Shown here: in pieces, positions 1 to 64,000 of the stretch
How positions within the stretch are numbered: the first letter of the stretch is position 1
How the letters are laid out: each line of letters opens with the position of its first letter
IMG/VR virus record: IMGVR_UViG_3300025015_000009
Coordinates: 1-64,000 of that record
Origin: a virus
Taxonomy: Duplodnaviria; Heunggongvirae; Uroviricota; Caudoviricetes
Length of the DNA stretch: 64,000 bases
Strand: one strand, 5' to 3'
The notes under the pieces: model-generated
Databases searched by the model: none
The model's input: the letters and a program-made list of their open reading frames with translations, nothing else
What the model was told of the DNA's origin: nothing
Position numbers and translations under genes: made by a program

Positions 1-34
1 ATCTTGGTTCCAGCTCATTTTATTTCTCCTTGTT

Positions 35-916
35 TTATGTTAGATAACGAATAATTACGATACCGGAGCCGCCGGTGCCGCCAGCAAAGCCTGGCGTACC
101 TCCACTGCCACCGCCGCCTCCGCCAGTATTTGCTGTACCCGCAGTACCCGCAGTTGTGCTAAAAATACCACCGTTTCCGCCACCTCCAAGACCGCCGTCG
201 CCGGGATTATTGCCATAAGCCGCCCTTCCACTTCCACCACCACCGCCGCCGTAATAAGTAGCTGAACCTGATATGGATGACAAAATACCTACACCACCAT
301 TGCCACCATAGGCACCATCTCCACTAGCAGCTTGTCCGACAGCCCCAGCGCCCCCACCTCCCCCGGCAGTAGCATCATCGCCAGCACCACCAGTTCCACC
401 GGAGTAACCTTGCCCACCTGTTCCACTACCGCTATTAGAACTTACCCCTGGCCCCCGCCCGCCGCCGCCGCCTGACCCACCGGGTCTCCCGCTAGAGTAA
501 TACCCGCCGCCGCCCCCGCCGCCGTTGGCTGTAATTGTAGAGAATGTAGAGTTGGTGCCATCACCACCAGGTCGCTCAGATGCTGGCGAACCGTCGTTAA
601 ATGAGGGAGCACCTCCAGCGCCAACAGTTATAGAATATGCTTGTGCTGTTACTGGAAAGCCTGTAGCAGCCCTAACTCCACCTGCTCCACCACCACCCGC
701 ACAAGTATCACCGCCAGCACCGCCACCTGCAACCACCAAATACTCAACATTCCCTGAACCGCTCGGAGTAAATGTTCCGCTCGAAGTAAACGTGTGGATC
801 GTGTAACCGCTGGCGTAGGTGATCGTGCCGCCTGTGGCAGAAAAAGCTACTCCGCCAGTAGCCAGAAGCATTTGCATTATCCCGCTCATGTTAGCCCCGT
901 GCCGCTGATAATCCAT
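35..916 (-). CDS. Glycine-rich (collagen-like) fibre-associated protein
   Basis: 293 aa, more than 50% Gly with GGxGG runs. Same strand as the downstream tail-fibre genes and overlaps their start. Confidence 0.4.
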   Translation of the reverse strand: MDYQRHGANMSGIMQMLLATGGVAFSATGGTITYASGYTIHTFTSSGTFTPSGSGNVEYLVVAGGGAGGDTCAGGGGAGGVRAATGFPVTAQAYSITVGAGGAPSFNDGSPASERPGGDGTNSTFSTITANGGGGGGGYYSSGRPGGSGGGGGRGPGVSSNSGSGTGGQGYSGGTGGAGDDATAGGGGGAGAVGQAASGDGAYGGNGGVGILSSISGSATYYGGGGGGSGRAAYGNNPGDGGLGGGGNGGIFSTTAGTAGTANTGGGGGGSGGTPGFAGGTGGSGIVIIRYLT

Positions 917-2067
917 TCTGTGCTTGTAACTTTAAGCGCAGTAGCCACCCCGTTCGCAGCAAGTGTCCTGCTGCCGGTAGTTCCGGCGCCAGCAAGGCGC
1001 ATCGTGTCAGTTGTGATAGCTATGGTGATTACGCCCCCTGCGTTCTGATTTACGAACGAGACCACCGAACCTATCGAGAATGCGACCGTGGTATTTGCCG
1101 GGATTGTGAACGTCCGCGCCGTTGTATCGGCAGATGGATGCAGGATGTGTTTGCCTGCGTCAGTCAATGCCAGGGTGTAGTTTGCCGATTGCGGATTTTG
1201 CAGAACGCCGAGGTAGGCGGCATCCGACACCGCCGTCCCATCAGCTTTCCTGACAAACACCCGATAGGTACTCGTGCTCTTGGCAACAAACGTCCAAACC
1301 TCACCAGCAGCAGAAGTCCGTGTCGCTGCGCCGTCAATATCGAAGGTAGCACCCTGCGTAAGTATCGTGCCAGTCAAGGGATAGAAATCACGGCTTGCAC
1401 CTGCTTGTGGTGCGTTGGCTATCGCTGTGATTGTTACCACTGCACCTGTGCCGTCCAGTACGTTACCGACCGCAGCAGCCCAGAAGTCCATCGTCGTGGC
1501 GTGTTGGGTGACATTGCTGCGAGCTGTGTTGATGCCACCTGTGAAGGTTTGACTGCCGGTGAAGGTGTTGGCACCGAGGATGGCAAGTGAGCTACTCGCA
1601 TCAGGTAACGTATAGGTCTTTTCTGTTGTTGTCGGGCCACTAAACTTAACAAATCCGTTGCCGGTGCCGCCATATGTTGACGCAATAATCTGAGTGAGCG
1701 AGTTAGATCCATCGAATGCGTTACCGTATATCGTTCTAGCAGTAGTTAACGTCGCGGCCGACCCTGTGATGGATCCATCGGCAAACGCAAGAGAATGGAC
1801 AGCCGTGCCATTATGGAACTTTAGAACCCCACCTTCGTTGTAGACATCCCCTGAAATTGGTGTGTTCCCAGATCCAGCAGGAATTAACAATGACCCACTA
1901 ACAGTGGCCGATACTGCTGGAGCGGTTATTTTCTTGGTTGCATTTAGCTGGCCGTTTATCGTAACGGCAGTTGATGTTACCGTGGCGATGTTTATGCTAT
2001 CTACTTCGATAACAAGTTCTGTTGTAGTGTATATTCTGTTAGAACTGTGATGGAACCCAATTGACAT
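886..2067 (-). CDS. Tail fibre protein (distal/receptor-binding type)
   Basis: Thr/Gly/Ala-rich. Contains IYGNAFDGSNSLTQIIASTYGGTGNGFVKFSGPTTTEKTYTLPDASSS, the same module repeated in the 53299..56847 protein. Confidence 0.6.
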   Translation of the reverse strand: MSIGFHHSSNRIYTTTELVIEVDSINIATVTSTAVTINGQLNATKKITAPAVSATVSGSLLIPAGSGNTPISGDVYNEGGVLKFHNGTAVHSLAFADGSITGSAATLTTARTIYGNAFDGSNSLTQIIASTYGGTGNGFVKFSGPTTTEKTYTLPDASSSLAILGANTFTGSQTFTGGINTARSNVTQHATTMDFWAAAVGNVLDGTGAVVTITAIANAPQAGASRDFYPLTGTILTQGATFDIDGAATRTSAAGEVWTFVAKSTSTYRVFVRKADGTAVSDAAYLGVLQNPQSANYTLALTDAGKHILHPSADTTARTFTIPANTTVAFSIGSVVSFVNQNAGGVITIAITTDTMRLAGAGTTGSRTLAANGVATALKVTSTEWIISGTGLT

Positions 2068-2070
2068 TTT

Positions 2071-2226
2071 ATATTTTCCATTCCTGGTGTTGTGCTATTC
2101 CTGCAAGAACTAGTGCTTCTTTAAGTTCGTTTACAGTTACCATCGCTGGTGTATTGTCTGCTAAGATCCATTCGACCTCAGCATTGCCCGAGTAAGTTAA
2201 TACATCGATTACTTTATTTATCATAG
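2071..2226 (-). CDS. Small hypothetical protein between fibre genes (possible fibre chaperone)
   Basis: 51-aa ORF MINKVIDVLTYSGNAEVEW... from hand translation. Not in the ORF track because it is under 60 aa. Confidence 0.25.
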
Positions 2227-2234
2227 ATTAAAGG

Positions 2235-5198
2235 TTACGCATACGTAACATCGACTGTTGACACAATCGACGTCCACTTTATGTTTGTTGCTGCTTTCCC
2301 TGTTACCATTACGCTGATGCCGCCGTTTACAGTGTCTGATATTACGTTGCAGTCCAATGCAAAATCCGTTTCGAATAATTCCACCTTCGCTACACCTAAA
2401 ATAGTTGTTGATGCTGCATCGACACCGCGACGAAGCACTCCTGTAAAAAGGTAGCCCGCCGCAATACTACCCTCGCTTGCCTTCTGCATCGCAACCACTT
2501 GTACTCTAAAGTTAGAAGCAGAATAGTTTGGTAGAACAGGTTGTCCTGGGATCGCAGTTGGTGTAGCATCGGTTGTGGTTACTGTCAACGACGCGGTGCC
2601 CAATGATAATGTTCCGTTTGCGAACGACAACCCCTCACCAATTGTAATTGGTGCCCAACTCGACAACCTACCTTGTGTGTCGACTGTGATAGACTGTAAT
2701 GTTGTACCAGTCCCAGGGTTAGAAACAGTTGTAAGTGCCGCGACGTTTCCACCTAATGTAATACTAGCTGATCCGTTTAGTGTGTTTGTTCCACCGAACT
2801 GAGAGAACGATATTGCATTGGTTCCAACGACTCCCCCGGCTGTTGCGGTACAAGCCCAACTTGTTGTTCCGTTTGTTGTCCCAGATTCAACCCAACAAAA
2901 GGCGCCAGGCATTTCGACCCAACTGTTAAAGTCGGTTGCACGAGTCAACACAAATGCAGTTCCACCATCACCTAAGGTGGTCACTGTATAGATTCCGTTG
3001 TATGCAATCTTTACGTCAACCTCGTTCTTAATCAATACTCTCGAGTTTAATACAACTGATATGTTGTCAATTACTAACGCCCCTGGGGCAGATGCAGTTA
3101 TTGTTGCTCCTACTCCGTTGGTTCCGTTGTTATATGTGTATGTTGGTAACCCAACGGTAGTTGCTGCAACAACAGAACTTTTTGCGTCCATACCAAGCGC
3201 GACCGTGTCAACGTACCGTTTTGTTACGGCGTGCATATCCAATGTTGGGTCCACCGCTAATGTGACAGTTTTATTTGCAGCAACAGTAACATCGCCGTTC
3301 AACGATACTGCTCCGGTACCAGTTTTAAATACCCCAGACGACAGTGATTGATCGTATGCATATGCCCCAGCGGCAAAAGTAAGCCCCTGCAGACCACCTA
3401 ACGACAACGATGCGGCACCTAATGCAGTTGATGTTGTTCCGATGGTAATAGTCGAGTTCGATAGTGCTACATTCGGAATGGCAGTAAACCCTGTTCCTAT
3501 AGACCCTGCGGTTAGTGCTCCGACTGTTACAATTGAAGATTGCCCTGCGTATGTTGCAGCAATATCGATGCTATTTGTTGCAACTGATATTCGGTCAGCA
3601 GTCCCAACAACATCTAATAGGTTACCAGTCTTTATTAGTCCGTTACCAGCAAGAATTGATGTTGCAGCACTAAATTGTGTGTACGTAATTGCAGTAACAT
3701 CGATTGTTCCGCCGCCTGCAACTGTTGATATCCACCCGGTGTCAGCTTGGGTGTCACCTAGTTCTACCCAAACGTATGCGTTATGTATCTCAGTCCAGGT
3801 GTCTGAATCTGTTGCCCTCAACCAGGTACCAACTTGGGCAACATATATGCCGTTTTGAGATGCAGTAGCTTGGTTCTTAACCAATACTCGGTTGCCAGCG
3901 ATTACTGTTACTCCGTCTATTGTTGGTAAATCAGCAAGTGCAGCGATATCTGCTGTTGTTGCGACCTTCGCTGATGCTAGTATATCTAGTCCAACAACGG
4001 CGTTGTCGACATACTGTTTTGTAGCTGAATGAAACGGCAACGTAGGATCAGCTGATAACGTTAACGTCTTACCTGACCCAATCGTAGTATCTCCGTTTAA
4101 AGAAACCGCACCTGATCCAGTTGTAAATGAGCCAGTGCCGTTTTGTGTAAACGTGTTATTTGCTGCTACAGTGACGTTCCCGTTCAACGAGACTGCCCCA
4201 GTTCCAGTACTAAAAGCTGTTGCTCCAGTCTGGGTTATACTAGAGACTACGTTGCCGTTTAAACTAATATTGCCTGTTCCTGTAGCAAACGTGCCTGTTC
4301 CGGTGCCAGCAAACGAAGTTGCAGTTACTAATCCTGTTACAGGGTTAAATGTTAACACCGAAGACGACACTTTAACAGCGTTATTTCCAGTTGATGAGTC
4401 TACCCATGTTATGTATTTGGTTGCATCTGTAGCAACATCGTTTGTAACAGTCGCCGCGGATGCCACACTCGCTGTCCCTGACAATGACGCAGTGATCGTT
4501 GATGCTGAGAAGTTCCCGCTTGGGTCACGAGCAACAACTTTAGATCCGGTGTTTGCGTCGGTTGCGTCAACCGCCCATGTTGTTGTGGCAGCTCCTGTGA
4601 AGTTGTTCCCGGTTAAATATTGACCTCTGGTCAGTGTACTAGAAACGCTTGTTGCTACTCCGTATACTCGGGCAACTGTTAGATCTTTGTTAAGATTCCA
4701 TCTGTCGTCAGCGGAAGTATATAATATTGTTGCGTTAGCACCTTCTAGTGTGATGCCACCGCCGTTTGCTGCGGCAGCACTCACTGCACCGTTCGCTAAT
4801 ATGATGTTCTTATCTGCTATCTCTAAATCTGTTGTGTTGATTGTTGTCAGCGTACCATTGACAGTCAAGTGACCGTATATGTTTAAGTTGCCACCGATAG
4901 TAGTATCTTGTGTTACACCTAATCCACCGACTACAATTAACGCACCCGTAGTTGGTGTCGTAGAATTAATCGTGTCGTTACCGATTGTTATGGCTGCGGT
5001 AGTGTTAAATGCAACTGATCCAGACACTGTTAACGCATCGACTGCTAACGTAGCAATGGTAGCGTTAGGAAAAACAGCGGCAGTTAATAGTGCCTCTAAG
5101 TAAAGGACATTCGCGTTAATAGTGGTAAATGCAACACGTAACGGGTCACCTAGACCGTCATTCGGGAATTCGCCTGTGTAAACTGGTAGTATTGGCAT
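2235..5198 (-). CDS. Large tail fibre / long fibre structural protein
   Basis: 987 aa, beta-rich Thr/Asn/Gly composition. Internal repeats FxTGTGAVSLNGDVTV (four copies) and two TK(Q/R)YVD motifs typical of phage fibre proteins. Confidence 0.65.
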   Translation of the reverse strand: MPILPVYTGEFPNDGLGDPLRVAFTTINANVLYLEALLTAAVFPNATIATLAVDALTVSGSVAFNTTAAITIGNDTINSTTPTTGALIVVGGLGVTQDTTIGGNLNIYGHLTVNGTLTTINTTDLEIADKNIILANGAVSAAAANGGGITLEGANATILYTSADDRWNLNKDLTVARVYGVATSVSSTLTRGQYLTGNNFTGAATTTWAVDATDANTGSKVVARDPSGNFSASTITASLSGTASVASAATVTNDVATDATKYITWVDSSTGNNAVKVSSSVLTFNPVTGLVTATSFAGTGTGTFATGTGNISLNGNVVSSITQTGATAFSTGTGAVSLNGNVTVAANNTFTQNGTGSFTTGSGAVSLNGDTTIGSGKTLTLSADPTLPFHSATKQYVDNAVVGLDILASAKVATTADIAALADLPTIDGVTVIAGNRVLVKNQATASQNGIYVAQVGTWLRATDSDTWTEIHNAYVWVELGDTQADTGWISTVAGGGTIDVTAITYTQFSAATSILAGNGLIKTGNLLDVVGTADRISVATNSIDIAATYAGQSSIVTVGALTAGSIGTGFTAIPNVALSNSTITIGTTSTALGAASLSLGGLQGLTFAAGAYAYDQSLSSGVFKTGTGAVSLNGDVTVAANKTVTLAVDPTLDMHAVTKRYVDTVALGMDAKSSVVAATTVGLPTYTYNNGTNGVGATITASAPGALVIDNISVVLNSRVLIKNEVDVKIAYNGIYTVTTLGDGGTAFVLTRATDFNSWVEMPGAFCWVESGTTNGTTSWACTATAGGVVGTNAISFSQFGGTNTLNGSASITLGGNVAALTTVSNPGTGTTLQSITVDTQGRLSSWAPITIGEGLSFANGTLSLGTASLTVTTTDATPTAIPGQPVLPNYSASNFRVQVVAMQKASEGSIAAGYLFTGVLRRGVDAASTTILGVAKVELFETDFALDCNVISDTVNGGISVMVTGKAATNIKWTSIVSTVDVTYA

Positions 5199-5258
5199 AT
5201 TGTGTTCGTATCCTTGTTTTAATATTTATCAAGAACAAGATATTACAAAATGCAGCCA

Positions 5259-5290
5259 TAAAAAAAGGCAACACGTATGTTGCCTTTAAT
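5259..5290. terminator. Rho-independent terminator (bidirectional hairpin)
   Basis: aaaaaaAGGCAACacgtatGTTGCCTtt: a 7-bp perfect stem flanked by an A-run and a T-run, just downstream of the infA-like gene. Confidence 0.6.
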
Positions 5291-5312
5291 AGTAGAACAG
5301 TTATAGTTATTA

Positions 5313-5534
5313 TTATTTACTTCGGTATATGATTCTGCCTTTGGTTAGATCGTATTGAGATATCTCAACGTCGACTGTGTCACCCAAACATATGTTGATA
5401 TGATTCATTCTCATCTTACCACCGATGTAAGCGAGAATAGGATCTGGTATTTCTGCTACTTTGACTCGGAATGTTGCATTTGGTAGCAACTCGTTTACTA
5501 CACCGACTAACCGTAATAGTTCTTCTTTGGCCAC
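5313..5534 (-). CDS. infA: Translation initiation factor IF-1 homologue
   Basis: The 73-aa sequence aligns along its whole length with bacterial IF-1 (MAKE..G.V.E.LPN..FRV......I.GKMR.N.I....GD.V.VE...YDL.KGRI..RS). S1-like OB fold. Confidence 0.8.
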
Positions 5535-5537
5535 GAG

Positions 5538-6092
5538 TTACTGCACTCCTTTGCTTGGACGTGCTACATCGCCGGCTGCTTTCCGGGATCGAGGTCGACG
5601 CGGTTTCTTCTTAGTAGCGGGCTGTGCGGCAGTCGAGTTGTCCGATGCTACTTTCTCACGAACACCGTTAGTCTGAGCAGGAGTTGGCTTAGGTGGAACT
5701 TTCTTTGTTGGTTTCACGCTGTCTATTCCGTCTAGAATAGCATGAGCAACATTTGTTGCTTGTTGTTGGCCCAGTAAGAAATCCATCTCTTGCTCGATGT
5801 ACCCTTTAACCAAGACATCATATGCCAATGCTATCCTGTTAAGAACACCGTTAGCGAATAACGCAAATGGTGCAGTCCAACTAATGTAGTTCACTGGAAC
5901 TCGTTGTTTCCAGTATGCAGTCGTAACCGTTACTCCGAAGGTAACACCTATTAGATCACCAGTGCGCTCTATACACACGGTAGTATCGTGACCAGGTGAC
6001 GAACAATCACAGGCTGTCCTGTATAATAGAAAGTCGTCATACTGTTTCAGTACCATTACTCCATCAGCAGGAGTTTGCGCTTTAGTTTCCAT
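5538..6092 (-). CDS. Hypothetical protein with basic Lys/Arg/Pro-rich C-terminal tail
   Basis: 184-aa ORF. C-terminal KKKPRRPRSRK suggests nucleic-acid binding. Confidence 0.3.
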   Translation of the reverse strand: METKAQTPADGVMVLKQYDDFLLYRTACDCSSPGHDTTVCIERTGDLIGVTFGVTVTTAYWKQRVPVNYISWTAPFALFANGVLNRIALAYDVLVKGYIEQEMDFLLGQQQATNVAHAILDGIDSVKPTKKVPPKPTPAQTNGVREKVASDNSTAAQPATKKKPRRPRSRKAAGDVARPSKGVQ

Positions 6093-6099
6093 TTGTTCC

Positions 6100-6450
6100 T
6101 TATGTATTATTTACTATGTTCATCGGCACAACCGTCTGGTCTTCATCTTTTATTAACCATACCCGTTGCTTTGTTGCAAATACACGCCTAATGCCGTTTG
6201 CTATTTCGTCTACTGTTGTACCTTGACAGATAAAGTCTTTGGTAGTTGCGTTATACACCAGAAACGTGTGAATATTATCCAGTGCGAATTCTTCGATGAA
6301 CAATACCGGTTCATCAATTAACTTTTGTTCTCGAATGTCCGCAACAACTTGAGTCGTAACCTCAGTGCAGAAAGACGCAACTGCTTTCCATATTCTACTG
6401 AAGAGTGTACACAATACGATACTCATTACAAAATATAGCAAGAAGTCCAT
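6100..6450 (-). CDS. Hypothetical protein
   Basis: 116-aa ORF in a co-directional compact gene array. Confidence 0.3.
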   Translation of the reverse strand: MDFLLYFVMSIVLCTLFSRIWKAVASFCTEVTTQVVADIREQKLIDEPVLFIEEFALDNIHTFLVYNATTKDFICQGTTVDEIANGIRRVFATKQRVWLIKDEDQTVVPMNIVNNT

Positions 6451-6477
6451 GTTTTATTCCTCAGTCTGATGTACTAT

Positions 6478-6900
6478 TTATGTAATTGTAGCATCATTCT
6501 GATTAGAAGTCAACCAAAGTTTGTCTGTTTCTGGGTCATTTGACATATTATTGCCCGTTAACAATGGTAAGAAAAATGTACGTTTCTGTAGTCCACCAGA
6601 TGCTTCAGATATAAAGTCGAACAAACTACCTATGCAAAATGTAACAGAAGTTCGGTTCTGTTTGGTTATTTGGGCGTTTGGGTAGAACGGTTTGATCTGA
6701 AGTATAGCAAACGTAACAAATCCATGCCATCGGGTTTCCCATTGGGACCATTTGGTGCGATCGTCGGCCGTAAACCGGATGTAACGATTAAAGGCGCGAC
6801 AATACGTGTGGACCTTAACATCAAGCGCAGCACAATTTGCTTGTATCGTCTTAACCCTTGTATCCAGTGTCAGAGGCGGACGGTTTCTTTGTGACCGCAT
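6478..6900 (-). CDS. Hypothetical protein
   Basis: 140-aa ORF. Confidence 0.3.
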   Translation of the reverse strand: MRSQRNRPPLTLDTRVKTIQANCAALDVKVHTYCRAFNRYIRFTADDRTKWSQWETRWHGFVTFAILQIKPFYPNAQITKQNRTSVTFCIGSLFDFISEASGGLQKRTFFLPLLTGNNMSNDPETDKLWLTSNQNDATIT

Positions 6901-7256
6901 ATTTTTAGTAGAGTGAGGTATGTATCGTATGCTTCTTTAAGAGCGAGGTTGTTTCGTCGCAGTCTTTTTTCTTCTTCGACTTGACTCATTATTTGCTCAA
7001 ATACGCGCCTGGTCTCGCCGCCGAACATACTAGTTTCGTAAAATATACGATCAATTCGAGCTAACGCGTCAAGTTTACTCAGTGGGATTTCAACAACAAA
7101 TAACGGTTCGCTTGAAAAGTCACTGACCGTTGGACTACTTGAGCATTGATGGAACGTAGCATAGTGTGATCGTGTAACTGCTCGTTTACTCGAGCTGATC
7201 ACGTTAATTTGGTACTTATTCGTGAAGTTCGCCATTTGTTCGTGGTCAGTCATCAC
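6870..7256 (-). CDS. Hypothetical protein
   Basis: 128-aa ORF. Confidence 0.3.
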   Translation of the reverse strand: MMTDHEQMANFTNKYQINVISSSKRAVTRSHYATFHQCSSSPTVSDFSSEPLFVVEIPLSKLDALARIDRIFYETSMFGGETRRVFEQIMSQVEEEKRLRRNNLALKEAYDTYLTLLKICGHKETVRL

Positions 7257-7560
7257 AGTGATTTCCTATCATAGCCTCGAGGAGAGTGTATTGCTCGTAT
7301 GCGGCCTTAAGCGCAGCATACTTCTCTAACTTCTCGAGGTCAGGTTGCAAAATGAGCAACCTGCTATTCATCTTATCTAACATAGCCGACAAACTTTTTC
7401 CGCCGATCACAACGTCGGGCGCTGTTATTGCTCCGGAGAACGTTGTTGATCCAGCTGTTTGCATTGTTAATCCAGATCCAGCTGTTACTATATTACTAAT
7501 TACACCGAACGTCAGATTACTACCAACAGTTGTATTTGCCATATTTGCCATATTTGCCAT
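7246..7560 (-). CDS. Hypothetical protein (N-terminal MANMANMAN triplet repeat)
   Basis: 104-aa ORF. A 9-bp unit is repeated three times at the start codon region. Confidence 0.3.
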   Translation of the reverse strand: MANMANMANTTVGSNLTFGVISNIVTAGSGLTMQTAGSTTFSGAITAPDVVIGGKSLSAMLDKMNSRLLILQPDLEKLEKYAALKAAYEQYTLLEAMIGNHCDD

Positions 7561-7620
7561 AGTAGTTTACGAGTAAGATGTATTTTTATATGTAATAATA
7601 GCAAATGGTTGCATATTACA

Positions 7621-7650
7621 TATAAAAGTACACATTAATAATGTGTACTT
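7621..7650 (-). terminator. Rho-independent terminator
   Basis: Perfect inverted repeat AAGTACACATTA/TAATGTGTACTT followed on the minus strand by TTTTAT, downstream of 7656..7901. Confidence 0.55.
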
Positions 7651-7655
7651 CGTTG

Positions 7656-7901
7656 TTATGCGAACGCGCGGGAGCGTGATCCATACTCGTCTCTTGCTGA
7701 CACACTGTATGCAGTGCGACCAGCGTAGTTTTTGCGAGTTTTTACTTTAAGTCCAACTTGGCGAAACTCGGTCAGGCGAGCACGAAGATTCTTAATGCCG
7801 AAGGTTGCACTTGCTTGTGCTGAAGTAATCTCGCGACCAGTGCCACGTAGATGTTGTTCCAAAAACTCTTTTTGTGTTGTTGCGATTTTAATAAATGACA
7901 T
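7656..7901 (-). CDS. Small basic hypothetical protein (possible DNA-binding)
   Basis: 81 aa, Arg/Lys-rich. Confidence 0.3.
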   Translation of the reverse strand: MSFIKIATTQKEFLEQHLRGTGREITSAQASATFGIKNLRARLTEFRQVGLKVKTRKNYAGRTAYSVSARDEYGSRSRAFA

Positions 7902-8012
7902 GTGTTGTATCTCCTATGTGAATGCTATGTATGTAGCATTTGTATAATATAGCAAACGATGTTCACTATCTCAAGCAGTTTGGTGATGTGTCACGGTGGG
8001 TATATTACCGAT

Positions 8013-8222
8013 TTATACAACGATGTGTTCTGGTTCTGCCACCATACTAAACTTCCTGGTGTTCTTTTCGAGTAAAAACGATCCATCACCTTGATCAGTA
8101 AACAGTAAGGTATCTCCTTCCTTCCATCCCATCTTGCTTATCAGCTCTTCTGGGAAAGTTAGAATGGCACCCTCGGGATCGTTTGGATCTTCTTCGACTA
8201 CAGACGTATACACTTTTGACAT
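8013..8222 (-). CDS. AbrB/MazE-like (SpoVT-AbrB fold) small protein
   Basis: 69 aa. The segment ...ISKMGWKEGDTLLFTDQGDGSFLLEK resembles a looped-hinge-helix swapped-hairpin domain. Confidence 0.35.
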   Translation of the reverse strand: MSKVYTSVVEEDPNDPEGAILTFPEELISKMGWKEGDTLLFTDQGDGSFLLEKNTRKFSMVAEPEHIVV

Positions 8223-8277
8223 GATTGCTCCTTAAAGTAAAAGTATAAGGTTATTTGCAACCAGTGTCAACTTGTTG

Positions 8278-9018
8278 CTATTCGATTGTCAATGATTTGT
8301 CTACTGCTTCGCGCCGAGCAGTATATAGCTTGCTTATATACCCTTCATTGCGGAGTACTTTGAACGCCAGATTCTCTGTTGAGAACTCGCCGTGTTCAGC
8401 CAATCCCGACTTCCGCATTTTCCGAATTTTTTCAGTTAGCGTCGTGTATGCACTAACATCATCTGAGTTCGAATCTACCAGCGTGTCGATTGTTAGCATT
8501 AGATCTAGGACTTTTGCCTCTATTGCGGCATCGTTTATTGATGGTTTGTGGTACGATGGAACTCGTAACCATTCGTTGTTTAGTAAACTAAAAACACCTT
8601 GAGAGATAGGGGGTGTGGCAGTGTCTTCAACGTACAATTCTACTGTATACCCTTTTATCTGAATGTTGTGTGCTGTGTTCCACACTTCCTTTTTTGCAGT
8701 AAAAAGCTCAACCGTTACGTCTTTTTGTGCAATTTTATCGTAATCAACTATTACGTGAATGTCGAAGTCACTAAATTCAGTCCAGTTGTAGTTTGCATTA
8801 GAACCAGTTAGAACAATATCCGTCACCTCAAGGTTGGGTAAGTTCAGGAACTCAATGAACGCATCTGCGATATCCAGCAGTGTTTCTCTGACATGTTGCC
8901 GTAACGTATTCTTCTCCCATGCAATTGGGTTGAGAGTGTTGCTGTACTTAACATTCTTATCTAATAGGATCGATTCGTCGACGTTATATATTTCGTTCAT
9001 GCAAATATTTATGCACAC
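8278..9018 (-). CDS. Nucleotidyltransferase-fold protein (Pol-beta superfamily)
   Basis: LTGSNANYNWTEFSDFDIHV matches the hG[GS]x(9-13)DxD signature of minimal nucleotidyltransferases. It carries a C-terminal extension. Confidence 0.4.
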   Translation of the reverse strand: MCINICMNEIYNVDESILLDKNVKYSNTLNPIAWEKNTLRQHVRETLLDIADAFIEFLNLPNLEVTDIVLTGSNANYNWTEFSDFDIHVIVDYDKIAQKDVTVELFTAKKEVWNTAHNIQIKGYTVELYVEDTATPPISQGVFSLLNNEWLRVPSYHKPSINDAAIEAKVLDLMLTIDTLVDSNSDDVSAYTTLTEKIRKMRKSGLAEHGEFSTENLAFKVLRNEGYISKLYTARREAVDKSLTIE

Positions 9019-9061
9019 TAGCCAGAACTAGTGTGCATAGTTAGAACCGATTTGCGAACGA

Positions 9062-9388
9062 TTAGGCGTCGACTGGATCTTCTGTTGCTGCTGGCGTTGT
9101 TACTTTCGCCTTTGTTTTTTTGGTTTTGGTAACGGGGACAGTCTTTGCACCGTTGTATTTCTCGTCTGCTTCTTCGATAGCACATCGCGCGCTGTCGATT
9201 GACATGAGCTCAGATGTCAAGAGATACTTAACGACATCTGTTTTTTCCATTGGGTTAGGAAGCTGAATCAGCTCAATGTTCTCATGCCCGTTCTTTATCA
9301 AGATCTTAACGCGAGTTAGATCGTTCGCGAATCGTACTTTTGTACCGTCTTTGTACGTCGAAACCCCTGCTACTGTAAACATATACAA
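9062..9388 (-). CDS. Hypothetical protein
   Basis: 108 aa. A TTGACA-17-TATACT promoter lies upstream at 9445..9480. Confidence 0.3.
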   Translation of the reverse strand: MYMFTVAGVSTYKDGTKVRFANDLTRVKILIKNGHENIELIQLPNPMEKTDVVKYLLTSELMSIDSARCAIEEADEKYNGAKTVPVTKTKKTKAKVTTPAATEDPVDA

Positions 9389-10398
9389 CTCCTTCTTCTA
9401 ATTATTGTTGGACAGCCTTTCTGCCAACTTCTCACTACTAGATTAAGTATAACTATTTCGGTATATGATGTCAACCGAAAATAATATGGAATTTAACCAA
9501 AGTCGTCAACTATGCATTGAGTTCTCCTGCTATTTCCCCCGAACTGAAACCCAATGAGTAAGCAGCGTTAAGCAAGAACACGAGGCGGGTTACTTCTTCG
9601 ACCGATAGTGTTGTGGTTTGAACTAAAGTGTCTTCGAAGTAGATCCCAAAAACGGTTCGCCCAAAAAGAGAGGACCGCACTGGTTTAAGACTGTACAACT
9701 CTGGCGGGATGTTCATCAGTTAACTCGTTCAGGGTGTTTTAGAAAAAGTGCAAGGAGTGCCACTCCGATTCCTATTGCCCAACTTCCTGTTCCCAATCCA
9801 ATGAGGGTTGACCCGCCGGCCCAACAAATTAAATTAGCAATCCCGACAACACTCATAATACACCACACTTTCCATCGAATGGCACATTTGCCTTAATTGC
9901 TGCTGACTGTGCATTGTAACACGCAATACTCACTTGGGCATTTGCGTATTTTACTACCATCGACGGTAGCCCCATAACAAGACCAACACCAATAAGCATT
10001 ATAGCGAACCATTTACCTTCCATCTTGATCTCCTTCAACTTTAAGTGTTGTTGCCTCGTTTACTGTGCGAAGAATACATGCTCCAATTCCCATTGGAGTT
10101 TTGCTGCCCCAGGTTGTGTAATATCGATTTGGCTGATCCTCGATCTGTTTTAGATCAAACATTCGGATAACTTCTTTTCCGATCTCAACTAAGGCAGCGT
10201 CTGTTATGTTCATCACCGAACTCTCACTCGATATCCGCGGTCCTGCCAATTAGATGCCCAACCTGCCGCTGCATCTACAGAAGTAAACGATTCGCTGTCG
10301 AACAACACACCTTCACAAAATACTTCAACAATAATATTCTTCATATTAGTTCCTTATCATTAATTAACTTAGGTTTTGGATAGAATGGCGGCAGTGGA

Positions 10399-10806
10399 TC
10401 ACGCTGTACTACTGCCGCCACCAGTCCGCAGGAACTGTTTTTGGGCAGTAGGTGCGGCAATCGGCCGCAGCTTTGCAAGTTTGGCTTCCAGGGTCGCAAC
10501 TTTTACAGCACGGCGATTTTCAGCGGCGGCAACACGCTCAGCAGCGGCAGCAAGTTTAGCATCAGCTTTCTCAGCCCTTGCTGTCTTAGCAGCCAGTTTC
10601 GCAGTTGCTTTTTCTGCCTTTGCAGTATCGCGAGCAGTCTTTTCTTCTGCGCGCTTGGCGACAGCCTCTGCTTTTGCTGTGGTCTTGGCCAGTGTGCGTT
10701 CTGCTTGTTCTTTCCTTGCCCGTGCTTTAAGTTCAACAAGAGCAAGTTTAGCGTTTTTGATCTCTTGAGCAGTTGTAAGTTGAGCAGTTGTAAGTTGGGT
10801 TGTCAT
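10399..10806 (-). CDS. Ala/Lys-rich coiled-coil protein
   Basis: 135 aa, N-terminal TTAQLTTAQ repeat, then AKxEKAxAK heptads. Confidence 0.4.
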   Translation of the reverse strand: MTTQLTTAQLTTAQEIKNAKLALVELKARARKEQAERTLAKTTAKAEAVAKRAEEKTARDTAKAEKATAKLAAKTARAEKADAKLAAAAERVAAAENRRAVKVATLEAKLAKLRPIAAPTAQKQFLRTGGGSSTA

Positions 10807-10903
10807 TTTTTAAATCTCCTGTTTAGTTGGATTAGTTTCGTTGTTTTCTTACTTAACAAGGCATATTATAGACACTTTTGACCATCTTGTCAACCAAAAT
10901 CTA

Positions 10904-11224
10904 CTAGTGTGCAGGACGTTGACTATTGCATTCAGCACAGGAATGCGGGTAATATTCTGCTTTGCCATTAGTGCCAGCATCAATGATACATCCGCATGAG
11001 TATTCGTGCTTCGGTAACAAATCAGATGCCCATGCTCTGAAAATACCACCTTCGCAATATGAATTCAAATAACTACCACCGTTAGCTTTAATATACTCCT
11101 TAGCTGCCGATCGTGCCGCAACAATAATTGATTGGTCAAGTCCAGGGGTATCGCTGTATACAAAGAATTCGTGCAACGCAGATGATCGTAGTGAATCAAT
11201 AATACGAACTGGTAATTTCATCTT
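10904..11224 (-). CDS. Cys-rich hypothetical protein
   Basis: The track ORF is 10904..11272. The likely start is the MKLPV codon at about 11224, because the conserved promoter cassette occupies 11253..11287. Confidence 0.35.
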   Translation of the reverse strand, partial: KMKLPVRIIDSLRSSALHEFFVYSDTPGLDQSIIVAARSAAKEYIKANGGSYLNSYCEGGIFRAWASDLLPKHEYSCGCIIDAGTNGKAEYYPHSCAECNSQRPAH

Positions 11225-11252
11225 TTTGTCCTTTGCGCTATTTAATGTAACT

Positions 11253-11287
11253 ATTATACACTCTTTAACCAAAAAGTCAACCGAAAC
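11253..11287 (-). promoter_or_regulatory. Conserved sigma70-like promoter cassette (copy)
   Basis: Minus-strand reading: TTTCGGTTGACTTTTTGGTTAAAGAGTGTATAATA, giving -35 TTGACT, spacer about 16-17, -10 TATAAT. Confidence 0.55.
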
Positions 11288-11317
11288 ATACCCGTTGTAA
11301 CTAGTTGATTATTACAT

Positions 11318-11767
11318 TTAACTTAGTTGGATTGCCCTGGGTAACCACCGATACTGTGTAAGTCGTTCTGCGTCGATAACAGCGGGACTATCTTCTCTGT
11401 GCCGTTCGCCGTTGATGTACCACTCTTTGTGTCCATCGGGATATTCAACAGCAGGACCATCTTCTCTGTGGCGTTTGCCGTTGATCCACCACTCTTTGGA
11501 TCCATCTGCGTATATAGCAGCGGGACCATCTTCTCTGTGGCGTTTGCCGTTGAGATACCACTCTTTGTGTCCATCTGCGTATATAACAGCGGGGCCATCA
11601 TCCCTGTGCAGCTGGCCGTCGATATACCACTCTTGTCTGCCGTCTGCGTATACCACTGCGGGACCATCTTCTCTGTGCAGTTTGCCGTTGATCCGCCAGG
11701 TCCTGGTCCCGAACTCGTCTGTTGTCACAGTCGATTTAAGCAATGTTAAAAACTGGTCAGGAGACAT
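11318..11767 (-). CDS. MORN-variant repeat protein (copy 1)
   Basis: Five tandem repeats of about 23 aa, WY(I/L)NG(K/E)xHREDGPAVxYADGxKE. Confidence 0.7.
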   Translation of the reverse strand: MSPDQFLTLLKSTVTTDEFGTRTWRINGKLHREDGPAVVYADGRQEWYIDGQLHRDDGPAVIYADGHKEWYLNGKRHREDGPAAIYADGSKEWWINGKRHREDGPAVEYPDGHKEWYINGERHREDSPAVIDAERLTQYRWLPRAIQLS

Positions 11768-11826
11768 ATTAAGTCAGCTATTTGATGTAGCTAATGTTCA
11801 CTCTTTAACCAACCCGTTAACTACTA

Positions 11827-12105
11827 TCACAGTGGAGATATAATATTACTTGGCCTGTCTACCTCACTGCATGAGAGGATTTCGGTGACTCGTCCGTTTT
11901 TAATCGCAACTTTTGCTTGCCAAGCAATGAAATCTGGTGTCCACGGACCGGTTACTGTTATGACCCCTTCGTTGTCTCCGTAGCTAAACGGTCCACCACG
12001 AAACAAGCTGCCAACTGGTCCTGGCCGGAAAGTAGTTACGACCTTACCAGTTGCTACTGCGGATTCAAATTCGGCTTTTGTTCTAAAGTTTGGACTAACG
12101 TGCAT
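11827..12105 (-). CDS. Hypothetical protein
   Basis: 92-aa ORF. Confidence 0.3.
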   Translation of the reverse strand: MHVSPNFRTKAEFESAVATGKVVTTFRPGPVGSLFRGGPFSYGDNEGVITVTGPWTPDFIAWQAKVAIKNGRVTEILSCSEVDRPSNIISPL

Positions 12106-12123
12106 TGTGTTCCCCTTATGTAA

Positions 12124-13029
12124 TTAAACTTTTTTGATTACTGACATTGCTGTTGCAACCATTCCTGCAATATCTGATGCATTCCCTGGCAGCAACATTG
12201 TATTACCTTCTTTCGCAATATTACCGAATGCCTCAACAAACCGGTTGGCGACTTGCAAATTGATTGCAGTTAGTCCGCCTTTTTCTTCTGTTGCTGCGGC
12301 AACCCGACGAATTCCTTCTGCGTTTGCTTCGGCAAGCAATAGGATTGCTTGTGCGTTACCTTCTGCTGTATTGATGGCAGACTGACGCTGCCCTTCTGAT
12401 TCTCGAATTGCCGCAGTCATTTGCCCTTCTGCAATGTTAATCGCTTCCTGACGCTGCCCCTCTGATTGAGCAATCAATGCACGTTTTTCACGTTCGGCTG
12501 TAATCTGTTTCTGCATTGACGCTAATACCTGTTGAGGCGGGGTGATATCTTTGATTTCGTAGCGCAATACTTTTACACCCCAATTCGGGCTTGCTTCGTC
12601 TAGTGCAAAGATCACGGCAGTGTTAATTGCACTGCGATCCTCCAACAGCTTATCTAACTCACGTTTCCCACACTCAGACCGTAATGTGGTTTGTGCCAGC
12701 ATCGTAATAGCAGCAAGGTAGTTCGATGTTCCGTAACTCGCACGGGCCGCGTCTATCACTTGGTAATATAGAACGCCGTCAACTTGAACTTGTGTGTTAT
12801 CTCGAGTAATACATACCTGCGGCGCAATATCCAACGGAAACTCGGTAAGTCGATGTTTGTATGCAACTCGATCCATAAACGGAATAACAACATTCAAGCC
12901 AGGTTCCAGTGACCGATTGTACTTGCCAAATCGTTCGATTACCCACGATTCTTGCTGCGGTACCGTCTTAATTGCAAAAAACGCAAACATGATTGCAGCA
13001 AAGACAAGAAACACCATAAACACACCCAT
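12124..13029 (-). CDS. SPFH/band-7 (stomatin/prohibitin/HflKC-like) protein
   Basis: N-terminal TM segment, then ...VIERFGKYNRSLEPGLNVVIPFMDRV..., a typical SPFH core, followed by an Ala/Gln/Glu-rich coiled coil. Confidence 0.8.
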   Translation of the reverse strand: MGVFMVFLVFAAIMFAFFAIKTVPQQESWVIERFGKYNRSLEPGLNVVIPFMDRVAYKHRLTEFPLDIAPQVCITRDNTQVQVDGVLYYQVIDAARASYGTSNYLAAITMLAQTTLRSECGKRELDKLLEDRSAINTAVIFALDEASPNWGVKVLRYEIKDITPPQQVLASMQKQITAEREKRALIAQSEGQRQEAINIAEGQMTAAIRESEGQRQSAINTAEGNAQAILLLAEANAEGIRRVAAATEEKGGLTAINLQVANRFVEAFGNIAKEGNTMLLPGNASDIAGMVATAMSVIKKV

Positions 13030-13041
13030 GACACTACTCCT

Positions 13042-13449
13042 TTAGTAAATAACAACAATCGAACCAGCAAACTCTTTAATATTCCATATTTTTCTTGTTA
13101 TATCTAGCTCGGCATCAGCAGATAGCTCTGCATTCCACTCGGCTCCTCGGTAATACACTCTTGCACAGCCCACATCAGTCCATTCTACTATTGACACTTG
13201 TTGGTTAACATCGAATTGGAAATTACTATTACCGCTAATGTTCTTTGTTGCACATTGCACAGCAAAGACAAGCATAGTACACAATATCGCAGCGATCCCA
13301 ATTTGGCCTGTTATGTCAGCTCCGTATGCTGCTGCTACTCCTGCTGCCGTCGCACTGGTTGCAATTGCCAACAAGTAGAACGTACCAGTGTGCATCTCTG
13401 CGATAACCAGCAATACTGCAACTGTCCACCAAATCCAAATCATGTCCAC
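13042..13449 (-). CDS. NfeD-like membrane protein (partner of the SPFH protein)
   Basis: 135 aa. Two or three N-terminal TM helices plus a C-terminal OB-like segment. Lies immediately downstream of the SPFH gene, as in bacterial SPFH-NfeD operons. Confidence 0.6.
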   Translation of the reverse strand: MDMIWIWWTVAVLLVIAEMHTGTFYLLAIATSATAAGVAAAYGADITGQIGIAAILCTMLVFAVQCATKNISGNSNFQFDVNQQVSIVEWTDVGCARVYYRGAEWNAELSADAELDITRKIWNIKEFAGSIVVIY

Positions 13450-13660
13450 TACGTCCTTCTTTCTGAGTGTTCACGCCATACACGACAGAACATCATAGCA
13501 GTGTTGTGCGTTAACAACAGTGAAGGTGGACCATTTTTAAAATACACCCGCACGTTCCCTGGCCCCGGAGTTAGGTCTCCTTCTTCATCAATCTTTTCTG
13601 CATAAGAGACAGCATCTAAGTTGATCATCGTCGATGAGTGCTCTCCAGTAAAGAATGTAT

Positions 13661-14005
13661 TCATGCTGAATCCTTATTCATTGGTGTTGGCATCTCTGCA
13701 TTATATATAGCAACGATACCAGGATGGGTAAACAACTCGTTCCAGTCTTCGAGACGATGAACGAGGTATTCTGCTAGTTGCAGGGGTCGTCCTTGATACT
13801 CGGTTGCCACGGCTAAATCAATGAGTTCTTGTGCAGCATCAGACGAGGACATCTTTCTCAGCATGTCCACCAATACTGTTGGACGCATTACTTCGGACGG
13901 ACCTTTGTCGTCAAAACTGTATGTTCCAAATCTTGCTAGTGCCTCTCCAAGTGCAGAGAGGGCTTCAACTACAAAGATACTATGTTCAACAGGTTTACTA
14001 GTCAT
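13661..14005 (-). CDS. Hypothetical protein
   Basis: 114-aa ORF. Confidence 0.3.
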   Translation of the reverse strand: MTSKPVEHSIFVVEALSALGEALARFGTYSFDDKGPSEVMRPTVLVDMLRKMSSSDAAQELIDLAVATEYQGRPLQLAEYLVHRLEDWNELFTHPGIVAIYNAEMPTPMNKDSA

Positions 14006-14327
14006 TGTGTTCCTCCGTTGTGTTTAGTGAGCCATACGGTGACTCACTGGTTACTTCTTTGGGGTTAGTTAAGTTTGCAAGGTATTCCCTTGCAAACCGC
14101 ACCATCATTTCCGTATAAGTCTCATCACGTTCAACTTTTATATTAGGCCAGCCCACCAAGATGAAACGCATTGGGTTAGGTCTTTCATCCATAATAACTT
14201 TAGGCGTCAAGGAGGGCATTGCATTAACGCTATATAGAGTACCTTCTATAACTCCAGCATGACGTATTGAACCTGAGCGTTCTACAATATCAATACAACG
14301 CTTTAAGCGGTTATTAATCTCACTCAT
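13998..14327 (-). CDS. Hypothetical protein
   Basis: 109-aa ORF. Confidence 0.3.
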   Translation of the reverse strand: MSEINNRLKRCIDIVERSGSIRHAGVIEGTLYSVNAMPSLTPKVIMDERPNPMRFILVGWPNIKVERDETYTEMMVRFAREYLANLTNPKEVTSESPYGSLNTTEEHND

Positions 14328-14566
14328 ATGTTTTAATAAACCCTATCAAATGTGGAGTTATGCTAAAACCAACGACTCTGGGGAACAGGCCTGCGAGGTG
14401 GTGCCTTCCCAACCTAATGCAGAAACCTGCTTATCAAATCTTACAAAAACAGTTACATTGTTATAGGTGGATACCGTACCGTATTCACAATCGGGGTGTG
14501 TTTTATCACCTTTTGCGTAAGTGGGGATATAACAAACCCGAACCCCTGGAAGTGCATCGTCTATAT

Positions 14567-14776
14567 TCATAGCGTCTGTATATCTTTTTTAAGTTGTGAG
14601 TTTTCTGCAAAACGCTTGCGCGTTCTTATGTATTTCTTGAGACCAGCTTTTTGTCTTGCCTGCCCCTTGTGACCATTGGTAGCATCACCATACCCTGTGC
14701 CGTACTTTCGTAGATTCCCACCTACGTTTGGTCTGTCGTTATCTGCCACAAAGTTACGGCGATGATTGGTTTTCAT
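14567..14776 (-). CDS. Small highly basic protein
   Basis: 69 aa, Lys/Arg/Gly-rich. Confidence 0.3.
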   Translation of the reverse strand: MKTNHRRNFVADNDRPNVGGNLRKYGTGYGDATNGHKGQARQKAGLKKYIRTRKRFAENSQLKKDIQTL

Positions 14777-15077
14777 CTGAGCACTCTATATAGAAATCTA
14801 ACATTCTGTGTTGTCGAATCCCATCTGGTAATGCTGAGATTTCCAGCAACATATTCAATGTATTAACTTCAATGCTGATGGCATCATCGTTGTAAATTCT
14901 CCTTGCGCGGTCAAGCAAAGATTCCTGTGATTGTATTAACAAGTCGATGTCAAACATCGACTCAACAACGGATTCGATATACGTGGTTTCTAGTTTTAGT
15001 GTGAGACCACGCGAGCTGTGCGTTGGTCCGCCCATTGCTGCTAGACGAACACAATCTAAGATGCCGATATTTTTCAT
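14754..15077 (-). CDS. Hypothetical protein
   Basis: 107-aa ORF. Confidence 0.3.
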   Translation of the reverse strand: MKNIGILDCVRLAAMGGPTHSSRGLTLKLETTYIESVVESMFDIDLLIQSQESLLDRARRIYNDDAISIEVNTLNMLLEISALPDGIRQHRMLDFYIECSDENQSSP

Positions 15078-15078
15078 G

Positions 15079-15462
15079 TCACAGTGAGTTTGTTTTACTA
15101 TCGTCGGTTACACTCGAATTGAACGTTTTAATGTCTTTTCGATAGAACATAGTTTCACCTGTGTCGTACTTAAAGAGAAAGAACGGTTTGTCTGTGCTAA
15201 AGAACCACTTATAGAACTTTCTATACGCACCGCTTCTAGATGCCGTTGACTGTTTTGTTTTCCACTGTATTGTTGTTCCGTCGTTGAACGTAATAGTCAA
15301 GATGCTAGTGTACTTCGGTGTAGTAACGTCAGCAATTGTTGAGGTCTCTGGCTCTGATTGAATGTCATCGCGCCCGCCGTTAACATTGTCATTGTCCGCT
15401 GTAGTGGCAGTAAGCGGCAGCGCCAGGCGAACTACTCGCAAGTTCTTAATCCAGTTAAACAT
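15079..15462 (-). CDS. Hypothetical protein
   Basis: 127-aa ORF. Confidence 0.3.
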   Translation of the reverse strand: MFNWIKNLRVVRLALPLTATTADNDNVNGGRDDIQSEPETSTIADVTTPKYTSILTITFNDGTTIQWKTKQSTASRSGAYRKFYKWFFSTDKPFFLFKYDTGETMFYRKDIKTFNSSVTDDSKTNSL

Positions 15463-15464
15463 AG

Positions 15465-15830
15465 TTACCCTTTAATTGTCTTCCACTTACCGTTGTCGAA
15501 AATATATGCCCACTCGGCATATGAGTGTTTAAACATGTCAATGAATTCGTCTTGAGTACTATACAACTCAAACTCAGTGTCATCTTCGCCGCGATCCCGA
15601 CCGTAGAACACGCATTGATCGGGGGCTGGGTCATCAAACGAAGTAACTTCGCCGATCTTTGGTCCGATTCGGGACAAGTCGCCGAGGTTAACAAGTTCGC
15701 TGGCCAGGGCAGGGGTGTTGTAGTATGTTGTTAGCATCTTACCACAGTGGGACTGGTATCCGTCAGAGTGGCAGTAGATTGCTCGGATTCCATCGGCGCA
15801 TTGAACTGCAATATAAGCATTCGTTGACAT
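15465..15830 (-). CDS. Hypothetical protein
   Basis: 121-aa ORF. Confidence 0.3.
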   Translation of the reverse strand: MSTNAYIAVQCADGIRAIYCHSDGYQSHCGKMLTTYYNTPALASELVNLGDLSRIGPKIGEVTSFDDPAPDQCVFYGRDRGEDDTEFELYSTQDEFIDMFKHSYAEWAYIFDNGKWKTIKG

Positions 15831-15832
15831 AG

Positions 15833-16093
15833 TTATTTCCTGAAAGAAGTGAAACCGCGGATTGGTGACCTGTCACGTTGTTTTGAACTGCGCGTCACCG
15901 GTTTAGTATGGTACTTTGCAACATACGCATCAAAGAACGCCGATGCATCACAATCTTCTTCGAGATACACCGTTCCACCCTTTGTATACGAATACGGAGT
16001 GATTTTGTCTATTACTCCGAGTGCATCTAATTCAGAGCGTTTCACAGCCAACCAACCGTGCTCCGAATCACTGTGAAATACATACGTTTTCAT
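15833..16093 (-). CDS. Hypothetical protein
   Basis: 86-aa ORF. The conserved promoter cassette lies upstream at 16125..16159. Confidence 0.35.
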   Translation of the reverse strand: MKTYVFHSDSEHGWLAVKRSELDALGVIDKITPYSYTKGGTVYLEEDCDASAFFDAYVAKYHTKPVTRSSKQRDRSPIRGFTSFRK

Positions 16094-16124
16094 TCTTTGT
16101 CTCTGTTTTGTTATTCAATGTAGA

Positions 16125-16159
16125 CATTATACACTCTTTAACCAAAAAGTCAACCGAAA
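16125..16159 (-). promoter_or_regulatory. Conserved promoter cassette (copy)
   Basis: ATTATACACTCTTTAACCAAAAAGTCAACCGAAA. Identical to the copies at 11253, 22915 and 28604. About 60 bp is identical to the 28585 region. Confidence 0.55.
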
Positions 16160-16179
16160 TAAGTCACATGTACGTTTAC

Positions 16180-16626
16180 TTACGTTTTAGCTAGAGTGCC
16201 GTTAACCCACCACTCTTCTCTTCCATCTGCATCTACAACAGCGGGACCATCTTCTCTGTGCAATTCGCCGTTTGTCCACCACTGCTCAGATCCGTCTGTC
16301 CAGGCAACGGCGGGACCATCTTCTCTATGCAGTTGGTTATTAATGTACCACCTCTTTGTTCCATCTGCGTGTATCACAGCGGGACCATCTTCTCTGTGGC
16401 GTTTGCCGTTAACAAACCATCTGGTGGTTCCATCTGCGTATATAACAGCGGGACCATCTTCTCTGTGACATTTGCCGTTAATCCACCACTCTTTGGTTCC
16501 ATCTGCGTGTATCACAGCGGGACCATCTTCTCTGTGCCGTTCGCCATTAACAAACCATCTGGTGGTTCCGACGTCATCAACAGTTATTGTTGATTTAAGC
16601 AAAGCAAGTAATTGATTCGCTGTCAT
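16180..16626 (-). CDS. MORN-variant repeat protein (copy 2)
   Basis: Six WxxNGxxHREDGPAV repeats. Confidence 0.7.
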   Translation of the reverse strand: MTANQLLALLKSTITVDDVGTTRWFVNGERHREDGPAVIHADGTKEWWINGKCHREDGPAVIYADGTTRWFVNGKRHREDGPAVIHADGTKRWYINNQLHREDGPAVAWTDGSEQWWTNGELHREDGPAVVDADGREEWWVNGTLAKT

Positions 16627-16704
16627 ATATTAACTCTGTCTGTTATTCTAAGAATAGGTTACAGAAAACTGAGTCCATTCTCCGCCTCGGGTTTCCTCCG
16701 TTGT

Positions 16705-17058
16705 TTATTTCACAGTAAAAGTAACGGATGTTGAGTCCTTGATATACGTGTCTGCCTTCCAGTCAAAGTGTCCATCGTCAACTCTTGCTGACAGCACCAC
16801 ACCATACTTGTGTTTCCGAATTGTTGCTTCGATTACGTCGTTAACGTAAAGTGGTTCAGATGTTTCGACCGTTACAGTGCATGTCGGAAAAGTGTTATCA
16901 ACAAAGATGTTTGCAACATGTATCCCTTTTATCTTCTTAACGGCTATCGTTATCTTCTTGATTAGGTCGGCTAATATTGTGTTGTAATCTATTTGCATGA
17001 TCTCAGTCATAACTGCATTAAGTACAGCTATTATATATGAATAGACGTGAGAAGTCAA
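16705..17058 (-). CDS. Hypothetical protein
   Basis: 117 aa. Upstream lies TTGACT-17-TATAAT at 17029..17065. Confidence 0.3.
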   Translation of the reverse strand: MTSHVYSYIIAVLNAVMTEIMQIDYNTILADLIKKITIAVKKIKGIHVANIFVDNTFPTCTVTVETSEPLYVNDVIEATIRKHKYGVVLSARVDDGHFDWKADTYIKDSTSVTFTVK

Positions 17059-17095
17059 CCGAAACGTACATTACGTAAGTCGTTGATTATACTGG

Positions 17096-17773
17096 TTAAC
17101 GGAATCTCATTTGCGAATTAATGACTGGATCTGTTATTACTAACTGCGGTCCATATGGGGTTAAACGAACCATCACGTTGTCTTCATGAACATCGATGTG
17201 GGTTGTAGAATGGGTTGCTAGTTTTGTTATTAGCCGGCTGACTGCCCCAAAGTTCTTATCTTTTACTCTGTTACTCCCTGGCCGAGCGATAGCTCTTTCT
17301 AGTATTCTACCGAACTCAAATGCGTTTTTAACCGGACCTAGTTTATCAACAAAAATTTTGTCAAGCAAAAAATCGAGTTCTTCTACTGACATTGATTGCA
17401 ACGGCTGTAACTGTTCGAGGTTAACAATATAGTAGTCTTTGTTACTAACTAACTTATCCCGAGACTTTATATGCTTTATTGATTCGACCCTGGGCAAATA
17501 CGGGTTGTGAGAGGAATGTTTCTTGCTAAGTAAAATATACTGCATGTACGCATTATCTTGCAATTCATCTTCTGTAGCAACGATCTTTATAACTGATGGG
17601 TCAGACTGACTCTTAATAACAACAGCTTCCATGCCAGACCCCAATCGCTCGTGTCCGTCTAGTCGTTCAGGATCAAATCCTTTCGAACTATGTACTCCAC
17701 GGTAAAACGCAACATCATGCGGTGATGTTACCATTGGTAACGGAGCCTCAGTTACAAACTGTTTAGCTCTCAT
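17096..17773 (-). CDS. Protein-kinase-like fold protein with MRxxEFxTE N-terminus
   Basis: A Gly-loop-like GSGMEAVVIK with a VIK lysine, and an HxDN-type segment IDVHEDNVMV. The N-terminus MRAKQFVTE fits the recurrent N-terminal family. Confidence 0.35.
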   Translation of the reverse strand: MRAKQFVTEAPLPMVTSPHDVAFYRGVHSSKGFDPERLDGHERLGSGMEAVVIKSQSDPSVIKIVATEDELQDNAYMQYILLSKKHSSHNPYLPRVESIKHIKSRDKLVSNKDYYIVNLEQLQPLQSMSVEELDFLLDKIFVDKLGPVKNAFEFGRILERAIARPGSNRVKDKNFGAVSRLITKLATHSTTHIDVHEDNVMVRLTPYGPQLVITDPVINSQMRFR

Positions 17774-18017
17774 CTGATTCGGTCACATGACTTCCTACTA
17801 TATTGGCAAACACTCTCTTTGCTATGTCAACGACGTGCTGGTAGTTCCCGCCTAATTTAGAGAAAACAAGGTTAACGGTTGTAGTGAACGCCGACCGTTG
17901 ACCGATGCCTTGTTTAAGCATCTGGGTTAGGTGTTTCTCTAAGATTGCCTCAATCTCGTTATCTGACATGGACTCGGTTATTTTAGATCGTTCAGTTGTA
18001 AATTCGGTTGCTCTCAT
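17763..18017 (-). CDS. Small protein of the MRxxE[IF]xxE N-terminal family
   Basis: Begins MRATEFTTERS. Confidence 0.35.
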   Translation of the reverse strand: MRATEFTTERSKITESMSDNEIEAILEKHLTQMLKQGIGQRSAFTTTVNLVFSKLGGNYQHVVDIAKRVFANIVGSHVTESDES

Positions 18018-18038
18018 AATATTGTGCTCCTCTTCTAT

Positions 18039-18500
18039 TTATGTCCTAAGCATGTCTTGTGTCTTGAACCATTCGGTAACATCGTAGCACTCCCTCAGAG
18101 GGATTCCTAGCTGTGCCAGAGGTTCTTTAAATACGAAGAAATACTCTTTATGTTCTTCATCTGGGGTCAACTTGAGCTTCATTACTTCCCATTCGTATGC
18201 ATGGCACATCTCATGAGCAAGTATAGTAGTAAACCATTGAGCACAGTAAAACCGTCGGTCAAGTAAGATCTTGCAAGAGAGAGTATCGTTACAGTCATAC
18301 TGGACACATTGCCCCCAATATCTAACTAAACTACGATACAAGATCTGAGGGTTTTGATTTAGAGTATTGTTGAACACAATGTGGTTTAGTGCAGTGTACA
18401 CCTCATATGCTAGTTCGCGTGTCGGCTTAAAGACTAGTTTCTTTTGCTTTCTTTTACTCGGCAGTGGTGTTTCCATCAAACTGGATATTGTTTTAATCAT
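18039..18500 (-). CDS. SprT-like zinc metalloprotease
   Basis: HEMCHAYEW is the HExxH motif in the SprT/Spartan-like context. 153 aa. Confidence 0.5.
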   Translation of the reverse strand: MIKTISSLMETPLPSKRKQKKLVFKPTRELAYEVYTALNHIVFNNTLNQNPQILYRSLVRYWGQCVQYDCNDTLSCKILLDRRFYCAQWFTTILAHEMCHAYEWEVMKLKLTPDEEHKEYFFVFKEPLAQLGIPLRECYDVTEWFKTQDMLRT

Positions 18501-18562
18501 AAGAATGCTCTAGATATTTATCGTATCTAGAGCATTCTCTTGTGTTGTGTACTACTTACAAG

Positions 18563-18826
18563 CTAATCGTTGTCGAACGTTATACTCGACATTGGGTAAC
18601 CGGTTTTCTTCATCCAATACTCGATGTCTCCGTGCTCGTCGATGCAATTTCGCATGATAGTGAACCCAACGATATTACCGTTTTCAGCACGAATACACCA
18701 ACTATCTTCGTTGTGTTCAGTTGGTACATGCAACAACTCGTCGATTTGGTGTTCGCTTAACACACTGGTGTCTACAACAAAAGACGAACTGGAACTATTG
18801 CTCACAAAACCGTGTCGAATTTTCAT
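18563..18826 (-). CDS. Paralogue array member 1 (conserved 17-aa N-terminus)
   Basis: Begins MKIRHGFVSNSSSSSFVV. The C-terminus is unique and contains Cys. Confidence 0.5.
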   Translation of the reverse strand: MKIRHGFVSNSSSSSFVVDTSVLSEHQIDELLHVPTEHNEDSWCIRAENGNIVGFTIMRNCIDEHGDIEYWMKKTGYPMSSITFDND

Positions 18827-18844
18827 TTCACTCTCCTTAATATG

Positions 18845-19132
18845 TTACTGCCCGATTCCTCTGGTATCGTTTATGCCCCTGTGGGCAATATACCAATCAT
18901 GCAACAATATGCTAGATACTATACCGATTGCACCACCTAGTACAAACGCGACCAACTCAACCGACCCTGCATCCGGAACCAGCTTGAACGAGAATATCTG
19001 CATTGTTCCGATTCCCAACGATAGCAAGAACGACATTCCTTTTTGTCCAAGCCGAACTATTTGCGATTGAAACCCCAATAACAAGACAATAAAGAAACTA
19101 CTCGAAAACAGAAGAATCGAGTCAAATATCAT
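18845..19132 (-). CDS. Small membrane protein
   Basis: 95 aa with 2-3 predicted TM helices, embedded inside the paralogue array. Confidence 0.4.
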   Translation of the reverse strand: MIFDSILLFSSSFFIVLLLGFQSQIVRLGQKGMSFLLSLGIGTMQIFSFKLVPDAGSVELVAFVLGGAIGIVSSILLHDWYIAHRGINDTRGIGQ

Positions 19133-19434
19133 GCTATATCATCAACAGTCAGATTCAGCTCAGTCATTAGTTTCTTGATACGAGTTACTGTTTGTCCTTT
19201 GGCCTTGCCGTTGCAAATAGGACAGAGCTCAACTGGCACTTCTGCATAACTATCCTCAGATAGGAATTCACCGACTTCTGGGAACTCACTGTACGAGAAG
19301 GTGTGCCCTTTGGTACAACAGGCTAGATCAAAGTCTGACAAAGACGAATCGTATCCACCGAATACTTCGCCTGACAGATCACATACAAACGAACTCGAAC
19401 TACTATTACTCACAAACCCGTGCCTTACTTTCAT
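19129..19434 (-). CDS. Paralogue array member 2
   Basis: Begins MKVRHGFVSNSSSSSFV. The C-terminus has Cys pairs (ACCTKGH, CPICNG). Confidence 0.5.
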   Translation of the reverse strand: MKVRHGFVSNSSSSSFVCDLSGEVFGGYDSSLSDFDLACCTKGHTFSYSEFPEVGEFLSEDSYAEVPVELCPICNGKAKGQTVTRIKKLMTELNLTVDDIA

Positions 19435-19452
19435 TTTAATGCTCCTTTAATT

Positions 19453-19761
19453 TTAACTACCTGGTAGTGGAAGATCTACGTTTGTTTCGTTTGCAATTTT
19501 TGTTAGAGTAACAATAGCATCTATTACTAATTTGTACGCTTCTTCGCTAGTAGACTCAAACGAACTGATATTAGGAAACTCAGTAACCCGACCTTCGTAT
19601 GTTGTTTCGCCATTGTTAACCACTTCGGTGATAGTAATTGTGTATGACTCGGGAGGAATACTCTTCTTTCCAAATACTCTTTCCCAACTATCACGGTATG
19701 CGTCTGTGGTTACTCCTTTGGACCTAATCTCATCTCCGGTTATGTTGTTTACACTTGCCAT
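19453..19761 (-). CDS. Hypothetical protein
   Basis: 102 aa, inside the array region. Confidence 0.3.
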   Translation of the reverse strand: MASVNNITGDEIRSKGVTTDAYRDSWERVFGKKSIPPESYTITITEVVNNGETTYEGRVTEFPNISSFESTSEEAYKLVIDAIVTLTKIANETNVDLPLPGS

Positions 19762-19805
19762 TCTTGTTCCTTGTTAACTTGTGCGCTACTTAGAAACTGG
19801 TTTAG

Positions 19806-20288
19806 TCATCCGTTGTCATTGCCACCTTGAATGTACGAGTCATCACAGAACAGGAACCGCTCAAGCGTGTATATATCGTCGAATATTTCGATGTTACTGT
19901 TCTCAGCTGAGCACGATTGGTGATCGATGTAGCCGTAATTTATATTACTATCTGCATCAGCAGCGTCGTAATCATCTGTTAGTCCCCAGCTGATTTCTCG
20001 ACACTTAAAATGTGCTTTGATTACAACATCCAACATTGCTTTCCATTTTGCTTGTATATCTGGTTTTTGAGTCATATACATGACTTGTAAATACGCAAAA
20101 TTAATGCGATCAAACATCGACGAGTATCGAATAGTGTCCCACCCGAACTCTGTTACACCTCGATTTCCAAGAGTCAACGTGTCGCTGTAATCTACATAAT
20201 TAGTCACGTCGGCATCGATGTTGTTGCTGCCAATGACAACAAACGAGCTCGAACTGCTGTTACTTACGAAGCCTTGTCTAATTTTCAT
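19806..20288 (-). CDS. Paralogue array member 3
   Basis: Begins MKIRQGFVSNSSSSSFVV. Divergent 140-aa C-terminus. Confidence 0.5.
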   Translation of the reverse strand: MKIRQGFVSNSSSSSFVVIGSNNIDADVTNYVDYSDTLTLGNRGVTEFGWDTIRYSSMFDRINFAYLQVMYMTQKPDIQAKWKAMLDVVIKAHFKCREISWGLTDDYDAADADSNINYGYIDHQSCSAENSNIEIFDDIYTLERFLFCDDSYIQGGNDNG

Positions 20289-20503
20289 CCGTTGTACCCG
20301 CCGCCGTGTGTAATTGTAACTATTGTTTCACCGTTCGATTTGGCTTCTGTTAATGCACTGATTAATGTGTCGATTGGAATACTATAGCCACCGCATATTT
20401 CCATGTCTGTATCACCGTCTTCGACAATAGTGGTCCTCCCAGCGCGAATAATAACAAACGAACTGCTACTTGAGTTGCTAACAAACCCGTGCCTTACTTT
20501 CAT
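20285..20503 (-). CDS. Paralogue array member 4
   Basis: Begins MKVRHGFVSNSSSSSFVI. 72 aa. Confidence 0.5.
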   Translation of the reverse strand: MKVRHGFVSNSSSSSFVIIRAGRTTIVEDGDTDMEICGGYSIPIDTLISALTEAKSNGETIVTITHGGGYNG

Positions 20504-20536
20504 CTTAACTCCTTATCTTTGTAGTTCTTACGTCAG

Positions 20537-21013
20537 TTAATGATTGCTGATTCGTTCGTGCATAACATTGTCAAATGTACCACCATGCTCGAGGGCACAA
20601 TCTGTATCGTCACTGAACTCAAATGCATACACCACCATGTTGCTGCTCGCATTCCTGATAAAGCGATCAATGAACTCATCACGATACTTATCTGTTGCTG
20701 CGGTATAGGCGTCCCAGTCACACTCGCCGTTGGGTAGAGTTTTAAAGTCGTCGTACTCAGGCGCGCCGCCTATCCACCCGTTGCACTTTTCTCTCAGATA
20801 ATCAAGGTTTGTTGGTTTTTGATCCTTCATCTGCCTGTATATTTTTTCGGCAGCAACCGTTACCGACACCGAATAATCATAATAATTAATGCTTGTTTGT
20901 CCACCAAATACATAGTTCTCGATGGTAGCAGGTGTGATTTCCATGTTAACTGGAAATGCAACGATGAAACTGCTGCTACTTGAGTTGCTTACGAACCCAT
21001 TGCGAATCTTCAT
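20537..21013 (-). CDS. Paralogue array member 5
   Basis: The likely start is MKIRNGFVSNSSSSSFIV, preceded by the SD TAGGAG. The track ORF extends to 21034 with MFSRRTE. Confidence 0.5.
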   Translation of the reverse strand: MKIRNGFVSNSSSSSFIVAFPVNMEITPATIENYVFGGQTSINYYDYSVSVTVAAEKIYRQMKDQKPTNLDYLREKCNGWIGGAPEYDDFKTLPNGECDWDAYTAATDKYRDEFIDRFIRNASSNMVVYAFEFSDDTDCALEHGGTFDNVMHERISNH

Positions 21014-21537
21014 TTCGGTTCTCCTACTAAACATTCTTTAAATTGGGACGACACCTGGCGACCATCAAATTGATCGCCATATTTTTCTTTTAGCACAGCA
21101 ACCACAGTACCCATCGACTTTTGCTCGAACGGAAGATTCTTCTCATTGATAACAGATCGGATATCTTCTCGAATCGTCGAGTTTGTTAATTTACTTGGTA
21201 AGTATTTTTCGAGTATTAACAGCTCAAACACTGTGTCTGTTGCTTTTGCTGAAATATGTCGGGCATCGTATATAACAAGGTTCTCTTTCAAGTTCTTCTC
21301 AAACTTACGAAGAACTCCGATGACCTCTGCATCAGTTGGTTCGCGGTTACCTGCGTTCTTTCCTACCATCTCAGACTCGCCGATAACAGTTGTTAACAGT
21401 GACGCAGTTGCGATGTTCCTTAGTTTACGGGCAAGCAGCTGATCTGCTTTGATTTTAGTCAATATACTCATGTTACCTCCTGTGGGGTCTTCAAATATAG
21501 TTATAGAACTGTAGCTCTTAGGATATACTACTTGCAT
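21010..21537 (-). CDS. GatB/YqeY-domain protein
   Basis: Aligns along its whole length with the YqeY family (...KADQLLARKLRN..., ...EKYLP..L....I...I...., ...MG.V.A.LKEKY....DG..V...). Confidence 0.65.
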   Translation of the reverse strand: MQVVYPKSYSSITIFEDPTGGNMSILTKIKADQLLARKLRNIATASLLTTVIGESEMVGKNAGNREPTDAEVIGVLRKFEKNLKENLVIYDARHISAKATDTVFELLILEKYLPSKLTNSTIREDIRSVINEKNLPFEQKSMGTVVAVLKEKYGDQFDGRQVSSQFKECLVGEPK

Positions 21538-21540
21538 TCT

Positions 21541-22698
21541 TTAGTCAACCACAATCGGAATGTATTTGCCCATTGCTGCAACATGCGGCTTATGCACAAT
21601 AGCAGCATCGTATAAATCCGGAAACGTAACACATTTCCTACAGTCACCGCAGATGGAATGATCTGTGGTTTCGATATTCTTGTTACGAAATGCAACCGTT
21701 TTCGGATGATTCCACACTTCCTTATCAAAGTTACTAATTTTGGTTAAGTCGATTCCTGTTTCCCATCCTCGTTCACCTTCAGTAAAAGAACACGGGAAAA
21801 ACTCGCCGACGACGTTCGCATACATAGAAAACATAGTTGATTCGCAGCTCTCAGACAGTTGGACAAGTTGTTCGTATTTTGGATGGCCTTTCATTGCAGC
21901 CAAAAACGTCGGAGCTGAGCAAGAATCGAACCCGATTCCGATATCTCGATCGAACGCATATTGTACTAGTCTGCGGTATTCCTCGACACTCTTCAATGTC
22001 GTCATCTTGTTCCGTTTTCCTTTTGGCTTCAGAGTCAGAAACACAACAGCTTTCATCTTTTCCAGCCGAGGGTCAGAAACCGCATCATCGATAAGTTGAT
22101 AACAATCTTTGAGACTTTCGTTGCTCAAGACCATATGTATGTTCACTTGACTCATTCCGGCGTCGGTTAGTTTTTTCACAGCATTGTAACAAATATCTTT
22201 GTTTTCATATCGACTAACAGCAATTCCGCCCAACTTAGAACTCAACACATCAACCCACTTGCTGTCTAGCTCCCAGCCATTGATAGTCAGGTTCGGGACA
22301 ACACCTGGGTTCCATTCGTTGTCTCGGCAATAGTCGATCATCTTAATAAGGTCGGGGTTTCCGTTGAGATTTCCGATCCCAAATGCAATCTGTGTTAATG
22401 TTTGCGGAATCTTGTCGAATATGACCTTAAATGTTTCAAATGACATGTTCCGTCCGACTCGGGTATTTGTCTTGTAACAAAATGAGCACGGCACTGCGAC
22501 GGTACTTCCGACTGCTGGTACGCCATCACATACTTCACTTACTTCAATATCAAAGATCTCAACTGGGCCCGACACCGGGTCATCTTCGGCTGTTTTGCCC
22601 CATCGCGCAAACTTGCCAGTCTTTGTGTCAAAGTAATAGTTATAGTTCGCGCTTAATGCTCGCTTAATACCAGATTCTTTGTTGTAGAGAATATGCAT
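21541..22698 (-). CDS. Cys-rich Fe-S / possible non-canonical radical-SAM-like enzyme
   Basis: CDGVPAVGSTVAVPCSFC has C-x13-C-xx-C spacing. A glycine-rich GIGNLNGNP segment is present. The C-terminal half has multiple cysteines (CSAP, CES, FPCSF, CGDCRKC). Confidence 0.3.
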   Translation of the reverse strand: MHILYNKESGIKRALSANYNYYFDTKTGKFARWGKTAEDDPVSGPVEIFDIEVSEVCDGVPAVGSTVAVPCSFCYKTNTRVGRNMSFETFKVIFDKIPQTLTQIAFGIGNLNGNPDLIKMIDYCRDNEWNPGVVPNLTINGWELDSKWVDVLSSKLGGIAVSRYENKDICYNAVKKLTDAGMSQVNIHMVLSNESLKDCYQLIDDAVSDPRLEKMKAVVFLTLKPKGKRNKMTTLKSVEEYRRLVQYAFDRDIGIGFDSCSAPTFLAAMKGHPKYEQLVQLSESCESTMFSMYANVVGEFFPCSFTEGERGWETGIDLTKISNFDKEVWNHPKTVAFRNKNIETTDHSICGDCRKCVTFPDLYDAAIVHKPHVAAMGKYIPIVVD

Positions 22699-22914
22699 TT
22701 TAATTCCTTGTGATTATCGTAGGTTATTTGCAAGTGCTTTTAGTGCTACTGTTAGCGAGTCTTTCTTATGCAATAGTGCGAGTAACTCGTCTGCTTTGAT
22801 CTTCATTTGTTTATCAAGCAGGTCAATGTTTGCCGCAATTTCGTATATTGCCGCAGCTTGATCAGACAACGTCACTTTAGTCATTGGTTGCTATTCCTTA
22901 ACGTCTAAGCGCAT

Positions 22915-22949
22915 ATTATACACTCTTTAACCAAAAAGTCAACCGAAAT
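22915..22949 (-). promoter_or_regulatory. Conserved promoter cassette (copy)
   Basis: An identical cassette. It drives a small 56-aa ORF that is not in the track, at about 22718..22888 on the minus strand. Confidence 0.5.
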
Positions 22950-23320
22950 AAGTCACATGTAAGTCGTTGTTTACTTACACATAATATCAGGGAATATCGG
23001 TGTTTTTTGCTGGATAACAGCAGCCGTTCGCCGTTAATATACCACTCTTTGCGTCCATCTGCGTGTACTACAGCAGGACCATCTTCTCTGTGCAATTTGC
23101 CATTGACATACCAACATTTGGTTCCATCTGCGTGTACCACAGCGGGGCCATCTTCTCTGTGCAATTCGCCGTTGATGTACCATTGCTTCCCGCCACCTTC
23201 GTATATCACCGCGGGGCCATCTTCTCTATGCCGTAGGCCGTTAACAAACCACCTGGTGGTTCCGTCGTCATCAACAATTATTGTTGATTTAAGCAACGCA
23301 AGTAACTGATTCGCGGTCAT
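22916..23320 (-). CDS. MORN-variant repeat protein (copy 3, 3'-truncated and read-through)
   Basis: Four good repeats, then NGERLLLSSKKH... non-repeat read-through into the promoter cassette. The canonical C-terminus is missing. Confidence 0.5.
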   Translation of the reverse strand: MTANQLLALLKSTIIVDDDGTTRWFVNGLRHREDGPAVIYEGGGKQWYINGELHREDGPAVVHADGTKCWYVNGKLHREDGPAVVHADGRKEWYINGERLLLSSKKHRYSLILCVSKQRLTCDLFRLTFWLKSV

Positions 23321-23348
23321 TGTTTCTCTTTAACCAAAAAGGTAATTG

Positions 23349-23576
23349 TTACTTATCTGGTTCGTCAGATGGATGCACTACTCCTGCAGGACGATCAGTG
23401 TAGTAATCAGTGTCTTCTACCGCAACTACTATAATTTCTTTCACTGTTTGCGGGTAAATCGGATGGGTGTTGTCTCGTTTTATAATTGTGCATTCCGTGC
23501 TCTCACCTGCAGCACGTCTATCTAGTTTTGATAACAGTGAGAGTAAGTTCCGTCTACTTAAATATACTTTGCTCAT
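23349..23576 (-). CDS. Hypothetical protein
   Basis: 75 aa. Confidence 0.3.
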   Translation of the reverse strand: MSKVYLSRRNLLSLLSKLDRRAAGESTECTIIKRDNTHPIYPQTVKEIIVVAVEDTDYYTDRPAGVVHPSDEPDK

Positions 23577-23992
23577 TATTTTCCTCCGTCTGTTAATATA
23601 AAATCTCTAGAATGTCCAAATGTCAGTGGGGTAACAGAACACAGTTTTATCATATAACCGTTACGTCTAGTGTCATAGTAACTTCTGAAGACAAGATTTC
23701 CAAATTCAGTTCGAACCACGATCGCCGAGTGTTTACAGTAAACTGCATATACCAACAAACAGATATTATCTCGGATTACCTTTCTGGCGGCCTTAAACAG
23801 AGAAACCATATCTATCTTCCGACCGAGAATTCTATCAGTTACATGCTGGTCTCGAGTAGTTAACGCAAAGCACACGCCTACGTTACGTAAAGTGATCGAG
23901 TTCAAACTACCGATGTATGTCTCGATTGCTGTTTGGTATATGCTGGAAATCGAAGTAGTTATGTTACTCTCCTTAGAGTTGCTAGTATACAC
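23576..23992 (-). CDS. Hypothetical protein
   Basis: 138 aa. Upstream lies TTGATT-17-TATACT at 23984..24015. Confidence 0.3.
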   Translation of the reverse strand: MYTSNSKESNITTSISSIYQTAIETYIGSLNSITLRNVGVCFALTTRDQHVTDRILGRKIDMVSLFKAARKVIRDNICLLVYAVYCKHSAIVVRTEFGNLVFRSYYDTRRNGYMIKLCSVTPLTFGHSRDFILTDGGK

Positions 23993-24016
23993 TCATTATG
24001 AGTTAAAATCAACCGA

Positions 24017-24958
24017 TTACGTTAGCACACTGTTAATTGCAGAAAAGTAACTCGATATAACCGTCTGGTACTTGCGAGAAGAAGTTATCGGGGTATGAAG
24101 CCTGGTTAAGAACTCGGCAAATCCGTCTTCCATTGCCCGCGACGAAGGCGGAACAACCTCGTAGAATCGATGCTCATTATAATCAGAGTACCCGTATCCA
24201 ACGTCCACTAGTTCAGGAACGCCACCCGAGTTAGCATAGAACACTGGCAATCCACATGCTGCTCCTTGAGCAACAGTCTTTGGCGCCGCATCTCGAAACG
24301 CGGTACAAACCATTGCGTCACAGCGTTGCAATACAGACGCGAGTTCGTGCTCGTCTTCGAGGTACCCAATAGGAGTTATACTGTCTGGTATAACAGTCGG
24401 ACAACCCTCACCGATTACAACAAACTCCTTATCGGGGTGTGCTATTGCTAACCGTAAAATGTCATTGAACCGTTTTTCCTCTCTTGCCCAAGAAGTAGCA
24501 ACAGCTACAAACTTAGTCAGAGGGTGCGCACCACTTTCTTTCTTCGGTGTGAATATTGAGTCGTCTACCCAATTTAAAATAGTTCTTACATCTTTGGTTA
24601 ACGGTTCTTGTTTTCCATACATATTAAAATATGCATCTTTACTAAACTGCGATATGAATATAACAAGGTCGGCCTGTTGGGCGGCGCGGTTTAGTGTGCT
24701 GTTCCTTTCTCTGAGTGCGGATTGAAAGAACACCCCGTCCATTCGTTTGACTCTGGGAATATCTCGAGTCAGGACCTCTTTAGTAAAAACATCATTTGTT
24801 AATGCAACGTCGGCATCTTGAATTTTATCAACAAAGACAGAATCATACAAGTGTGCATATTTCTTTAAATCGCGCACGATTGTATTTTCGACTGGCCCTT
24901 TATAACCTCTATTTGCTGGTCGCAATACTGAGTTAGAACAGTCGAAGATTCTAATCAT
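24017..24958 (-). CDS. Glycosyltransferase (GT-B, family 4-like)
   Basis: The C-terminal GEG...TPIGYLEDEHELASVLQRCDAMVCTAFRDAAPKTVAQGAACGLPVFYANSGGVPELV matches the GT1/GT4 donor-binding consensus. Confidence 0.6.
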   Translation of the reverse strand: MIRIFDCSNSVLRPANRGYKGPVENTIVRDLKKYAHLYDSVFVDKIQDADVALTNDVFTKEVLTRDIPRVKRMDGVFFQSALRERNSTLNRAAQQADLVIFISQFSKDAYFNMYGKQEPLTKDVRTILNWVDDSIFTPKKESGAHPLTKFVAVATSWAREEKRFNDILRLAIAHPDKEFVVIGEGCPTVIPDSITPIGYLEDEHELASVLQRCDAMVCTAFRDAAPKTVAQGAACGLPVFYANSGGVPELVDVGYGYSDYNEHRFYEVVPPSSRAMEDGFAEFLTRLHTPITSSRKYQTVISSYFSAINSVLT

Positions 24959-25286
24959 TTTATTTAAATAACCCAGGTGCGAACGGCAATTACGATACGT
25001 GAATCTGCTTTCCCGTCTTTATACCCGATCGAGTACCCAGCTGATATGCAGCATATCGCAACAAAAGCCATCACAAGAAAAATAATAGTTCCTTCTTTCA
25101 TCTGGTTACCTGCTTTCTGTGATTATTCTGTATCGTAGATACGATTGCCCCAATTTGGTTTCCCGCCATACAGGACATGTTTCCCGGTTTCGGTCAGAAG
25201 CAGCGTTTTTCGCACCCATTGTTTTCGAAGACTCTTAGAATTCGGGTAATGGTCTTTTGCTGCTTTCAACAGTGACTTAATTCTTT

Positions 25287-26291
25287 TTATACCGCTTCCT
25301 TTAAAAGATGCATAATATTTCGATTCTCATAATGAGTTAGGTTGTAGTCGTGGCATACGTCTAAACAATTTTTCTTGCAAATCGGATCTGTGTACGAGTC
25401 ATGTGTTAAGTACCAATTAACTCGTTCCTTTCGCATATTACCACTCACTGTACCGATCGGTTTACCGTCTTCACGCATGTAGATGATACACGGGTAATGT
25501 TTATTGCCCATGACTGCCATATCATCTAATACTAGACCACAGGTACTTGTTTTGCCGCAAGACAACCCTCGAACCGGAAGACCGGCCGCCAGGTTCTTAA
25601 TCCGATACGCCAGAATTGGGTACTTACTTAATATATCTTCGTCTATTTCCAAAGACGGCAACTTCTGCCCGTCTTGTGCCGCTGGTATAACACGAATGTC
25701 TGATACCCCAAGACCATCTGCAAACCGAATAATGTCTTCAGCAGCACTTTTGTTATCTGGCGTCAGCACGATGCCAACGGTAACATACGTTAGTTTAGAC
25801 AGCTCTTTAATCGCATTAACGACTCGTTTAAATGCACCTTTGCGACCACCTGCCATCTTGTCACCGTCTTCAGCACAGCAAGCATCGAGTGAAATTGAGA
25901 AGTCGTTTACACCTCTTTCAAACAGATCACGATACAACTTCATGCTGGACGCACCATTGGTCGAAATAGCAATCCGCTCAACACCGCGGGCCTTTGCTAA
26001 CGAGACCAACTCGCCGAGACCTTTATACAACGTTGGCTCACCGCCTGAAAAGCGAATGTTCTTTAGTTTCTGGTCGCCCCACAGGTTCACAGTGAGCTTT
26101 GCCTGTTCTATGTCCATGTCATGTCCGCCAACCGAGCGGCAATACGGGCATTGGAAGTTACATCGGCCTGTAAGAATAAGCTCAGCCCGCCACAGTGGTG
26201 ACAGTGTGTTTGACTGCATTGCACGAGCGGTAGACAGGGTGTAGAATCCAATGTCTTTCAAATCATTTAACATGTTATTCCTTGTGTTCAC
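25287..26291 (-). CDS. Radical SAM enzyme with SPASM/twitch-like C-terminal Cys cluster
   Basis: CNFQCPYC is the CxxxCxxC motif. GGEPTL is present. C-terminal cysteines: CGKTSTCG...C...CKKNCLDVC. Confidence 0.7.
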   Translation of the reverse strand: MNTRNNMLNDLKDIGFYTLSTARAMQSNTLSPLWRAELILTGRCNFQCPYCRSVGGHDMDIEQAKLTVNLWGDQKLKNIRFSGGEPTLYKGLGELVSLAKARGVERIAISTNGASSMKLYRDLFERGVNDFSISLDACCAEDGDKMAGGRKGAFKRVVNAIKELSKLTYVTVGIVLTPDNKSAAEDIIRFADGLGVSDIRVIPAAQDGQKLPSLEIDEDILSKYPILAYRIKNLAAGLPVRGLSCGKTSTCGLVLDDMAVMGNKHYPCIIYMREDGKPIGTVSGNMRKERVNWYLTHDSYTDPICKKNCLDVCHDYNLTHYENRNIMHLLKEAV

Positions 26292-26300
26292 TTAATTAGT

Positions 26301-27317
26301 TTAAAACGAAACTTGCTTCATAACAAAGTCTCGGCAAATCTTACTGATAGGACCGTTCAGGTCTTTTCCGGTGAACCCAGACGCAGCAATAGTATCGAGT
26401 TCTTCTTTGAAAATGTCTTTCATAACATTCTTGATGAACTCGCCGAGTTTCGGAAGTTCAACTTCGCCGCCGTTCAGTAAATCAAAAGTAGTCTGCGCCA
26501 TCTGCTCCAACCGTCCGTTGTGAGCAAGTGTTTCAGCGAGCTGCTTGATGTCGTTGATTCGTTCAACATCAACCGTAGCAAGTGTCTTAACTTTCGACGC
26601 ACTGTGCTTTTCACCTTTAACTTTAAACCAAAATCCGGAATCAGAGTATGCTGGATTTACGCAACGCCACACAACCCCTTCGCCTACTCCATTTTCACCA
26701 AATGCGGTACCGACTGGACATGCAGCTTCGACGAGTTCTGTGATCTCATTGAGTTTATTCTGAACCTCATGCGGTGCGTCGAAATTAATCTCCATCTCGA
26801 ACCAGGGGAAGTAGTAGATGCAGTAGATGCCCGACGTTGTAGGGACTGTTCCGGTTGGCAACGACACGAGTTCCTCGCACACCGACACGACTTGGCTTCT
26901 TGTCAGATACGTTTTTTCTCCTGCACTGTCTACTGTAGCAATACCAAAAATAACAAACATCTTTGGCAATGCAGAAAGTGCAACACCTTTCTGAATACCG
27001 CTGCCACACCATTCACCAAAAATAACAATATCGTCATCAATCATGCCAGATGGGTCGAACAAGCAAGCGACGTTCTCAGCAATAGCCAGCAACGTTGTTT
27101 TGTTTGCTTCACAGAACATGGCTGATCCGGCATTGTCTTTCTCGGGCGTGATAATATTCTCACGTGATTGGCACCAGTACTCACCATTGGGGTGTACTCC
27201 GAATCCCAAGTTCGTATTATGGACACAAACGCCATTGGCAAAGAAGTTATGGTTTTTCCTAACTGACAAATCATAGCAAACCTCAATTGGAATTTCTTTT
27301 TTTCTCACTAATTTCAT
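26301..27317 (-). CDS. RNA ligase 2 (Rnl2-like) C-terminal fragment, preceded by an intein C-terminal segment
   Basis: The N-terminal 34 aa MKLVRKKEIPIEVCYDLSVRKNHNFFANGVCVHN carry intein blocks F and G. The extein TNLGFGVHP...FGEWCGSGIQKGV...EGVVWRC matches Rnl2 motifs I (second half), III and IV. Confidence 0.7.
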   Translation of the reverse strand: MKLVRKKEIPIEVCYDLSVRKNHNFFANGVCVHNTNLGFGVHPNGEYWCQSRENIITPEKDNAGSAMFCEANKTTLLAIAENVACLFDPSGMIDDDIVIFGEWCGSGIQKGVALSALPKMFVIFGIATVDSAGEKTYLTRSQVVSVCEELVSLPTGTVPTTSGIYCIYYFPWFEMEINFDAPHEVQNKLNEITELVEAACPVGTAFGENGVGEGVVWRCVNPAYSDSGFWFKVKGEKHSASKVKTLATVDVERINDIKQLAETLAHNGRLEQMAQTTFDLLNGGEVELPKLGEFIKNVMKDIFKEELDTIAASGFTGKDLNGPISKICRDFVMKQVSF

Positions 27318-28125
27318 CGCATAAATCCTTTATTTTATTAATTTGTTTTCGCGCGTTTTCAATCCACGCACTTTCCCAGATAACGATCGTTGTATATCCG
27401 ATCGATTTCAACATTTTATGTCTAGCAATATCTTTTTGCCACTTCTCACCAGCTGTCATCCGAATAGCAGAGTTATAATCTGACGCTTTGTATTTCCTTG
27501 GATTACAATGCCACATATCACCATTGTATTCAATTACAATTTTCAAGGTTTCATTACACTCGTCTACTTGCATCTGCCCAATTTGGACATGACTTTCAAA
27601 TCCGAGTTCTTCTATGAAACTATGTAAATCTGTGTGACCTTTAGACATATACCCGACACGAGTCTGGGCAAAAACTTTAGCAAAATGTTGAGCTGCATAT
27701 ATTGGATCTTTTAACTTTTCTTGTAATCCTTTACTTGCTCTGTTTACCTGGAGTACTTTCTCTTCATCTGTTTTCTTATTCCATCGTTCTGTTGAAAAAT
27801 TTCCGGAATTTAATTTTATGTTGCCATCAGCATAATGTGTACCGTTAAATCCGGCAATACTACACATCAACGGCCTTGCACATTTGCCACAGTATTCTTT
27901 GTTAATAATGTCAACTCGTTTAAAAAATACGTCAACACGCTCAGTAAAAATACTTAAACACTTATCACACATTACCTCGACTCTGGGTTTGGCAGTTTTT
28001 CGGCCATTCTTCCGATGCCAATTCTCTTTAAAATTTATAACATGTGGTCCCTTTAATATCATCGGCTGCCTTCTGATTGTAATAATTATAATTATATTTA
28101 TACAATAAAGCGTCGCACGGGACAA
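27283..28125 (-). CDS. Free-standing endonuclease (Zn-finger plus Vsr/DUF559-like PD-(D/E)XK domain)
   Basis: CDKC...CGKC zinc ribbon. The C-terminal IVIEYNGDMWH...D...R...GYTTIVIWESAW resembles the very-short-patch-repair-like endonuclease fold. It lies in a third reading frame between the two Rnl2 fragments. Confidence 0.45.
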   Translation of the reverse strand: MSRATLYCINIIIIITIRRQPMILKGPHVINFKENWHRKNGRKTAKPRVEVMCDKCLSIFTERVDVFFKRVDIINKEYCGKCARPLMCSIAGFNGTHYADGNIKLNSGNFSTERWNKKTDEEKVLQVNRASKGLQEKLKDPIYAAQHFAKVFAQTRVGYMSKGHTDLHSFIEELGFESHVQIGQMQVDECNETLKIVIEYNGDMWHCNPRKYKASDYNSAIRMTAGEKWQKDIARHKMLKSIGYTTIVIWESAWIENARKQINKIKDLCDEISEKKRNSN

Positions 28126-28126
28126 G

Positions 28127-28579
28127 TTATTCAGTAATCAAGTCATGTTCGCTGGTTAAATCTGTAGCTGCAATCCACCCAACGGTAGTTAATATCGGAT
28201 GATCTGAGGTACATTTTAGTATCGATCCGTCGTCGAAAACAAGTTCAACCCAGGGTTTGTCAAGAGTTTGTACAATTACCTCATTTACTACATCAAACTC
28301 AGTCTCTTTAGTCTCTTCATTGAAAGAAAGAACCGACGTTCCAGGATTAATATCCTGGATTTTTTCTTTTGACCCATCTGCTAACGTGATAAGAGTATCT
28401 TTATGAACGCACCCATGGAGCTTAACGGTTCCTTCGAATACTAACGTCGGGTTAGGAAGCAACTTGTTATAAATTGCATCACCGTTGTCATCCATACCAA
28501 CGTATGAAGAACGATGCTCAACATTACGAACCACGTTTCGGAACTGCTCGATCGAAGGGAATTTAATTAATCTGCTCAT
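28127..28579 (-). CDS. RNA ligase 2 N-terminal fragment followed by an intein N-terminal segment
   Basis: The extein ends ...FEGTVKLHG, which is Rnl2 motif I KxHG. It is followed by CVHKDTLITLADGS...TSDHPIL (intein blocks A and B), then a stop after about 94 aa. Confidence 0.7.
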   Translation of the reverse strand: MSRLIKFPSIEQFRNVVRNVEHRSSYVGMDDNGDAIYNKLLPNPTLVFEGTVKLHGCVHKDTLITLADGSKEKIQDINPGTSVLSFNEETKETEFDVVNEVIVQTLDKPWVELVFDDGSILKCTSDHPILTTVGWIAATDLTSEHDLITE

Positions 28580-28603
28580 TTGTTTACTCCGTTTTGTTAT
28601 TCA

Positions 28604-28637
28604 ATGTAGACATTATACACTCTTTAACCAAAAAGTC
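28604..28637 (-). promoter_or_regulatory. Conserved promoter cassette (copy)
   Basis: Identical to the 11253 and 16125 copies. It drives the Rnl2 N-fragment. Confidence 0.55.
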
Positions 28638-28781
28638 AACCGAAAGATACCCGTTGTAACTAGTTGATTATTACATTTAATTTAGTTGGGTGTGCTGGAC
28701 AACATTGACATTAACTGTTGATAGGTTCCATTGATCCACCACGGCGCTCACCTCCAGCATCTTGCGCTCTTCTACAGCGGG

Positions 28782-29138
28782 CTATCTTCTCTCACCGTTG
28801 ATCCACCTCTCTTGGCTGCCATGCAGGAAATTGCCGCTGCGGTGCAGCCCGTTAATCCACCACTCTTTTGTTCCATCTGCGTATATAGAGGCGGGACCAT
28901 CTTCTCTGTGCAGTCGACCGTTGATATACCAATGTTTGGTTCCATCTGTCCATACTATGGCGGGGCCATCTTCTCTGTGCAATTCGCCGCCAACCCACCA
29001 CTCTTGGTGTCCGTCTGCGTATATAACAGCGGGACCATCTTCCCTGTGCAACTGGTCGTTGACGTACCAGAAGATGGTACCGAACTCGTCTGTCGTCACA
29101 GTCGATTTTAGCAATGTTAGAAACTGGTCAGGAGACAT
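28782..29138 (-). CDS. MORN-variant repeat protein (copy 4)
   Basis: Four repeats. A degenerate promoter cassette lies upstream at 29162..29200 with the -10 deleted. Confidence 0.65.
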   Translation of the reverse strand: MSPDQFLTLLKSTVTTDEFGTIFWYVNDQLHREDGPAVIYADGHQEWWVGGELHREDGPAIVWTDGTKHWYINGRLHREDGPASIYADGTKEWWINGLHRSGNFLHGSQERWINGERR

Positions 29139-29199
29139 ATAATACCGCGCTTGTTATTCAATGTAGACATTACTCTTTAACCAAACGTCAACCGAAATA

Positions 29200-29679
29200 T
29201 TACTTGTTGCTCAAGATCTCATCCTCAATAAGGGGTTCGATAGTTGAGTTAGGTTGCGTTGGAATTAAAAAGTATGGAACAGAGAACTGCAACTGTTCAC
29301 TGGTCGCGCTGGTAGGTGGGATACACATTTTCTTCGCTAGGTCGACGTCGAACCGATGCTCATATGCCCTCATCATGCATTTGTTCTGTTCGTATAATGA
29401 GCCAACAACAGTGAACGCTATCCCGAAACACGCCAATGTAACAACAACAACAGTAGTTAAGCAAATCTTACTAAACAATCCCATTTGGTGAGTATCTGTT
29501 ATAAAATACGAATTTAGGTTATCTGTTGTTTTGTTCGTTGAACGAAATACAGCGAAGATTGATGCTGGTATTTTCCATGACTTCATAAAAAGTCCTCCGG
29601 GAAAGTTAGTTAAGAAGAGTTGTCTCAGTCTGGATTCGTTGACTAATAACCTCGTAGAACGAATCCATCTCACCACCAA
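29200..29679 (-). CDS. Hypothetical membrane protein
   Basis: 159 aa with a central hydrophobic helix. Confidence 0.3.
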   Translation of the reverse strand: MVVRWIRSTRLLVNESRLRQLFLTNFPGGLFMKSWKIPASIFAVFRSTNKTTDNLNSYFITDTHQMGLFSKICLTTVVVVTLACFGIAFTVVGSLYEQNKCMMRAYEHRFDVDLAKKMCIPPTSATSEQLQFSVPYFLIPTQPNSTIEPLIEDEILSNK

Positions 29680-29929
29680 AGTGTCCAGTTAGATGATCCA
29701 GTGCCTGGACCACAAAGACGTAGTTCTTTTTCTTGTATTCATCTATCAACGATTGGTGCATTGCTTTTAACGCAGTGAGTTGTGATATTTCTGTGAACGA
29801 GATCTTATCTCCAGGTATAACACAGAATGCCTCTAACGAATCACCGTTAACGTCGAATGTTTCTAATTCTAAAACAGTGTAGTTCTCTCTAAGGCCAGTG
29901 GCGACTTCGCGTCCAAATACTATTTGCAT
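29606..29929 (-). CDS. Hypothetical protein
   Basis: 107 aa. Confidence 0.3.
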   Translation of the reverse strand: MQIVFGREVATGLRENYTVLELETFDVNGDSLEAFCVIPGDKISFTEISQLTALKAMHQSLIDEYKKKNYVFVVQALDHLTGHFGGEMDSFYEVISQRIQTETTLLN

Positions 29930-30615
29930 TATGTTAACTCCTTGTACTTTTCCAGAAACATATTATATGACACCCACGCAGTTTCTGGCGCTGGAAATGA
30001 CTGCAACTGCTCAAGTGTCACCGACGGTAACCCGATCCAATTCAACCCGCGCGATGGCATAAAAGCGTATGCTTCTATCTTTTGTGCAATCTTATCGGCA
30101 TACTTAATAATATGTCTTTCGTCGTCAGTTAGCTCTGTCAGGTTACACATATCGTATATAGCAAACAGTAATCGATCTTCGATTTCTTTAATTGTGTCGG
30201 CTATAACCGGCAACCGTTTCACTGGGGAAGGCCAATCCCCAGTGTATGCCTCAGCTGCGTCATGTAACAGTGCCTTCAGCAGCAACTCGTTCCTTGCTCG
30301 CTGGTTGTTTATTCCTGCAACGAACGACGGTAGTTGTGTGAGCACCGGATGAGACGACGCGATCATCGCCTGTACCTCATTCATAACAAAAATAGAATGT
30401 TGTGCTACGTTATACGGAACAGTTGTTATTGTTTGTCCGCAGAATCGAGGCAAACGAGACAACCCCCACGCAATGTCATCTATGCTGATTGTGCTCGCAT
30501 CGGGGTTCTGTATGTCAACTAACATCCCTGTTACTGTTTCGAGTTTAGTATTCACTTTTAGTAATTCCATACTTCTTAACAAATTGTTGAACACCGATTG
30601 CTTGATTGTAAGCAT
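29929..30615 (-). CDS. HD-domain phosphohydrolase
   Basis: ...NVAQHS... and ...LLHDAAEAYTGD... give the H...HD...D metal-binding pattern. Confidence 0.55.
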   Translation of the reverse strand: MLTIKQSVFNNLLRSMELLKVNTKLETVTGMLVDIQNPDASTISIDDIAWGLSRLPRFCGQTITTVPYNVAQHSIFVMNEVQAMIASSHPVLTQLPSFVAGINNQRARNELLLKALLHDAAEAYTGDWPSPVKRLPVIADTIKEIEDRLLFAIYDMCNLTELTDDERHIIKYADKIAQKIEAYAFMPSRGLNWIGLPSVTLEQLQSFPAPETAWVSYNMFLEKYKELT

Positions 30616-31081
30616 CGGCTAAGGCGTTATGAAGATCGTCTTTATTTTTCTCTCGAGGATCACCACCTAACTTAAATAGTGTTCTACTGTCAGATATCTG
30701 ATGATACCACCACGGAACAGGGATCTTATTCTGCTTGTACAGATCTTCTAATAAAATAAGATCGAATAATGGTCCTTGTGCCCATATGTTCTGAACCCCA
30801 ACGAGATACCTGTTTAAGTCTGCTTGGAACACTGCAACAGATGTTCTATCAAACTCACTGAACGCCTCGTCCTGGATGTCGGCTGATTGTTTAGTCCACC
30901 ATGCTAATGTGTCATCGTCGACATGTCGACCTGACGCAATCTGTTCGTCGGCATCCAATCGATAGTATAGTCCTTGTGTGGGCTCTGTCGTGGTGTACGG
31001 GTCAAACTTAACAGCACCGAAGGTTAATATTACTGCACTGCGGTCAGTTGACAGTGTTTCTATATCCAGCATACAGTCCAT
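30545..31081 (-). CDS. DEDDh 3'-5' exonuclease (DnaQ-like)
   Basis: Exo I motif LDIETLS. Exo III motif HNALADAYNQA. Confidence 0.65.
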   Translation of the reverse strand: MDCMLDIETLSTDRSAVILTFGAVKFDPYTTTEPTQGLYYRLDADEQIASGRHVDDDTLAWWTKQSADIQDEAFSEFDRTSVAVFQADLNRYLVGVQNIWAQGPLFDLILLEDLYKQNKIPVPWWYHQISDSRTLFKLGGDPREKNKDDLHNALADAYNQAIGVQQFVKKYGITKSEY

Positions 31082-31398
31082 TATGCTTCTGGTTCCAAAC
31101 GAATACTAAGAGGGAACCCGTTCTGTCTAGACAGCATTGTTACCTCAATTCCTTTTTGCTCTGCTATCTCATACGGTAGAACTGCAACAGTAGCAGACCC
31201 TTCGTCGTTAATCTTCATTGCCATTGCTTGTGCATCTCCGTCAGTGTAGTCAAAGAACGCACATAATGTTTCGACAACAAACGACATCGAAGTAATATCG
31301 TCGTTTATATACACAACTTTATACATCTTCGGCGGAGTGATCTTATTGTTGACTTTGCTACTCACTACCTTCTTAACAGCAAGTTCTGTATCGCTCAT
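31081..31398 (-). CDS. clpS: ClpS-like ATP-dependent Clp protease adaptor
   Basis: PPKMYKVVYINDDITSMSFVVETLCAFF aligns with the ClpS core ([27 protein letters not shown]). Confidence 0.75.
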   Translation of the reverse strand: MSDTELAVKKVVSSKVNNKITPPKMYKVVYINDDITSMSFVVETLCAFFDYTDGDAQAMAMKINDEGSATVAVLPYEIAEQKGIEVTMLSRQNGFPLSIRLEPEA

Positions 31399-31445
31399 TT
31401 GGTATCCTTATAGTTAAAAATGCTATGGTATATCTCAACCATAGC

Positions 31446-31486
31446 ATTATTGTACTACCGTTTTCGGTATTTTGTAACCGAAACGG
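31446..31486. terminator. Stem-loop (possible terminator/operator) between the hsp20 and clpS genes
   Basis: ACCGTTTTCGGT-attttgta-ACCGAAACGGT, an 11-bp imperfect inverted repeat. Confidence 0.35.
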
Positions 31487-31494
31487 TTATCTTA

Positions 31495-31941
31495 TCACTC
31501 GCTAAATGTAATTGGAATTTTCTTTGGTTTCGCCGACTCGGGAACAACTCGTTCCAAACTAACTGTTAGCATACCGTTCTTAACTGTTGCTCCGTTAACA
31601 ACGATATTTTCTGCTAAGTTAATCGTCCTGGAGAAGTTCCGTTTACTGATGCCGTGATGCAAGTACTCGCCTGGTTCTGCATAAGAAGGGTCTCTTGTTC
31701 CGGTTACGACCAATTTGTTCTCCTTTAGCTCGATATCCAATTCTCTTTCGTCGAATCCTGCTACAGCAAACTCAACAGAGTACTCTGTATCGCTGTACTT
31801 TACGATGTTATACGGTGGATAGTTGTTGTTCGAATCTGAGGCAGAACGGCGGTGGAGTTGGTCAAACAAGTTGTCAAATCCTACTGCAAAACGATTGAAT
31901 TGTGGAAGATCTAAAGTGGTGATACGTGGTAGAGTAGTCAT
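31495..31941 (-). CDS. ibpA: Small heat-shock protein (Hsp20/alpha-crystallin, IbpA-like)
   Basis: Aligns along its whole length with IbpA/IbpB (...PPYN.....YS.E.AVAGF...EL.I.......LVV.G.......YL..GI..RNF.R...LAENI.V.GA...NG.L...LER..PE...P..I). Confidence 0.85.
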   Translation of the reverse strand: MTTLPRITTLDLPQFNRFAVGFDNLFDQLHRRSASDSNNNYPPYNIVKYSDTEYSVEFAVAGFDERELDIELKENKLVVTGTRDPSYAEPGEYLHHGISKRNFSRTINLAENIVVNGATVKNGMLTVSLERVVPESAKPKKIPITFSE

Positions 31942-32027
31942 AGTTATTCTCCTTTTTAAGCAATATATGAACTATAGTAGGTCCGGCTCATCCAGCACCT
32001 ACTATTTTATTTATCTTACTACTTTTA

Positions 32028-33677
32028 CTACTGGCCGATTTTAGTCAAAAACTGACGAACTTGTTCTTGTTCAACATCGGTTAGATCGCTGACGTCGTAT
32101 ATGCCGCTTCCGAGCTGTTCGACTAAGTGTTGTATGTACTGTTCGTTATATGCATACGAATCAGTTGATGACTTAGTAACTTCGATCCAATCCTGGTCAT
32201 TCCATTTAAACAACCTCGATGGCAAGTAATCAACTCTAACAAACATATCGCCTTTAATCGGATTAATCGGAAACGCTATACCGAACCCAGAATTTGCTTT
32301 GTGAGCTACGTCGTTGTCGGCTTGCGCTGCTAACATTGCATCATATGCCTTCGCTGGAATAATCAACGGTTTTGTCGGAGATACTCCGGTTGCTGGTACA
32401 AGAGTTATATGCGATGTAACCTCTTCTGTTCGTTCTTCTGTTCGTTCTTCTGTTCGTTCTTCTGCTTGTTCCTCTACTATTGGGGTTGGGTTACCTTGTG
32501 CGCCAATGGCAGGAAACATGCTGACTACATTGCTCGAGTTTTCTGTGTCAAGCAATTCGTTTAGCCGGTCGGTCTCATCAGGAACACTGTCGAATACGGA
32601 TTGGTCGAATCCGTCCATCGATTGCCCGAACCCATCTGGTGACTCTGAATCACCAGTGTTAATGCACTGCGGTTCAAGCGGCATTGTGTCAACATCAATT
32701 GATTCAGTTGAGGTAATACTAATAACGACTGGGGCTCCAGTTAGTTTAACTAAAGACGGATTACACACTAAGTCGTATGTATTATACACAGCAATAGGGG
32801 TCACAGCAACAGGTTCTTGTTGTTCTTCTTTACTTTTCTCTGCTGCATCTTTCTCTAGTTGAGCCAGCTCTTTCTCTTCTCTGCGTCGAATGAGTTTTTC
32901 GGCTCGTTTCTTATCTCTTGCATCGTTGGCCCAATCCAGTGACGAAGTTGCTGCTAACAACAGCACGATAGCCAACGGGTCAAACACTGAAACAATAACG
33001 ATAATAACCCATCGCACTGCCGACTCTAATAGATTGGCATCGGGGTTGTCACCGTATATTAACGCAGCAATATATTTAATTGGTCCTACTTCTGCTTCGA
33101 CCTTACGAACCTGAGCAGCAATTGGAATTCGTTGTTCGTTCAGAGTTGTGATTTGTTTCTGTGCAGTTTCTATCTCTGTCTGAATTCGCTTTCGTTCTTT
33201 CTGTTGTGCTCTACGAATGTTATTTGACGTTAATGCACCGCCTTCGGTGGTAGACCTAGCCATTACTTGATCTACCGCAGCATCAAGTTGCGTTAATGCT
33301 TTTCTTTCAGATTCGATGTTCCCTTTGAGTATTGCGATCTTCTCGTCGTATATTGCAATTTGAGATTGCACGTCTCCAGATGTTAAGTTTTGGTCCACAT
33401 GGCTTTTGCTCAAGAATCCAAATGAGCCAAGACTTGTTAAGAACATCAACACAAATACAGCTGGAACCAAGTACATCTTTATACGAAGGCCTGCCTGCTC
33501 CCAATAATAATGCAACCATAACGTTGACATAATTTTAGCAAACTCAAGAGCACCTCCCATAATAATAATCGGTAAAAAGGCGGCAGAAAAGATAGCAGTT
33601 AACCCAATTATCGAGTAGTACGCGCTTGTTGCTGATAAAATAAGTGCAGCCAATAACGTTAATAGCGAAACTATCAT
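32028..33677 (-). CDS. Large membrane/coiled-coil protein with an (ERTE)n acidic repeat
   Basis: 549 aa. Four N-terminal TM helices, a long coiled coil, and EERTEERTEERTEE encoded by a 12-bp tandem repeat at about 32424..32465. Confidence 0.4.
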   Translation of the reverse strand: MIVSLLTLLAALILSATSAYYSIIGLTAIFSAAFLPIIIMGGALEFAKIMSTLWLHYYWEQAGLRIKMYLVPAVFVLMFLTSLGSFGFLSKSHVDQNLTSGDVQSQIAIYDEKIAILKGNIESERKALTQLDAAVDQVMARSTTEGGALTSNNIRRAQQKERKRIQTEIETAQKQITTLNEQRIPIAAQVRKVEAEVGPIKYIAALIYGDNPDANLLESAVRWVIIVIVSVFDPLAIVLLLAATSSLDWANDARDKKRAEKLIRRREEKELAQLEKDAAEKSKEEQQEPVAVTPIAVYNTYDLVCNPSLVKLTGAPVVISITSTESIDVDTMPLEPQCINTGDSESPDGFGQSMDGFDQSVFDSVPDETDRLNELLDTENSSNVVSMFPAIGAQGNPTPIVEEQAEERTEERTEERTEEVTSHITLVPATGVSPTKPLIIPAKAYDAMLAAQADNDVAHKANSGFGIAFPINPIKGDMFVRVDYLPSRLFKWNDQDWIEVTKSSTDSYAYNEQYIQHLVEQLGSGIYDVSDLTDVEQEQVRQFLTKIGQ

Positions 33678-34504
33678 ACTATGCGTTCTTTACAGTTATC
33701 AAAATGCCACCGTTTCATGTTATTGTTGCTTTTACTAACTATCGTACAGTGTGGGCAAACAATCTCAGTTCTCAGTGCCCACGAGCGTTTAGCCGATTCT
33801 GATCTAAGTTTTTTTAGTTTTTCTGCCATTGCTGCTCCATATATCTCTGCATACGTCTTTCCTTTATGACCGGTCTCTCTTCCGAGTAGTGCATTTCGAA
33901 TAGCAACTTTTCTTTTTTCAGTACACGATCCTGTTTTTCTACCTTTTTGTGCTAACGACAGTGCGGCACGGTGCTCGGCAGTTTTCTTAACACCGGTCAA
34001 GGCAATCGATACTTTCCTTCCATGCCCACTTGGTTTTGGCTTTTTTAACTTAGCAATAATAGTAGGATCAGTTGCCTTCTTTTTATTTGCCAGGGCAATA
34101 TTAGCTCTATGAGTCGCACTTTTCGGTTTCCCTTTGCTTGCAATTGACATCTTTAATTTGACCTCATCTGATGTTTTTAATCCTGCTGTTGACCATTTCT
34201 TAGTGTTTGTGTTAGGATCAACATATTGTTGATTTAAACACTTAGGGTCAGCTATATGAGTCATTATTAATAACTGTTCTAACCAATAGTAACTATCAAC
34301 ACTGTGCTCTCCTTCGAACAAAACAGTAAACGTAAACGCAGAAAGTCCGAAGTCTCTGATCTGCGCCTTAATAACTTTAGATGACGACAAATACCGTTTC
34401 CCTAAGTCTTGCCTGGCAGGAAGAGTATTCTTAAATCTGGAACCATAGTAATACTCAGATGTTGTCGTGTTTACAATAATGTATGTATACGGTAATATGC
34501 TCAT
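33674..34504 (-). CDS. GIY-YIG homing endonuclease with NUMOD-like DNA-binding repeats
   Basis: YTYIIVNTTTSEYYYGS is GIY...YIG. Repeated x-HRA-x-S-xA-xKG motifs. Confidence 0.6.
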   Translation of the reverse strand: MSILPYTYIIVNTTTSEYYYGSRFKNTLPARQDLGKRYLSSSKVIKAQIRDFGLSAFTFTVLFEGEHSVDSYYWLEQLLIMTHIADPKCLNQQYVDPNTNTKKWSTAGLKTSDEVKLKMSIASKGKPKSATHRANIALANKKKATDPTIIAKLKKPKPSGHGRKVSIALTGVKKTAEHRAALSLAQKGRKTGSCTEKRKVAIRNALLGRETGHKGKTYAEIYGAAMAEKLKKLRSESAKRSWALRTEIVCPHCTIVSKSNNNMKRWHFDNCKERIV

Positions 34505-34540
34505 TAGTTATTTATCGAATTTACACCACATAAATACGTT

Positions 34541-34987
34541 ATGTGGACATATAATAACGTACAAATTCAAGACACTGATATACCAGAACAGGCAATTGGC
34601 TTCATATACATTATTACGCACACGCCGTCGTCTCGCAAGTATATCGGTAGAAAGCTATTAACTATGGCAGGCACAAAACAAGTAAACGGGAAAAAGAAGA
34701 AGATACGTAAGGACAGCAAATGGAGAGACTATTGGTCTAGTTCACCAGATTTACTTAAACTGATTGCTACTGAAGGGATTGATAATTTCACCAGAGAGAT
34801 TATTTGTTTCGCTAACTCGAAAAGTTCGCTGTCGTACATGGAAGAAGCAATGCAGTATCAGCTTGGGGTGTTAGAAACAGAACACTGGTTTAACTCTAAC
34901 ATCCGAGCAAAAGTGTACCGACGCAATGTATTCGGTAAATCAGATATCATTGTTTTCAGAGAAATGTTGACTAAGTTCGGTCGTTAG
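34541..34987 (+). CDS. GIY-YIG endonuclease-like protein
   Basis: GFIYIITHTPSSRKYIGRK. One of only a few plus-strand genes. Confidence 0.5.
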   Translation: MWTYNNVQIQDTDIPEQAIGFIYIITHTPSSRKYIGRKLLTMAGTKQVNGKKKKIRKDSKWRDYWSSSPDLLKLIATEGIDNFTREIICFANSKSSLSYMEEAMQYQLGVLETEHWFNSNIRAKVYRRNVFGKSDIIVFREMLTKFGR

Positions 34988-35291
34988 CGTTTAAAGAGCA
35001 CAAACCAAACTAGTACGCCAATAAGAACTACATCCCAATAATCTGTTAAGAACAACTGCAACGAAGTCATGTGCGCTTCACTGTTACCTGTTTAATAACA
35101 TATCGATCGTATATATCGTTGTATGAGGCTTTTAACGACTCGATTATCGACAAAGACGTAGACTTAACATGAACCTGGTTGCTATATACATCGACTATTG
35201 CGTAGTACACATACATAAGGGAATCCTCGTAAACGTCTTATTGACTTTTTATTTACCTAGAATTCCCTCACATAATATGAGTTTATTTAAC

Positions 35292-36332
35292 TCAGTTTTC
35301 TAGTTCTTCTATCGGGATCGCCGGACACACACCTTTCACCGCTGATTTGTACCCGTAATCGTAGCCATTGTCATACGCCTCGTAGTCAGGGTCGACGTTG
35401 GTCCTAGGAGCAAACGGAACACTGTCGTATCCGTCTTTGTATCCATCTTTATACCCGTCGAAGTAGGTAAGAAGCGGTCGCCCCGAGTCCCCGGTTGCCC
35501 GGTTTGACTCTTTCACTACCTCTTTCGCTACTTCTGCACCCTTACTGTTAACAACTGACGAAGCAGTATAGTCTGTGTTAGGAAGAGTATCGATCCAACC
35601 ATCTTCGACCTCACCAACAACCTCATAACGCCATGTTCGACCTTTTGCGTTGTTGTAGTCGTTTGGAATACTAACAACATCTGCTGGATTAATCTTAACT
35701 AACACGCAACGATCGGTTCTGCCGTTCCCATAATGGCTGAGATAACTACGCGAGCAAAAGTGCAGGCCTCGTGAGCAGGTGTTCTGCCTGTTGTCATCAA
35801 CTTGGTTGCGCGGCATTTCACAGATCGACCCAGGGCGATTATTGAATGTACCACTGTGAATATCAGTGTAATCTGCACGTACAATCTTATACGCAATAAG
35901 GTGTCCGTCTTCTGTAATAGGCAGCTCGTTCTGCTCAATAAACAGGAAGAGTTCGTTTACTGCTGTTGCGCTGGGATTTTGATAGAGATTTGCTATAAAA
36001 TTTAGCAACGGCTTGTTATCGAACCCGTCTGCCACCATCTTAATAATTCTGGTAACAAAGACATCATGCAGTGGCGTCTTAAAATCACCAATGGTAACAT
36101 ACCCACTGTTTCCTTCAATCGTCACTTTAACTCGCGACTCTGAATCACTGCTAACAAACTTACTAACAGCTACCTTTGCACTTAGTTTCTCTACTTCAGC
36201 AAATTGCCCCGTCTTGACTAACTCAAGAGCAGTTTCGTACATTGTATCATTCTTAAAGAACTGGGTTACTGCTCCAGTTTGCAAGTTGGTGACTGTAACT
36301 ACTTTGTCGTTACTAAAATAAACATATTTCAT
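35292..36332 (-). CDS. rIIB-like protein (tentative)
   Basis: 346 aa. It directly follows the GHKL ATPase gene with an ATGA overlap, an order and size like T4 rIIA-rIIB. There is no strong motif, so the call rests on context. Confidence 0.3.
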   Translation of the reverse strand: MKYVYFSNDKVVTVTNLQTGAVTQFFKNDTMYETALELVKTGQFAEVEKLSAKVAVSKFVSSDSESRVKVTIEGNSGYVTIGDFKTPLHDVFVTRIIKMVADGFDNKPLLNFIANLYQNPSATAVNELFLFIEQNELPITEDGHLIAYKIVRADYTDIHSGTFNNRPGSICEMPRNQVDDNRQNTCSRGLHFCSRSYLSHYGNGRTDRCVLVKINPADVVSIPNDYNNAKGRTWRYEVVGEVEDGWIDTLPNTDYTASSVVNSKGAEVAKEVVKESNRATGDSGRPLLTYFDGYKDGYKDGYDSVPFAPRTNVDPDYEAYDNGYDYGYKSAVKGVCPAIPIEELEN

Positions 36333-38341
36333 TTTGGTTCTCCTTTGGAAATTAGACTAATGTACTGATTTACACACTCCGAAACTGTAGCGCGAACTCG
36401 AGAATTATACGACGGTCTTTCTATGTGCTGTAACAACGGGTACCGCTGTTTGATCTCGTTTAACCGTCGACGAAGATTACACATTGTAACAGACGGGCCA
36501 ACTTTAAACAACCCCAGTTCGTTCGCTAACACTGATATTTGGGAAGATAACAACCGCCCTATCTCACTCGATGTGTTTGGTGTCTTAGATATTGTATCCA
36601 ACACCAAGCAAACGTCTGTTCCAGGTGTTAGATCAAGACTTGATACGTGTCTATAAAACAGATCAGCTTTCAATTCAGCTGCTACCCCTACGTCAAGATA
36701 CGGTTGAACATACGGCTCATATTTCTTCTGAATTTCATCAGCGATCTCAGTGACTGATTTACACCAAGTGATCGGAGTGCCACCTTTCTTGATCGCAAAT
36801 ACAGTGCAACCTGAGGTAAACTCAACTGCAACTGCGGTTTTATCCGCATGAACATCAACTTGCTTGTCTATTTCTGTCCACACTGCTGTGAGATTAGTTG
36901 CAACCAGTAGCAGGTTGGCTTTATCTTCTGTTATTTTAACAAACCGAGCTTTCTGTCTAATATATAAATCTGACCTTGTTCGTGTTCTTACTGCAACTGC
37001 TTTAGTTAACGGCAACGATGTGCCGTTAACAGCCCGTTTTACGATCTCAGGTCCAAACTCATCAAACGAATCAGCAACAATACACAACGTATTTTGGAGT
37101 TTAGATCGTTGCCTTACTCGTGCTGCTGTTGTCTTGTCGTCATTTATTACAAATATTACCCGACCAGCGACTATGTCAGATGCGGTAATCGACACCTCTT
37201 TGTACGACTCTGAATAACGTATATGACCATGTAACCCTTGCCGACGGCATGAACTCAGACGCTGTATCGACCCGTCTACTGCGATACCATACTTGGTAGG
37301 GTCGGCCAATGGAAATTTGATGCACTCGGTGTTCTGGACTCCGAACTGGTTCCCGACGATAGCATTTGAACAGTATCTACTTCCGAATTTGCTCTGTATC
37401 TGCTGAGCAGCCAAGATGAACGCCAGCTTGTCTGTTGCTCCTGCTAACATAGCACTGATATCGGCTCGAATAAGATCGTCTACCTCTTTAAACCTCGTCT
37501 CAAGTGCGTCGATTGTCCGGGTAGTATATCGAAGTTTCTCCCTGGACAAATCTACGTCCAGCTCGTTTAGATTAAAAAACAAATCTAAGCATATAGACGA
37601 CATACCCACTGGCACTCGTCCGTCTAGTTTAGTAAAGTTGATTCCGTAACCTCGGATGCCGAGCACAGCAACCATGCCTCGGTGGACAGTAATACCGGCA
37701 ACGCCAGGGTACTTAGTTGTATACTCGGGCTTCTCTACCGTTACTCCCTGTACGTTAGGTTGTACGGTGTAATACGTAAATGCAGTGTTTACCGCAGACT
37801 TGAACCCATCGACTGACTCAGGTGACACCGGAATCACCACTTCTAATCCGGTAGACAGAGTTGCGTACTCTCGAATCTTTGTCAGTGACGGAATTCCGTC
37901 ACTGTTTATCACAATCATGTAATGTCTAGCCACCTGGTTGTGGCTGGAGATGATCTGCCAAGTGTCAGTTACGGCCGCAGGGGACTTAGAACCGATTCCG
38001 TAACCACCAATGAAATCATCTGACCCCGATTTGTTTGACTCACCGTATGTAGTAAGAAATTTAATCACATCATCGTGTGACAACCCAGGGCCGTAGTCTT
38101 TTACAACCAGCGTAGGCGACAACCTAGTGGGTATCTGGATTTCAATTGGAACGTGTTCCTTTCCTACCAACTTATGAGCATCAACCGCGTTAGAAGCGAG
38201 CTCATGCAACACCGCCAGTTCCTTGTTGGAATACAAAAACGACGACAACATAGAGAACAGCTTCGAACTATTCGCAGTAGTCTTAAATTGTACTAGGTCT
38301 GTGATGTTTGTGCTGGTTGCGAGGTTCTCTTTGATAATCAT
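36329..38341 (-). CDS. GHKL-family ATPase protein (rIIA-like, tentative)
   Basis: N-box ELASNAVDA, G1 VKDYGPGL and G2 GGYGIGSKS within the first 130 aa. 670 aa. T4 rIIA carries an N-terminal HATPase_c domain and is of similar size. Confidence 0.45.
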   Translation of the reverse strand: MIIKENLATSTNITDLVQFKTTANSSKLFSMLSSFLYSNKELAVLHELASNAVDAHKLVGKEHVPIEIQIPTRLSPTLVVKDYGPGLSHDDVIKFLTTYGESNKSGSDDFIGGYGIGSKSPAAVTDTWQIISSHNQVARHYMIVINSDGIPSLTKIREYATLSTGLEVVIPVSPESVDGFKSAVNTAFTYYTVQPNVQGVTVEKPEYTTKYPGVAGITVHRGMVAVLGIRGYGINFTKLDGRVPVGMSSICLDLFFNLNELDVDLSREKLRYTTRTIDALETRFKEVDDLIRADISAMLAGATDKLAFILAAQQIQSKFGSRYCSNAIVGNQFGVQNTECIKFPLADPTKYGIAVDGSIQRLSSCRRQGLHGHIRYSESYKEVSITASDIVAGRVIFVINDDKTTAARVRQRSKLQNTLCIVADSFDEFGPEIVKRAVNGTSLPLTKAVAVRTRTRSDLYIRQKARFVKITEDKANLLLVATNLTAVWTEIDKQVDVHADKTAVAVEFTSGCTVFAIKKGGTPITWCKSVTEIADEIQKKYEPYVQPYLDVGVAAELKADLFYRHVSSLDLTPGTDVCLVLDTISKTPNTSSEIGRLLSSQISVLANELGLFKVGPSVTMCNLRRRLNEIKQRYPLLQHIERPSYNSRVRATVSECVNQYISLISKGEPK

Positions 38342-38344
38342 AGT

Positions 38345-38557
38345 CTATTCCTTTGTAATAGCGGATTTGGCGGCTTCGATTGCAGACTCGAACGTGTCGT
38401 GAACCGAATCAATTGTGACTAGCTTATATGGATTTGATACAATAAACTTGCCGTCGGATGTACGCACAACGTTTCTGCTGGTGCCGCAGTGTTCGGAGGT
38501 CCAATTGGATACATTCCACCCCTTGTCAAACTTAGTAACTGTAACTTCTGGTACCAT
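38345..38557 (-). CDS. Hypothetical protein
   Basis: 70 aa. The conserved promoter and leader lie upstream at 38560..38624. Confidence 0.35.
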   Translation of the reverse strand: MVPEVTVTKFDKGWNVSNWTSEHCGTSRNVVRTSDGKFIVSNPYKLVTIDSVHDTFESAIEAAKSAITKE

Positions 38558-38588
38558 TTTGTTGTCCTGTTCTGCTATCCAATGTAGA

Positions 38589-38624
38589 CATTATACACTC
38601 TTTAGCGCAGAAGTCAACCAAAAT
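38589..38624 (-). promoter_or_regulatory. Conserved promoter cassette (variant copy with shared leader)
   Basis: CATTATACACTCTTTAGCGCAGAAGTCAACCAAAAT plus the shared leader GGATAGCAGAACAGGACA. About 65 bp is shared with 41625..41690. Confidence 0.5.
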
Positions 38625-38812
38625 CAAGCAACGTAACACATTGAATTGTAAGTTACTATCGACGAACCCACGCTAACGTGGTTACTTTCCTATTGCATCT
38701 TGCTTGAATACGTTAACCCATACTATGTTAAATAGAACAAATAGAATCACTATTAACCAGGCAAACGGCACCCAGAGGTACGATAACACCCTTAGCAGTT
38801 GTTTCATCTGAG

Positions 38813-39079
38813 TTAATCTTCCGGCGGAAAAGCTACTTGTCCTGGTACCAACGGATCACCACAGGATTCCCAATACGGTGAAAGAGCTTCTTCATGAAAA
38901 TGAACCGTGTCCACTGTAATAAGGTAATCGGTTAATTCTACCGCTAAAACTCTTAGTTCTTTAACAGATAATTTGCTCGCCCAATCAACCAGGCGAGCAT
39001 GGTTAATTTCGGCTAATCTTCTTTTTTCTTCTCTGCTTGTAATAGACATTAACCCTCCTATAACTACAATACTAGTCAA
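38813..39079 (-). CDS. Hypothetical protein
   Basis: 88 aa. Confidence 0.3.
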   Translation of the reverse strand: MTSIVVIGGLMSITSREEKRRLAEINHARLVDWASKLSVKELRVLAVELTDYLITVDTVHFHEEALSPYWESCGDPLVPGQVAFPPED

Positions 39080-39267
39080 TATTCAGTAGTGCGGTAATTC
39101 TTGGAATTCGCAACACCGGCCCAGTTCCACGATTTTACTTTTTTACACCCACATAACGCACAGGTAAACCTTGCTGCACCCGTTGGGTGAGTTGAGATCA
39201 CAGGCACGCCGTCGCCCCAATAATGCCTACAAAAGAGCTGAGTTAAAAATAGTTTCATTTGTTTCAT
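39076..39267 (-). CDS. Small Cys-rich (zinc-ribbon-like) protein
   Basis: CRHYW...CALCGC. Confidence 0.3.
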   Translation of the reverse strand: MKQMKLFLTQLFCRHYWGDGVPVISTHPTGAARFTCALCGCKKVKSWNWAGVANSKNYRTTEY

Positions 39268-39300
39268 TCAATGCGCCTCCTTGTACGAGTTGATCCAAAA

Positions 39301-39666
39301 CTAGCGAATGCCCAAGGCGTCCTTTTCTTGAGGTGATAACTTCGCTAACGCATCTGCCCGAAGCTGAGCAGTATAGTCGATTGTGCTTTCAGCTGGAGCA
39401 GCTAGAGCAGTGTTATCTACTGTGGTTACCGACGCAGTAGCCTTTCCGACGGGGTAGGTAACAGTTGTTGTTGAATTTGGGCAGCGGACAACGGTTATTG
39501 AGTTATTCCCTGCCTTTACGGAATAAGCTCTACACCCGTTGAGTGCCGGAAGAGTTGCCATCGCGTGGGTGTAGTCAGTTTCGTGCGCTGAGTAGAAGTT
39601 GTCGTCCTTACTACATGCCGTTAGCAACACCGCGGCAACCACTGTTGCACATATCTTCTTAATCAT
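39301..39666 (-). CDS. Putative lipoprotein
   Basis: Signal peptide MIKKICATVVAAVLLTAC with lipobox LTAC. Confidence 0.5.
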   Translation of the reverse strand: MIKKICATVVAAVLLTACSKDDNFYSAHETDYTHAMATLPALNGCRAYSVKAGNNSITVVRCPNSTTTVTYPVGKATASVTTVDNTALAAPAESTIDYTAQLRADALAKLSPQEKDALGIR

Positions 39667-39729
39667 ATATTTCCCCTATTGTTTGTATTTGTTTTGATAA
39701 TAAACCTGAGAAATTACGTTCTTACGTAA

Positions 39730-39966
39730 TCACTGTATTTCCTTTTTAACTTGTGCGAGGGTTTGTTCTATAGCTTCCCGCATCTGGATTTCGGTATATA
39801 ACGAGTGACCGATAACATCCTCATTTATCAGGAAGGACGCAGAAATAATTTTCCCACCATCTGCTACCAAAGTACTATTTTTATGCTGTCGGGTAACATA
39901 CCCAACTGGCTCGATAGTTTTCATAACCTGCAAAACAACATCTGTTGTCACTACGCTATTACTCAT
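39730..39966 (-). CDS. Hypothetical protein
   Basis: 78 aa. Confidence 0.3.
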   Translation of the reverse strand: MSNSVVTTDVVLQVMKTIEPVGYVTRQHKNSTLVADGGKIISASFLINEDVIGHSLYTEIQMREAIEQTLAQVKKEIQ

Positions 39967-39975
39967 GTGGTTTCC

Positions 39976-40482
39976 TTAACTAGTTAATGTTTGATATGGG
40001 ACACCAGATAGATTGGCTGTTTTTTGCGCGTACCTTAAAAACAACCCACTGCGATAACCGCCTTCGCTCCACCGCAGTTCCATGAGCATCGTGCTCAACA
40101 CACGGATAACCATTTCAGGTGGCATATCCTTGATAACATAAAGTTTGGGGCCACCCGCAAAATACACCCCACCGTTATCGAGGTCGTAATCATCAATCGC
40201 TATTGGCTCTGCCCCGGACACCGAAATAAGGGTTTGGGCAGTATGTATAGCCGCGTCACACTCTATAAACTCACGCTTTTCCATGTGATGGCAAGCCGAG
40301 TCCAGTACGGTTCTTAGCAAGCCAATTGAGTAAGCGGCACTAGCGGGATTTTCTGCGGGTTGCATCATGTATTTTCCTTCTTTTGAATATGGAGGACCAT
40401 AACTCCCCGCTTGCTCCCATTTTGCACAGATACCTTTAGCATGAGCCACCCTATCATGCCCCATACGACTATCATGCCCCAT
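39976..40482 (-). CDS. Hypothetical protein
   Basis: 168 aa. Confidence 0.3.
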   Translation of the reverse strand: MGHDSRMGHDRVAHAKGICAKWEQAGSYGPPYSKEGKYMMQPAENPASAAYSIGLLRTVLDSACHHMEKREFIECDAAIHTAQTLISVSGAEPIAIDDYDLDNGGVYFAGGPKLYVIKDMPPEMVIRVLSTMLMELRWSEGGYRSGLFLRYAQKTANLSGVPYQTLTS

Positions 40483-40662
40483 ACGAATATGCCGAATGCA
40501 CTGTCGAATGTGAAATCTTGTCCTGTGAAAGACACCACATAGATCATGTCAGCTGCTGCAAACAACAGCAAAAGTCCCAGGCCAGCAAAGATCTTATCTT
40601 CTGTGTTCATGTTGCTCCTTTCAGACTACAAGCGAACCAATCGGCCATGTGTCTGGCCTATG

Positions 40663-40956
40663 TTATACGGGCAGGATGCCGGAACCCCCGCACTTATCGC
40701 ACAAAGGTGAATCAAAATCTTGCCGCCATTTCACGCCGTTGTCGCAGTGGGGACATTCTTGTACTTTCGTGTCTGTGCTCTGCGCACCTTCCGGATTCAG
40801 GGCCGCTCGGGCGACCTTTACCGCAAAGGCCTCAAGCTGTGCATAATTGTCAAACACAATCTCTCCTTTGCTACAGTCATAGCAATTATCGTCGAGAATT
40901 TCGTAAGCGCCGCATTCCTTAGCCAGGTCAAAGTAGTTACGTATCACGAACATCAC
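40663..40956 (-). CDS. Cys-rich zinc-binding small protein
   Basis: CYDCSKG...CPHCDNG...CDKCGGSG. Confidence 0.35.
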   Translation of the reverse strand: MMFVIRNYFDLAKECGAYEILDDNCYDCSKGEIVFDNYAQLEAFAVKVARAALNPEGAQSTDTKVQECPHCDNGVKWRQDFDSPLCDKCGGSGILPV

Positions 40957-41303
40957 TCCTTATTAACACCTTTACACACAGGTGAATCAAAGTTTTGTAG
41001 CAAAATACTTTTGACGTGCTGCCAGTTCCATGTTAGCATAATGCACCTCGTCCATGTACTGTCCGGCCTTAGGTCCAGTTGGATTAGCTTTTACCGCAGC
41101 ATTTGCATCGTTGATAATATATGTCAATGAAGTATTGCTCTTATCCTTGAATGCAGCCATTGTTTTAGTGTGCCAGTTACCTGAATCTAACGCTTTTTGA
41201 TGCGCCACATTCGCACGTTTTCCTCTGGGAATAGAGTCAGGATGGATAGTAAGGTTCACCGTAGTACATGCATTGTCTTTAGTGTTAGGTAACATCGTTT
41301 CCT

Positions 41304-41624
41304 CTATTTGAACGTGTTCAACGCTGGGTTGTGAGTCCGAATCATTTCTAGCTCTGCAACATGGGCTTCTTTCTTGCCTCTGACAATAGCAAGCAACCCG
41401 TACACGAAGTTCTCTGGTCCATGTTCGCGGAGACTGTTGCATAGTCCCCAGTTCTTGCATTCATTGCGAGCTCGCTCTGCGTGTTTCTGCATACGAACTT
41501 TAAGCGCACGTTTGATCCCACCAGCAATAACAGTAATTCCGATATATTGCTCGTTTGTCAACACATTTTGAATGACATATATTGCATGGTTCCTGTCACT
41601 TCTTGCTTTACGAATACGTGCCAT
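41304..41624 (-). CDS. GIY-YIG endonuclease (catalytic domain; possibly frame-disrupted)
   Basis: The likely start is MARIRK at about 41624. AIYVIQNVLTNEQYIGIT...R...H...N matches the I-TevI-like GIY-YIG core. The downstream reading continues in another frame (40987..41460). Confidence 0.6.
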   Translation of the reverse strand: MARIRKARSDRNHAIYVIQNVLTNEQYIGITVIAGGIKRALKVRMQKHAERARNECKNWGLCNSLREHGPENFVYGLLAIVRGKKEAHVAELEMIRTHNPALNTFK

Positions 41625-41654
41625 TTGCTGTCCTGTTCTGCTATCCAATGTAAA

Positions 41655-41690
41655 CATTATACACTCTTTAACGTAGAAGTCAACCAAAAT
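41655..41690 (-). promoter_or_regulatory. Conserved promoter cassette (variant copy with shared leader)
   Basis: CATTATACACTCTTTAACGTAGAAGTCAACCAAAAT plus the leader shared with the 38560 region. Confidence 0.5.
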
Positions 41691-41745
41691 GAAACACAGT
41701 AAGTCGTTGATTGTCAACGAAAAATTCTTACTACAAATCAACGAC

Positions 41746-42024
41746 TTACAGGTCGGGCCATTTAATTAGTGCTAGTGTAACAAGATCCATCGCTTCCTTC
41801 TTGTTACTGTACTTCCACGAAGAGTTTCTCAGACTTTTGGTCTGACTACCTCCTGGTGTTCTACTAAAGTGGCAGCGGACTACAGCTGAGTTATCAGCTG
41901 TAACATCCCAGATAAACGGTAACTGATATGTTACCATGTAATGCTTCCGTTTGGTATCAGTGTTAACTACTCGGTGACACGTTATATACCTGCTTTTGAA
42001 GATAACAACTCTCTTAATTGACAT
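41746..42024 (-). CDS. Hypothetical protein (paralogue of 42049..42297)
   Basis: The shared C-terminus NKKEAMDLVTLALIKWPDL pairs with NKKQAMNLITMALLKWPELI. Confidence 0.35.
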   Translation of the reverse strand: MSIKRVVIFKSRYITCHRVVNTDTKRKHYMVTYQLPFIWDVTADNSAVVRCHFSRTPGGSQTKSLRNSSWKYSNKKEAMDLVTLALIKWPDL

Positions 42025-42048
42025 ATGCCCTCAGATTTTACGTTATTG

Positions 42049-42297
42049 TTAGATTAGCTCAGGCCATTTAAGCAATGCCATAGTAATAAGATTCATTGCT
42101 TGTTTCTTGTTGGTGTATTCCCAAGGATAAACTCCACTTCCACACTGACAAAAATGACCGAGCAACTCGAGTTGTGCAGATGCAGGTGTTACTAAGTGTA
42201 GCTTTATTCGAATTATATACGTTGATCCTTTTGTACCTGGCCTATGGTGACTGGTGCATGACAAGCCATTTCCCTTGTATATGAGCAATGGAGTCAC
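42049..42297 (-). CDS. Hypothetical protein (paralogue of 41746..42024)
   Basis: See the pair above. Confidence 0.35.
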   Translation of the reverse strand: MTPLLIYKGNGLSCTSHHRPGTKGSTYIIRIKLHLVTPASAQLELLGHFCQCGSGVYPWEYTNKKQAMNLITMALLKWPELI

Positions 42298-42614
42298 GCC
42301 GACCGCTTCTCTTCAGTAGAAGTCCATCGTCTATTGGCAAACCCACGCAAGTAGCGGGAGCGCCGCTCTTCGGCTGCAAGGAGCCAGGCGCTTTCAGACA
42401 GTTCGCACCAATGGGTTGAGCCGCTTGGCATCGGCAAACAGTCGCTTGATATCCGACCGAAGCGCACGAAACCGTTGTCGTGCCAAAGCGCGGCAAGTTG
42501 CATATCTTCTGCGTTCATGTGTTGAGTGTGGACTGCACCACTGTGGTCAACCGCGCGAGATTCAAAATACAGTAATAGACTGCGCTCGTTCTTCGAGAAC
42601 GTTTCTAATTTCAA
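42294..42614 (-). CDS. Hypothetical protein
   Basis: 106 aa. Confidence 0.3.
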   Translation of the reverse strand: MKLETFSKNERSLLLYFESRAVDHSGAVHTQHMNAEDMQLAALWHDNGFVRFGRISSDCLPMPSGSTHWCELSESAWLLAAEERRSRYLRGFANRRWTSTEEKRSA

Positions 42615-42894
42615 CTTTCGCTCCTGATTTAACTTAGGTTACTATTGCGTTATGCACGCTCTATTTCTGAAATAGCATCGCGTATCTGTGTCCTTACTGG
42701 GTATGCCCACCAAAGCTCCGGATCATCGTATTGGTCATCATCGGACTTTATCGATTCGTGAGGTGAAATAATATCATCGACTTCATCTAGAATCAGCGTC
42801 AATTTTGCTTTGATCTTGTCTCGGTTTGCCATTATGTCTCCCATTATGTATCTACTTCTCAAATTTTAATACCACTCTGCCGATGACATACGAG

Positions 42895-43380
42895 TTACCC
42901 AACAAGATCTTTAAGATCCCAATACATCTTGCAATACTTGTCCATTCTTGCTGATGCCTTAGGACTAATTTCTTTCAGACGCCTTGCGTCCATATTATGG
43001 CGGAGGTCGCACAGTTTAACTCTAACCGCGTCGGTATTTGCTTTTATGCCAGCAACGTATACTTCGTGTGTCTGACCAGGAATCTTTGTAAGTGCCCGAA
43101 CGCCGGCGATAACTCGAGGGGTCATGCCTAAGTTATACAACTCGGTGTATCCGTCTTCTTGTACATCATAGCAATCTTCAACAACATCGTGCAACACTGC
43201 AATTGCCATTAGTTCGAGATCATCTGTTTTGAGATAGTGCATCACTTTGCTACAGTGCAAAAAGTACGGTAATCCACCTTTGTCAAATTGAGTTTTATGC
43301 TTTTCTGCTGCAAACGCAATTGCTGTTGCTAACATCGTCTTTTTCATAGTAACCTCTGCTATTGAGTTTGTATAATACAC
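42895..43380 (-). CDS. HD-domain hydrolase, RelA/SpoT (ppGpp hydrolase, Mesh1-like) type
   Basis: AFAAEKHKTQFDKGGLPYFLHCSKV...VLHDVVED matches the N-terminal HD region of SpoT/Mesh1. Upstream lies TTGACA-17-TATTAT. Confidence 0.5.
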   Translation of the reverse strand: MYYTNSIAEVTMKKTMLATAIAFAAEKHKTQFDKGGLPYFLHCSKVMHYLKTDDLELMAIAVLHDVVEDCYDVQEDGYTELYNLGMTPRVIAGVRALTKIPGQTHEVYVAGIKANTDAVRVKLCDLRHNMDARRLKEISPKASARMDKYCKMYWDLKDLVG

Positions 43381-43383
43381 TAA

Positions 43384-43815
43384 TTATTCGGCTCTGTCAA
43401 CCAAATAAGTTGTTGTAATCTGTACGGTTTTTTGTGTATTGTTAACAAAGTTCATGAATTCGTCAAGTTCAGATATAAAGTCGGTGTTGATATCGAAACT
43501 AACATAATCTTTCCCTTGCATTCCGCTTTCAGAATAATAAACTCCGCCGACTGCTCGCTCACTAAACCCGCCTGTAATCAATATCGATTTAAAATCGACG
43601 ATGAAACGAGGGTCTCCGTATATATAACCGTCGTTGCTTACTGTCCAACTACTTTCTGCAAAGTACACCCGGAGTTCTCCCCATTCTTCTGCGCTCTGTA
43701 ACACCGCAACTATGCCGGTTAGATAAACTACTTTTGCCCTCGTCGGTGTTACAGAGTACCATCGGTCAATGGTCCGACAACACCCAACGACCTCTTGGTA
43801 ATTTAGTTTGCTCAT
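43384..43815 (-). CDS. Hypothetical protein
   Basis: 143 aa. Confidence 0.3.
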   Translation of the reverse strand: MSKLNYQEVVGCCRTIDRWYSVTPTRAKVVYLTGIVAVLQSAEEWGELRVYFAESSWTVSNDGYIYGDPRFIVDFKSILITGGFSERAVGGVYYSESGMQGKDYVSFDINTDFISELDEFMNFVNNTQKTVQITTTYLVDRAE

Positions 43816-43913
43816 TCAATAAACTGTACATAATTGTAATTGTGTATTATTGCACATTTTAACCGATCTGTCAATCACTAATGTGAATAAATAAGTTATT
43901 ATTAGGACACACA

Positions 43914-44552
43914 ATGAGAGTAAAAGAGATTATAGTAGAAGGTGCCCAGCATCCGATCATAGTAGTTGATGTTCAACCCGAGTACGTCAAATATGGTGGA
44001 TACTCGACTCAGGATACATGCAAGGAAATCATTAACTTTGTTCAGAAACAAACAGGTCCAGTGTTAATGTTTGTTAATGCTGAACACACTGGGGTATCCG
44101 ACGATACTGTTCAGAGCATAAAGCAATACTGGGAGGAAACAGTAAACGGAGAACCAGTGTACGATAAAGAGTACGGTGATTATGTTGCCCCTGATCAGCA
44201 AATCAATTGGAGTAGATTCAGAGTAGTCGACAAAGGTTATGGATATTTTAGATCCTGGCTGGATTACGGTATAACCCCAGCTACGATCATACGAGTAATT
44301 CGGGCTATGTATCAGGCAAAAATAACCGATAGCCGTGATTTACCTGATTTAGAAAAAATAGTAGGTGACGAATGGGAACCCCGGATGTACGAGGATTCGT
44401 TGAGTGTTAAGTGGACTTCGATTGCTCAGCTAAAACGATTCAATAATGCATACTTAGTGGGTGGCGGCAGAGATGAATGTTTGCGTGAGGTTGAGCTACT
44501 CATGAATGCGTTCAACATTTCGTACAAACGTATAGATAGGTTGGTGTACTAA
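43914..44552 (+). CDS. Hypothetical protein, MRxxEIxxE N-terminal family
   Basis: Begins MRVKEIIVEG. First gene of a translationally coupled four-gene plus-strand cassette. Confidence 0.45.
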   Translation: MRVKEIIVEGAQHPIIVVDVQPEYVKYGGYSTQDTCKEIINFVQKQTGPVLMFVNAEHTGVSDDTVQSIKQYWEETVNGEPVYDKEYGDYVAPDQQINWSRFRVVDKGYGYFRSWLDYGITPATIIRVIRAMYQAKITDSRDLPDLEKIVGDEWEPRMYEDSLSVKWTSIAQLKRFNNAYLVGGGRDECLREVELLMNAFNISYKRIDRLVY

Positions 44553-44553
44553 T

Positions 44554-44943
44554 ATGAAGGCAACAGAATTTTTAACCGAGAAGTTCGTTATTAAGGATAA
44601 AATCGGTGGTATCGAATACGGAATCGGTGACCATTTTATGACGCAATGGCAACTACCTGAACGCAAGCACATTACATGGAATCAAATTACTCGTATTATC
44701 AAACGTATTCCGTACATAAAACCGAAACTGTTACAGATGATAAACTTTAATAAGTTTTACCTCAGAGACTCTGAAACCGGAGTAGAACTCGGGTGCAAGT
44801 TTACTACCTTTGGCAAGCCTGAGGTGTTGCTATTATATATTAACACTGTAGTATCAACTGATCATGTCCGAAAATCTGACACCCCAGTTATTGTTGTTAA
44901 CGGACCAGTAAAGTCACTAACTATACCGCAAGGCGCACAATGA
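44554..44943 (+). CDS. Hypothetical protein, same N-terminal family
   Basis: Begins MKATEFLTEK. Confidence 0.45.
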   Translation: MKATEFLTEKFVIKDKIGGIEYGIGDHFMTQWQLPERKHITWNQITRIIKRIPYIKPKLLQMINFNKFYLRDSETGVELGCKFTTFGKPEVLLLYINTVVSTDHVRKSDTPVIVVNGPVKSLTIPQGAQ

Positions 44944-45716
44944 GAATTAACGAAATCACAGAAGCTCAGGTTAAACCATATAAATCTAAGAACTTGTCTA
45001 TCGAGGCAGCGGTTAATAGGCTGAACACGTATTGCAAGGAATCGATTGCACTTATACATAATCCAATTTGGCGTGGGATGACTAATCATCGGCAGGAAAT
45101 CGTAATGATCGACCCGTCTACCGGAATGCGTAAGTCTGAGAACACATCTAACCATTACACTATACTAATAGATACTTCACCGCATTATGTTAACTGGCCG
45201 AAGCGAAGCAAGAGCTTAGTTTGCTCAACAGACCGAGCATATGCATACGGGTACTCGCAGAGAGACTCGTTGTATGCGATCTTTCCGTTTGACGGGGTTA
45301 AGGTAGCAGTTTGCCCAGACGAGGATATCTGGCACACTGCGGTTAATATTCCTGAGTTCGACATATCAGAAGAGCTATATAAAGTTAATCGTATCCTCTC
45401 TGATAACTTTAGAATACCGGCGACGAGTTTCAGTGCAATGGTGGGATATATTCAAACACCCCAGTTCGCTAACTTATTTTGGCAGAAATTAAATCCGAAG
45501 TTCAAGAAAGTTGTGCCCAGTGACATGCTCGATATCCTCTATCGGGCATTGGCACCGCATAAGGTCGGATTTAAGTTGCTGTCAACTTCAGAACTAGCAA
45601 ACGCGCACTACTATGACAACGAGGTGTGGTTCAGCGGGCCGTGTATAGCAATCCGAGAGGATCTATACAAACGGTTTGTAGAAGAATATGATGTACAGAA
45701 CGACGGTGTAAAATGA
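44940..45716 (+). CDS. Hypothetical protein, same N-terminal family
   Basis: Begins MRINEITEAQ. The start overlaps the previous stop (ATGA). Confidence 0.45.
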   Translation: MRINEITEAQVKPYKSKNLSIEAAVNRLNTYCKESIALIHNPIWRGMTNHRQEIVMIDPSTGMRKSENTSNHYTILIDTSPHYVNWPKRSKSLVCSTDRAYAYGYSQRDSLYAIFPFDGVKVAVCPDEDIWHTAVNIPEFDISEELYKVNRILSDNFRIPATSFSAMVGYIQTPQFANLFWQKLNPKFKKVVPSDMLDILYRALAPHKVGFKLLSTSELANAHYYDNEVWFSGPCIAIREDLYKRFVEEYDVQNDGVK

Positions 45717-46195
45717 GAGTTAACGAGGTAGTAACCGAAGACGAAAACAATGCCCCTGAGTTTGTTTTTATTATCGGTGGTGCAGGATCAGGGAAGAACT
45801 ACTTTATTAACCACCACCCTGTCTATCGTGGGTACAGGTTAATAGATGTCGATGTTATTAAACAGTCAGTGGACCTGTCAACCGCAATCGGCCTTATTAC
45901 GCCTATGTTAGAAGAAGCGTTTAAGAAGAAACTAAACGTAGTGCATCCTGGAACGGGCGCAAATCTTCCTGCTAGTAAGAACAAGATCGCCCTGGCTAGG
46001 AAACACGGGTATAGAGTAACGCTGTTATTAATTGACACTGATCTAGAAACTGCGGCAGGAAATGTGCAGAAACGCGCCGCGGCAGGCGGCCATGACGTTA
46101 ACATCGACGTTATTGCTAACAGCAACAACAAAGCAAAGAACAACTTCTCCCAGCTAACAGATCTAGTAGATTCATTTGCTGTTATCAAACGGTAG
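45713..46195 (+). CDS. P-loop NTPase/kinase-like protein, same N-terminal family
   Basis: Begins MRVNEVVTED. Walker A GGAGSGKN and Walker B-like TLLLIDTD. 160 aa. Confidence 0.5.
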   Translation: MRVNEVVTEDENNAPEFVFIIGGAGSGKNYFINHHPVYRGYRLIDVDVIKQSVDLSTAIGLITPMLEEAFKKKLNVVHPGTGANLPASKNKIALARKHGYRVTLLLIDTDLETAAGNVQKRAAAGGHDVNIDVIANSNNKAKNNFSQLTDLVDSFAVIKR

Positions 46196-46814
46196 TTCTG
46201 TAAAACTCCTGTAAGTAAGTCATTGCGTAATTTGTTACTGTCGACACGACAATACTATCCTCTCCGAATACCTGTTGATACATCTTGTACGTCGCAGTTG
46301 CCGCTATATCATCGGTTACTGCCGACGGAACAACGAAGTTATTCTTAATAACAACCTCAACAGCTATACTTACTCCGTATGCCTCTATTTCATCTTCATG
46401 GTTTAAGTATAGTTCAACAGTAACACTTGCATCGTTTACGTACTTGTTAGATTGCTTCCATCTCCGTTTACGGTATTGAGATTGATGGCAGTGTTCGTGT
46501 TGCAACGTCTCGCATACCTCTAAGAACAGTCGTCGATAGTCGAGCAACGACATGTCTACGTATTTCTGACCTGGGTTGTAATGGAGTGTCACCTCAATTG
46601 AAGCAAAATTATCTTTATCTTCCTGTGGATCATACAACCCACTAACCAGCACAGTGTTTATGTCAACGGTCGCACATCGGTTTGTTTTGAATATAAAATC
46701 TGAGTCGTTGCATACTCGACGAATGAAACTAGTTAACTTTGCAGGTGAAACGACACCGCTGTGCATCTCCTCTGAGGATACTAATAAGTCAGTATACTTA
46801 CAGAGGAGATGCAT
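46185..46814 (-). CDS. Hypothetical protein
   Basis: 209 aa. Contains HEHCHQSQ. Confidence 0.3.
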   Translation of the reverse strand: MHLLCKYTDLLVSSEEMHSGVVSPAKLTSFIRRVCNDSDFIFKTNRCATVDINTVLVSGLYDPQEDKDNFASIEVTLHYNPGQKYVDMSLLDYRRLFLEVCETLQHEHCHQSQYRKRRWKQSNKYVNDASVTVELYLNHEDEIEAYGVSIAVEVVIKNNFVVPSAVTDDIAATATYKMYQQVFGEDSIVVSTVTNYAMTYLQEFYRTTV

Positions 46815-46817
46815 GTT

Positions 46818-47489
46818 TTACTTATAGAAGATGTGGTTGTCGATTTGCATAACTTTCTTCAGCGACTTGTTCCAAATTGGATCAACTGTTAAATTATGGT
46901 AATGTGTTGCACCGTTGGTAATGTCTGTGATATCTCGAGACTGCGTCTTAAGAGTCAGCAGTGCCATAATCGCCGATTGACTGTCTCTCCATGTTTGACT
47001 GGAAGTTGCAATTGTCGGTAACGAGTCGTTACACGTCCAAGAGAACTGACACACACCGTTGTTCTTGTCTTTTGCATAAACGATGCCGCAAATAGTAGAC
47101 TGTTTTGCTTGTTCGAGTCGATTCAGAACTACTTGCGCGACCGCGAGTTTGCCCATCAGGCTCTCTGCGCCTGCCTCGTAATATACATTCTTAGCCATGC
47201 ATAACAGTTGCTGACTGTCTATCACTCCGTACATCTTAATAATTCGTTGGTTCGACAATATATTTTCGAGATCAGAGTGTAGTATCGTACCAGTTGATGT
47301 TGTTCGTTTAGATGTATTGGTATATTCAGACAAGTCGGCGGTTTGACGGGGCATCAACTTCGATTTCACTTGGTTCATTCCGATTACTAATCCGTTGGGG
47401 TTGAGCGCAACAACAGCAAGTAACAAGAACATAATAACTAACCAACTGGTGGCGAGAAATGGTTTACTAACAAACAGTATCCTTTGCAT
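46818..47489 (-). CDS. Cell-wall hydrolase, SleB/Hydrolase_2-like (candidate endolysin)
   Basis: N-terminal signal-anchor. AKNVYYEAGAESLMGKLAVAQVVLNRL...CQFSW resembles the SleB-type hydrolase core. Upstream lies TTGACA-17-TATAAT at 47531..47563. Confidence 0.55.
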   Translation of the reverse strand: MQRILFVSKPFLATSWLVIMFLLLAVVALNPNGLVIGMNQVKSKLMPRQTADLSEYTNTSKRTTSTGTILHSDLENILSNQRIIKMYGVIDSQQLLCMAKNVYYEAGAESLMGKLAVAQVVLNRLEQAKQSTICGIVYAKDKNNGVCQFSWTCNDSLPTIATSSQTWRDSQSAIMALLTLKTQSRDITDITNGATHYHNLTVDPIWNKSLKKVMQIDNHIFYK

Positions 47490-47575
47490 ATTTCCTCCTA
47501 TTAGAGTTCGTGACTTATTTACTCATCTAACATTATACGTTATCTGGTACTATTTGTCAACCGAATAGAACAGAA

Positions 47576-48130
47576 TTATCCAATAATAACGTCTGCTGAA
47601 CACGTATCTATTTTATGCCCGCAGCTGACAATATCGTCTTTTCGCCCTGCTGCCAATCCCTGCATAGTCACTGTTGAACTTCCGGCCGATACGTAACTAT
47701 TGGGATGCGTTGTGGTTCCTTTTGTTTGCCCTGGGAACGCAACTACTTGTGTTGAATTTGGCGGATAGCCCGATCCCTTTGTGGGGTCCTCAGGATCTTC
47801 TAGTATAGTAACCCCACTTAACATCCACCCTCCCCCTACTAGTGGTGTCATGCTTAACTCGTATGCTGGTGGAATACCACCACCAGCAATTTCCATTCCG
47901 GGATAACTCATATATCCGGTGCCCGAGTATATAACAGCGACTCCGGATATATACCCGTTTGCACCGACTGTCGCCTGGCCAACTGCCGCTACTCCGTTGT
48001 TATGCGTTAGTATCTCGGCACCCACAACAACCGCAGGAATGTTGTTTATTATAACAGTTGGCGCGAGGTTTCCGACAATCGTTCCGCCTGACGCATTAAT
48101 TTTGTCACCTACTCTAGCAGCAAATGGCAT
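47576..48130 (-). CDS. PAAR-like spike-tip protein
   Basis: MPFAARVGDKI...GGTIV...PTVIINNIPAVVVG and the C-terminal CGHKIDTC resemble PAAR repeats. Confidence 0.5.
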   Translation of the reverse strand: MPFAARVGDKINASGGTIVGNLAPTVIINNIPAVVVGAEILTHNNGVAAVGQATVGANGYISGVAVIYSGTGYMSYPGMEIAGGGIPPAYELSMTPLVGGGWMLSGVTILEDPEDPTKGSGYPPNSTQVVAFPGQTKGTTTHPNSYVSAGSSTVTMQGLAAGRKDDIVSCGHKIDTCSADVIIG

Positions 48131-48131
48131 A

Positions 48132-48524
48132 CTAAACTAGAATACTACCTTTAGGAACCGATTGAATACCCGATGTCGTTTCGATGTAATGCTGCTGTAG
48201 CCGGTCAACTATCTCGCACGGAATCATAACATGACTCTTTTGAATAGTTACAGGTTTATTGGGATTCATTGATATCACAGTTTGCATTAACCCTAAACCA
48301 GTTGCGCTGGGGACCACTGTCATTGGTTTCGATACGATATATGCAGTTGGTGTTTCTTCAACTAGCTTCGCTAATACTTCTTCTGAAGTAACAAGTTTCA
48401 AACAGATTACTTCTCCTACACTAATTCCTTTTGTTATAAGCATGTCGATCCCTTTAAATAAGTTCGCACGAGTTACCTGTGCATGATAATGTTTGTGATC
48501 CTTCGGTTTTGTCTTCGTGCTCAT
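48132..48524 (-). CDS. Hypothetical protein
   Basis: 130 aa. Confidence 0.3.
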   Translation of the reverse strand: MSTKTKPKDHKHYHAQVTRANLFKGIDMLITKGISVGEVICLKLVTSEEVLAKLVEETPTAYIVSKPMTVVPSATGLGLMQTVISMNPNKPVTIQKSHVMIPCEIVDRLQQHYIETTSGIQSVPKGSILV

Positions 48525-49467
48525 TGACTACAAACTGATCCCAGTTAATCTTCGGAGTAAGTTTTAACTGTTCTTCATATTCTGCCTTTGAAATCGGTTG
48601 ATACGGTGCTTGAGCATAGGTATGTTCGCTATACGGCAGGAACGATATTCCACCGATCTCATCAAAGTGTTCGTACACCCATGCACCGACTTTCATCCAT
48701 TCGTGCTCACGTACATATACGGTTATAGACACGGTATGCTCTGCCCAATTACGGTAAAACATCAAGTAATGCTCAAGTTGATCAATTGCTGTCATCTCAG
48801 ATGCAATACGGGCATGTGACGGTGACTTAGTCGGAAAACTAAACACCCAGGTTTTATCTGGTTTAGTAACTTCGTCTTCACACTTTATCCCTTGCTCTTT
48901 AAGAAACATTCCGATCGGATCAAGTTTGTCGCTGCGAACAGTTCTAACATAATAATGAGAGTAACGAGGATGAATTCCCGATGAACTATCTACTAATTGT
49001 GATACCGTGCCCGACGGCTTCGTTGTTGTTACGGCTACAGATTGGTTAATGCCTAACTTCTCTGCCCATACCTTGTTTGTTTCGATTGCACATTCTTTCA
49101 TTTTCGTTAACCAAGTTACTGCTTCATCGTTAACGTATCCTAGAACCTGATGGTCCATAATGCCGGTTAGTGACACTCCCAATAGACGTTCCTCTTCTGC
49201 GTTCTTCTTCCAAATGTTTCTTAGATACCTAAACGTAGTTAAACTAGACTGAAACGTACCTACGATAGTAGCAAGTTCTACTTTCTTCAATAATGACTCT
49301 AAAGTGTCATGTTCGCGAATAATTACTTCAGATAAGTTGCAAAATCCGGCTGATCTTAAGAATATTTCACAATTATGCACTAACACATCATTTGCAAAAA
49401 AGTTGCTTGTTTCTGGGACAGTAAAATCATATACATCTTCGTGCCCATCTTCTTCTATTATTAACAT
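48454..49467 (-). CDS. nrdJ: Class II (NrdJ-like) ribonucleotide reductase C-terminal fragment, preceded by an intein C-segment
   Basis: The N-terminal 32 aa MLIIEEDGHEDVYDFTVPETSNFFANDVLVHN carry intein blocks F and G. The extein starts CEIF, completing the N-P-C-C-E active-site motif with the previous fragment. The C-terminal CTGNSCELI is the CxxxxC redox tail. Confidence 0.7.
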   Translation of the reverse strand: MLIIEEDGHEDVYDFTVPETSNFFANDVLVHNCEIFLRSAGFCNLSEVIIREHDTLESLLKKVELATIVGTFQSSLTTFRYLRNIWKKNAEEERLLGVSLTGIMDHQVLGYVNDEAVTWLTKMKECAIETNKVWAEKLGINQSVAVTTTKPSGTVSQLVDSSSGIHPRYSHYYVRTVRSDKLDPIGMFLKEQGIKCEDEVTKPDKTWVFSFPTKSPSHARIASEMTAIDQLEHYLMFYRNWAEHTVSITVYVREHEWMKVGAWVYEHFDEIGGISFLPYSEHTYAQAPYQPISKAEYEEQLKLTPKINWDQFVVNEHEDKTEGSQTLSCTGNSCELI

Positions 49468-50525
49468 TAAAATTTCTCCGTCATAGTTTGGTTAATTAAC
49501 TCAATTATTGATTTTGGTTTTGCATCGAAAGTAAATATCATTCCCGCATAATTATTTTTCTTAGCATAATCAAATGCTCCGTTTATTTTTACACTTAAAT
49601 ATTGTTTCTTGTTCTTCTCTAATAAAAATCCTTTTGTTTCTAGTATATACGTTTTCCCATTGTAAGTAAATATGAAATCTGGTTTATATGTTGTGTTTTC
49701 TAATACGATGCGAAACGGTTCGTAGTCCCAAGAAATTTTATTTGCTTCAAAAAAATCTATATAATTAGATTCATACGACGATCTGGTTAGAACATAATCA
49801 AGACCTCTCTTATGAAATATAAGATCTGTTTTGTCTATACGTTTAAATATTTTTGATCCACAAACATCAGAACAATACAACGCATGATGCCATGCTTTCC
49901 ACTTGTATCGTAACTGCATTAATTCTTCAGTGGGCAATAACACGATTTCATCATACGTAATTTTACTAAAAGTGTCTTCTAACTTGTGTTTTTTGATAAA
50001 ATTAATTATGCTTTTAGCAATAACCCGAGGGTTGAACTGTTTCTTAGACTCATATTGACTATTTAAGTTAATAACATCATTGTCATTCAAGGTTGCTACT
50101 TCGTCATATCCAACTGTTTTTAACTTTTTTCGTAAAAACGAAATAGTATTAACCTCTTTATTGTGCAATTTTCCCTTTTTCATTAACGTTGCGTTAAATG
50201 CTGCGTTTTGCCCAGACGCTGCCAATGCTGACATAAATTTAGAATGTTCTGGGCGTTTTTTACCATACAAAAAGTTACATTCTTTATTTCCGCAGTATCC
50301 GTCGAATTTTACACCCAACACAGCTTGTGAAGATCTGAGAACTCGTTTTGGTTTGCCGCAGCCACACAGCATTTGTTCTATTGTCCACTTTTTATTAACC
50401 AAATAATGGTCTACTACGTTCACATCGATACCCGATAATGCAATATATTCACTTTTATTCATGTGACAACCCTTGTGTTTTATACTATTATTTATCTTTT
50501 TAAAATAACTCACAAGGGTTATCAC
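49467..50525 (-). CDS. Free-standing homing endonuclease (Zn-finger plus PD-(D/E)XK)
   Basis: CGCGKP...C...C zinc ribbon. YKPDFIF...YILETKG is a D...ExK nuclease core. It lies between two RNR fragments. Confidence 0.5.
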   Translation of the reverse strand: MITLVSYFKKINNSIKHKGCHMNKSEYIALSGIDVNVVDHYLVNKKWTIEQMLCGCGKPKRVLRSSQAVLGVKFDGYCGNKECNFLYGKKRPEHSKFMSALAASGQNAAFNATLMKKGKLHNKEVNTISFLRKKLKTVGYDEVATLNDNDVINLNSQYESKKQFNPRVIAKSIINFIKKHKLEDTFSKITYDEIVLLPTEELMQLRYKWKAWHHALYCSDVCGSKIFKRIDKTDLIFHKRGLDYVLTRSSYESNYIDFFEANKISWDYEPFRIVLENTTYKPDFIFTYNGKTYILETKGFLLEKNKKQYLSVKINGAFDYAKKNNYAGMIFTFDAKPKSIIELINQTMTEKF

Positions 50526-50530
50526 CTTCT

Positions 50531-51619
50531 TTATCCGATTAATAATTCGTCATCTGGTTTAATATCTTTTGCCATAATATAACCTCTATTCTTAGTATAA
50601 ACTAGATGATCTTCTGTTACTCGTATAAATTTATTAGTTTTTGTATCGGTTATTTTTAATATCTTAGCATTATTACGAGTCAATGTTGCTGTGGTTACTT
50701 GATTGAATTCTGCTTCATTTTTTTCTAAATTAAACGATCTAATATATATATCGTCGCCACGTTCGTACAATGCAACAGCATCGTCAACGGTCATTCTATA
50801 TTCAATTTCATTGAGTTTAATATCAACTATCATATCACCAGAAACACAACAAGGATTTGCCCCCAGGAACATCTCTTCTGCCTTCTTGGCATCTCGTCTA
50901 CCCAGCTTCTTTATTTTATGCAACGCTGCTTGACGATTAAAGATACCACGCTCACCAGATTTAGATTCATACAACGACTTCCATTCTTGCATAAACACTC
51001 CCATATCGGGTTTTTCTGTATATGCAACAGAATTGTTAGCAAGAGCACGTTGAGGATTGTCTATCCACCATTGCCCGTTTTTAGCACTTCGCATCCTGTC
51101 GTCAGATAAGTTCGACAAAGAAATCTGCGCTGATCTCCTTACACCACCTACGACAATTGCAGATGCTATGCTGTTTAGAATATCGTGACATTCAATTGAC
51201 TGCAATTTACGGCCAGCAGCGTTTCTAAATACGCGAACTGTGAACTTAAATAACTCTTCCAGTGGTGTGGGACCAGAGCTTCTACCACCGAACGTCTTCA
51301 ACGGCGCGCCAGCAGGACGCAATGCGGTTAGGTCCCACTTCGGCACTTGGCCAGAGTATAGCATTGCAATCAACTCTCTAAACGCCGACGACCATCCAAT
51401 TTTCGAATCTCTCACCTTTATTACAGTATCAGTTTCGTGAAAATCCTCAGAGACTGCCGGCAATCTAGATACTGCTTGTCGTTCAACTGAAAACCCCACT
51501 CCTGATCCACAGTTATGCACGAGTGCGCCATTGCTTAACACAAAATTATGATTGATCGGAACGGTAATGTCCCAATAATTTCTTTCGTCTTTGATTATAC
51601 TCTTCTTAATTATCTTCAT
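50531..51619 (-). CDS. nrdJ: NrdJ-like RNR middle fragment flanked by an intein C-segment at the N-terminus and an intein N-segment at the C-terminus
   Basis: The N-terminal MKIIKKSIIKDERNYWDITVPINHNFVLSNGALVHN is a C-intein. The extein CGSGVGFS...LRPAG... matches the NrdJ glycine loop and ELRP region and ends ...GANPC. Then CVSGDMIVDIK...TEDHLVYT is an N-intein, followed by a stop. Confidence 0.7.
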   Translation of the reverse strand: MKIIKKSIIKDERNYWDITVPINHNFVLSNGALVHNCGSGVGFSVERQAVSRLPAVSEDFHETDTVIKVRDSKIGWSSAFRELIAMLYSGQVPKWDLTALRPAGAPLKTFGGRSSGPTPLEELFKFTVRVFRNAAGRKLQSIECHDILNSIASAIVVGGVRRSAQISLSNLSDDRMRSAKNGQWWIDNPQRALANNSVAYTEKPDMGVFMQEWKSLYESKSGERGIFNRQAALHKIKKLGRRDAKKAEEMFLGANPCCVSGDMIVDIKLNEIEYRMTVDDAVALYERGDDIYIRSFNLEKNEAEFNQVTTATLTRNNAKILKITDTKTNKFIRVTEDHLVYTKNRGYIMAKDIKPDDELLIG

Positions 51620-52493
51620 TATTTTTCCTTTTTATATTGCCTCTCGTCCATCCAACCGGATCTTCTCCTGGGGTAAATCTCTTTACTATTATACCATTAT
51701 TAAAATTTACTTTACCTTTGTTGGCTAAACTAATTTTATCCTTTACGTCTTGTCTCTTAGATGGATTGTTGTTCCCGCTTGTTTGCGGCCGAGCTACACC
51801 AATTTGTGCTTTACTAATTTTATCCTTTACATCTTGTCTCTTAGACGGGTTATTGTCTCCCCAATGAGAGGTTTTACCCAAATTTCCTAATACCCATCCT
51901 AGTGGTTCTGTCCCAGGACGAAACCTCTTAACTATTGTTCCGTTGTTATAATATTTTGCACCTTTACCTGAGTCTGGAATTTGTCCAGGTAATCTACCTC
52001 TAATCCATCCTAGTGGTTCTGTGCCCGGTGTGTATCTGTATTCTGCCGTTTGATTGTTAAAATACTTCTTACCTCTTATACTAGAACTCGTGTATTTCTT
52101 TAATTTAGTCTCTACTGTATCTTTTTTACCTGTACGTGCGTTACTTAGATTCTGTTTATGTGAGTCAGTAAAAGGTAATTGCTTATACTCTCCCAAGACT
52201 CCCCATTTAAATGCATGAGGGCATGTATTTTTTTGATTATAGTAATTAGTATCAAATACTGCATTTAGTTCGTTTATAATATCAAATTCTTTCTGATATA
52301 ATTCTTTTGCAGAATTGAACTCGAAGTGCAGTATTTGTCTCTTAAATGAATCGATCCCGTATTTGTTAATTGCAGCCACAAAGTATGTCCCCGAACCGAT
52401 ATACCCATCATCTACTCGACCAACATGAGAACCTACATACATTTTACCATTGATTAAATTTACCCACTTATATACAAATCCAATATATTCCAC
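51606..52493 (-). CDS. GIY-YIG homing endonuclease with NUMOD repeats
   Basis: YIGFVYKWVNLINGKMYVGSH is GIY...YIG. KRQDVKDKIS occurs twice. It lies between RNR fragments. Confidence 0.7.
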   Translation of the reverse strand: MEYIGFVYKWVNLINGKMYVGSHVGRVDDGYIGSGTYFVAAINKYGIDSFKRQILHFEFNSAKELYQKEFDIINELNAVFDTNYYNQKNTCPHAFKWGVLGEYKQLPFTDSHKQNLSNARTGKKDTVETKLKKYTSSSIRGKKYFNNQTAEYRYTPGTEPLGWIRGRLPGQIPDSGKGAKYYNNGTIVKRFRPGTEPLGWVLGNLGKTSHWGDNNPSKRQDVKDKISKAQIGVARPQTSGNNNPSKRQDVKDKISLANKGKVNFNNGIIVKRFTPGEDPVGWTRGNIKRKNNEDN

Positions 52494-52533
52494 ATTGCCT
52501 CCACATACTTTATTTATGCGGCACTAGGGTACA

Positions 52534-53199
52534 CTAACCTATTTCGTTATAATTTTTTATCTCGTCGACCTCGGTTAAATCTTTAGCCTCTACCCATCCA
52601 CGATTGTTAGTGAAAAACTTGTGGTCAGCAGTGCAACGAACAAATGTCCCATCTTCGAACTCTAATTCGATTTTGTCTCTGTGGCTTGACGGGGTTTCCG
52701 CTATAACAGACGGGCATGTATATTCGAATTGGTTAAGCTCAGTATTAAAACTTAACACTTCGTCAGTATAAACTAACTCAGATATTTTCTTATCACCTAA
52801 TTTAGTTTTAACCATTGTGTTAGGTTCAAAACACATTAGCAAATACATAGTCTCATCGAATGCGCGCGGATCATCAACTGCAATGTACGCACAATTGTAC
52901 CCGGCAGCCGCATCGCGCTCAAGGGCTTTACCGGCAGTCATTAATGCTCGCATCGACGGCATAACTTCTAGCTTGTTAATTGCATCGTATACTTCTTCTT
53001 TTGGAAAAAGACCTGGATACTTCTCGTCAAAGAACGTAACATACCGACTTATTGTTTCTTCCCAGGTTTCTCGTCGCTGCAAATCTGGAATGTACCTAGC
53101 GTACCTACTCATAGCAATGTATCGTTGGTAGTCTGACATGTTACTGTAATTGGATTTCATTTTTCTCTTTTCTTTAATTATTTGGTGCGGCCAGAACAC
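52534..53199 (-). CDS. nrdJ: NrdJ-like RNR N-terminal fragment followed by an intein N-segment
   Basis: SRYARYIPDLQRRETWEETISRY...MPSMRAL... is typical of the class II RNR N-terminus. The extein ends ...MYLLM. Then CFEPNTMVKT...CTADHKFFT (intein blocks A and B) and a stop. Confidence 0.7.
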   Translation of the reverse strand: MFWPHQIIKEKRKMKSNYSNMSDYQRYIAMSRYARYIPDLQRRETWEETISRYVTFFDEKYPGLFPKEEVYDAINKLEVMPSMRALMTAGKALERDAAAGYNCAYIAVDDPRAFDETMYLLMCFEPNTMVKTKLGDKKISELVYTDEVLSFNTELNQFEYTCPSVIAETPSSHRDKIELEFEDGTFVRCTADHKFFTNNRGWVEAKDLTEVDEIKNYNEIG

Positions 53200-53298
53200 A
53201 GTTGGCCGAATTAGGTATGCTCACGTTAATGTTGTGTTAATATTTACTATTATAGATACTACTGAGAATCTTTTCAATGATTATGATTACTACGTGGA

Positions 53299-56200
53299 TT
53301 AGTTTCCTGCCATAACTTGCCAATCGGTTCCGTCACTTTGCAACATTGCCCATTTACCAGCGGTAGCGGCAAGAATCGCAGTACCAGCGGCTCCGCCGAT
53401 CATTGGAACCACGTTACTACTTGCTGATACTACCGTATTTGCAGTTATGGTTCTCAGATGAAGCACTCGCCCCGTGTATGCCGCAGCGGACGGTAGGGTT
53501 AATGTTTGAGTACCTGCATAGTTTGATATAACACTAGAGTCAGTTAGCAAGACTGAGTAAGTAGCTCCACTTGCTGTTACAATACTGTTAGTGATGTTTG
53601 ATGCTGCTACGTTTCCGGCTACGATTAACCCCGTAGACGATATGTCTACGACGTTCACCCCACTTATTGTAACCCCAATGTTGTTGGCTCCAATTCGATA
53701 GAGTCCACTGGTATTATCTGCGGCAAGGTATACCCCAGGGGCAGACACGGAACCAGCAGCAAACGACGATGTACTGGTTGCACTCAACGACGTAAAGTAC
53801 CCAGCTAACGGGGTAGTAGTTCCAATAACAACGTTGTTAATTTGGTTCCCTGCGCCGGCTATCGCGCCGCTAAGTGTGAATGCCGGCAGTACCCAGGCGG
53901 ATGCTGCTGTCCAAGTCCCGCCCACGGCGGCTCCAGTCGACAAAACTACGCTTCCGGTTCCAGTTGTATTTGCTGTAGAAACAGGGTTAAGTCCGTTGCC
54001 TTGAAGAATACCAGTTAACGATGCTACTCCCGTGCCGCCTTGTGATACTGTTACCGGAGCATTTGTGGTTAGTATTGCAGCCGAGGCATTTGGCAGCGTA
54101 AATGTTCTGGTTACTGTTGGTCCTGTGAACCCAACAAAGGTACTGCCAGTGCCGCCTTGTGCAACAGGTACAACGTCACTCGTAGTTAATATTGTAGCTG
54201 ATGCATCAGGTAAAACAAATACACGTTCGGTTGTAGTCGGACCTGTGAACTTAGTGAACCCATTGCCGGTGCCGCCCTGCGCCGACGTAACTAACGCATT
54301 AGTAGTTAGTATTGTCGCAGTGGCATCAGGTAACGTATAGGTTTTCTCTGTTGTAGTCGGCCCACTAAACTTAGCAAATCCATTACCAGTTCCACCTTGT
54401 GCCGACGTAACTAACGCATTTGTTGTTAGTATCGTAGCCGATGCGTTTGGTAAAGTAAATGTGCGTTCAGTTGTGGCTGGCCCAGTGAACTTGGTGAACC
54501 CGTTACTAGTGCCGCCTTGTGCTGATGTGACTAACGCATTAGTGGTTAGTATAGTAGTCGACACATCAGGTAACGTATAGGTTTTCTCTGTTGTGGTTGC
54601 ACCTGCGAACTTAGCAAATCCATTACCAGTTCCTCCTTGTGCTGATGTGACTAACGCATTAGTGGTTAGGATAGTAGTCGATGCATCAGGTAACGTATAG
54701 GTTTTCTCTGTTGTAGTCGGACCTGCGAACTTAGCAAATCCATTACCAGTGCCGCCCTGCTCCGAAGTAACTAACGCATTTGTTGTTAGTATTGTCGCAG
54801 TGGCATCAGGTAACGTAAACACCTTCTCTACCGTTGTCGGACCAGTGAACCTGGTAAATTCGTTACCAGTTCCTCCTTGTGCCGATGTAATTAAAGCATT
54901 AGTAGTTAGGATAGTAGTCGATACATCAGGTAACGTGTACGTCTTTTCTGTTGTGGTTGCACCTGCGAACTTAGCAAATCCATTGCCGGTGCCGCCTTGT
55001 GCCGATGTGACTAACGCATTAGTGGTTAGGATAGTAGTCGATGCATCAGGTAACGTATAGGTTTTCTCTGTTGTTGTTGGGCCAGCGAATTTAGCAAACC
55101 CATTACCAGTCCCTCCGTATGTAGACGCAATAACTTGTGTCAACCCCGCTGACCCGTTGAAGTTATTTCCATATATAGAACGCGGGGTTGCAATTACAGT
55201 CGCAGTATCTGCGTTACCGATTAAACTTCCTCTGAAATTAGTAGCGACGATATCGCCAGTTGTACCAGTCATCACCCCATTTATGTTATTCACTTGCGGG
55301 ATGAATGTTAAGTAACCGGTTGATTGATCAAACCCCATAAAACCGTTTTTCGATTTAACTGTGGTCCCGATTGAAGTAGTATACGTCGCTGCCGTCGGGG
55401 CAACAGTTACAACAAAACTAAACGTAGTTCCGTTGACTAGAGTTATTTTCCATGTACCGTTTAAGTTCGTTTCTTCAGTTCCGACTGCGCCTGTTATTGT
55501 GATGATATCGCCAGTTGCAAACCCTGTTGTGTCGGCAACCGTTCCTATAATAGTAGTTGATCCATCACTTATAAAGTTAACAATCGATAGTGTGGTCCCG
55601 TTCCATTTAAACTCAATCCCGCGGTCTTTTGTAATCTCTACTGTAGACGTTGCGCCACCTAGTACAAATGTCGGATCATCTATCGCCACAATCGCAGTTG
55701 TGGTTGTAGTTGTGGTCCCGTTTACTGTTAAATCTCCGCCAACAACCACGCCTGCAGACGTAATCGATAATATCGGTGGGAGCCAGGTGATCTCATCGCC
55801 TATTAAGTGAGACATGCCATTTGACACTGTCCATGAATGACCCAATGGTGTCATTCGATAATTTGACGCACCAGACGTTCTAGAATACCGATCTATTCCG
55901 ATATCATCGTAACAATTGTTGTATAAGGTTGAGTTCCCAATCCCATTGCTTTTCAGTAGAGTCGACAACAACTGAATTCCACTCTGTCCTGCAGGTAGTA
56001 CATTCGGGTTAACCCCGATGCCCAACGTATTTGTTGTGTTTAACACCATTGTTAATACTGGGGTTTGAACTGCGCCTGCAGTAACCGACGGCACAGTGTA
56101 CCATTTATGCTCGCCAGCTTCACCTGCGTATATTGTTGCTGCGCCAGTAACCAATGAAACATTCCCTGAGGTAGTTTTAACTGTGTTTGCGCCAACAAAC

Positions 56201-56847
56201 GTACCTGTTGCCTTGTCACTATACAACGCTGATGTTTCGAGTTGTATAGTAGTTACATCTCCTGTCCACAATGGATCGGACTGAACACCGATGCCAAGGT
56301 TAACACCTGTGTAATGAATATCAGCAGATTGAATTCGTTTGTTATTATCAACGTACACTATATGGTTTTCAGTCAACGAGGTTATGCCCAGTGTTCCGTT
56401 GGCAATAACTACATTACCCGACCCGTTCGGAGCAATACGTACATCCTGATTAGCTTCTCCATATGAAGATATAGTAGGTCCTGTTCCACTGATTCCACCT
56501 GTTATAGATAAGCTATTAATAGCACTAATCGGGTTGGCCAGACGAAGTACATCAGCAGTACGGGAGGTAATAGCAAGAGTATTAGCCAACGGCGAATATA
56601 TCCCAATCGGGACAATGGACGAGCTTAATGTAATCGCAGCCGAGTTCAAACCAATACTAGATACATCACTGTATATTGTTAGTATCTCGGTGTTCCCCAT
56701 TGTCGGGGCACCTTCATCTGCTGTTCCGTTCCCAATAAACAATCTGCGGGAATCTAACGCCCATCCTAATTCACCTGTTGCTAGTTGCGGGAGCTCTTCT
56801 TGAAGACCATGTCGAACTTTAATACGTGATTTCTGTGTAATAGCCAC
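53299..56847 (-). CDS. Long tail fibre protein with nine 40-aa tandem repeats
   Basis: 1182 aa. The unit TNALVTSAQGGTGNGFAKFAGPTTTEKTYTLPDASTTILT is repeated nine times, as a 120-bp DNA period over about 54060..55140. Thr/Gly-rich. Confidence 0.7.
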   Translation of the reverse strand: MAITQKSRIKVRHGLQEELPQLATGELGWALDSRRLFIGNGTADEGAPTMGNTEILTIYSDVSSIGLNSAAITLSSSIVPIGIYSPLANTLAITSRTADVLRLANPISAINSLSITGGISGTGPTISSYGEANQDVRIAPNGSGNVVIANGTLGITSLTENHIVYVDNNKRIQSADIHYTGVNLGIGVQSDPLWTGDVTTIQLETSALYSDKATGTFVGANTVKTTSGNVSLVTGAATIYAGEAGEHKWYTVPSVTAGAVQTPVLTMVLNTTNTLGIGVNPNVLPAGQSGIQLLSTLLKSNGIGNSTLYNNCYDDIGIDRYSRTSGASNYRMTPLGHSWTVSNGMSHLIGDEITWLPPILSITSAGVVVGGDLTVNGTTTTTTTAIVAIDDPTFVLGGATSTVEITKDRGIEFKWNGTTLSIVNFISDGSTTIIGTVADTTGFATGDIITITGAVGTEETNLNGTWKITLVNGTTFSFVVTVAPTAATYTTSIGTTVKSKNGFMGFDQSTGYLTFIPQVNNINGVMTGTTGDIVATNFRGSLIGNADTATVIATPRSIYGNNFNGSAGLTQVIASTYGGTGNGFAKFAGPTTTEKTYTLPDASTTILTTNALVTSAQGGTGNGFAKFAGATTTEKTYTLPDVSTTILTTNALITSAQGGTGNEFTRFTGPTTVEKVFTLPDATATILTTNALVTSEQGGTGNGFAKFAGPTTTEKTYTLPDASTTILTTNALVTSAQGGTGNGFAKFAGATTTEKTYTLPDVSTTILTTNALVTSAQGGTSNGFTKFTGPATTERTFTLPNASATILTTNALVTSAQGGTGNGFAKFSGPTTTEKTYTLPDATATILTTNALVTSAQGGTGNGFTKFTGPTTTERVFVLPDASATILTTSDVVPVAQGGTGSTFVGFTGPTVTRTFTLPNASAAILTTNAPVTVSQGGTGVASLTGILQGNGLNPVSTANTTGTGSVVLSTGAAVGGTWTAASAWVLPAFTLSGAIAGAGNQINNVVIGTTTPLAGYFTSLSATSTSSFAAGSVSAPGVYLAADNTSGLYRIGANNIGVTISGVNVVDISSTGLIVAGNVAASNITNSIVTASGATYSVLLTDSSVISNYAGTQTLTLPSAAAYTGRVLHLRTITANTVVSASSNVVPMIGGAAGTAILAATAGKWAMLQSDGTDWQVMAGN
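54060..55140. repeat. 120-bp coding tandem repeat (nine copies) inside the tail fibre gene
   Basis: The period is visible directly, for example ...gttagtattgtcgcagtggcatcaggtaacgta... recurring every 120 nt. Confidence 0.7.
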
Positions 56848-56908
56848 TGTTTAGTATCCTTCTAACTTAATAGTATATTTATACTAAGAAGTGCACCTGT
56901 ATTTTCTC

Positions 56909-57640
56909 CTATAGTTCGTTGGTATGCATTCGATAGTACGTTTCAACCGTTGTCCACCACGTATCTTCCCATTTGTTAAAATCCTGTGGTAACAAGTCAA
57001 ACTGTTGGTATTGCAGGTCTTGGGAACACATGAAAATCGATCCTCTGCGAATATTAGTTCCGTATACCTTGTTATGTGCTAGTATATATGCCATAAGTTG
57101 TTCGTAATATGAACTAACCCATTCTGGTTTCTTAGGTTTAATAGTTTGCTTGTAGTCCATAACTGCTTCTTCGCCGTTGAGCACTCCTATTAGATCTGTT
57201 GTCCCCGAATACAGCTCAGGGTAGTACAAACTTTGCTCAGCAGCCCATATCTCGGATATATTAACAAATGCATTCTCGATTATAACTGACGCCATACTAT
57301 GCGCCTTTACGTGTACTAAGTTCTTGCCTGGCAGTCGTTCGATTCCAGCGATGTATCGTTCGAGATTATTATGCATTGCTGTCCCCACCCCAGCAGCCTC
57401 TGTTGATATTCGTTGTGCATTTTCTTTCCCGACTCGTTTTTTCCATTCGATCAGATGAGTCATGTCTTTAGTGGCAGACAGAATGGTTGTGACCGACGGG
57501 GTTTTCTTACCATCAGGAGACTCATACAGCCGTTTTCCTTCTAGATTAACTTGTTTGCAGTTTTGGTATTGAATCCGATTAGTAAAGGGAGGTGGTGTAT
57601 GTATAATTGTCATAGTACAAGTATATAGCAAAAGAAACAA
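56909..57640 (-). CDS. PD-(D/E)XK superfamily nuclease (Cas4/RecB/YqaJ-like fold)
   Basis: GTTDLIGVLNGEEAVMDYKQTIK gives the D...(D/E)YK core. Confidence 0.45.
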   Translation of the reverse strand: MFLLLYTCTMTIIHTPPPFTNRIQYQNCKQVNLEGKRLYESPDGKKTPSVTTILSATKDMTHLIEWKKRVGKENAQRISTEAAGVGTAMHNNLERYIAGIERLPGKNLVHVKAHSMASVIIENAFVNISEIWAAEQSLYYPELYSGTTDLIGVLNGEEAVMDYKQTIKPKKPEWVSSYYEQLMAYILAHNKVYGTNIRRGSIFMCSQDLQYQQFDLLPQDFNKWEDTWWTTVETYYRMHTNEL

Positions 57641-57688
57641 AGGTCAAAAAAATAGGACACCGAAGTGTCCTATTTAATTGTTACTATC

Positions 57689-58351
57689 TTACAAACAAGT
57701 AAGAATAGATGTTGCCGGATCTACACTACACACCCGTCCGGCTGGAATTTGTGCAGGCGGATTCGTTGCATGATTGTCAACTGCATGATTGTCAACTGCA
57801 TGACTGTCGGTTGAAGTGGTCGTGTTTGTTGTGGTGTTTGCATCATGCGAATCGGTTGTTGTCGTTGCACCAGTGGTGTTTGTTGTATTTGTGGTGTTCC
57901 CTTGAATCTGTGACCCCATTCCCAGAAACGCACTGTTAGTTGACAACGCAACGTCGCGTGAATTATTAGACTGTGCGATCGCAATTCTTGCGTTCGATCC
58001 AATTCCATATGCTTGAACTAACGTCGGGACTAGTAACCCAGCCCACGCCAATGCTCTATCCCCAGGATTTACAGGTGCTGCAAGAGTAGACTGTGGCGTG
58101 CTTTCTGCTAATTGGGTAGTGTTCCCTCCCATTGCTAACGCAAGAATACCTGCCACTCTTGCAGTTGCATCTGAGCCAGCAGACAGTTCCTTAATAGCTT
58201 CGTACTTTGCTTTTTCGGCTTCTGCTTTAGCAACAGCAACGGCCGAGTGTCCGGCGCTTTCCTTGTCTCTGGCCTGGTAGTACCTCTCGTAATCCGTCGC
58301 GCACCCAGTTAGCCCGATAATAAGTGATAAACTCAGTAAAAATTGTTTCAT
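57689..58351 (-). CDS. Lipoprotein with a Thr/Asn-rich low-complexity C-terminal region
   Basis: MKQFLLSLSLIIGLTGC has lipobox LTGC. HAVDNHAVDNHA and NTTNTTNTT repeats. Confidence 0.5.
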   Translation of the reverse strand: MKQFLLSLSLIIGLTGCATDYERYYQARDKESAGHSAVAVAKAEAEKAKYEAIKELSAGSDATARVAGILALAMGGNTTQLAESTPQSTLAAPVNPGDRALAWAGLLVPTLVQAYGIGSNARIAIAQSNNSRDVALSTNSAFLGMGSQIQGNTTNTTNTTGATTTTDSHDANTTTNTTTSTDSHAVDNHAVDNHATNPPAQIPAGRVCSVDPATSILTCL

Positions 58352-58372
58352 AATATTGCTCCTATGTTGTAT

Positions 58373-58750
58373 TTATATGCCTGATGCTCGTTTAGCCATC
58401 TGCGATACTGTTGTCTCTTGTTCTGTTTCCGCTGGGACATCGTTGTCAGCAATGTCTGCTTCTTCGTCGTTCTCTGTCCGAAGTGTAATCGAGTCTTTAT
58501 TAAAAGACTTAACTAAGTTCTTAACCAACGGAGAACTATTTGCTACAACCAGGTCCTGGTAACAGAAACTCTCATGACCTGCTTTTTGAACCAACGAAAT
58601 AAAGCTACTTGTTTTAATAGATGGACTACTTCCGTCCACTGACGCTCGTTGTCGAAGGAACTGTAACATTGTAGCGATACTCGCAGCTAGGTCTTCACCG
58701 TCGGCCGAGTCCTCTTTAATGTAACTACTTGGCATAAATTCGTTAAATCG
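58373..58750 (-). CDS. Hypothetical protein, MRxNE[IF] N-terminal family (start revised)
   Basis: The track ORF overlaps its upstream neighbour. The internal Met gives MRFNEFMPSSYIKE, which fits the family. Confidence 0.35.
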   Translation of the reverse strand, partial: RFNEFMPSSYIKEDSADGEDLAASIATMLQFLRQRASVDGSSPSIKTSSFISLVQKAGHESFCYQDLVVANSSPLVKNLVKSFNKDSITLRTENDEEADIADNDVPAETEQETTVSQMAKRASGI

Positions 58751-58760
58751 CATAAGTACC

Positions 58761-59126
58761 TTAGTTGATTGCGCGCGCTGCCATAGCAGCGACAGTCGAC
58801 TGGTTCTTCTCTTTAACCGACGCTGCATCTTTCTGTGATGTGTTGTCGTTTGTTACCGTTGTTGCTTCTTTTGAAAACTTCACCTTCTTTGCGTCGATTG
58901 ACGAAATTTGCTTCTGTACGGCTGGACTGCGCTCGTTTGCATCAATTAAGTCCTTAAGAGTAAAAGACTGTCCAGTCTTTTCAATTATCATATTAATCAA
59001 CGCTGGCGTGTCGATCTCGCTGTGGCCTTGATGGACCAGTTTCTGCAACACCCTACTAATTAATCTGGCCACAGTGACTACGTCAGCGAAGCTACGATTT
59101 TCGTTTACTATTTCAGAAACTCTCAT
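58761..59126 (-). CDS. Hypothetical protein, MRxxEIxxE N-terminal family
   Basis: Begins MRVSEIVNEN. Confidence 0.4.
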   Translation of the reverse strand: MRVSEIVNENRSFADVVTVARLISRVLQKLVHQGHSEIDTPALINMIIEKTGQSFTLKDLIDANERSPAVQKQISSIDAKKVKFSKEATTVTNDNTSQKDAASVKEKNQSTVAAMAARAIN

Positions 59127-59794
59127 TAACGCAACTCTCTACCAGCAGCATCGTTGCCACCAACTGCTGCATCTGCCGCATCAAACCCATCTGAACTGTT
59201 GTCCAAATCCTCTTGTCCGTTGATCTCTGGTCCTTCCTGCGGTACACCGCCTACCTGCATTGCAGATGAGTCTACATCTCCTGTTAATGCTCTAACACTA
59301 GAATCAGCCTGATCGCGTGACAATGTTAGTTGACCAGCAAGAGTTGCTAACATTTGGCCAATTGATGCCTTAAACGCATCGGCTTCTGCGCTTCCAATTT
59401 GATCTCGAATTGTGTCAGCAAGAGCAGGTAGTTGCTCGTTCTGAATTTTTCCGGCCTTCTCTATCATATTCTGAATACTATCTACTATGTCTCGTGCGGC
59501 AAGTAACGCCTCCGCCTGGCCAACTTCGCCTTCAGTTAGTTGTTTCTTCTCTTGCATCCAGTTGACGAGACTCTCTCGAACCAAAATCAGTTCAGTGTAT
59601 TTCGGACTCTTCTCGGAAGAATGAATGTCCGAACTAAGTCGAATTTTCGCAATGGCCTCAGTTAACGAACGGGTTAACTTTTGTGCTTTGGTCATTGACA
59701 TATTATTAAAGTCCACCGTAAATCCAAACCTAGATTCAAAGATTCGATTCATTTTGCCGTAGTACGCCCGTGTTCCCATATCTGTTAATTTCAT
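59126..59794 (-). CDS. Hypothetical protein
   Basis: 222 aa. Confidence 0.3.
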   Translation of the reverse strand: MKLTDMGTRAYYGKMNRIFESRFGFTVDFNNMSMTKAQKLTRSLTEAIAKIRLSSDIHSSEKSPKYTELILVRESLVNWMQEKKQLTEGEVGQAEALLAARDIVDSIQNMIEKAGKIQNEQLPALADTIRDQIGSAEADAFKASIGQMLATLAGQLTLSRDQADSSVRALTGDVDSSAMQVGGVPQEGPEINGQEDLDNSSDGFDAADAAVGGNDAAGRELR

Positions 59795-60294
59795 AGTTTA
59801 AAATCCCTAAGTTTATAATATTTAGCCAAGTTTATCTTTTTTTCTAATTCTTTTGACACTACCTGAATCAGCGCACTAGTTTGTAAGTAACGAGCAGTGT
59901 ATAAATCTTGCTTCCACTGATCCTGTGTTTGCATTGCTGCGGTTAGTCTTGCTTTAAATGCAAGATTGTCTAGCTTTAACACTGCGACGTGCTTGTCTAA
60001 CCGTGCAATATCTAATGCTTCTTCTTCGTTCTTTGTTTGCATACACACACAATATAACATTGCGTTTGTGTAATTGTTAAGCACCACTGTTGAATTAATG
60101 TCTGTAACTACCCATCCGTTGTCAGTATTAATCACTTTATATCTTCCGACTATGTACTTATCGGTGTTTATCTTAAGACACAGTGGTAATTTTCTAAAAG
60201 TAAATGTTCGTCTTTCCAGCTCGCTGCGTGTTAACGTTTTGAGTGCATTAAACGAGAGAACTTCTGTTGCTTTGTTTATACGATACCTGGCCAT
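59791..60294 (-). CDS. Hypothetical protein
   Basis: 167 aa. Confidence 0.3.
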   Translation of the reverse strand: MARYRINKATEVLSFNALKTLTRSELERRTFTFRKLPLCLKINTDKYIVGRYKVINTDNGWVVTDINSTVVLNNYTNAMLYCVCMQTKNEEEALDIARLDKHVAVLKLDNLAFKARLTAAMQTQDQWKQDLYTARYLQTSALIQVVSKELEKKINLAKYYKLRDFKL

Positions 60295-60469
60295 TATTGA
60301 CCTTTCTGATTAAAACGTCCTTAACTACCAGCTGGTTTGCTAGTAACTGATCCCGATCGGTTAGTTCCTTCTTTAAGACACTCTTATCAACTGGGAGCTT
60401 TCCTAAGAAATCAGCTTCTTCGTTCGTTAAGGGCACTTGATATTTTCCACTAATTTCTGCTATTCTCAT
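60248..60469 (-). CDS. Small protein, MRxxEI N-terminal family
   Basis: Begins MRIAEISGK. Confidence 0.3.
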   Translation of the reverse strand: MRIAEISGKYQVPLTNEEADFLGKLPVDKSVLKKELTDRDQLLANQLVVKDVLIRKVNNGQVSYKQSNRSSLV

Positions 60470-60521
60470 TAACGAGTTCCTATAAAGTTATACACCTCAA
60501 CGTGAGATCTCATGCTAATAT

Positions 60522-60905
60522 TTATGCAGCTTCGATGTATATGTTTCTTGTAATATGGTTTAAAAAAAACATTGCACTGGGTATGTTGGCAGTTTCATCT
60601 AAATTCAAAACTATAGGCACGTAGTCGATGTCGTTGTTTATTATACTACACATGTCAGTTAGGTCGTCAGTCCGAAAGCTAAAGGCCCATACTATTTGGT
60701 CACCTGTATAATGTGTTCCAAACAAGAACGCGGCTATATTTCCATACTGGGTTACAGGTAAACTAGTTATCGTCGGTGTTGTTCTAAAGTTAAGCACTGC
60801 TAACACTGCTTCCCAGTTCCGTTGCTGGTTCCTGGGTTTGTCGTCGGTTTGAGTTTGTACATTCGTACAAGTTATATCAACTAAGGTGTATCCGATGTAA
60901 TCCAT
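60522..60905 (-). CDS. Hypothetical protein
   Basis: 127 aa. Confidence 0.3.
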   Translation of the reverse strand: MDYIGYTLVDITCTNVQTQTDDKPRNQQRNWEAVLAVLNFRTTPTITSLPVTQYGNIAAFLFGTHYTGDQIVWAFSFRTDDLTDMCSIINNDIDYVPIVLNLDETANIPSAMFFLNHITRNIYIEAA

Positions 60906-61026
60906 ACTCTATTTATGGTCAACAAAAACTGTTTCAAGTAAATTAGGCTAACTTGATACCTAAAGATGATAAATAATAGTACAGTTCGCAAGAGTAGAGT
61001 CTCTGACTACTCTAACACTATGAGGA

Positions 61027-61644
61027 GTGCCGACAATGATATTTATTGATAACAAATACACTAAGTGGTATAATAGCATTATTTCAAATGCAAAAACAAG
61101 AAGGGCAATACTAGACTATACAGAAAAACATCACATTGTACCGAAGAGTTTAGGAGGGAATAATAGTAAGGAAAATTTAGCAGTGTTATCTGCCCGAGAA
61201 CATTTTATATGTCACTTATTATTACCAAAGATGGTCGAAGGAAAAGCAAGAAGTAAAATGGCCTATGCATTCTTTCGGTTTAGGCACAAGGCAACAAACA
61301 GTAAAATTTTCGATAAATTCCGCACCGCATATGGCAAATTAACCGCCGGCGAGAATAATAGATTCTACGGTAAGAAACACTCTAACGAAACTAAAGAAAG
61401 ATTAAGACAGTATGCACTACTTCGTCCAGGTACAAGAACTGGGGCTATATATTCAGATGAATTAAAACAAAAACTGAAAGATTCTAGGCGCAAAGGTCTA
61501 TTAGATGGTTCGATTATTCCGTGGAATAAAGGTATCAAGCAAGACCTAAAGTTATCCTGCCCACACTGTGGTAAAGTAACGAATAGTAAATGGACATACA
61601 CAAGATACCACGGAGAAAATTGCCCCAATAAAAAAGCGGCATAA
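61027..61644 (+). CDS. HNH homing endonuclease with NUMOD-like repeats
   Basis: EKHHIVPKSLGGNNSKENLAVLSAREHFICH is the HNH core. Confidence 0.75.
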   Translation: MPTMIFIDNKYTKWYNSIISNAKTRRAILDYTEKHHIVPKSLGGNNSKENLAVLSAREHFICHLLLPKMVEGKARSKMAYAFFRFRHKATNSKIFDKFRTAYGKLTAGENNRFYGKKHSNETKERLRQYALLRPGTRTGAIYSDELKQKLKDSRRKGLLDGSIIPWNKGIKQDLKLSCPHCGKVTNSKWTYTRYHGENCPNKKAA

Positions 61645-61662
61645 CACCGCTTTTTTATCTTA
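61633..61662. terminator. Bidirectional rho-independent terminator
   Basis: aaaaAGCGGcataacaCCGCTtttttat, a GC stem flanked by A-run and T-run, between convergent genes. Confidence 0.65.
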
Positions 61663-61674
61663 TTACATTAAATC

Positions 61675-62079
61675 TCACGCAAGTTTGATTCCGCCAGTTG
61701 ACGTGCAAGTTGCGGTAGCCAGGCTGATTGCGCCAATACCAGTTGTTGTCAGTGTACGAATTGCATCACGTAATGCTGTATCAGATACCCAGCTATTACC
61801 TTCTACCAATACGCTCAACGGAGCACCTGCTCCAGAATCACCTTGATATGCAAGAATAGTTGCGTTCTGAGCAATAATCTGCAGAACAGCTTCTACCGCT
61901 CCGCCCACTCCAAACTCTTGGGTTGTTAGATCAATACCACCTTGTGCGATTCTGTATGCTGTGATCTTTTTACCGATACCAGTTGATACGATTGTACCAG
62001 CTACATACGCACCTTTGTATCCAACGTCAACGTTAGGAACACCTGCTGAATCACCATTAAAACGAGTTACTGTTGCCAT
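61675..62079 (-). CDS. Hypothetical Gly/Ala/Thr-rich protein (possible virion protein)
   Basis: 134 aa. Confidence 0.3.
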   Translation of the reverse strand: MATVTRFNGDSAGVPNVDVGYKGAYVAGTIVSTGIGKKITAYRIAQGGIDLTTQEFGVGGAVEAVLQIIAQNATILAYQGDSGAGAPLSVLVEGNSWVSDTALRDAIRTLTTTGIGAISLATATCTSTGGIKLA

Positions 62080-62150
62080 AATTATTTCCTCTCAAAAAGT
62101 ACACTACTATTTAGATAGTGTGTATAATTATTTATCAATTTAACAAAATT

Positions 62151-62720
62151 CTACAAGTTATGTGTTCGTTTAAAAATAACATACAAGTCTGTTTGTAGCG
62201 CTCGTTCGTTACACTCGGCTCGCAGTGTTGTCAACGTACTATGCTTCTCAGCTGTGGATGCCTGGTGCCAATCTCCTACGATTCGACGAATCGAACTATA
62301 TTTGTTAATCCTAAAATACGTTTCCAGTATCAGTAAAAATGCGCGATCTTGACTGTGATGTGCGTTCTCGTACTTCATATCTGTTAGGTACCGTTTGAGT
62401 TGCAGCAACGGAACCGATATAGTAAAATCAGCATAAATTGGTTGTAAAAACTTGTCCTGATTTGCCAACACCGAAACCAGATTGTAGTAATCGGTTTGTG
62501 AGGGACACATATAAGAGAAGTCTTGTTTCCTTAACGTCTTTTCTGCATACTCTCTGGCAGAGAAATGATAGTTTTTATCTACTTCTACTCGCATTATCTC
62601 TAAGCAGAACGTTAATAGTAATATGGCTTCTGCTAACTCTGCGGCGGTTTTATTTCGTATCGACGACCCATCGTTGTAGTATCGCGCTTCGTGTAGCTCT
62701 TCTAAGAAGGGAAGGTTCAT
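62151..62720 (-). CDS. Hypothetical protein
   Basis: 189 aa. Confidence 0.3.
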   Translation of the reverse strand: MNLPFLEELHEARYYNDGSSIRNKTAAELAEAILLLTFCLEIMRVEVDKNYHFSAREYAEKTLRKQDFSYMCPSQTDYYNLVSVLANQDKFLQPIYADFTISVPLLQLKRYLTDMKYENAHHSQDRAFLLILETYFRINKYSSIRRIVGDWHQASTAEKHSTLTTLRAECNERALQTDLYVIFKRTHNL

Positions 62721-63835
62721 GACCGCACCTTCTCGAAGTTTGCTAAACTAAACTTGCTACGATCAACATACTTCGTGTCACCTACAACATATCCTTCACC
62801 ACCGTGTTCTCCGTTTATTGTTGCCCTAATAGGAGAATTAGCAGTGTCTAGCTGTGCAACTACTTCGTTCTTTATAGTCATTATCGCCTGCACCGTAGTA
62901 AATGTTGCTACCGCACCTTTGCTGTTCTCGTTTATGTACTGAAGCAACTTCTCTTGTTTAACCTTGCTTACCTTACTAGTTGATAACCACGTAGCAAACG
63001 ACCCTGCTAAATTGCCTAGTCCTCGTGACTTAACCATAGCATTGATATACGTGTAGAGTATATCTGGGACATCAGACATCTTCAATTCTGCTAACCTGGC
63101 AGAATCCAAGAAACTGTCTATGTCCGATGCATATTTTTGTACAAACTGCTTTGCTTGTTTTATCTTTGCAGAGTCTATACTAACACTGGGTTCAACGAAC
63201 GTAGGGCCGATTACCATAACCTCAGTGTTTAAGTTTAAATCAGTTAAGTCTAACGGAACATCGGGTTGGTTTGGACCAGCGGTCTTGGAATGTACTGCTA
63301 TTCCAGCGGTACTCTTAGAAATTCTAATGCCTAACTTAGAGTCAGCAGCGACATGATATGTCACTGTATTCGGAGTAAATACAAAATCGTTGTTTCTATC
63401 GATTGCTGGCTTACTGCTATAGAGCAGATCCCCCTTAACAAAGCCACGAAAGGAATCAGGTACAACTTTCTCGAACCTATCGTACAAACCGGCCATCCCT
63501 TTAGCAAATGCCCGTCTGGCGTCGTTTAGTTCTTTGCCACGGCTTAAGAACATATTCTCTAGCTCCTCAGCCGAAGTTGCAAGCCCATTGTACCCTTTTG
63601 CAGTAAACCCAGATTTGTCAGTTAAAACAAATTGGCCATCTGGCAATCGACCAAAGTAAATTGCAGGAGACCCGTCGAACTTAACCGAGATGTTCTTCGA
63701 AGAGCCAAGATGGTCTAATTGATTTAGTACTCTAATCGCGCCCTGAGATCCTTCCCAGAGAATAAAATCCTCTGCATGTTGAATACGGGCATCTTCCGTT
63801 AAAATACGGTCTTCTATTATCTCGTTTACTCTCAT
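62717..63835 (-). CDS. Protein with ligase/nucleotidyltransferase-like KxDG and EGYVV motifs, MRVNEIIE N-terminus
   Basis: VKFDGSPAIYFG is KxDG-like. The C-terminal GEHGGEGYVVGDTKYVDRSKF resembles ligase motif IV/V. The spacing is atypical, so the call is tentative. Confidence 0.3.
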   Translation of the reverse strand: MRVNEIIEDRILTEDARIQHAEDFILWEGSQGAIRVLNQLDHLGSSKNISVKFDGSPAIYFGRLPDGQFVLTDKSGFTAKGYNGLATSAEELENMFLSRGKELNDARRAFAKGMAGLYDRFEKVVPDSFRGFVKGDLLYSSKPAIDRNNDFVFTPNTVTYHVAADSKLGIRISKSTAGIAVHSKTAGPNQPDVPLDLTDLNLNTEVMVIGPTFVEPSVSIDSAKIKQAKQFVQKYASDIDSFLDSARLAELKMSDVPDILYTYINAMVKSRGLGNLAGSFATWLSTSKVSKVKQEKLLQYINENSKGAVATFTTVQAIMTIKNEVVAQLDTANSPIRATINGEHGGEGYVVGDTKYVDRSKFSLANFEKVRS

Positions 63836-64000
63836 TTAATACCTTATGTCTGTTGTTGTATTTAGTTACTAATAGAACAGCGATAGCAGAGTGGGTTACT
63901 ATATTATTTTCCGAGCAACGTATCTTCTATTTCACTCAGCACTCCGCTTAATATCGTCTTCTTTACTAAGTAGTATGAGGTACAGTTTAGCATAATCTCG

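Follow-up and report, generated by a model that had tools for sequence, protein, structure and literature searches.

During initiation the ribosomal A site is gated by IF-1, a factor that is essential and conserved universally. IF1 was listed among the translation genes of huge phages, which were proposed to intercept or redirect host translation (Al-Shayeb et al. 2020, PMC7162821), and the same translation genes, IF1 included, were reported for soil huge phages (PMC11748809). In Jug phages an IF-1 family gene, annotated as 'translation initiation factor 1A', is one of 39 conserved single-copy genes (PMC12880540). IF1 transcripts were prominent in a viral-fraction metatranscriptome from Lake Baikal (PMC9611531), and the T7 kinase phosphorylates host IF1-3 (PMC6375957). 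A literature search returned no experimental study of any phage IF-1.

Phage IF-1 is an already known type of gene, and the copy in the window (the whole 64,000-nt stretch of viral DNA analysed here) is a further member. In a phage collection searched with the window protein, 35 records matched, including 15 Lak megaphages, 6 Bacteroides phages and Sinorhizobium phage Phosso; several of the matching records are merely 1.5-4 kb long and may be host DNA. IMG/VR held 408 contigs encoding an IF-1 relative, and BFVD held one bacterial-type viral IF-1 only, the other close matches being giant-virus eIF1A. Profile searches, sequence comparison, a structure model and genomic context together supported the window gene as a genuine phage-borne orthologue of bacterial IF-1. 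Its most distinctive feature is a change of Arg46, a contact to A1493 of the 30S decoding centre, to Asn; Asn or Gln at this site was seen in viral or unlabelled metagenomic sequences.

Family assignment and predicted fold

The IF-1 (infA-like) coding sequence was located at 5313..5534 on the minus strand from the ORF list and the sequence. It encodes 73 aa, starts with GTG (5534..5532) and ends in the stops TAA TAA TAA. The protein was matched by Pfam PF01176 (E = 4e-19; 68.3 bits against a cutoff of 30.2) and by the NCBIfam equivalog model TIGR00008 'infA' (84.4 bits against a cutoff of 61.15), the latter aligning end to end, with residues 3-72 on profile positions 1-69 of 69. All 12 matches in a sequence search of the PDB were to bacterial IF-1, led by T. 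thermophilus IF1 (E = 3e-20), an agreement far beyond chance. The protein is a single domain, and its residues 1-73 aligned to the 72-aa PDB IF-1 chains, leaving no terminal extensions. These results bear out the earlier note, which had described a 73-aa ORF at 5313-5534 aligning with IF-1 over its whole length. The eIF-1A and aIF-1A models gave 17.2 and 13.1 bits, well under their cutoffs of 102.9 and 108, and no cold-shock-domain family was matched in Pfam at E <= 1.

A model of the protein was built with AlphaFold2 from an input alignment of 62 homologues (mean pLDDT 89.6). As a prediction rather than a solved structure, it places an OB barrel of five strands (residues 7-17, 21-26, 33-37, 53-58 and 65-72) with a short helix between strands 3 and 4 (residues 40-43). 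When the model was compared with the PDB by Foldseek, ranks 1-14 were all bacterial IF1, and superposition on 30S-bound E. coli IF1 (9fco_I) gave TM 0.91/0.95 and an rmsd of 1.0 Å. The PDB neighbours appeared in the order IF1, eIF1A, RsgA, and no Csp protein was among the Foldseek PDB matches at E <= 0.001. The S1-like OB fold that had been proposed from the sequence agrees with the model and with its Foldseek neighbours. The case named beforehand as refuting, a CspA-like or other S1-domain protein, was excluded by the missing cold-shock-domain match, the eIF-1A and aIF-1A scores below cutoff and the fourteen leading IF1 matches. The window protein is taken to be an IF-1 homologue, an assignment that does not extend to functional equivalence with cellular IF-1.

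Gene order and expression signals

IF-1 lies between unrelated phage genes, as had been noted earlier: a 987-aa tail-fibre-like protein is encoded directly downstream, and a family-less 184-aa protein upstream. The latter is the product of orf184 (5538..6092, minus strand; ORF list), the cistron upstream of IF-1, and carries a basic C-terminal tail. Since the stop codon of orf184 falls only 3 nt before the IF-1 GTG, translational coupling of IF-1 to orf184 is likely. A putative Shine-Dalgarno-like AAGGAG, read from the sequence (5546..5551, minus strand), is placed 11 nt upstream of the GTG within the last codons of orf184. Unusual initiation signals were considered for the window and rejected, about half of the crude ORF calls having an upstream SD-like 4-mer against a background of 12%. 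Further upstream, orf116 (6100..6450, minus strand; ORF list) encodes a protein that is hydrophobic at its N-terminus and matches no family, and it is the predicted first cistron of the unit. A putative sigma70-like promoter (6485..6513, minus strand; TTGACT-17-TACAAT with an extended -10 TG, 10/12 consensus matches) was found 35 nt upstream of the orf116 ATG. The three genes orf116, orf184 and IF-1 seem to form one unit with IF-1 at its end, and the region would be early-type and read by the host polymerase. In a promoter scan, further strong consensus promoters were found before small genes upstream, at 7974, 8270 and 9474. The promoter at orf116 was called solely from its consensus match, and read-through from the upstream promoters is possible.

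An intrinsic terminator was located on the minus strand at 5257..5287, with a 10-bp stem AAAGGCAACA/TGTTGCCTTT at 5287..5264, a 4-nt loop and then seven T. It was the top-listed terminator-like site in a scan of 8 kb (2000..10000), and its RNA fold had an energy of -15.7 kcal/mol (z = -2.65). The hairpin that the earlier note had assigned to IF-1 was thus confirmed by its stem and T run, by the scan and by the fold, but the picture of a free-standing gene gave way to that of an apparent last cistron in a three-gene unit.

The family of orf184 was searched for at several depths. The protein had no Pfam or PHROG match, no tblastn match in phages, no match but itself among 5.8 billion proteins, and no relative in IMG/VR when an alignment-derived pattern was used. 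Its sole known homologue is the one on the diverged contig L001 described below. A 184-aa protein also stands upstream of IF-1 on another contig (L165), and it is unrelated to orf184, which argues against a general orf184/IF-1 module.

The phage genome

Minus-strand ORFs cover about 87% of the window, many of them small and lacking a family match. The window also encodes rIIA, rIIB, an intein-interrupted ribonucleotide reductase (RNR) and an RNA ligase. The YqeY-like protein reported earlier at 21010..21537 was recovered at the same place (PF09424, E = 1.3e-15; phrog_1460). A tRNA-Asp called by ARAGORN (anticodon ATC, 18969..19057) was taken as a false positive, with no Rfam match at the gathering score across the window.

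Megablast of the 4 kb around IF-1 against 50,697 phage records gave no match, and by this search the phage of the window would be no close relative of any deposited phage. Matches of rIIA, of phrog_7293 and of a 549-aa protein were to T4-like and jumbo phages at merely 27-43% identity. The exact IF-1 and orf184 co-occurred on many metagenomic contigs (NCBI, JGI, Logan, ENA). The exact IF-1 was found on at least 10 contigs of 0.2-1 Mb, and the contigs carrying the exact IF-1 and orf184 reached 317,956 and 318,013 bp. The same IF-1 with the same neighbour on many contigs of up to 318 kb points to a jumbo phage of about 318 kb that has been assembled repeatedly. The gene is therefore carried amid phage genes on a phage genome above 200 kb, the setting described for IF1 of huge phages.

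A diverged relative and selection on IF-1

L001 is a 10-kb metagenomic contig from a diverged relative in which gene order is identical: a promoter, a homologue of orf116 (32% identity), a homologue of orf184 (41%), IF-1, and a weaker hairpin with a T-run. Its promoter, TTGACT-17-TATAAT with a TG, stands at the equivalent place (11/12 consensus matches). The IF-1 of L001 starts with a GTG directly after a TAA stop and is 73 aa from that GTG, the gene call having shortened it to 65 aa. A 20-nt motif, CTAAATATTAAAACAAGGAT, was found in L001 past the hairpin and before the next large gene, and the window copy is at 5211..5227. Among the matches listed from the metagenome scan there was no new syntenic relative; their identity was at most 62%, and most were likely cellular.

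The two IF-1 proteins are 75% identical, against 32-41% for the flanking proteins, and purifying selection is therefore much stronger on IF-1 than on its neighbours. Identity at the three codon positions was 74/89/42%, with pN = 0.18 and pS = 0.82, the latter saturated; saturated synonymous sites at 75% protein identity indicate strongly purifying selection on IF-1. The composition of the gene (GC 0.396, GC3 0.365) falls within the spread of the window's genes, which argues against recent capture. The closest cellular IF-1s were 58-62% identical and came almost entirely from Alphaproteobacteria. Judged by its composition and divergence, IF-1 is an old, resident gene of the phage. Host prediction by IF-1 similarity was dropped, given that the alphaproteobacterial matches reached just 58-62% and that the GC of 0.40 is phage-like.

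Ribosome contacts and site 46

Contacts were taken from a list for T. thermophilus IF1 against h44, the 530 loop and uS12 (bioRxiv 10.1101/2023.10.27.564398, after Carter 2001). The list mapped unambiguously onto the window protein, and fourteen listed residues confirmed the numbering: Ala1, Lys2, Glu3, Pro18, Ala20, Arg23, Tyr35, Gly38, Lys39, Arg41, Met42, Tyr60, Asp61 and Arg66 are all identical. The C-terminal Arg (E. coli Arg69; PMC4611024) is also kept, and Arg64 is replaced conservatively by Lys, as in E. coli. In the numbering of the window protein the kept contacts are K3, G39 and K40 (530 loop), Y61 and D62 (uS12), P18, R23 and R42 (h44), and R71 (the C-terminal Arg). The uS12 contacts Tyr60 and Asp61 were invariant in 79/79 viral loci.

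The contact that is not kept is Arg46 to A1493 (T. thermophilus numbering), which is Asn47 in the window protein. Arg46 belongs to a set of four residues contacting h44 for which conservation in all domains of life has been described (bioRxiv 10.1101/2023.10.27.564398), and with its replacement canonical function is not to be assumed. Site 46 was tabulated in samples that were picked by similarity to the window protein and are small, interrelated and not independent, the protein being short; with that limit, the residues were R 75 and K 5 in the cellular genome loci listed (n = 80), R 76 and K 4 in bulk-metagenome loci among the matches listed (n = 80), and K 44, R 18, N 10 and Q 7 in the IMG/VR loci listed (n = 79). 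Asn or Gln was accordingly present in 17/79 viral loci and in 0/160 cellular or bulk-metagenome loci, and among the matches listed both residues occurred only in viral or unlabelled metagenomic sequences. The same held, among the matches listed, for Arg41 to Lys. For the Arg41/Arg46 pair in clusters at 90%, the viral set (n = 56) contained RR 3, RK 13, KK 14, KR 8, RN 12 and RQ 6, and the cellular set (n = 19) RR 14 and RK 5. Lys at site 46 was also found in the Ignavibacterium, Kapaibacterium and some Firmicutes genomes sampled as well as in Lak and Bacteroides phages, and its presence in sampled cellular genomes means that Lys is not virus-specific.

All nearest relatives of the window IF-1 carry Asn at site 46. 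Where the context of a relative could be used, it was phage-like: L001 is syntenic with the window, L165 and L166 carry T4 gp9/10-like and MazG genes, and L005 is a 155-kb IMG/VR contig. In a neighbour-joining tree the window IF-1 grouped with L001 and two others (P0003, P0004) at 64% bootstrap, and this group was nested in a larger Asn-type set containing no cellular member. The phylogeny against bacterial IF-1 that the earlier note had called for thus places the protein among viral and unlabelled metagenomic IF-1 sequences, with 64% bootstrap for the inner group. By identity (best 62%) and by this tree, with its modest support, the window IF-1 would be related to, yet distinct from, the cellular copies. 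The cultured phage Phosso offers a direct comparison with its host genus, Sinorhizobium's own IF-1 having Arg at site 46 and Phosso's having Asn.

Proposed role and alternative readings

The reading preferred here, at a probability of about 0.62, is that the phage IF-1 is a working, ordinary factor in the host 30S A site, with modest tuning possible. It is supported by the uS12 and 530-loop contacts, which would be purposeless off the ribosome yet are invariant across viral copies, as expected of a functioning IF-1 with its place in the A site. Host RNA polymerase would most likely transcribe IF-1 early from the sigma70-type promoter. As the third cistron, IF-1 would be translated in coupling to orf184, and the intrinsic terminator would close the unit just before the late tail-fibre gene. 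The protein would then most likely occupy the A site of the host's 30S subunit in the manner of cellular IF-1, in the space bounded by helix 44, the 530 loop and uS12. There it would supplement host IF-1, for instance when the host supply falls, or take its place, so that the formation of 30S initiation complexes on phage mRNAs is maintained or biased during takeover. Asn in place of Arg46, the holder of the flipped-out A1493, probably alters how long or how tightly the factor sits at the decoding centre; loss of binding is not expected. Manipulation of host translation initiation by the phage IF-1 is plausible and in line with the proposal made for huge phages (PMC7162821).

Cryo-EM showed IF1 contacting and stabilising the flipped-out A1492/A1493 and hindering inter-subunit bridges (PMC13345285). 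IF1 must leave before those bridges form, around GTP hydrolysis (PMC13345285), and in a factor that holds these bases and must then leave, a different contact to A1493 could plausibly affect its residence time or the fidelity. An IF-1 of altered or antagonistic function would dock in the A site, handle A1493 differently and act as a competitor changing initiation kinetics or fidelity rather than as an extra dose; examples would be faster release with less proofreading, favouring phage starts, or a block of host initiation in shut-off. The requirement that IF1, having stabilised A1492/A1493, leave before bridging (PMC13345285) fits such a factor, as do Asn at site 46 in the window and in all its nearest relatives, the contrast between cultured Phosso (Asn) and Sinorhizobium (Arg), the presence of Asn/Gln in 17/79 IMG/VR loci against 0/80 cellular and 0/80 bulk-metagenome loci among the matches listed, and the departure of most dereplicated viral clusters from RR at Arg41/Arg46 (RR in 3/56, against 14/19 cellular). 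These samples are, however, small, interrelated and query-similar, and the neighbour-joining grouping has 64% bootstrap. Asn is still able to hydrogen-bond a base, and the retention of all other listed contacts under strong purifying selection fits an ordinary factor equally well. Altered function of this kind was judged unlikely. A related and tentative proposal, drawn from the distribution of residues in the sequences compared, is that phages may have evolved their own functional IF-1 class, marked by Arg46 to Asn/Gln and/or Arg41 to Lys and tuning 30S residence, of which the window and Phosso proteins would be members; if so, phage messages would be initiated more quickly, or with less stringency, than with host IF-1.

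E. coli IF1 also acts as an RNA chaperone and can stand in for Csp proteins to some extent. A ribosome-independent OB protein acting on phage transcripts as an RNA chaperone or in anti-termination, like cold-shock proteins, would accord with the OB fold common to both families, with a phage 'CspC' in the BFVD list (rank 31, E = 4.5e-3) and with the coupling of IF-1 to orf184, whose tail is strongly basic. It was considered improbable, because no cold-shock-domain match was obtained at E <= 1, the best structural matches were to ribosome-bound IF1, and the uS12 (Tyr60, Asp61) and 530-loop (Lys2, Gly38, Lys39) residues, which have no role in a free chaperone, are invariant or nearly so across viral copies. 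That the gene does not belong to the phage at all, and is host contamination, a mis-assembly or a decaying, functionless passenger, was already effectively refuted. Several IF-1-matching 'phage' records of just 1.5-4 kb are possibly host DNA, and some IMG/VR contigs with a cellular-type (Arg/Arg) IF-1 may include host flanks. However, at least 10 independent contigs of 0.2-1 Mb carry the exact gene and its neighbours, the diverged L001 preserves both the synteny and the operon signals, synonymous sites are saturated at 75% protein identity, the composition is phage-like, and the nearest cellular IF-1 is only about 62% identical.

The window IF-1 presents a clean case: it is under strong purifying selection, sits in a small operon that is conserved, and belongs to a jumbo phage. 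The question it raises is whether the change of Arg46 to Asn at the A1493 contact alters 30S binding, release or start-site fidelity. Because the cultured phage Phosso carries the same Asn variant, this question is open to genetics and biochemistry now. If the change does alter function, large phages would retune host initiation rather than top up IF-1.

Comparison with known systems

The window protein resembles bacterial IF-1 (InfA; E. coli P69222, T. thermophilus 1HR0/5LMN) in its length and in its single S1-like OB domain, with 56% identity to T. thermophilus IF1 and about 49% to E. coli IF1 (structural alignment), and the two share the 530-loop, uS12 and most h44 contacts. Unlike bacterial IF-1, the window copy is phage-encoded, and no cellular IF-1 found exceeds 62% identity to it. 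Around site 46 it reads NHINICLGD, compared with NYIRILPGD in bacterial IF-1, and it has a one-residue insertion in the beta2-beta3 loop and Gln in place of Pro59. Its start codon is GTG, and the gene upstream to which it is coupled is unrelated, whereas 78/80 cellular IF-1 genes start with ATG.

Among phages, the huge phages of Al-Shayeb et al. 2020, Lak and Jug carry a bacterial-type IF-1 on a phage genome above 200 kb, as here. The IF-1 of Lak megaphages is 72 aa long and 49-51% identical to that of the window; Lak and Bacteroides-phage IF-1 have Lys at the Arg46 site, whereas the window copy is Asn-type. The best match in the phage collection was the protein annotated 'translation initiation factor IF-1' of cultured Sinorhizobium phage Phosso (PV764938.1, 469 kb), at 56% identity. 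Phosso, a jumbo phage too, shares Asn at the Arg46 site (KMRKNNINILLGD) and a non-ATG start (TTG), but its IF-1 neighbourhood differs, with a Clp-family ATPase and a MutT-like hydrolase upstream and no orf184 homologue.

The eIF1A of giant viruses (Klosneuvirus, Catovirus, Marseillevirus LCMAC202) has the same OB core and is likewise an A-site initiation factor carried by a virus; it is, however, eukaryotic-type, 146-239 aa long and 15-24% identical, and the window protein fails the eIF-1A/aIF-1A models. Phage bS21 and bS1 (Mizuno et al. 2019, PMC6375957; PMC7162821) are a parallel of another kind, in that a small component of the initiation machinery has been copied into phages, where it is thought to replace the host 30S protein. 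Unlike bS21 and bS1, IF-1 is a transient factor and no ribosome subunit, and the effect of a phage IF-1 would therefore be kinetic or stoichiometric rather than structural.

The cistron upstream of IF-1 and the tail-fibre gene motif

The cistron directly upstream of IF-1, orf184 (5538..6092, minus strand), is likely to be translationally coupled to the initiation factor gene. A homologue 41% identical to orf184 was found in the same position (8260..8859) in L001, a 10-kb metagenomic contig that is a diverged syntenic relative of the window. Cys/His residues close to the N-terminus of the protein are conserved, and its C-terminal tail (KKKPRRPRSRK) is proline-rich and strongly basic. No family match was obtained for orf184, and in a comparison with 5.8 billion proteins the sole match was orf184 itself. 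A role of orf184 as a nucleic-acid-binding partner is conceivable.

On the other side of IF-1, a motif of 17–20 nt, (C/A)TAAATATTAAAACAAGGAT, was located just upstream of the start of the tail-fibre-like gene (5211..5227, minus strand). The 64-kb window contains a single copy, and L001 keeps the motif as two tandem copies (9101..9120 and 9142..9161). The motif may combine a late promoter with a ribosome-binding site; its TAAATA portion resembles the T4 late promoter.

Putative translation- and RNA-related genes

A YqeY-like protein (PF09424) and a 385-aa phrog_7293 protein encoded directly upstream of it occupy 21010..22698 on the minus strand. The phrog_7293 protein matches proteins from KP15-like phages of Klebsiella at 43% identity; one of those proteins carries the annotation 'Fe-S oxidoreductase'. 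A radical-SAM protein is encoded 3 kb from the pair (25287..26291, minus strand), and the three might conceivably make up a module for tRNA or RNA modification. At 18969..19057 (minus strand), overlapping a plus-strand ORF, ARAGORN called a tRNA-Asp of 89 nt whose anticodon, ATC, is unusual. Rfam, applied to the whole window at gathering score, returned no tRNA and no other RNA family, and the ARAGORN call, being without Rfam support, was set aside as a probable false positive. If it is false, these 64 kb of jumbo-phage DNA contain no tRNA genes.

Possible inteins and insertions, and strand layout

The ribonucleotide reductase (RNR) region is seemingly split (48454..51619, minus strand) and appears to be interrupted by an intein. 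The N-terminal part of RNR (50531..51619, phrog_367) is followed on the same strand by an endonuclease-like ORF (49467..50525, phrog_945) and then by an ORF in which an intein C-terminal splicing motif precedes the RNR barrel domain (48454..49467); GC content falls to 0.37–0.38 across the region. An intein C-terminal splicing motif is also present at the beginning of the RNA ligase ORF (26301..27317, minus strand; PF09414), at residues 13–34. The ORF upstream (27283..28125, minus strand) overlaps the ligase ORF and gave a weak restriction-endonuclease-like match (PF18741) below cutoff. This region (26301..28125) may hold a second intein or a homing-endonuclease insertion.

In the first 2 kb of the window (1..2067), GC content is 0.55 versus 0.43 overall, and an ORF with a glycine-rich domain is encoded at 35..916 (minus strand; PF21722, phrog_2295). 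Four consecutive ORFs at 43914..46195 form the only sizeable plus-strand block, the rest of the window being minus-strand, and both GC skew and AT skew change sign there.

Contact residues and start codons of viral IF-1s

Arg41, which contacts A1492, is replaced by Lys in a large group of viral IF-1s, mostly with Lys at site 46 too. Among the IMG/VR loci listed, this group makes up 22 of 56 viral clusters after dereplication (for example, L006–L008, L013, L019, L021, L028 and L037); no residue other than Arg was seen at site 41 among the cellular sequences sampled.

A further phage-like contig, L002 (ENA k119_541853, 786..7592), encodes an IF-1 (60% identical) with Lys at site 46. Next to it lie genes for peptide deformylase, Fe/Mn superoxide dismutase and a ferredoxin, together with those for an Fe-S assembly protein and a protein longer than 2,200 aa.

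Gln was found at the Arg46 site in seven distinct viral IF-1 genes of the IMG/VR loci listed (L014, L017, L036, L057, L059, L061 and L066; match near 10001..10216), and every one of these genes starts with GTG. GTG also starts IF-1 in the window and in L001–L004, and TTG does so in the cultured Sinorhizobium phage Phosso and in two further loci (L009 and L012), whereas 78 of the 80 cellular infA genes sampled start with ATG. Non-AUG starts in an initiation-factor gene bring to mind the autoregulation of infC.

Follow-up and report, generated by a model that had tools for sequence, protein, structure and literature searches.

We propose that the 64,000-nucleotide stretch of viral DNA analysed here (the window), which belongs to a phage that is T4-like by its rIIA and rIIB genes, carries an Rnl2-like ATP-dependent RNA ligase gene that has very likely been fractured at motif I by a mobile cassette. 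The cassette would consist of the N-terminal half of a split intein (IntN), a homing-endonuclease gene of the Vsr/EDxHD type and the C-terminal half of the intein (IntC). The three open reading frames (ORFs) lie where the initial annotation had placed them, all on the minus strand and each in a separate frame. The features of the locus are:

28612..28639, minus strand: sigma-70-type promoter (TTGACT, 16-nt spacer, TATAAT), 32 nt upstream of the ATG of the N-fragment
28579..28127, minus strand: N-fragment, 150 aa, reading ...FEGTVKLHG, then CVHKDTLITLADGS...TSDHPIL...DLITE and a stop
28412..28579, minus strand: N-extein, ligase residues 1-56, ending with K53-L-H-G56 of motif I
28127..28411, minus strand: IntN with its TAA stop, 94 aa, Cys1 (block A), T-S-D-H (block B), charge -13
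28095..28102, minus strand: TATAAATA, late-promoter consensus of the T4 type, downstream of the N-fragment stop and upstream of the endonuclease start
27283..28062, minus strand: free-standing endonuclease gene, 259 aa (mechanical bounds of the ORF, 28125..27283)
27283..27317, minus strand: dual-coding overlap of 35 nt, endonuclease ...CDEISEKKRNSN and stop versus IntC MKLVRKKEIPI, in different frames
27317..26301, minus strand: C-fragment, 338 aa, reading MKLVRKKEIPIEVCYDLSVRKNHNFFANGVCVHN, then TNLGFGVHP...
27216..27317, minus strand: IntC, 34 aa, charge +3, YDLSV...NHNFFANGVCVHN F/G blocks, His-Asn end
26301..27215, minus strand: C-extein with its stop, ligase residues 57-360 (304 aa), Thr+1 first

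Both fragments read in the sequence as they had first been described: the N-fragment is an extein ending in KLHG that continues into an intein N-domain and a stop, and the C-fragment is a 34-aa intein C-segment followed by TNLGFGVHP. An AAGGA ribosome-binding site lies upstream of the C-fragment ATG. The likely start codon of the endonuclease is the ATG at 28062: a GAAGG lies 8 nt upstream of it, and gene callers chose it on identical contigs.

Joining of the two exteins restores motif I as KLHGTN. In a phmmer alignment with T4 Rnl2, VKLHGTN is paired with EKIHGTN and FGEWCG with the FGEFAG of motif III, and the alignment runs across K35 and motifs III and IIIa. The initial annotation had identified the join as Rnl2 motif I and had suggested aligning the joined exteins to T4 Rnl2; the alignment agrees with this assignment at motifs I, III and IIIa. 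The adenylated lysine of T4 Rnl2 is K35, and K53 is the predicted adenylated lysine here; K53, H55 and G56 are invariant in a 58-sequence alignment (A4). The C-extein contributes motifs III (FGEWCG), IIIa (FVIFGI), IV (EGVVWR) and V (FKVKGEKH), followed by what appears to be a helical C-terminal domain. Motifs IV and V were assigned by pattern, and their residues E235-G236 (IV) and K254 and K256 (V) are invariant in A4. The later motifs noticed at the outset, FGEWCGSGIQKG and EGVVWRC, are both present. The joined extein has the fold of an Rnl2/REL1-like nucleotidyltransferase and scores 61 bits against Pfam PF09414 RNA_ligase (cut-off 27) and 30.4 bits against the NCBIfam equivalog TIGR02307 “Rnl2 family” (cut-off 197), while the C-fragment matches PHROG 548 “RNA ligase” at 1e-45. 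The nearest ligase systems are T4 RNA ligase 2 (PDB-codes: 1S68, 2HVQ) and the PF09414 clade that includes trypanosome REL1 and Naegleria NgrRnl. The break falls directly after the active-site KxHG, as had been claimed: KLHG is followed immediately by Cys1, and among the nearest 120 homologues K-x-H-G-[TS]-N is uninterrupted in about 113. In the empty alleles L011 and L012 the DNA is continuous across the insertion site.

The residues flanking and terminating the intein halves point to a class-1 HINT split intein with intact splicing residues (Cys1, TxxH, His-Asn and Thr+1). Cys57 of the N-fragment, directly after KLHG, corresponds to Cys1 of the intein; every allele retains it, and so do at least 56 representative clusters. 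The TxxH of block B is T124-S-D-H127 (within KCTSDHPIL), with T124 and H127 invariant in alignment A1. Block G reads ...GVCVHN in the window and is followed by TN, whose threonine is the +1 nucleophile; HN followed by TN is also found in L004, L006, L007, L014 and P0090/P0114, and HN followed by SN in L013. When joined, the halves score 35.3 bits against NCBIfam TIGR01445 (cut-off 24.5) and 32.2 bits against TIGR01443 (cut-off 15.6), and together with the splicing residues and the F/G blocks these scores bear out the split intein first suspected here. Taken singly, the halves reach 29.4 and 24.1 against Pfam PF14890, both under its gathering score of 35.8. IntN matches the Intein_splicing, Hint and PT-HINT profiles of Pfam, and IntC matches positions 134-155 of the 155 in Intein_splicing. 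Among solved inteins, the joined halves match NrdJ-1 (8ubs, E 3e-8), the Spl DnaX mini-intein (7cfv, E 3e-11) and also gp41-1 (E 0.006). NrdJ-1 and gp41-1 (PDB-codes: 8UBS, 6QAZ), both from fractured genes, are similar in their class-1 HINT fold, split position and half lengths (94 + 34 aa here), whereas the host, the flanking extein residues (HG before and TN after the intein) and the +1 residue (Thr) of the ligase intein differ from theirs. The polarity of an acidic IntN and a basic IntC is as in NrdJ-1, NrdA-2 and IMPDH-1 (PMC2677866).

The ligase is the third split-intein locus of the window, as the initial annotation had counted: two more split inteins interrupt a class II ribonucleotide reductase (NrdJ) gene at 48454..53199. 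A nuclease ORF at the NrdJ locus (49467..50525) was considered as a relative of the ligase-locus endonuclease and rejected, the two being unrelated in sequence at 19% identity.

The ORF between the ligase halves had been described as a separate-frame gene for a zinc ribbon plus a Vsr/DUF559-like domain, and four cysteines, a fold match to Vsr and DUF559 and invariant catalytic residues sustain this description. The N-terminal part contains a four-cysteine zinc ribbon (C32, C35, C58, C61) followed by helices; the cysteines are nearly invariant, and profile matches to zinc fingers are weak. Domain and profile searches of this N-terminal region returned no NUMOD or HTH match. A nuclease domain of the Vsr/EDxHD type makes up the C-terminal part (about residues 140-235). 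Its fold matches Vsr, DUF559 and I-Bth0305I; sequence-only searches made no connection between the endonuclease and I-Bth0305I. Residues D167, E178, D182, H185 and D211 do not vary among 41 sequences, and E178 precedes H185 by 7 residues, which is the spacing from F62 to H69 in Vsr. A family-specific glutamate at the position of Vsr F62 was described by Dassa et al. (PMC2677866) and by Taylor et al. (PMC3239194). From the spacing and the descriptions in these papers, we infer that the endonuclease residues correspond to Vsr D51, F62, H69 and D97. The putative homing endonuclease would work like the I-Bth0305I family, but with another DNA-binding module. I-Bth0305I (Taylor et al. 2011, PMC3239194; PDB-code: 3R3P) is encoded by an intron of a phage recA gene and carries two N-terminal NUMOD/HTH motifs, whereas the enzyme described here, with its four-cysteine zinc ribbon and helical region, comes from a free-standing gene between the halves of a split intein.

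The sigma-70-type promoter matches the consensus at 11 of 12 positions. The minus strand of the window contains five nearly identical 29-nt copies, this one included, against 0 expected from shuffled sequences. We infer that it acts early. The TATAAATA box occurs at the equivalent position in alleles L004, L005 and L013. On the coding (minus) strand of the 64-kb window it is found three times, which is about chance level; enrichment was therefore rejected as evidence, and it is the positional recurrence that argues for the box. A hairpin holds TATAAATA in its 5′ arm and covers the ribosome-binding site of the endonuclease with its 3′ arm. Compared with shuffled sequences, this hairpin is significant in L013 (z of -3.2) and weak and not significant in the window (z of -0.66 and 0.21).

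On this basis we hypothesize that the promoter at 28639..28612 would transcribe both ligase fragments, which would then be translated separately, the C-fragment from its own ribosome-binding site within the 3′-terminal part of the endonuclease gene. IntN, which is acidic (-13), and IntC, which is basic (+3), would associate and trans-splice G56 to T57. The predicted product is a 360-aa ligase with the junction peptide ...GTVKLHGTNLGFGVHPNGEYWCQSR and with K53 open to adenylation. The single fragments are expected to be inactive, as the nucleotide-binding motif is divided between them. The endonuclease is probably silent early, through the hairpin over its ribosome-binding site, and the TATAAATA box would drive its late expression. 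In a mixed infection with a related phage whose ligase allele is uninterrupted, the endonuclease would cut that allele near the motif I codons AAG CTN CAY GGG and ACN AAY (in a synthetic uninterrupted allele the sequence across the join is ...GTTAAGCTCCATGGG directly followed by ACGAACTTGGGATTC...), and recombinational repair would copy the whole cassette into the cut allele. After fixation of the cassette the endonuclease would be free to decay, while the split intein would be kept, since the ligase depends on splicing.

Several alleles resemble successive stages of such a cycle. The three-gene layout is also present in L004, L007, L013 and L014, the exteins of which are only 45-64% identical; the ORF frame relations in L004 are, by coordinates, unlike those in the window, and the overlap between endonuclease and IntC is kept in all four. 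The endonuclease is intact in the window, L004 and L007, a pseudogene in L006 and deleted to about 60 nt in L005. Mini-inteins in contiguous form also occur at the ligase site. Among 1.84 billion representative proteins scanned, ligase N-fragments with K-x-[HD]-G followed by Cys and IntN make up at least 56 clusters at a 50% identity threshold, from two ligase lineages, so that the insertion site is apparently common in metagenomes. On an extein tree (neighbour-joining without support values), split alleles are scattered among unsplit ones. Between alleles, pN is 0.12-0.25 for IntN, 0.06-0.18 for IntC and 0.27-0.40 for the exteins, while pS is saturated in both intein and exteins (0.7-0.9; 0.73-0.93 in the IntN comparison). 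Judged by these values, both intein halves are under purifying selection. We give only pN and pS and dropped dN/dS, because with saturated synonymous sites the Jukes-Cantor dS is undefined for most pairs. The comparison of intein and extein divergence reveals no detectable recent horizontal transfer, since the order of relatedness is the same in both and synonymous sites are saturated. The patchy distribution could stem from repeated loss rather than repeated homing.

Is the fractured arrangement real, and does it yield a ligase? An assembly or sequencing artefact would mean that in the true gene the intein is contiguous and the endonuclease in frame with it, and that the stops or frameshifts are errors. 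The metagenomic origin of the DNA and the lack of a match among deposited phage genomes raise this as nothing beyond a general possibility, and we assign it next to no probability. The initial annotation had called for verification of the frames, and the 2.3-kb locus is 100% identical in three independent sample assemblies (ENA ERZ27254728, ENA ERZ27254745 and Logan SRR1658465; the database lists 17 contigs that carry the C-fragment). This identity across independently assembled metagenome contigs argues against an artefact, as do the three frames, in which each ORF has its own start and ribosome-binding site, and the recurrence of the layout in at least five diverged alleles and already in the literature (PMC2677866). 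The ligase could also be dead: a homing-endonuclease gene would then have inserted into a ligase with an intein, and the fragments would be decaying remnants without a product. The endonuclease does decay in L006 and L005. Rnl2-type ligases of phages are generally dispensable, which we counted on the same side. We nevertheless regard a dead ligase as very improbable, because pN is well under pS in the exteins as well as in the intein halves, the latter being the most constrained. In addition, the ligase motifs and splicing residues are intact in every allele, the start codons, the ribosome-binding sites and the MKLV... start of IntC are conserved among alleles, and the N-fragment form is kept in all of the clusters counted above.

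If the ligase is alive, the halves might still assemble non-covalently via the intein halves and work without splicing. Precedent comes from NrdA of phage Aeh1, whose parts, separated by mobE, are reported to come together again with no intein involved (PMC3045599, cited in PMC2677866), and at locus L010 a related ligase has a second break without an intein. Against this, Cys1, TxxH, His-Asn and Thr/Ser+1 are kept in all alleles and are needed only for splicing, and a 128-aa intein at G56/T57 would sit inside the nucleotide-binding motif beside the catalytic lysine. We consider non-covalent assembly quite unlikely. Finally, the middle ORF may encode a repair or anti-competitor nuclease of the Vsr/DUF559 type that happens to sit in the gap. 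Its best structural neighbours include Vsr, which is a repair enzyme, and an uncharacterised protein of the DUF559 type, and a nuclease at a phage gene boundary could act in phage-phage exclusion (PMC10448857). Endonuclease homologues sit between ligase halves in six of the six contexts examined, and we judge such a role to have only a slight probability. We favour a trans-spliced ligase whose split intein houses a homing endonuclease.

An arrangement of this kind is already known, as the “fractured gene” that Dassa, London, Stoddard, Schueler-Furman and Pietrokovski first described in 2009 from phage-like metagenomic loci (PMC2677866). Common to both is the order of N-extein with IntN, a free-standing endonuclease gene (GIY-YIG or Vsr-like) and IntC with C-extein, and in both the break lies between intein blocks B and F, where endonucleases are canonically inserted. 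The endonuclease/IntC overlap of 35 nt compares with 6-69 bp in 15 loci of that study. The TATAAATA box upstream of the endonuclease and the T4-like phage context are likewise as described there; a hairpin, which in that study often holds the box, is weakly predicted upstream of the endonuclease in the window. The endonuclease-free allele L005 has its parallel in gp41-7. The hosts listed in PMC2677866 are gp41, IMPDH, DnaE, NrdA, NrdJ, DNA ligase, terminase and one unknown protein, with no RNA ligase among them; the fractured NrdJ of the same window thus belongs to a listed host. By comparison, the RNA ligase is another host protein with another insertion site, and its +1 residue is Thr (Ser in L013). 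Within the literature and records searched, the host gene and the insertion site are new. The literature searched, which does not extend to most subscription journals or to InBase, contained no description of an Rnl2-type ligase with an intein, and the split-ligase example is absent from 50,697 deposited phage records. Against these records, 20 kb of the window gave no match by megablast, and the locus gave by blastn only an 83-nt match to the RNA ligase gene of Caulobacter phage Cr30. Exact 40-mers of the window had no match in genome and viral contig collections.

Could the fracture have been co-opted? With the split placed between the catalytic lysine and the remainder of the ligase, RNA-ligase activity would hinge on trans-splicing after translation, a step that might gate RNA repair in infected cells by time or by condition. 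Compatible with this idea, the split intein outlasts the endonuclease (L005, L006), is more constrained than the ligase and occurs in the 56 or more clusters of two ligase lineages. All three observations are equally expected from an intein trapped in an essential site and therefore do not single out co-option, which we regard as unlikely. Our understanding of inteins or homing is unchanged by the ligase locus. The natural split inteins gp41-1, NrdJ-1 and IMPDH-1, which stem from fractured loci of this kind, are the fastest known protein-ligation tools. The ligase site offers many diverged and presumably orthogonal pairs, with a short IntC of 34 aa and Thr or Ser at +1. An Rnl2-like RNA ligase and a site after the glycine of motif I, beside the adenylated lysine, would join the short list of fractured genes, and this site is an insertion hot spot, given the number of clusters and the two lineages in which it is occupied. 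The alleles provide snapshots of the homing cycle at one site, with the site empty or the endonuclease intact, decayed or deleted, and a clade of Vsr-type endonucleases appears to be tied to a single target.

The RNA ligase locus of this window comprises three consecutive minus-strand ORFs, each in a different frame, as seen in both the ORF listing and the raw sequence, which the locus coordinates and peptide strings of the initial annotation match exactly:

28579..28127, minus strand: N-fragment, 150 aa; MSRLIKFPSIEQFRNVVRNVEHRSSYVGMDDNGDAIYNKLLPNPTLVFEGTVKLHG, then CVHKDTLITLADGS...KCTSDHPILTTVGWIAATDLTSEHDLITE and a stop
28125 to 27283, minus strand: open frame of the middle ORF (endonuclease); plausible start ATG 28062, giving 259 aa
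27317..26301, minus strand: C-fragment, 338 aa; MKLVRKKEIPIEVCYDLSVRKNHNFFANGVCVHN, then TNLGFGVHPNGEYWCQSRENIITPEKDNAG...
28611-28639, minus strand: sigma-70-type promoter, TTGACT, 16 nt, TATAAT; 11/12 consensus matches
28102..28095, minus strand: T4 late-promoter consensus TATAAATA, after the N-fragment stop and ahead of the endonuclease ATG

Gene callers also pick the 28062 ATG on identical contigs; GAAGG precedes it by 8 nt. The 3' end of the endonuclease gene overlaps the 5' end of the C-fragment by 35 nt. For practical purposes we exclude an artefact of sequencing or assembly, because three contigs from independent assemblies of different samples match the window with 100% identity over the whole locus, and because the three-gene layout recurs in the diverged interrupted alleles L004, L007, L013 and L014, whose exteins are only 45-64% identical. 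The frame relations of L004 are unlike those of the window. The exact C-fragment, endonuclease and N-fragment sequences are each present on at least 12 contigs (NCBI, JGI, ENA, Logan), which reach 318 kb.

Residues 57-150 of the N-fragment match Intein_splicing, PT-HINT, Vint and Hint, and residues 13-34 of the C-fragment match the final 22 positions of Intein_splicing. Joined, the halves pass the curated cut-offs of NCBIfam intein_Nterm (35.3 bits; cut-off 24.5) and intein_Cterm (32.2 bits; cut-off 15.6), and among solved inteins they match the Spl DnaX mini-intein (3e-11), NrdJ-1 (3e-8), 4o1r, an intein within a replicative DNA helicase (6e-7), and gp41-1 (6e-3). All class-1 catalytic residues are present (Cys1, T-S-D-H, terminal His-Asn, Thr+1). 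The acidic IntN (net charge -13) and basic IntC (+3) have the polarity of NrdJ-1, NrdA-2 and IMPDH-1 (Dassa et al., PMC2677866). The initial label "Rnl2-type" is correct for the clade of the ligase, but the Rnl2 equivalog TIGR02307 scores only 30 bits (cut-off 197), and T4_Rnl2_C has no match in the joined ligase, which belongs to a distinct Rnl2-like lineage. Among annotated genes, the ligase is closest to those named "RNA ligase / RNA ligase 2 / RnlB" in Caulobacter phage Cr30 (43%), in Ralstonia phage RsoM2USA, and in several Salmonella and Cronobacter phages.

The locus has the "fractured gene" arrangement of Dassa et al. 2009, who described 26 metagenomic loci with split inteins parted by a free-standing endonuclease gene, of GIY-YIG or Vsr-like type, with endonuclease/IntC overlaps of 6-69 bp and with hairpins and TATAAATA ahead of the endonuclease gene (PMC2677866). 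By the scheme described there for fractured genes and Aeh1 mobE, early read-through transcripts conceal the ribosome-binding site, and late transcripts, which begin within the hairpin, expose it (PMC2677866). The ligase locus fits this scheme. Its TATAAATA box, found at the equivalent position in L004, L005 and L013, falls in the window within a predicted hairpin, on its 5' arm; the 3' arm lies over the endonuclease ribosome-binding site. Compared with shuffled sequence, the hairpin of the window does not stand out (z -0.66), but that of L013 does (z -3.2), and the three minus-strand copies of TATAAATA in the 64-kb window are about the chance level. We infer such regulation from positional recurrence, not from statistics. 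The sigma-70-type promoter, 32 nt ahead of the N-fragment ATG, would drive the N-fragment; its 29-nt sequence TTGACTTTTTGGTTAAAGAGTGTATAATG, with conserved spacer, has five near-identical copies in the window (none expected from shuffles), probably a repeated early-promoter cassette:

11252-11280, 16125-16153, 22914-22942, 28611-28639 and 41655-41683, all minus strand: near-identical promoter copies

About 113 of the 120 best ligase homologues are uninterrupted (340-370 aa, contiguous K-x-H-G-[TS]-N), and five are IntC-led C-fragments. The nearest, P0002 (68% identical), is uninterrupted and reads AAG TTA CAT GGG ACT TGC over the insertion site. Interrupted alleles are scattered over a neighbour-joining extein tree, each beside uninterrupted sisters; as the tree lacks support values, the pattern is only suggestive. 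The window, L004, L007, L013 and L014 have an intact endonuclease. In L006 (969..1492) it is a pseudogene, 5'-truncated, with the zinc-ribbon region deleted, one stop and one frameshift; in L005 (1..130) about 60 nt of it remain in the interval from the N-fragment stop to the C-fragment start, and one frame there still encodes ...WIENAQKYIDRIR.. Both split-intein halves are intact in these two alleles, which are stages of endonuclease decay. Between alleles, synonymous sites are saturated in all parts (pS 0.7-0.9), and pN is lowest in the intein halves (IntN 0.12-0.25, IntC 0.06-0.18) and higher in the exteins (0.27-0.40) and endonuclease (0.31-0.36). Therefore the intein halves are under strong purifying selection, as expected if splicing is the sole route to ligase. 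The split arrangement is also old and did not arrive recently. All six endonuclease homologues whose context was examined are flanked by a ~150-aa fragment bearing Hint and by a C-fragment with PF09414, and therefore this nuclease clade appears tied to a single insertion site.

Elsewhere in the window, a class II (B12-dependent) ribonucleotide reductase (48454..53199, minus strand), where GC falls to 0.37-0.38, is cut by two further split inteins into three ORFs:

52534-53199, 50531-51619 and 48454-49467, all minus strand: ribonucleotide reductase pieces

The gap at 51606-52493 holds a GIY-YIG (SegE-like) endonuclease gene, and that at 49467-50525 a different nuclease ORF with a weak Phage_endo_I match, 19% identical to the ligase-locus endonuclease. 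Another free-standing homing-endonuclease-like gene (33674..34504, minus strand; PHROG 314 at 8e-26, no Pfam match) has directly downstream a 549-aa ORF without PHROG match (32028-33677) and nearby rIIB (35292-36332) and rIIA (36329-38341), which identify the phage as T4-like. A 118-aa repeat-rich ORF immediately ahead of the ligase locus (28782-29138; HREDGPA units, weak DUF6745 match) contains the second of two 142-nt stretches (23031-23171 and 28849-28989) that are 82% identical and look like paralogous repeat-protein genes. Window 1..2000 (GC 0.547 vs ~0.42 in the rest; ORFs 35-916 and 886-2067, the latter without PHROG match) may be a recently acquired segment, and the 89-nt tRNA-Asp with unusual anticodon ATC called by ARAGORN at 18969..19057 (minus strand) could be a spurious call or else an atypical phage tRNA.

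When the N-fragment was searched by phmmer against 1.84 billion representatives of 50% identity clusters, at least 56 of the best 150 matches were short proteins ending in IntN directly after K-x-[HD]-G. The N-extein is short, as in the window, in 27 of these clusters; in 29 (P0194-P0306) it has 160-200 aa with a PHA02142 OB-fold domain and ends ...TEK[IVL]HG, then C and IntN, which marks a second lineage of RNA ligases, broken at this same residue. Contiguous mini-inteins without endonuclease occupy the same site in other PF09414 ligases:

2926..4293 of IMGVR_UViG_3300027896_000010 (L009): 455 aa; KVDG, CFDYESLV...ILVHN, SQ
P0231: 439 aa; EKIHG, then CLRADS...

Thus, ligase motif I is a general intein hot spot, mainly in split form and apparently undescribed so far. 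The new host and site are abundant in metagenomes. A distant OB-fold-bearing RNA ligase (L010, 2440..6065 of IMGVR_UViG_3300031813_000072) has two breaks, one at motif I (NKLHG, then CVHEN...) with a split intein, a 307-aa Vsr-like endonuclease and an IntC-bearing piece of only 86 aa, the other with an opposite-strand GIY-YIG gene (4532-5290) and no intein; the final piece has motifs III-V.

The hosts of Dassa et al. 2009 (gp41, IMPDH, DnaE, NrdA, NrdJ, DNA ligase, terminase and one unknown protein) do not include RNA ligase (PMC2677866), and full-text literature searches yielded no publication that describes an Rnl2-type ligase with an intein; the RtcB-like and tRNA-splicing ligases listed in a 2025 actinobacteriophage intein survey are other enzymes. 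By tblastn against 50,697 deposited phage genomes, the exteins matched only uninterrupted ligase genes, and IntN matched other hosts only (Campylobacter phage NrdA, Salmonella phage S16 UvsW-type helicase, Lak phages, terminase). The initial observation of a ligase interrupted within motif I is confirmed, its interpretation is supported, and we regard the fractured-gene explanation as very probable. A mechanism in which trans-splicing would restore KLHGTN and the endonuclease would home the cassette into empty ligase alleles is strongly supported by comparison of sequences. The kind of arrangement is already known; the host and insertion site are new. The finding is unsurprising in principle and is of value to protein engineers and to specialists in inteins and homing endonucleases.

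Follow-up and report, generated by a model that had tools for sequence, protein, structure and literature searches.

At least ten proteins encoded in a 64-kb window of an uncultured phage genome open with one short peptide, M-[RK]-hydrophobic-x-E-[IFV]-x-x-E, which is most likely a portable T4-type capsid-targeting propeptide (probability about 0.7). The window, the whole stretch of DNA analysed (64,000 nucleotides), is part of a roughly 318-kb groundwater phage, a distant T4-superfamily relative in the neighbourhood of Atu_ph07, SCTP-2 and RsoM2USA; its closest relative is a 345-kb contig (P0002). The initial annotation had read the tagged proteins as possible packaged effectors, and this reading draws support from the T4 propeptide pattern, from a virion link and a prohead protease in Agrobacterium phage Atu_ph07, and from family assignments of the bodies behind the tag.

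The motif is real and lies far above chance. M-[RK]-[VIAF]-x-[EQ]-[IFV] opens all ten open reading frames (ORFs) and forms the extreme N-terminus, each copy beginning at Met-1 of its own ORF. A six-frame scan of the 64-kb window with M[RK][VIAFL].[EQ][IFVL] returned exactly these ten matches and none elsewhere, all of them ORF starts 0–33 codons downstream of a stop, against a chance expectation of 0.08 (from amino-acid composition and about 110 genes). The shared start first proposed for ten or more proteins is thus confirmed. Among 343 internal methionines of called proteins, the sole match is the alternative start at 58753; a relaxed scan added one probable eleventh member, 59126–59794 (MKLTDM...). 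Eight of the ten end in [ILVT]-x-E at residue 8 or 9. Neither of the others has a Glu at those residues: the protein starting at 58753 has I-K-E at residues 12–14, resembling the long form of T4 IPI, and that starting at 60469 has only T-N-E at 15–17. The residue following the candidate cut (P1′) is K, D, D, R or N, and not small, at five of the eight residue-8/9 sites. In AF2 models, residues 1–10 and 1–15 are low-confidence or disordered, with well-folded bodies behind them. The tagged genes are the following (a slash marks the candidate cut after Glu):

43914–44552, plus strand: cassette gene 1, 212 aa, MRVKEIIVE/GAQ (tag codons 43914–43940), acidic body, pI 5.0
44554–44943, plus strand: cassette gene 2, 129 aa, MKATEFLTE/K, basic, pI 9.5
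44940–45716, plus strand: cassette gene 3, 258 aa, MRINEITE/AQV, predicted ADP-ribosyltransferase (ART)-fold body, homologue of Atu_ph07 gp53–gp63
45713–46195, plus strand: cassette gene 4, 160 aa, MRVNEVVTE/D, predicted P-loop kinase (AAA_33/zeta-toxin-like)
17096–17773, minus strand: kinase-like gene, 225 aa, MRAKQFVTE/APL, T7 gp0.7 family (phrog_15752, E 3.7e-10)
17763–18017, minus strand: small gene, 84 aa, MRATEFTTE/RSKITE/S
58373–58753, minus strand: small gene, 126 aa from start 58753, MRFNEFMPSSYIKE/D; tag, linker, then I-x-E (IPI-like)
58761–59126, minus strand: small gene, 121 aa, MRVSEIVNE/N, paralogue of 58373–58753
59126–59794, minus strand: probable eleventh member, 222 aa, MKLTDMGTRAYYGKMNRIFE/S, matching phrog_14154 'virion structural protein' (E 1.7e-8)
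60248–60469, minus strand: small gene, 73 aa, MRIAEISGKYQVPLTNE/E, weak match to virion structural proteins (phrog_16215, E 3.3e-5)
62717–63835, minus strand: DUF6267 gene, 372 aa, MRVNEIIEDRILTE/DARIQHAED, predicted RNA-ligase-like nucleotidyltransferase

The initial annotation located the plus-strand starts correctly, but the minus-strand numbers it gave as starts (17096, 17763, 58761, 60248 and 62717) are low-coordinate stop ends; start codons on that strand lie at 17773, 18017, 59126, 58753, 60469 and 63835. Its description of the bodies as unrelated holds in general and fails for the adjacent genes 58761–59126 and 58373–58753, which are paralogues (27% identity, E 1e-6 by BLASTP with 12 N-terminal residues removed). 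All remaining tagged pairs gave E above 0.04 after trimming, and family and fold assignments are distinct between bodies. For 58373–58753, translation probably does not begin at 58828, where a longer ORF opens; syntenic homologues begin MRISEVYTD or MRFFEFASS in two other large contigs (L019 and L020). The orthologue of 60248–60469 in a third (L015) begins MKVSELIGSFEIFSTNEE, and homologues of 59126–59794 begin MKTTDLF or MRTTDIF.

Three body types proposed from the sequence were recovered here, and a fourth, the 44940 body, is predicted to share the ART fold of T4 Alt. The 45713 protein matches Pfam AAA_33 (E 1.9e-10, 41.6 bits, cut-off 27) and Zeta_toxin (E 3.2e-9, 36.9 bits, cut-off 22.3) and carries a Walker A motif, GGAGSGKN, at residues 22–29; by Pfam and Walker A it is assigned to the AAA_33/zeta-toxin-like P-loop kinases. 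Its homologue in Atu_ph07 is the central portion of the virion protein gp53 (tblastn/BLASTP). The protein-kinase-like body is that of 17096–17773, matching the T7 gp0.7-like kinase PHROG, and the ligase-like body is the DUF6267 protein, whose invariant KxDG (motif I, with the catalytic Lys), further nucleotidyltransferase motifs and RNA-ligase fold place it among the ATP-dependent RNA/DNA ligase-like nucleotidyltransferases. Cassette gene 1 has no Pfam, PHROG or PDB sequence match, cassette gene 2 no Pfam or PHROG family match, and most small tagged members likewise no match in Pfam or PHROG; three bodies searched against PDB sequences gave zero matches.

Translational coupling of the four-gene cassette, also suggested at the outset, is evident from TAAtATG at 44552/44554 and from two ATGA overlaps, one at 44940 and the other at 45713. 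Foreign origin of the cassette was rejected, its GC content (0.39–0.45) fitting that of neighbouring DNA; by megablast, the cassette had no match among 50,697 phage records. Tail- or surface-looking genes lie near several tagged members, including a cell-wall hydrolase (46818–47489) and a PAAR protein (47576–48130). One short element precedes the cassette:

43887–43893, plus strand: ATAAATA, possible late promoter; it matches the core of T4's late promoter TATAAATA and precedes the first cassette ATG by 20 nt

Further copies lie 18 nt upstream of 18017 and 49 nt upstream of 60469, so that three tagged transcription units have ATAAATA upstream. It also precedes two large genes, 2235–5198, encoding a protein with head-decoration/tail-fibre-type domains, and 53299–56847, encoding an 1,182-aa protein with a fibre-like N-terminus and no family match. 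Because the heptamer is not over-represented across the window as a whole, we treat it as a hint of late promoters only.

The likeness to the T4 capsid-targeting sequence (CTS) that had been claimed for the motif is borne out by the N-terminal propeptides of T4 itself, which we took from its genome (NC_000866): MKTYQEFIAE/A in IPII and IPIII, MKTFKEFTSTTTPVSTITE/A in IPI, MELITELFDE/D in Alt and MAKINELLRE/S in gp24. Common to these are E-[FLI]-x-x-E and a hydrophobic-x-Glu end, and the window motif is this pattern, one residue shorter. T4 CTS propeptides comprise 10–19 residues, with targeting assigned to residues 4 and 7 and processing to residues 8 and 10 (PMC9026906, PMC9958956, PMC3012670).

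In Atu_ph07 the tag is strongly associated with virion proteins. Of its 25 motif-bearing coding sequences, 23 belong to the published virion proteome, against a background of 131 of 714 (Fisher p 5e-16), and 11 of 13 unrelated tagged families are represented there (p 4e-7); the relaxed pattern used for this phage was tuned with some virion N-termini already seen, and four of the five matches first seen on relaxing it are virion proteins. The paralogue array gp53–gp63, homologous to the 44940 and 45713 proteins, was detected in purified virions in its entirety; tagged gp360 and gp597 were not detected there. Tagged gp199 lies directly behind the portal gene, the position of T4 core protein gp67. 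Atu_ph07 has gp20-, gp21-, gp22- and gp23-like head genes, and its T4 gp21-type prohead protease (PMC6102473 Table S3) is gp204, of family PF03420. No prohead protease is found among the larger ORFs of the 64-kb window, and with gp204 as query the window phage's own enzyme was not singled out among the best 120 of 7,999 PF03420 matches.

Homologues show how the tag relates to the body. Among the best 120 homologues of the DUF6267 protein, 109 start with MR..E[FIL], followed by a linker of variable length. Where tag and core are both present, [LIVF]-x-E stands ahead of the core in 108 of 108, with P3 being L in 86, I in 11 and V in 9, and P1′ being A in 57, G in 35 and S in 7. The T4-like cyanophage homologues have no tag and start approximately where the predicted mature protein would begin. 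Metagenomic homologues of two families carry the tag in nearly all cases, with [LIV]-x-E then A, G or S almost always. For the 44940 protein, close relatives begin MKSSEFITE/A, Atu_ph07 MRWEQLTE and distant homologues MISFKQFLAE/A, the last of which reads as almost a T4 CTS. Judged from these N-termini, the tag is separable from the body, and its dialect tracks the phage and not the protein family. Other large contigs likewise contain runs of tagged genes (ten in L019, five each in L020 and L015); a DUF6267 scan of viral contigs returned two loci only.

The tag is selected at the protein level. Across the motif codons, position 2 is the most and position 3 the least conserved. Copies differ synonymously, as had been noted from the start (GAA/GAG, ATT/ATC/ATA, GTA/GTT), with either GAA or GAG for Glu and ATT, ATC, ATA, TTT or GTA for the hydrophobic residue, and the 30 nt upstream of the tagged starts hold only 0.30 bits per position. 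An RNA element around the start codon was rejected on these two grounds, varying synonymous codons and unconserved upstream DNA. What speaks for a nucleic-acid feature, such as a translation-initiation enhancer or mRNA element, is the second codon: Arg is AGA there in 8/9 cases versus 24% of Arg codons genome-wide, and A-rich codons after ATG favour initiation. The bias therefore indicates some nucleotide-level preference besides. As the source of the conservation, however, such a feature is highly improbable, given that distant phages keep the amino-acid pattern in versions of their own (MRWEQLTE, MISFKQFLAE) and that the tag predicts virion presence in Atu_ph07. We give equally little credence to the shared start being a functionless relic of common descent or 5′-end recombination. 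Tagged genes are often adjacent and coupled, and the paralogous pair here and the gp53–63 array in Atu_ph07 would suit a relic. At least nine unrelated bodies in the window and 13 families in Atu_ph07 would not; the DNA has diverged too far for homologous exchange, and over 90% of homologues with 40–50% body identity still carry the tag, while the linker varies freely.

It is very unlikely that the tag marks the proteins for regulation or degradation, read for example by a phage or host Clp system, so as to time enzyme removal independently of packaging. N-terminal peptides are common degrons, and Atu_ph07 encodes ClpX, ClpP, ClpB and a ClpS adaptor. Yet the fivefold enrichment in purified virions is not expected of proteins marked for degradation, no Clp genes were seen in the window, and the tag is acidic and amphipathic, presumably unlike known ClpX N-motifs. 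Another reading is a peptide that brings proteins into the virion, for example by docking them onto the tail, baseplate, hairs or whiskers, or onto a shared assembly chaperone, and that is retained on the mature protein. The Atu_ph07 proteome says only 'virion-associated', and this phage bears hair-like appendages and whiskers; several window members neighbour the PAAR, cell-wall hydrolase and fibre-like genes; and P1′ in the window is often not small. We nevertheless consider docking of this kind unlikely: the tag agrees with T4 head propeptides at each position, hydrophobic-x-Glu end included; L-x-E followed by A or G is highly regular in DUF6267 homologues; gp199 carries the tag within the head-gene block beside the portal; and no use suggests itself for kinases, an ART-fold protein or an RNA ligase on the virion exterior.

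On the capsid-targeting reading, the tagged proteins would be synthesized late in infection, and the short flexible N-terminal peptide would dock them on the prohead's scaffolding core during assembly. A gp21-type prohead protease would cut after the Glu of hydrophobic-x-Glu, releasing the mature enzyme in the head, from which it would enter the next host together with the DNA. For the cut, indirect support comes from the regular [LIV]-x-E then A, G or S in the 108 DUF6267 homologues. As cargo, the head would carry ready-made enzymes (the ART-fold protein, the P-loop kinase, the T7 gp0.7-like kinase and the RNA-ligase-like protein) and several small proteins, acting ahead of any phage gene expression. 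A location inside the head, as opposed to elsewhere in the virion, and any anti-defence or other role of the cargo in the host are inferred.

There is about an even chance that the tag is a sequence-readable packaging code with lineage-specific variants, in use throughout the T4 superfamily, in uncultured huge phages as well as in T4 itself. In that case a phage's injected protein set could be listed from its genome alone; for the window phage the list would hold an ART-fold enzyme, both kinases, the RNA-ligase-like enzyme and some six small proteins, and huge phages would bring in many more pre-made enzymes than T4 does. Injected proteins are normally learnt only through virion proteomics of cultured phages, and a tag that predicts virion proteins as it does in Atu_ph07 (23/25) would open such sets to reading in huge phages known only from metagenomes. 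ART-fold proteins, kinases and the RNA-ligase-like protein become candidate first-minute effectors of host takeover or counter-defence. Some 78% of the virion proteins of Atu_ph07 are functionally unassigned, and tagged cargo, with 11 of 13 families detected in virions, would explain some of them. The T4 CTS is already in use for loading foreign proteins into heads, a method that working tags in other phage lineages would extend.

Literature searches found the tag described only in T4 and its close relatives. The cargo-loading peptides of encapsulins offer a parallel, in which a short, disordered terminal peptide sends unrelated enzymes into an HK97-fold shell. Those signals differ in being C-terminal and uncleaved, in serving a shell that holds no DNA, and in having no sequence similarity to the tag. 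Another parallel comes from the phiKZ-like giant phages (phiKZ, 201phi2-1 and SPN3US), whose ejection and head propeptides are cut at S/A/G-x-E by their prohead protease; they too package dozens of proteins, use a T4-related protease that cuts after Glu and have identical N-termini among paralogous cargo proteins (PMC5694885). Their propeptides, however, mostly exceed 100 residues, with a small P3 (A, S or G) and not a hydrophobic one, no short common tag across unrelated cargo is described there, and they form another lineage, with a virion RNA polymerase and a phage nucleus.

Relative to the T4 CTS, which the gp21 prohead protease removes, the window tag has nine residues in place of ten (eight in MRINEITE and in MRWEQLTE of Atu_ph07), position 2 is almost always Arg or Lys, and P1′ is often charged. 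Cargo families are far more numerous (nine or more within the 64 kb, 13 in Atu_ph07) and the cargo is mostly enzymes, whereas that of T4 is small basic proteins; for the window proteins, targeting, cleavage and injection are proposed. Both tags occupy the extreme N-terminus, over 8–19 residues, and run from Met through a few residues, including hydrophobic or aromatic ones, to E-[FLI]-x-x-E with its hydrophobic-x-Glu end. Both precede cargo that is otherwise unrelated and often fast-evolving, including the ADP-ribosylating enzyme Alt in T4 and a predicted ART-fold protein in the window. The window phage belongs to a lineage with rIIA/rIIB, its relative Atu_ph07 has gp20/21/22/23-type head genes, and there, as in T4, the tagged proteins are virion proteins.

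A six-frame scan of the window yields exactly ten matches to M[RK][VIAFL].[EQ][IFVL], and all ten lie at ORF starts, where amino-acid composition predicts 0.08 such starts in about 110 genes. This bears out the claim of the initial annotation that at least ten proteins share an N-terminus (the tag, approximately M-[RK]-hydrophobic-x-E-[IFV]-x-x-E). Of 343 internal methionines, only the alternative start at 58753 matches. Relaxing the pattern brings in one probable further member (59126–59794); two members have no nearby Glu. Four plus-strand genes (43914, 44554, 44940 and 45713) form a cassette, its proposed translational coupling visible as TAAtATG and then two ATGA overlaps. The coordinates first given for the six minus-strand genes are stop-side ends, the start codons being 17773, 18017, 59126, 58753, 60469 and 63835. 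The tag precedes the following bodies:

44940–45716, plus strand: probable ADP-ribosyltransferase (ART)-fold body
45713–46195, plus strand: AAA_33/zeta-toxin-type P-loop kinase
17096–17773, minus strand: match to the PHROG of T7 gp0.7 protein kinase (E 3.7e-10)
62717–63835, minus strand: DUF6267, RNA-ligase-like
Other tagged genes: small, without assignable function, two matching PHROGs labelled virion structural protein

The P-loop kinase, protein-kinase-like and ligase-like bodies recognized initially are all supported. The bodies had been described as unrelated, which holds in BLASTP after removal of the first 12 residues for every pair except 58761–59126 and 58373–58753 (E 1e-6).

Homologues indicate that the tag is a separable module. 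The DUF6267 protein has 1262 in the database; among the best 120, an MR..E[FIL] start occurs in 109, followed by a linker of variable length (at times with a 40–60-residue insertion) and a conserved core, ARIQHAED. Tag and core are both present in 108 of these 120, and in every one [LIVF]-x-E stands directly ahead of the core, with Leu at P3 in 86 and Ala, Gly or Ser after the Glu in 99. T4-like cyanophage homologues lack the tag and begin MANVTQLKHLEHIED, near the predicted mature start (P-HM1 140504–141709; S-RSM4 42099–43301). Their gene has gp41/mazG on one side and a cytidylyltransferase-type gene on the other, a setting of DNA and nucleotide metabolism, so in these phages the enzyme may not be packaged. 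In the 44940 family, the tag opens 26/26 homologues with an intact N-terminus, as MKSSEFITE/A in close relatives (slash, proposed cut site), MRWEQLTE in paralogues of Agrobacterium phage Atu_ph07 and MISFKQFLAE/A in the most distant members. Judged by these forms, the tag version goes with the phage and not with the protein family, the behaviour to be expected if a partner specific to each phage recognizes it. Runs of neighbouring tagged genes recur in three other large contigs (ten genes in L019, five in L020 and five in L015).

Atu_ph07, which has gp20, gp21, gp22 and gp23 homologues, has a published ESI-MS/MS proteome of 131 virion proteins from 714 CDS, with heads, tails and hairs not separated (PMC6102473). 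We numbered its CDS by order across the whole genome, checking against named genes and tabulated molecular weights. A first pattern, near that of the window, finds 15 annotated starts, of which 13 belong to virion proteins (Fisher p 1e-8). A relaxed pattern (^M[RKQ]..[EDQ][LIFVMY], with [LIVFM]-x-E ending at residue 8–13), tuned post hoc after some virion N-termini had been seen, finds 25 CDS, 23 in virions (p 5e-16); 4/5 matches not seen beforehand are virion proteins (p about 0.005). After trimming, the 25 form 13 unrelated families, 11 represented in virions (binomial p 4e-7). The association of tag with virion is demonstrated in this one relative. Tagged gp53–gp63 are homologues of window gene 44940, gp53 fusing such a domain to a P-loop kinase like that of 45713. 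Tagged gp199 (77 residues) directly follows the portal gene, the position of core protein gp67 in T4. Two unannotated tagged minus-strand ORFs in Atu_ph07 (MF403008.1), 315248–315526 (MRLFDLFE/K, 92 aa) and 333031–333468 (MRPFDFDEFIE/P, 145 aa), may be missed genes.

We favour, with a probability of roughly 0.7, the following packaging mechanism for the tag. Tagged proteins would be produced late and docked onto the prohead core by a disordered N-terminal peptide; a gp21-type protease would cleave after the Glu, and the mature enzymes would remain inside the head and pass into the next host along with the DNA. These steps, from docking and cleavage to a place in the head and injection, are inferred, as are the host targets. 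A search for this phage's own prohead protease found none in the window, nor one attributable to it among the best 120 of 7999 database matches to Atu_ph07 gp204. Two tagged units have the T4 late promoter core, ATAAATA, 18–20 nt upstream, and a third has it at 49 nt; the heptamer shows no over-representation in the window overall, and is only a hint of late expression. In all, 14 gene starts have it 4–50 nt upstream, those of two very large genes and of the three tagged units among them (for example, at 43887, 18042, 60525, 5229, 56882 and 58376).

Foremost among the alternatives, though unlikely, is an uncleaved peptide docking onto another virion part or a chaperone; the residue after the proposed cut is K, D, R or N, not small, at 5/8 window sites. 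We think it improbable that the tag is a Clp-type regulatory signal, and give very little weight to the idea that common descent left it behind without a function. A feature of the mRNA or of translation is just as hard to credit: synonymous codons vary between copies, as first noted (Glu as GAA or GAG; the hydrophobic residue as ATT, ATC, ATA, TTT or GTA), tag codons are most conserved at position 2 and least at position 3, and the 30 nt 5′ of tagged starts hold 0.30 bits per position. By these measures the conserved signal is protein, not RNA. AGA encodes Arg at codon 2 in 8/9 tagged genes, versus about 24% of Arg codons in the window, a nucleotide-level preference added to the protein signal.

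The window is part of a 317,752-bp contig from a groundwater metagenome (ENA ERZ909590); none of 50,697 deposited phage genomes is closely related to it. It encodes rIIA, rIIB, a T4-type RNA ligase, a PAAR protein and a cell-wall hydrolase. Distant homologues of the 44940–45716 protein occur in only six phage-collection records, all genomes of 344–642 kb (including Atu_ph07, 490 kb; Salicola SCTP-2; Ralstonia RsoM2USA; and two uncultured huge phages), which places the window in a huge phage, among those jumbo phages that lie towards the T4 superfamily. Its ribonucleotide reductase gene is interrupted by inteins and homing endonucleases, lying in pieces among intein, HNH and GIY-YIG endonuclease ORFs (48454–53199, minus). 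Further homing endonucleases are:

33674–34504
34541–34987
61027–61644

An 89-nt tRNA-Asp that ARAGORN calls within an ORF-dense stretch (18969–19057, minus) is probably spurious, its 'atc' anticodon misfitting Asp. Other N-termini also recur. MK[VI]RxGFVSNSSSSSF starts four neighbouring minus-strand genes (19129–19434, 19806–20288, 20285–20503 and 20537–21034, the last behind an upstream extension), which appear to be a small family of paralogues, very conserved at the start. MTANQLLALLKSTI / MSPDQFLTLLKSTV starts three dispersed minus-strand genes of about 134–149 aa (16180–16626, 22916–23320 and 11318–11767). The 1182-aa product of 53299–56847 (minus) begins MAITQKSRIKVRHG; its N-terminal signature, xxVxQISxIQxRxG, also opens large proteins of related contigs L019 (18251–19768) and L020 (15140–16741) and Atu_ph07 virion protein gp32 (25369–26295); a conserved N-domain for a fibre or for attachment is the probable explanation.

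This kind of signal is already known as the T4 capsid targeting sequence (CTS), and reviews suggest that T4-like phages load varied proteins through it (PMC9026906). In the literature we found no description of a CTS-type tag in Atu_ph07-like or uncultured huge phages, or on kinases, an RNA-ligase-like protein or ART-fold protein arrays. The tag may make it possible to tell from sequence which proteins uncultured huge phages inject. T4 propeptides of 10–19 residues act as CTSs; the first ten of IPIII suffice to package foreign proteins, with residues 4 and 7 serving targeting and 8 and 10 gp21 cleavage (PMC9026906; PMC9958956; PMC3012670). T4 N-termini, taken directly from NC_000866, are:

IPII and IPIII: MKTYQEFIAE/A
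IPI: MKTFKEFTSTTTPVSTITE/A
Alt: MELITELFDE/D
gp24: MAKINELLRE/S

The likeness proposed initially is upheld: window M-R-V-N-E-I-I-x-E aligns with x-N-E-L-L-R-E of gp24 and Q-E-F-I-A-E of IPIII, the window consensus being one residue shorter, while window 58753 (MRFNEFMPSSYIKE) and many DUF6267 homologues (MRFVEFKQ...PLAE/G) resemble the long IPI form.
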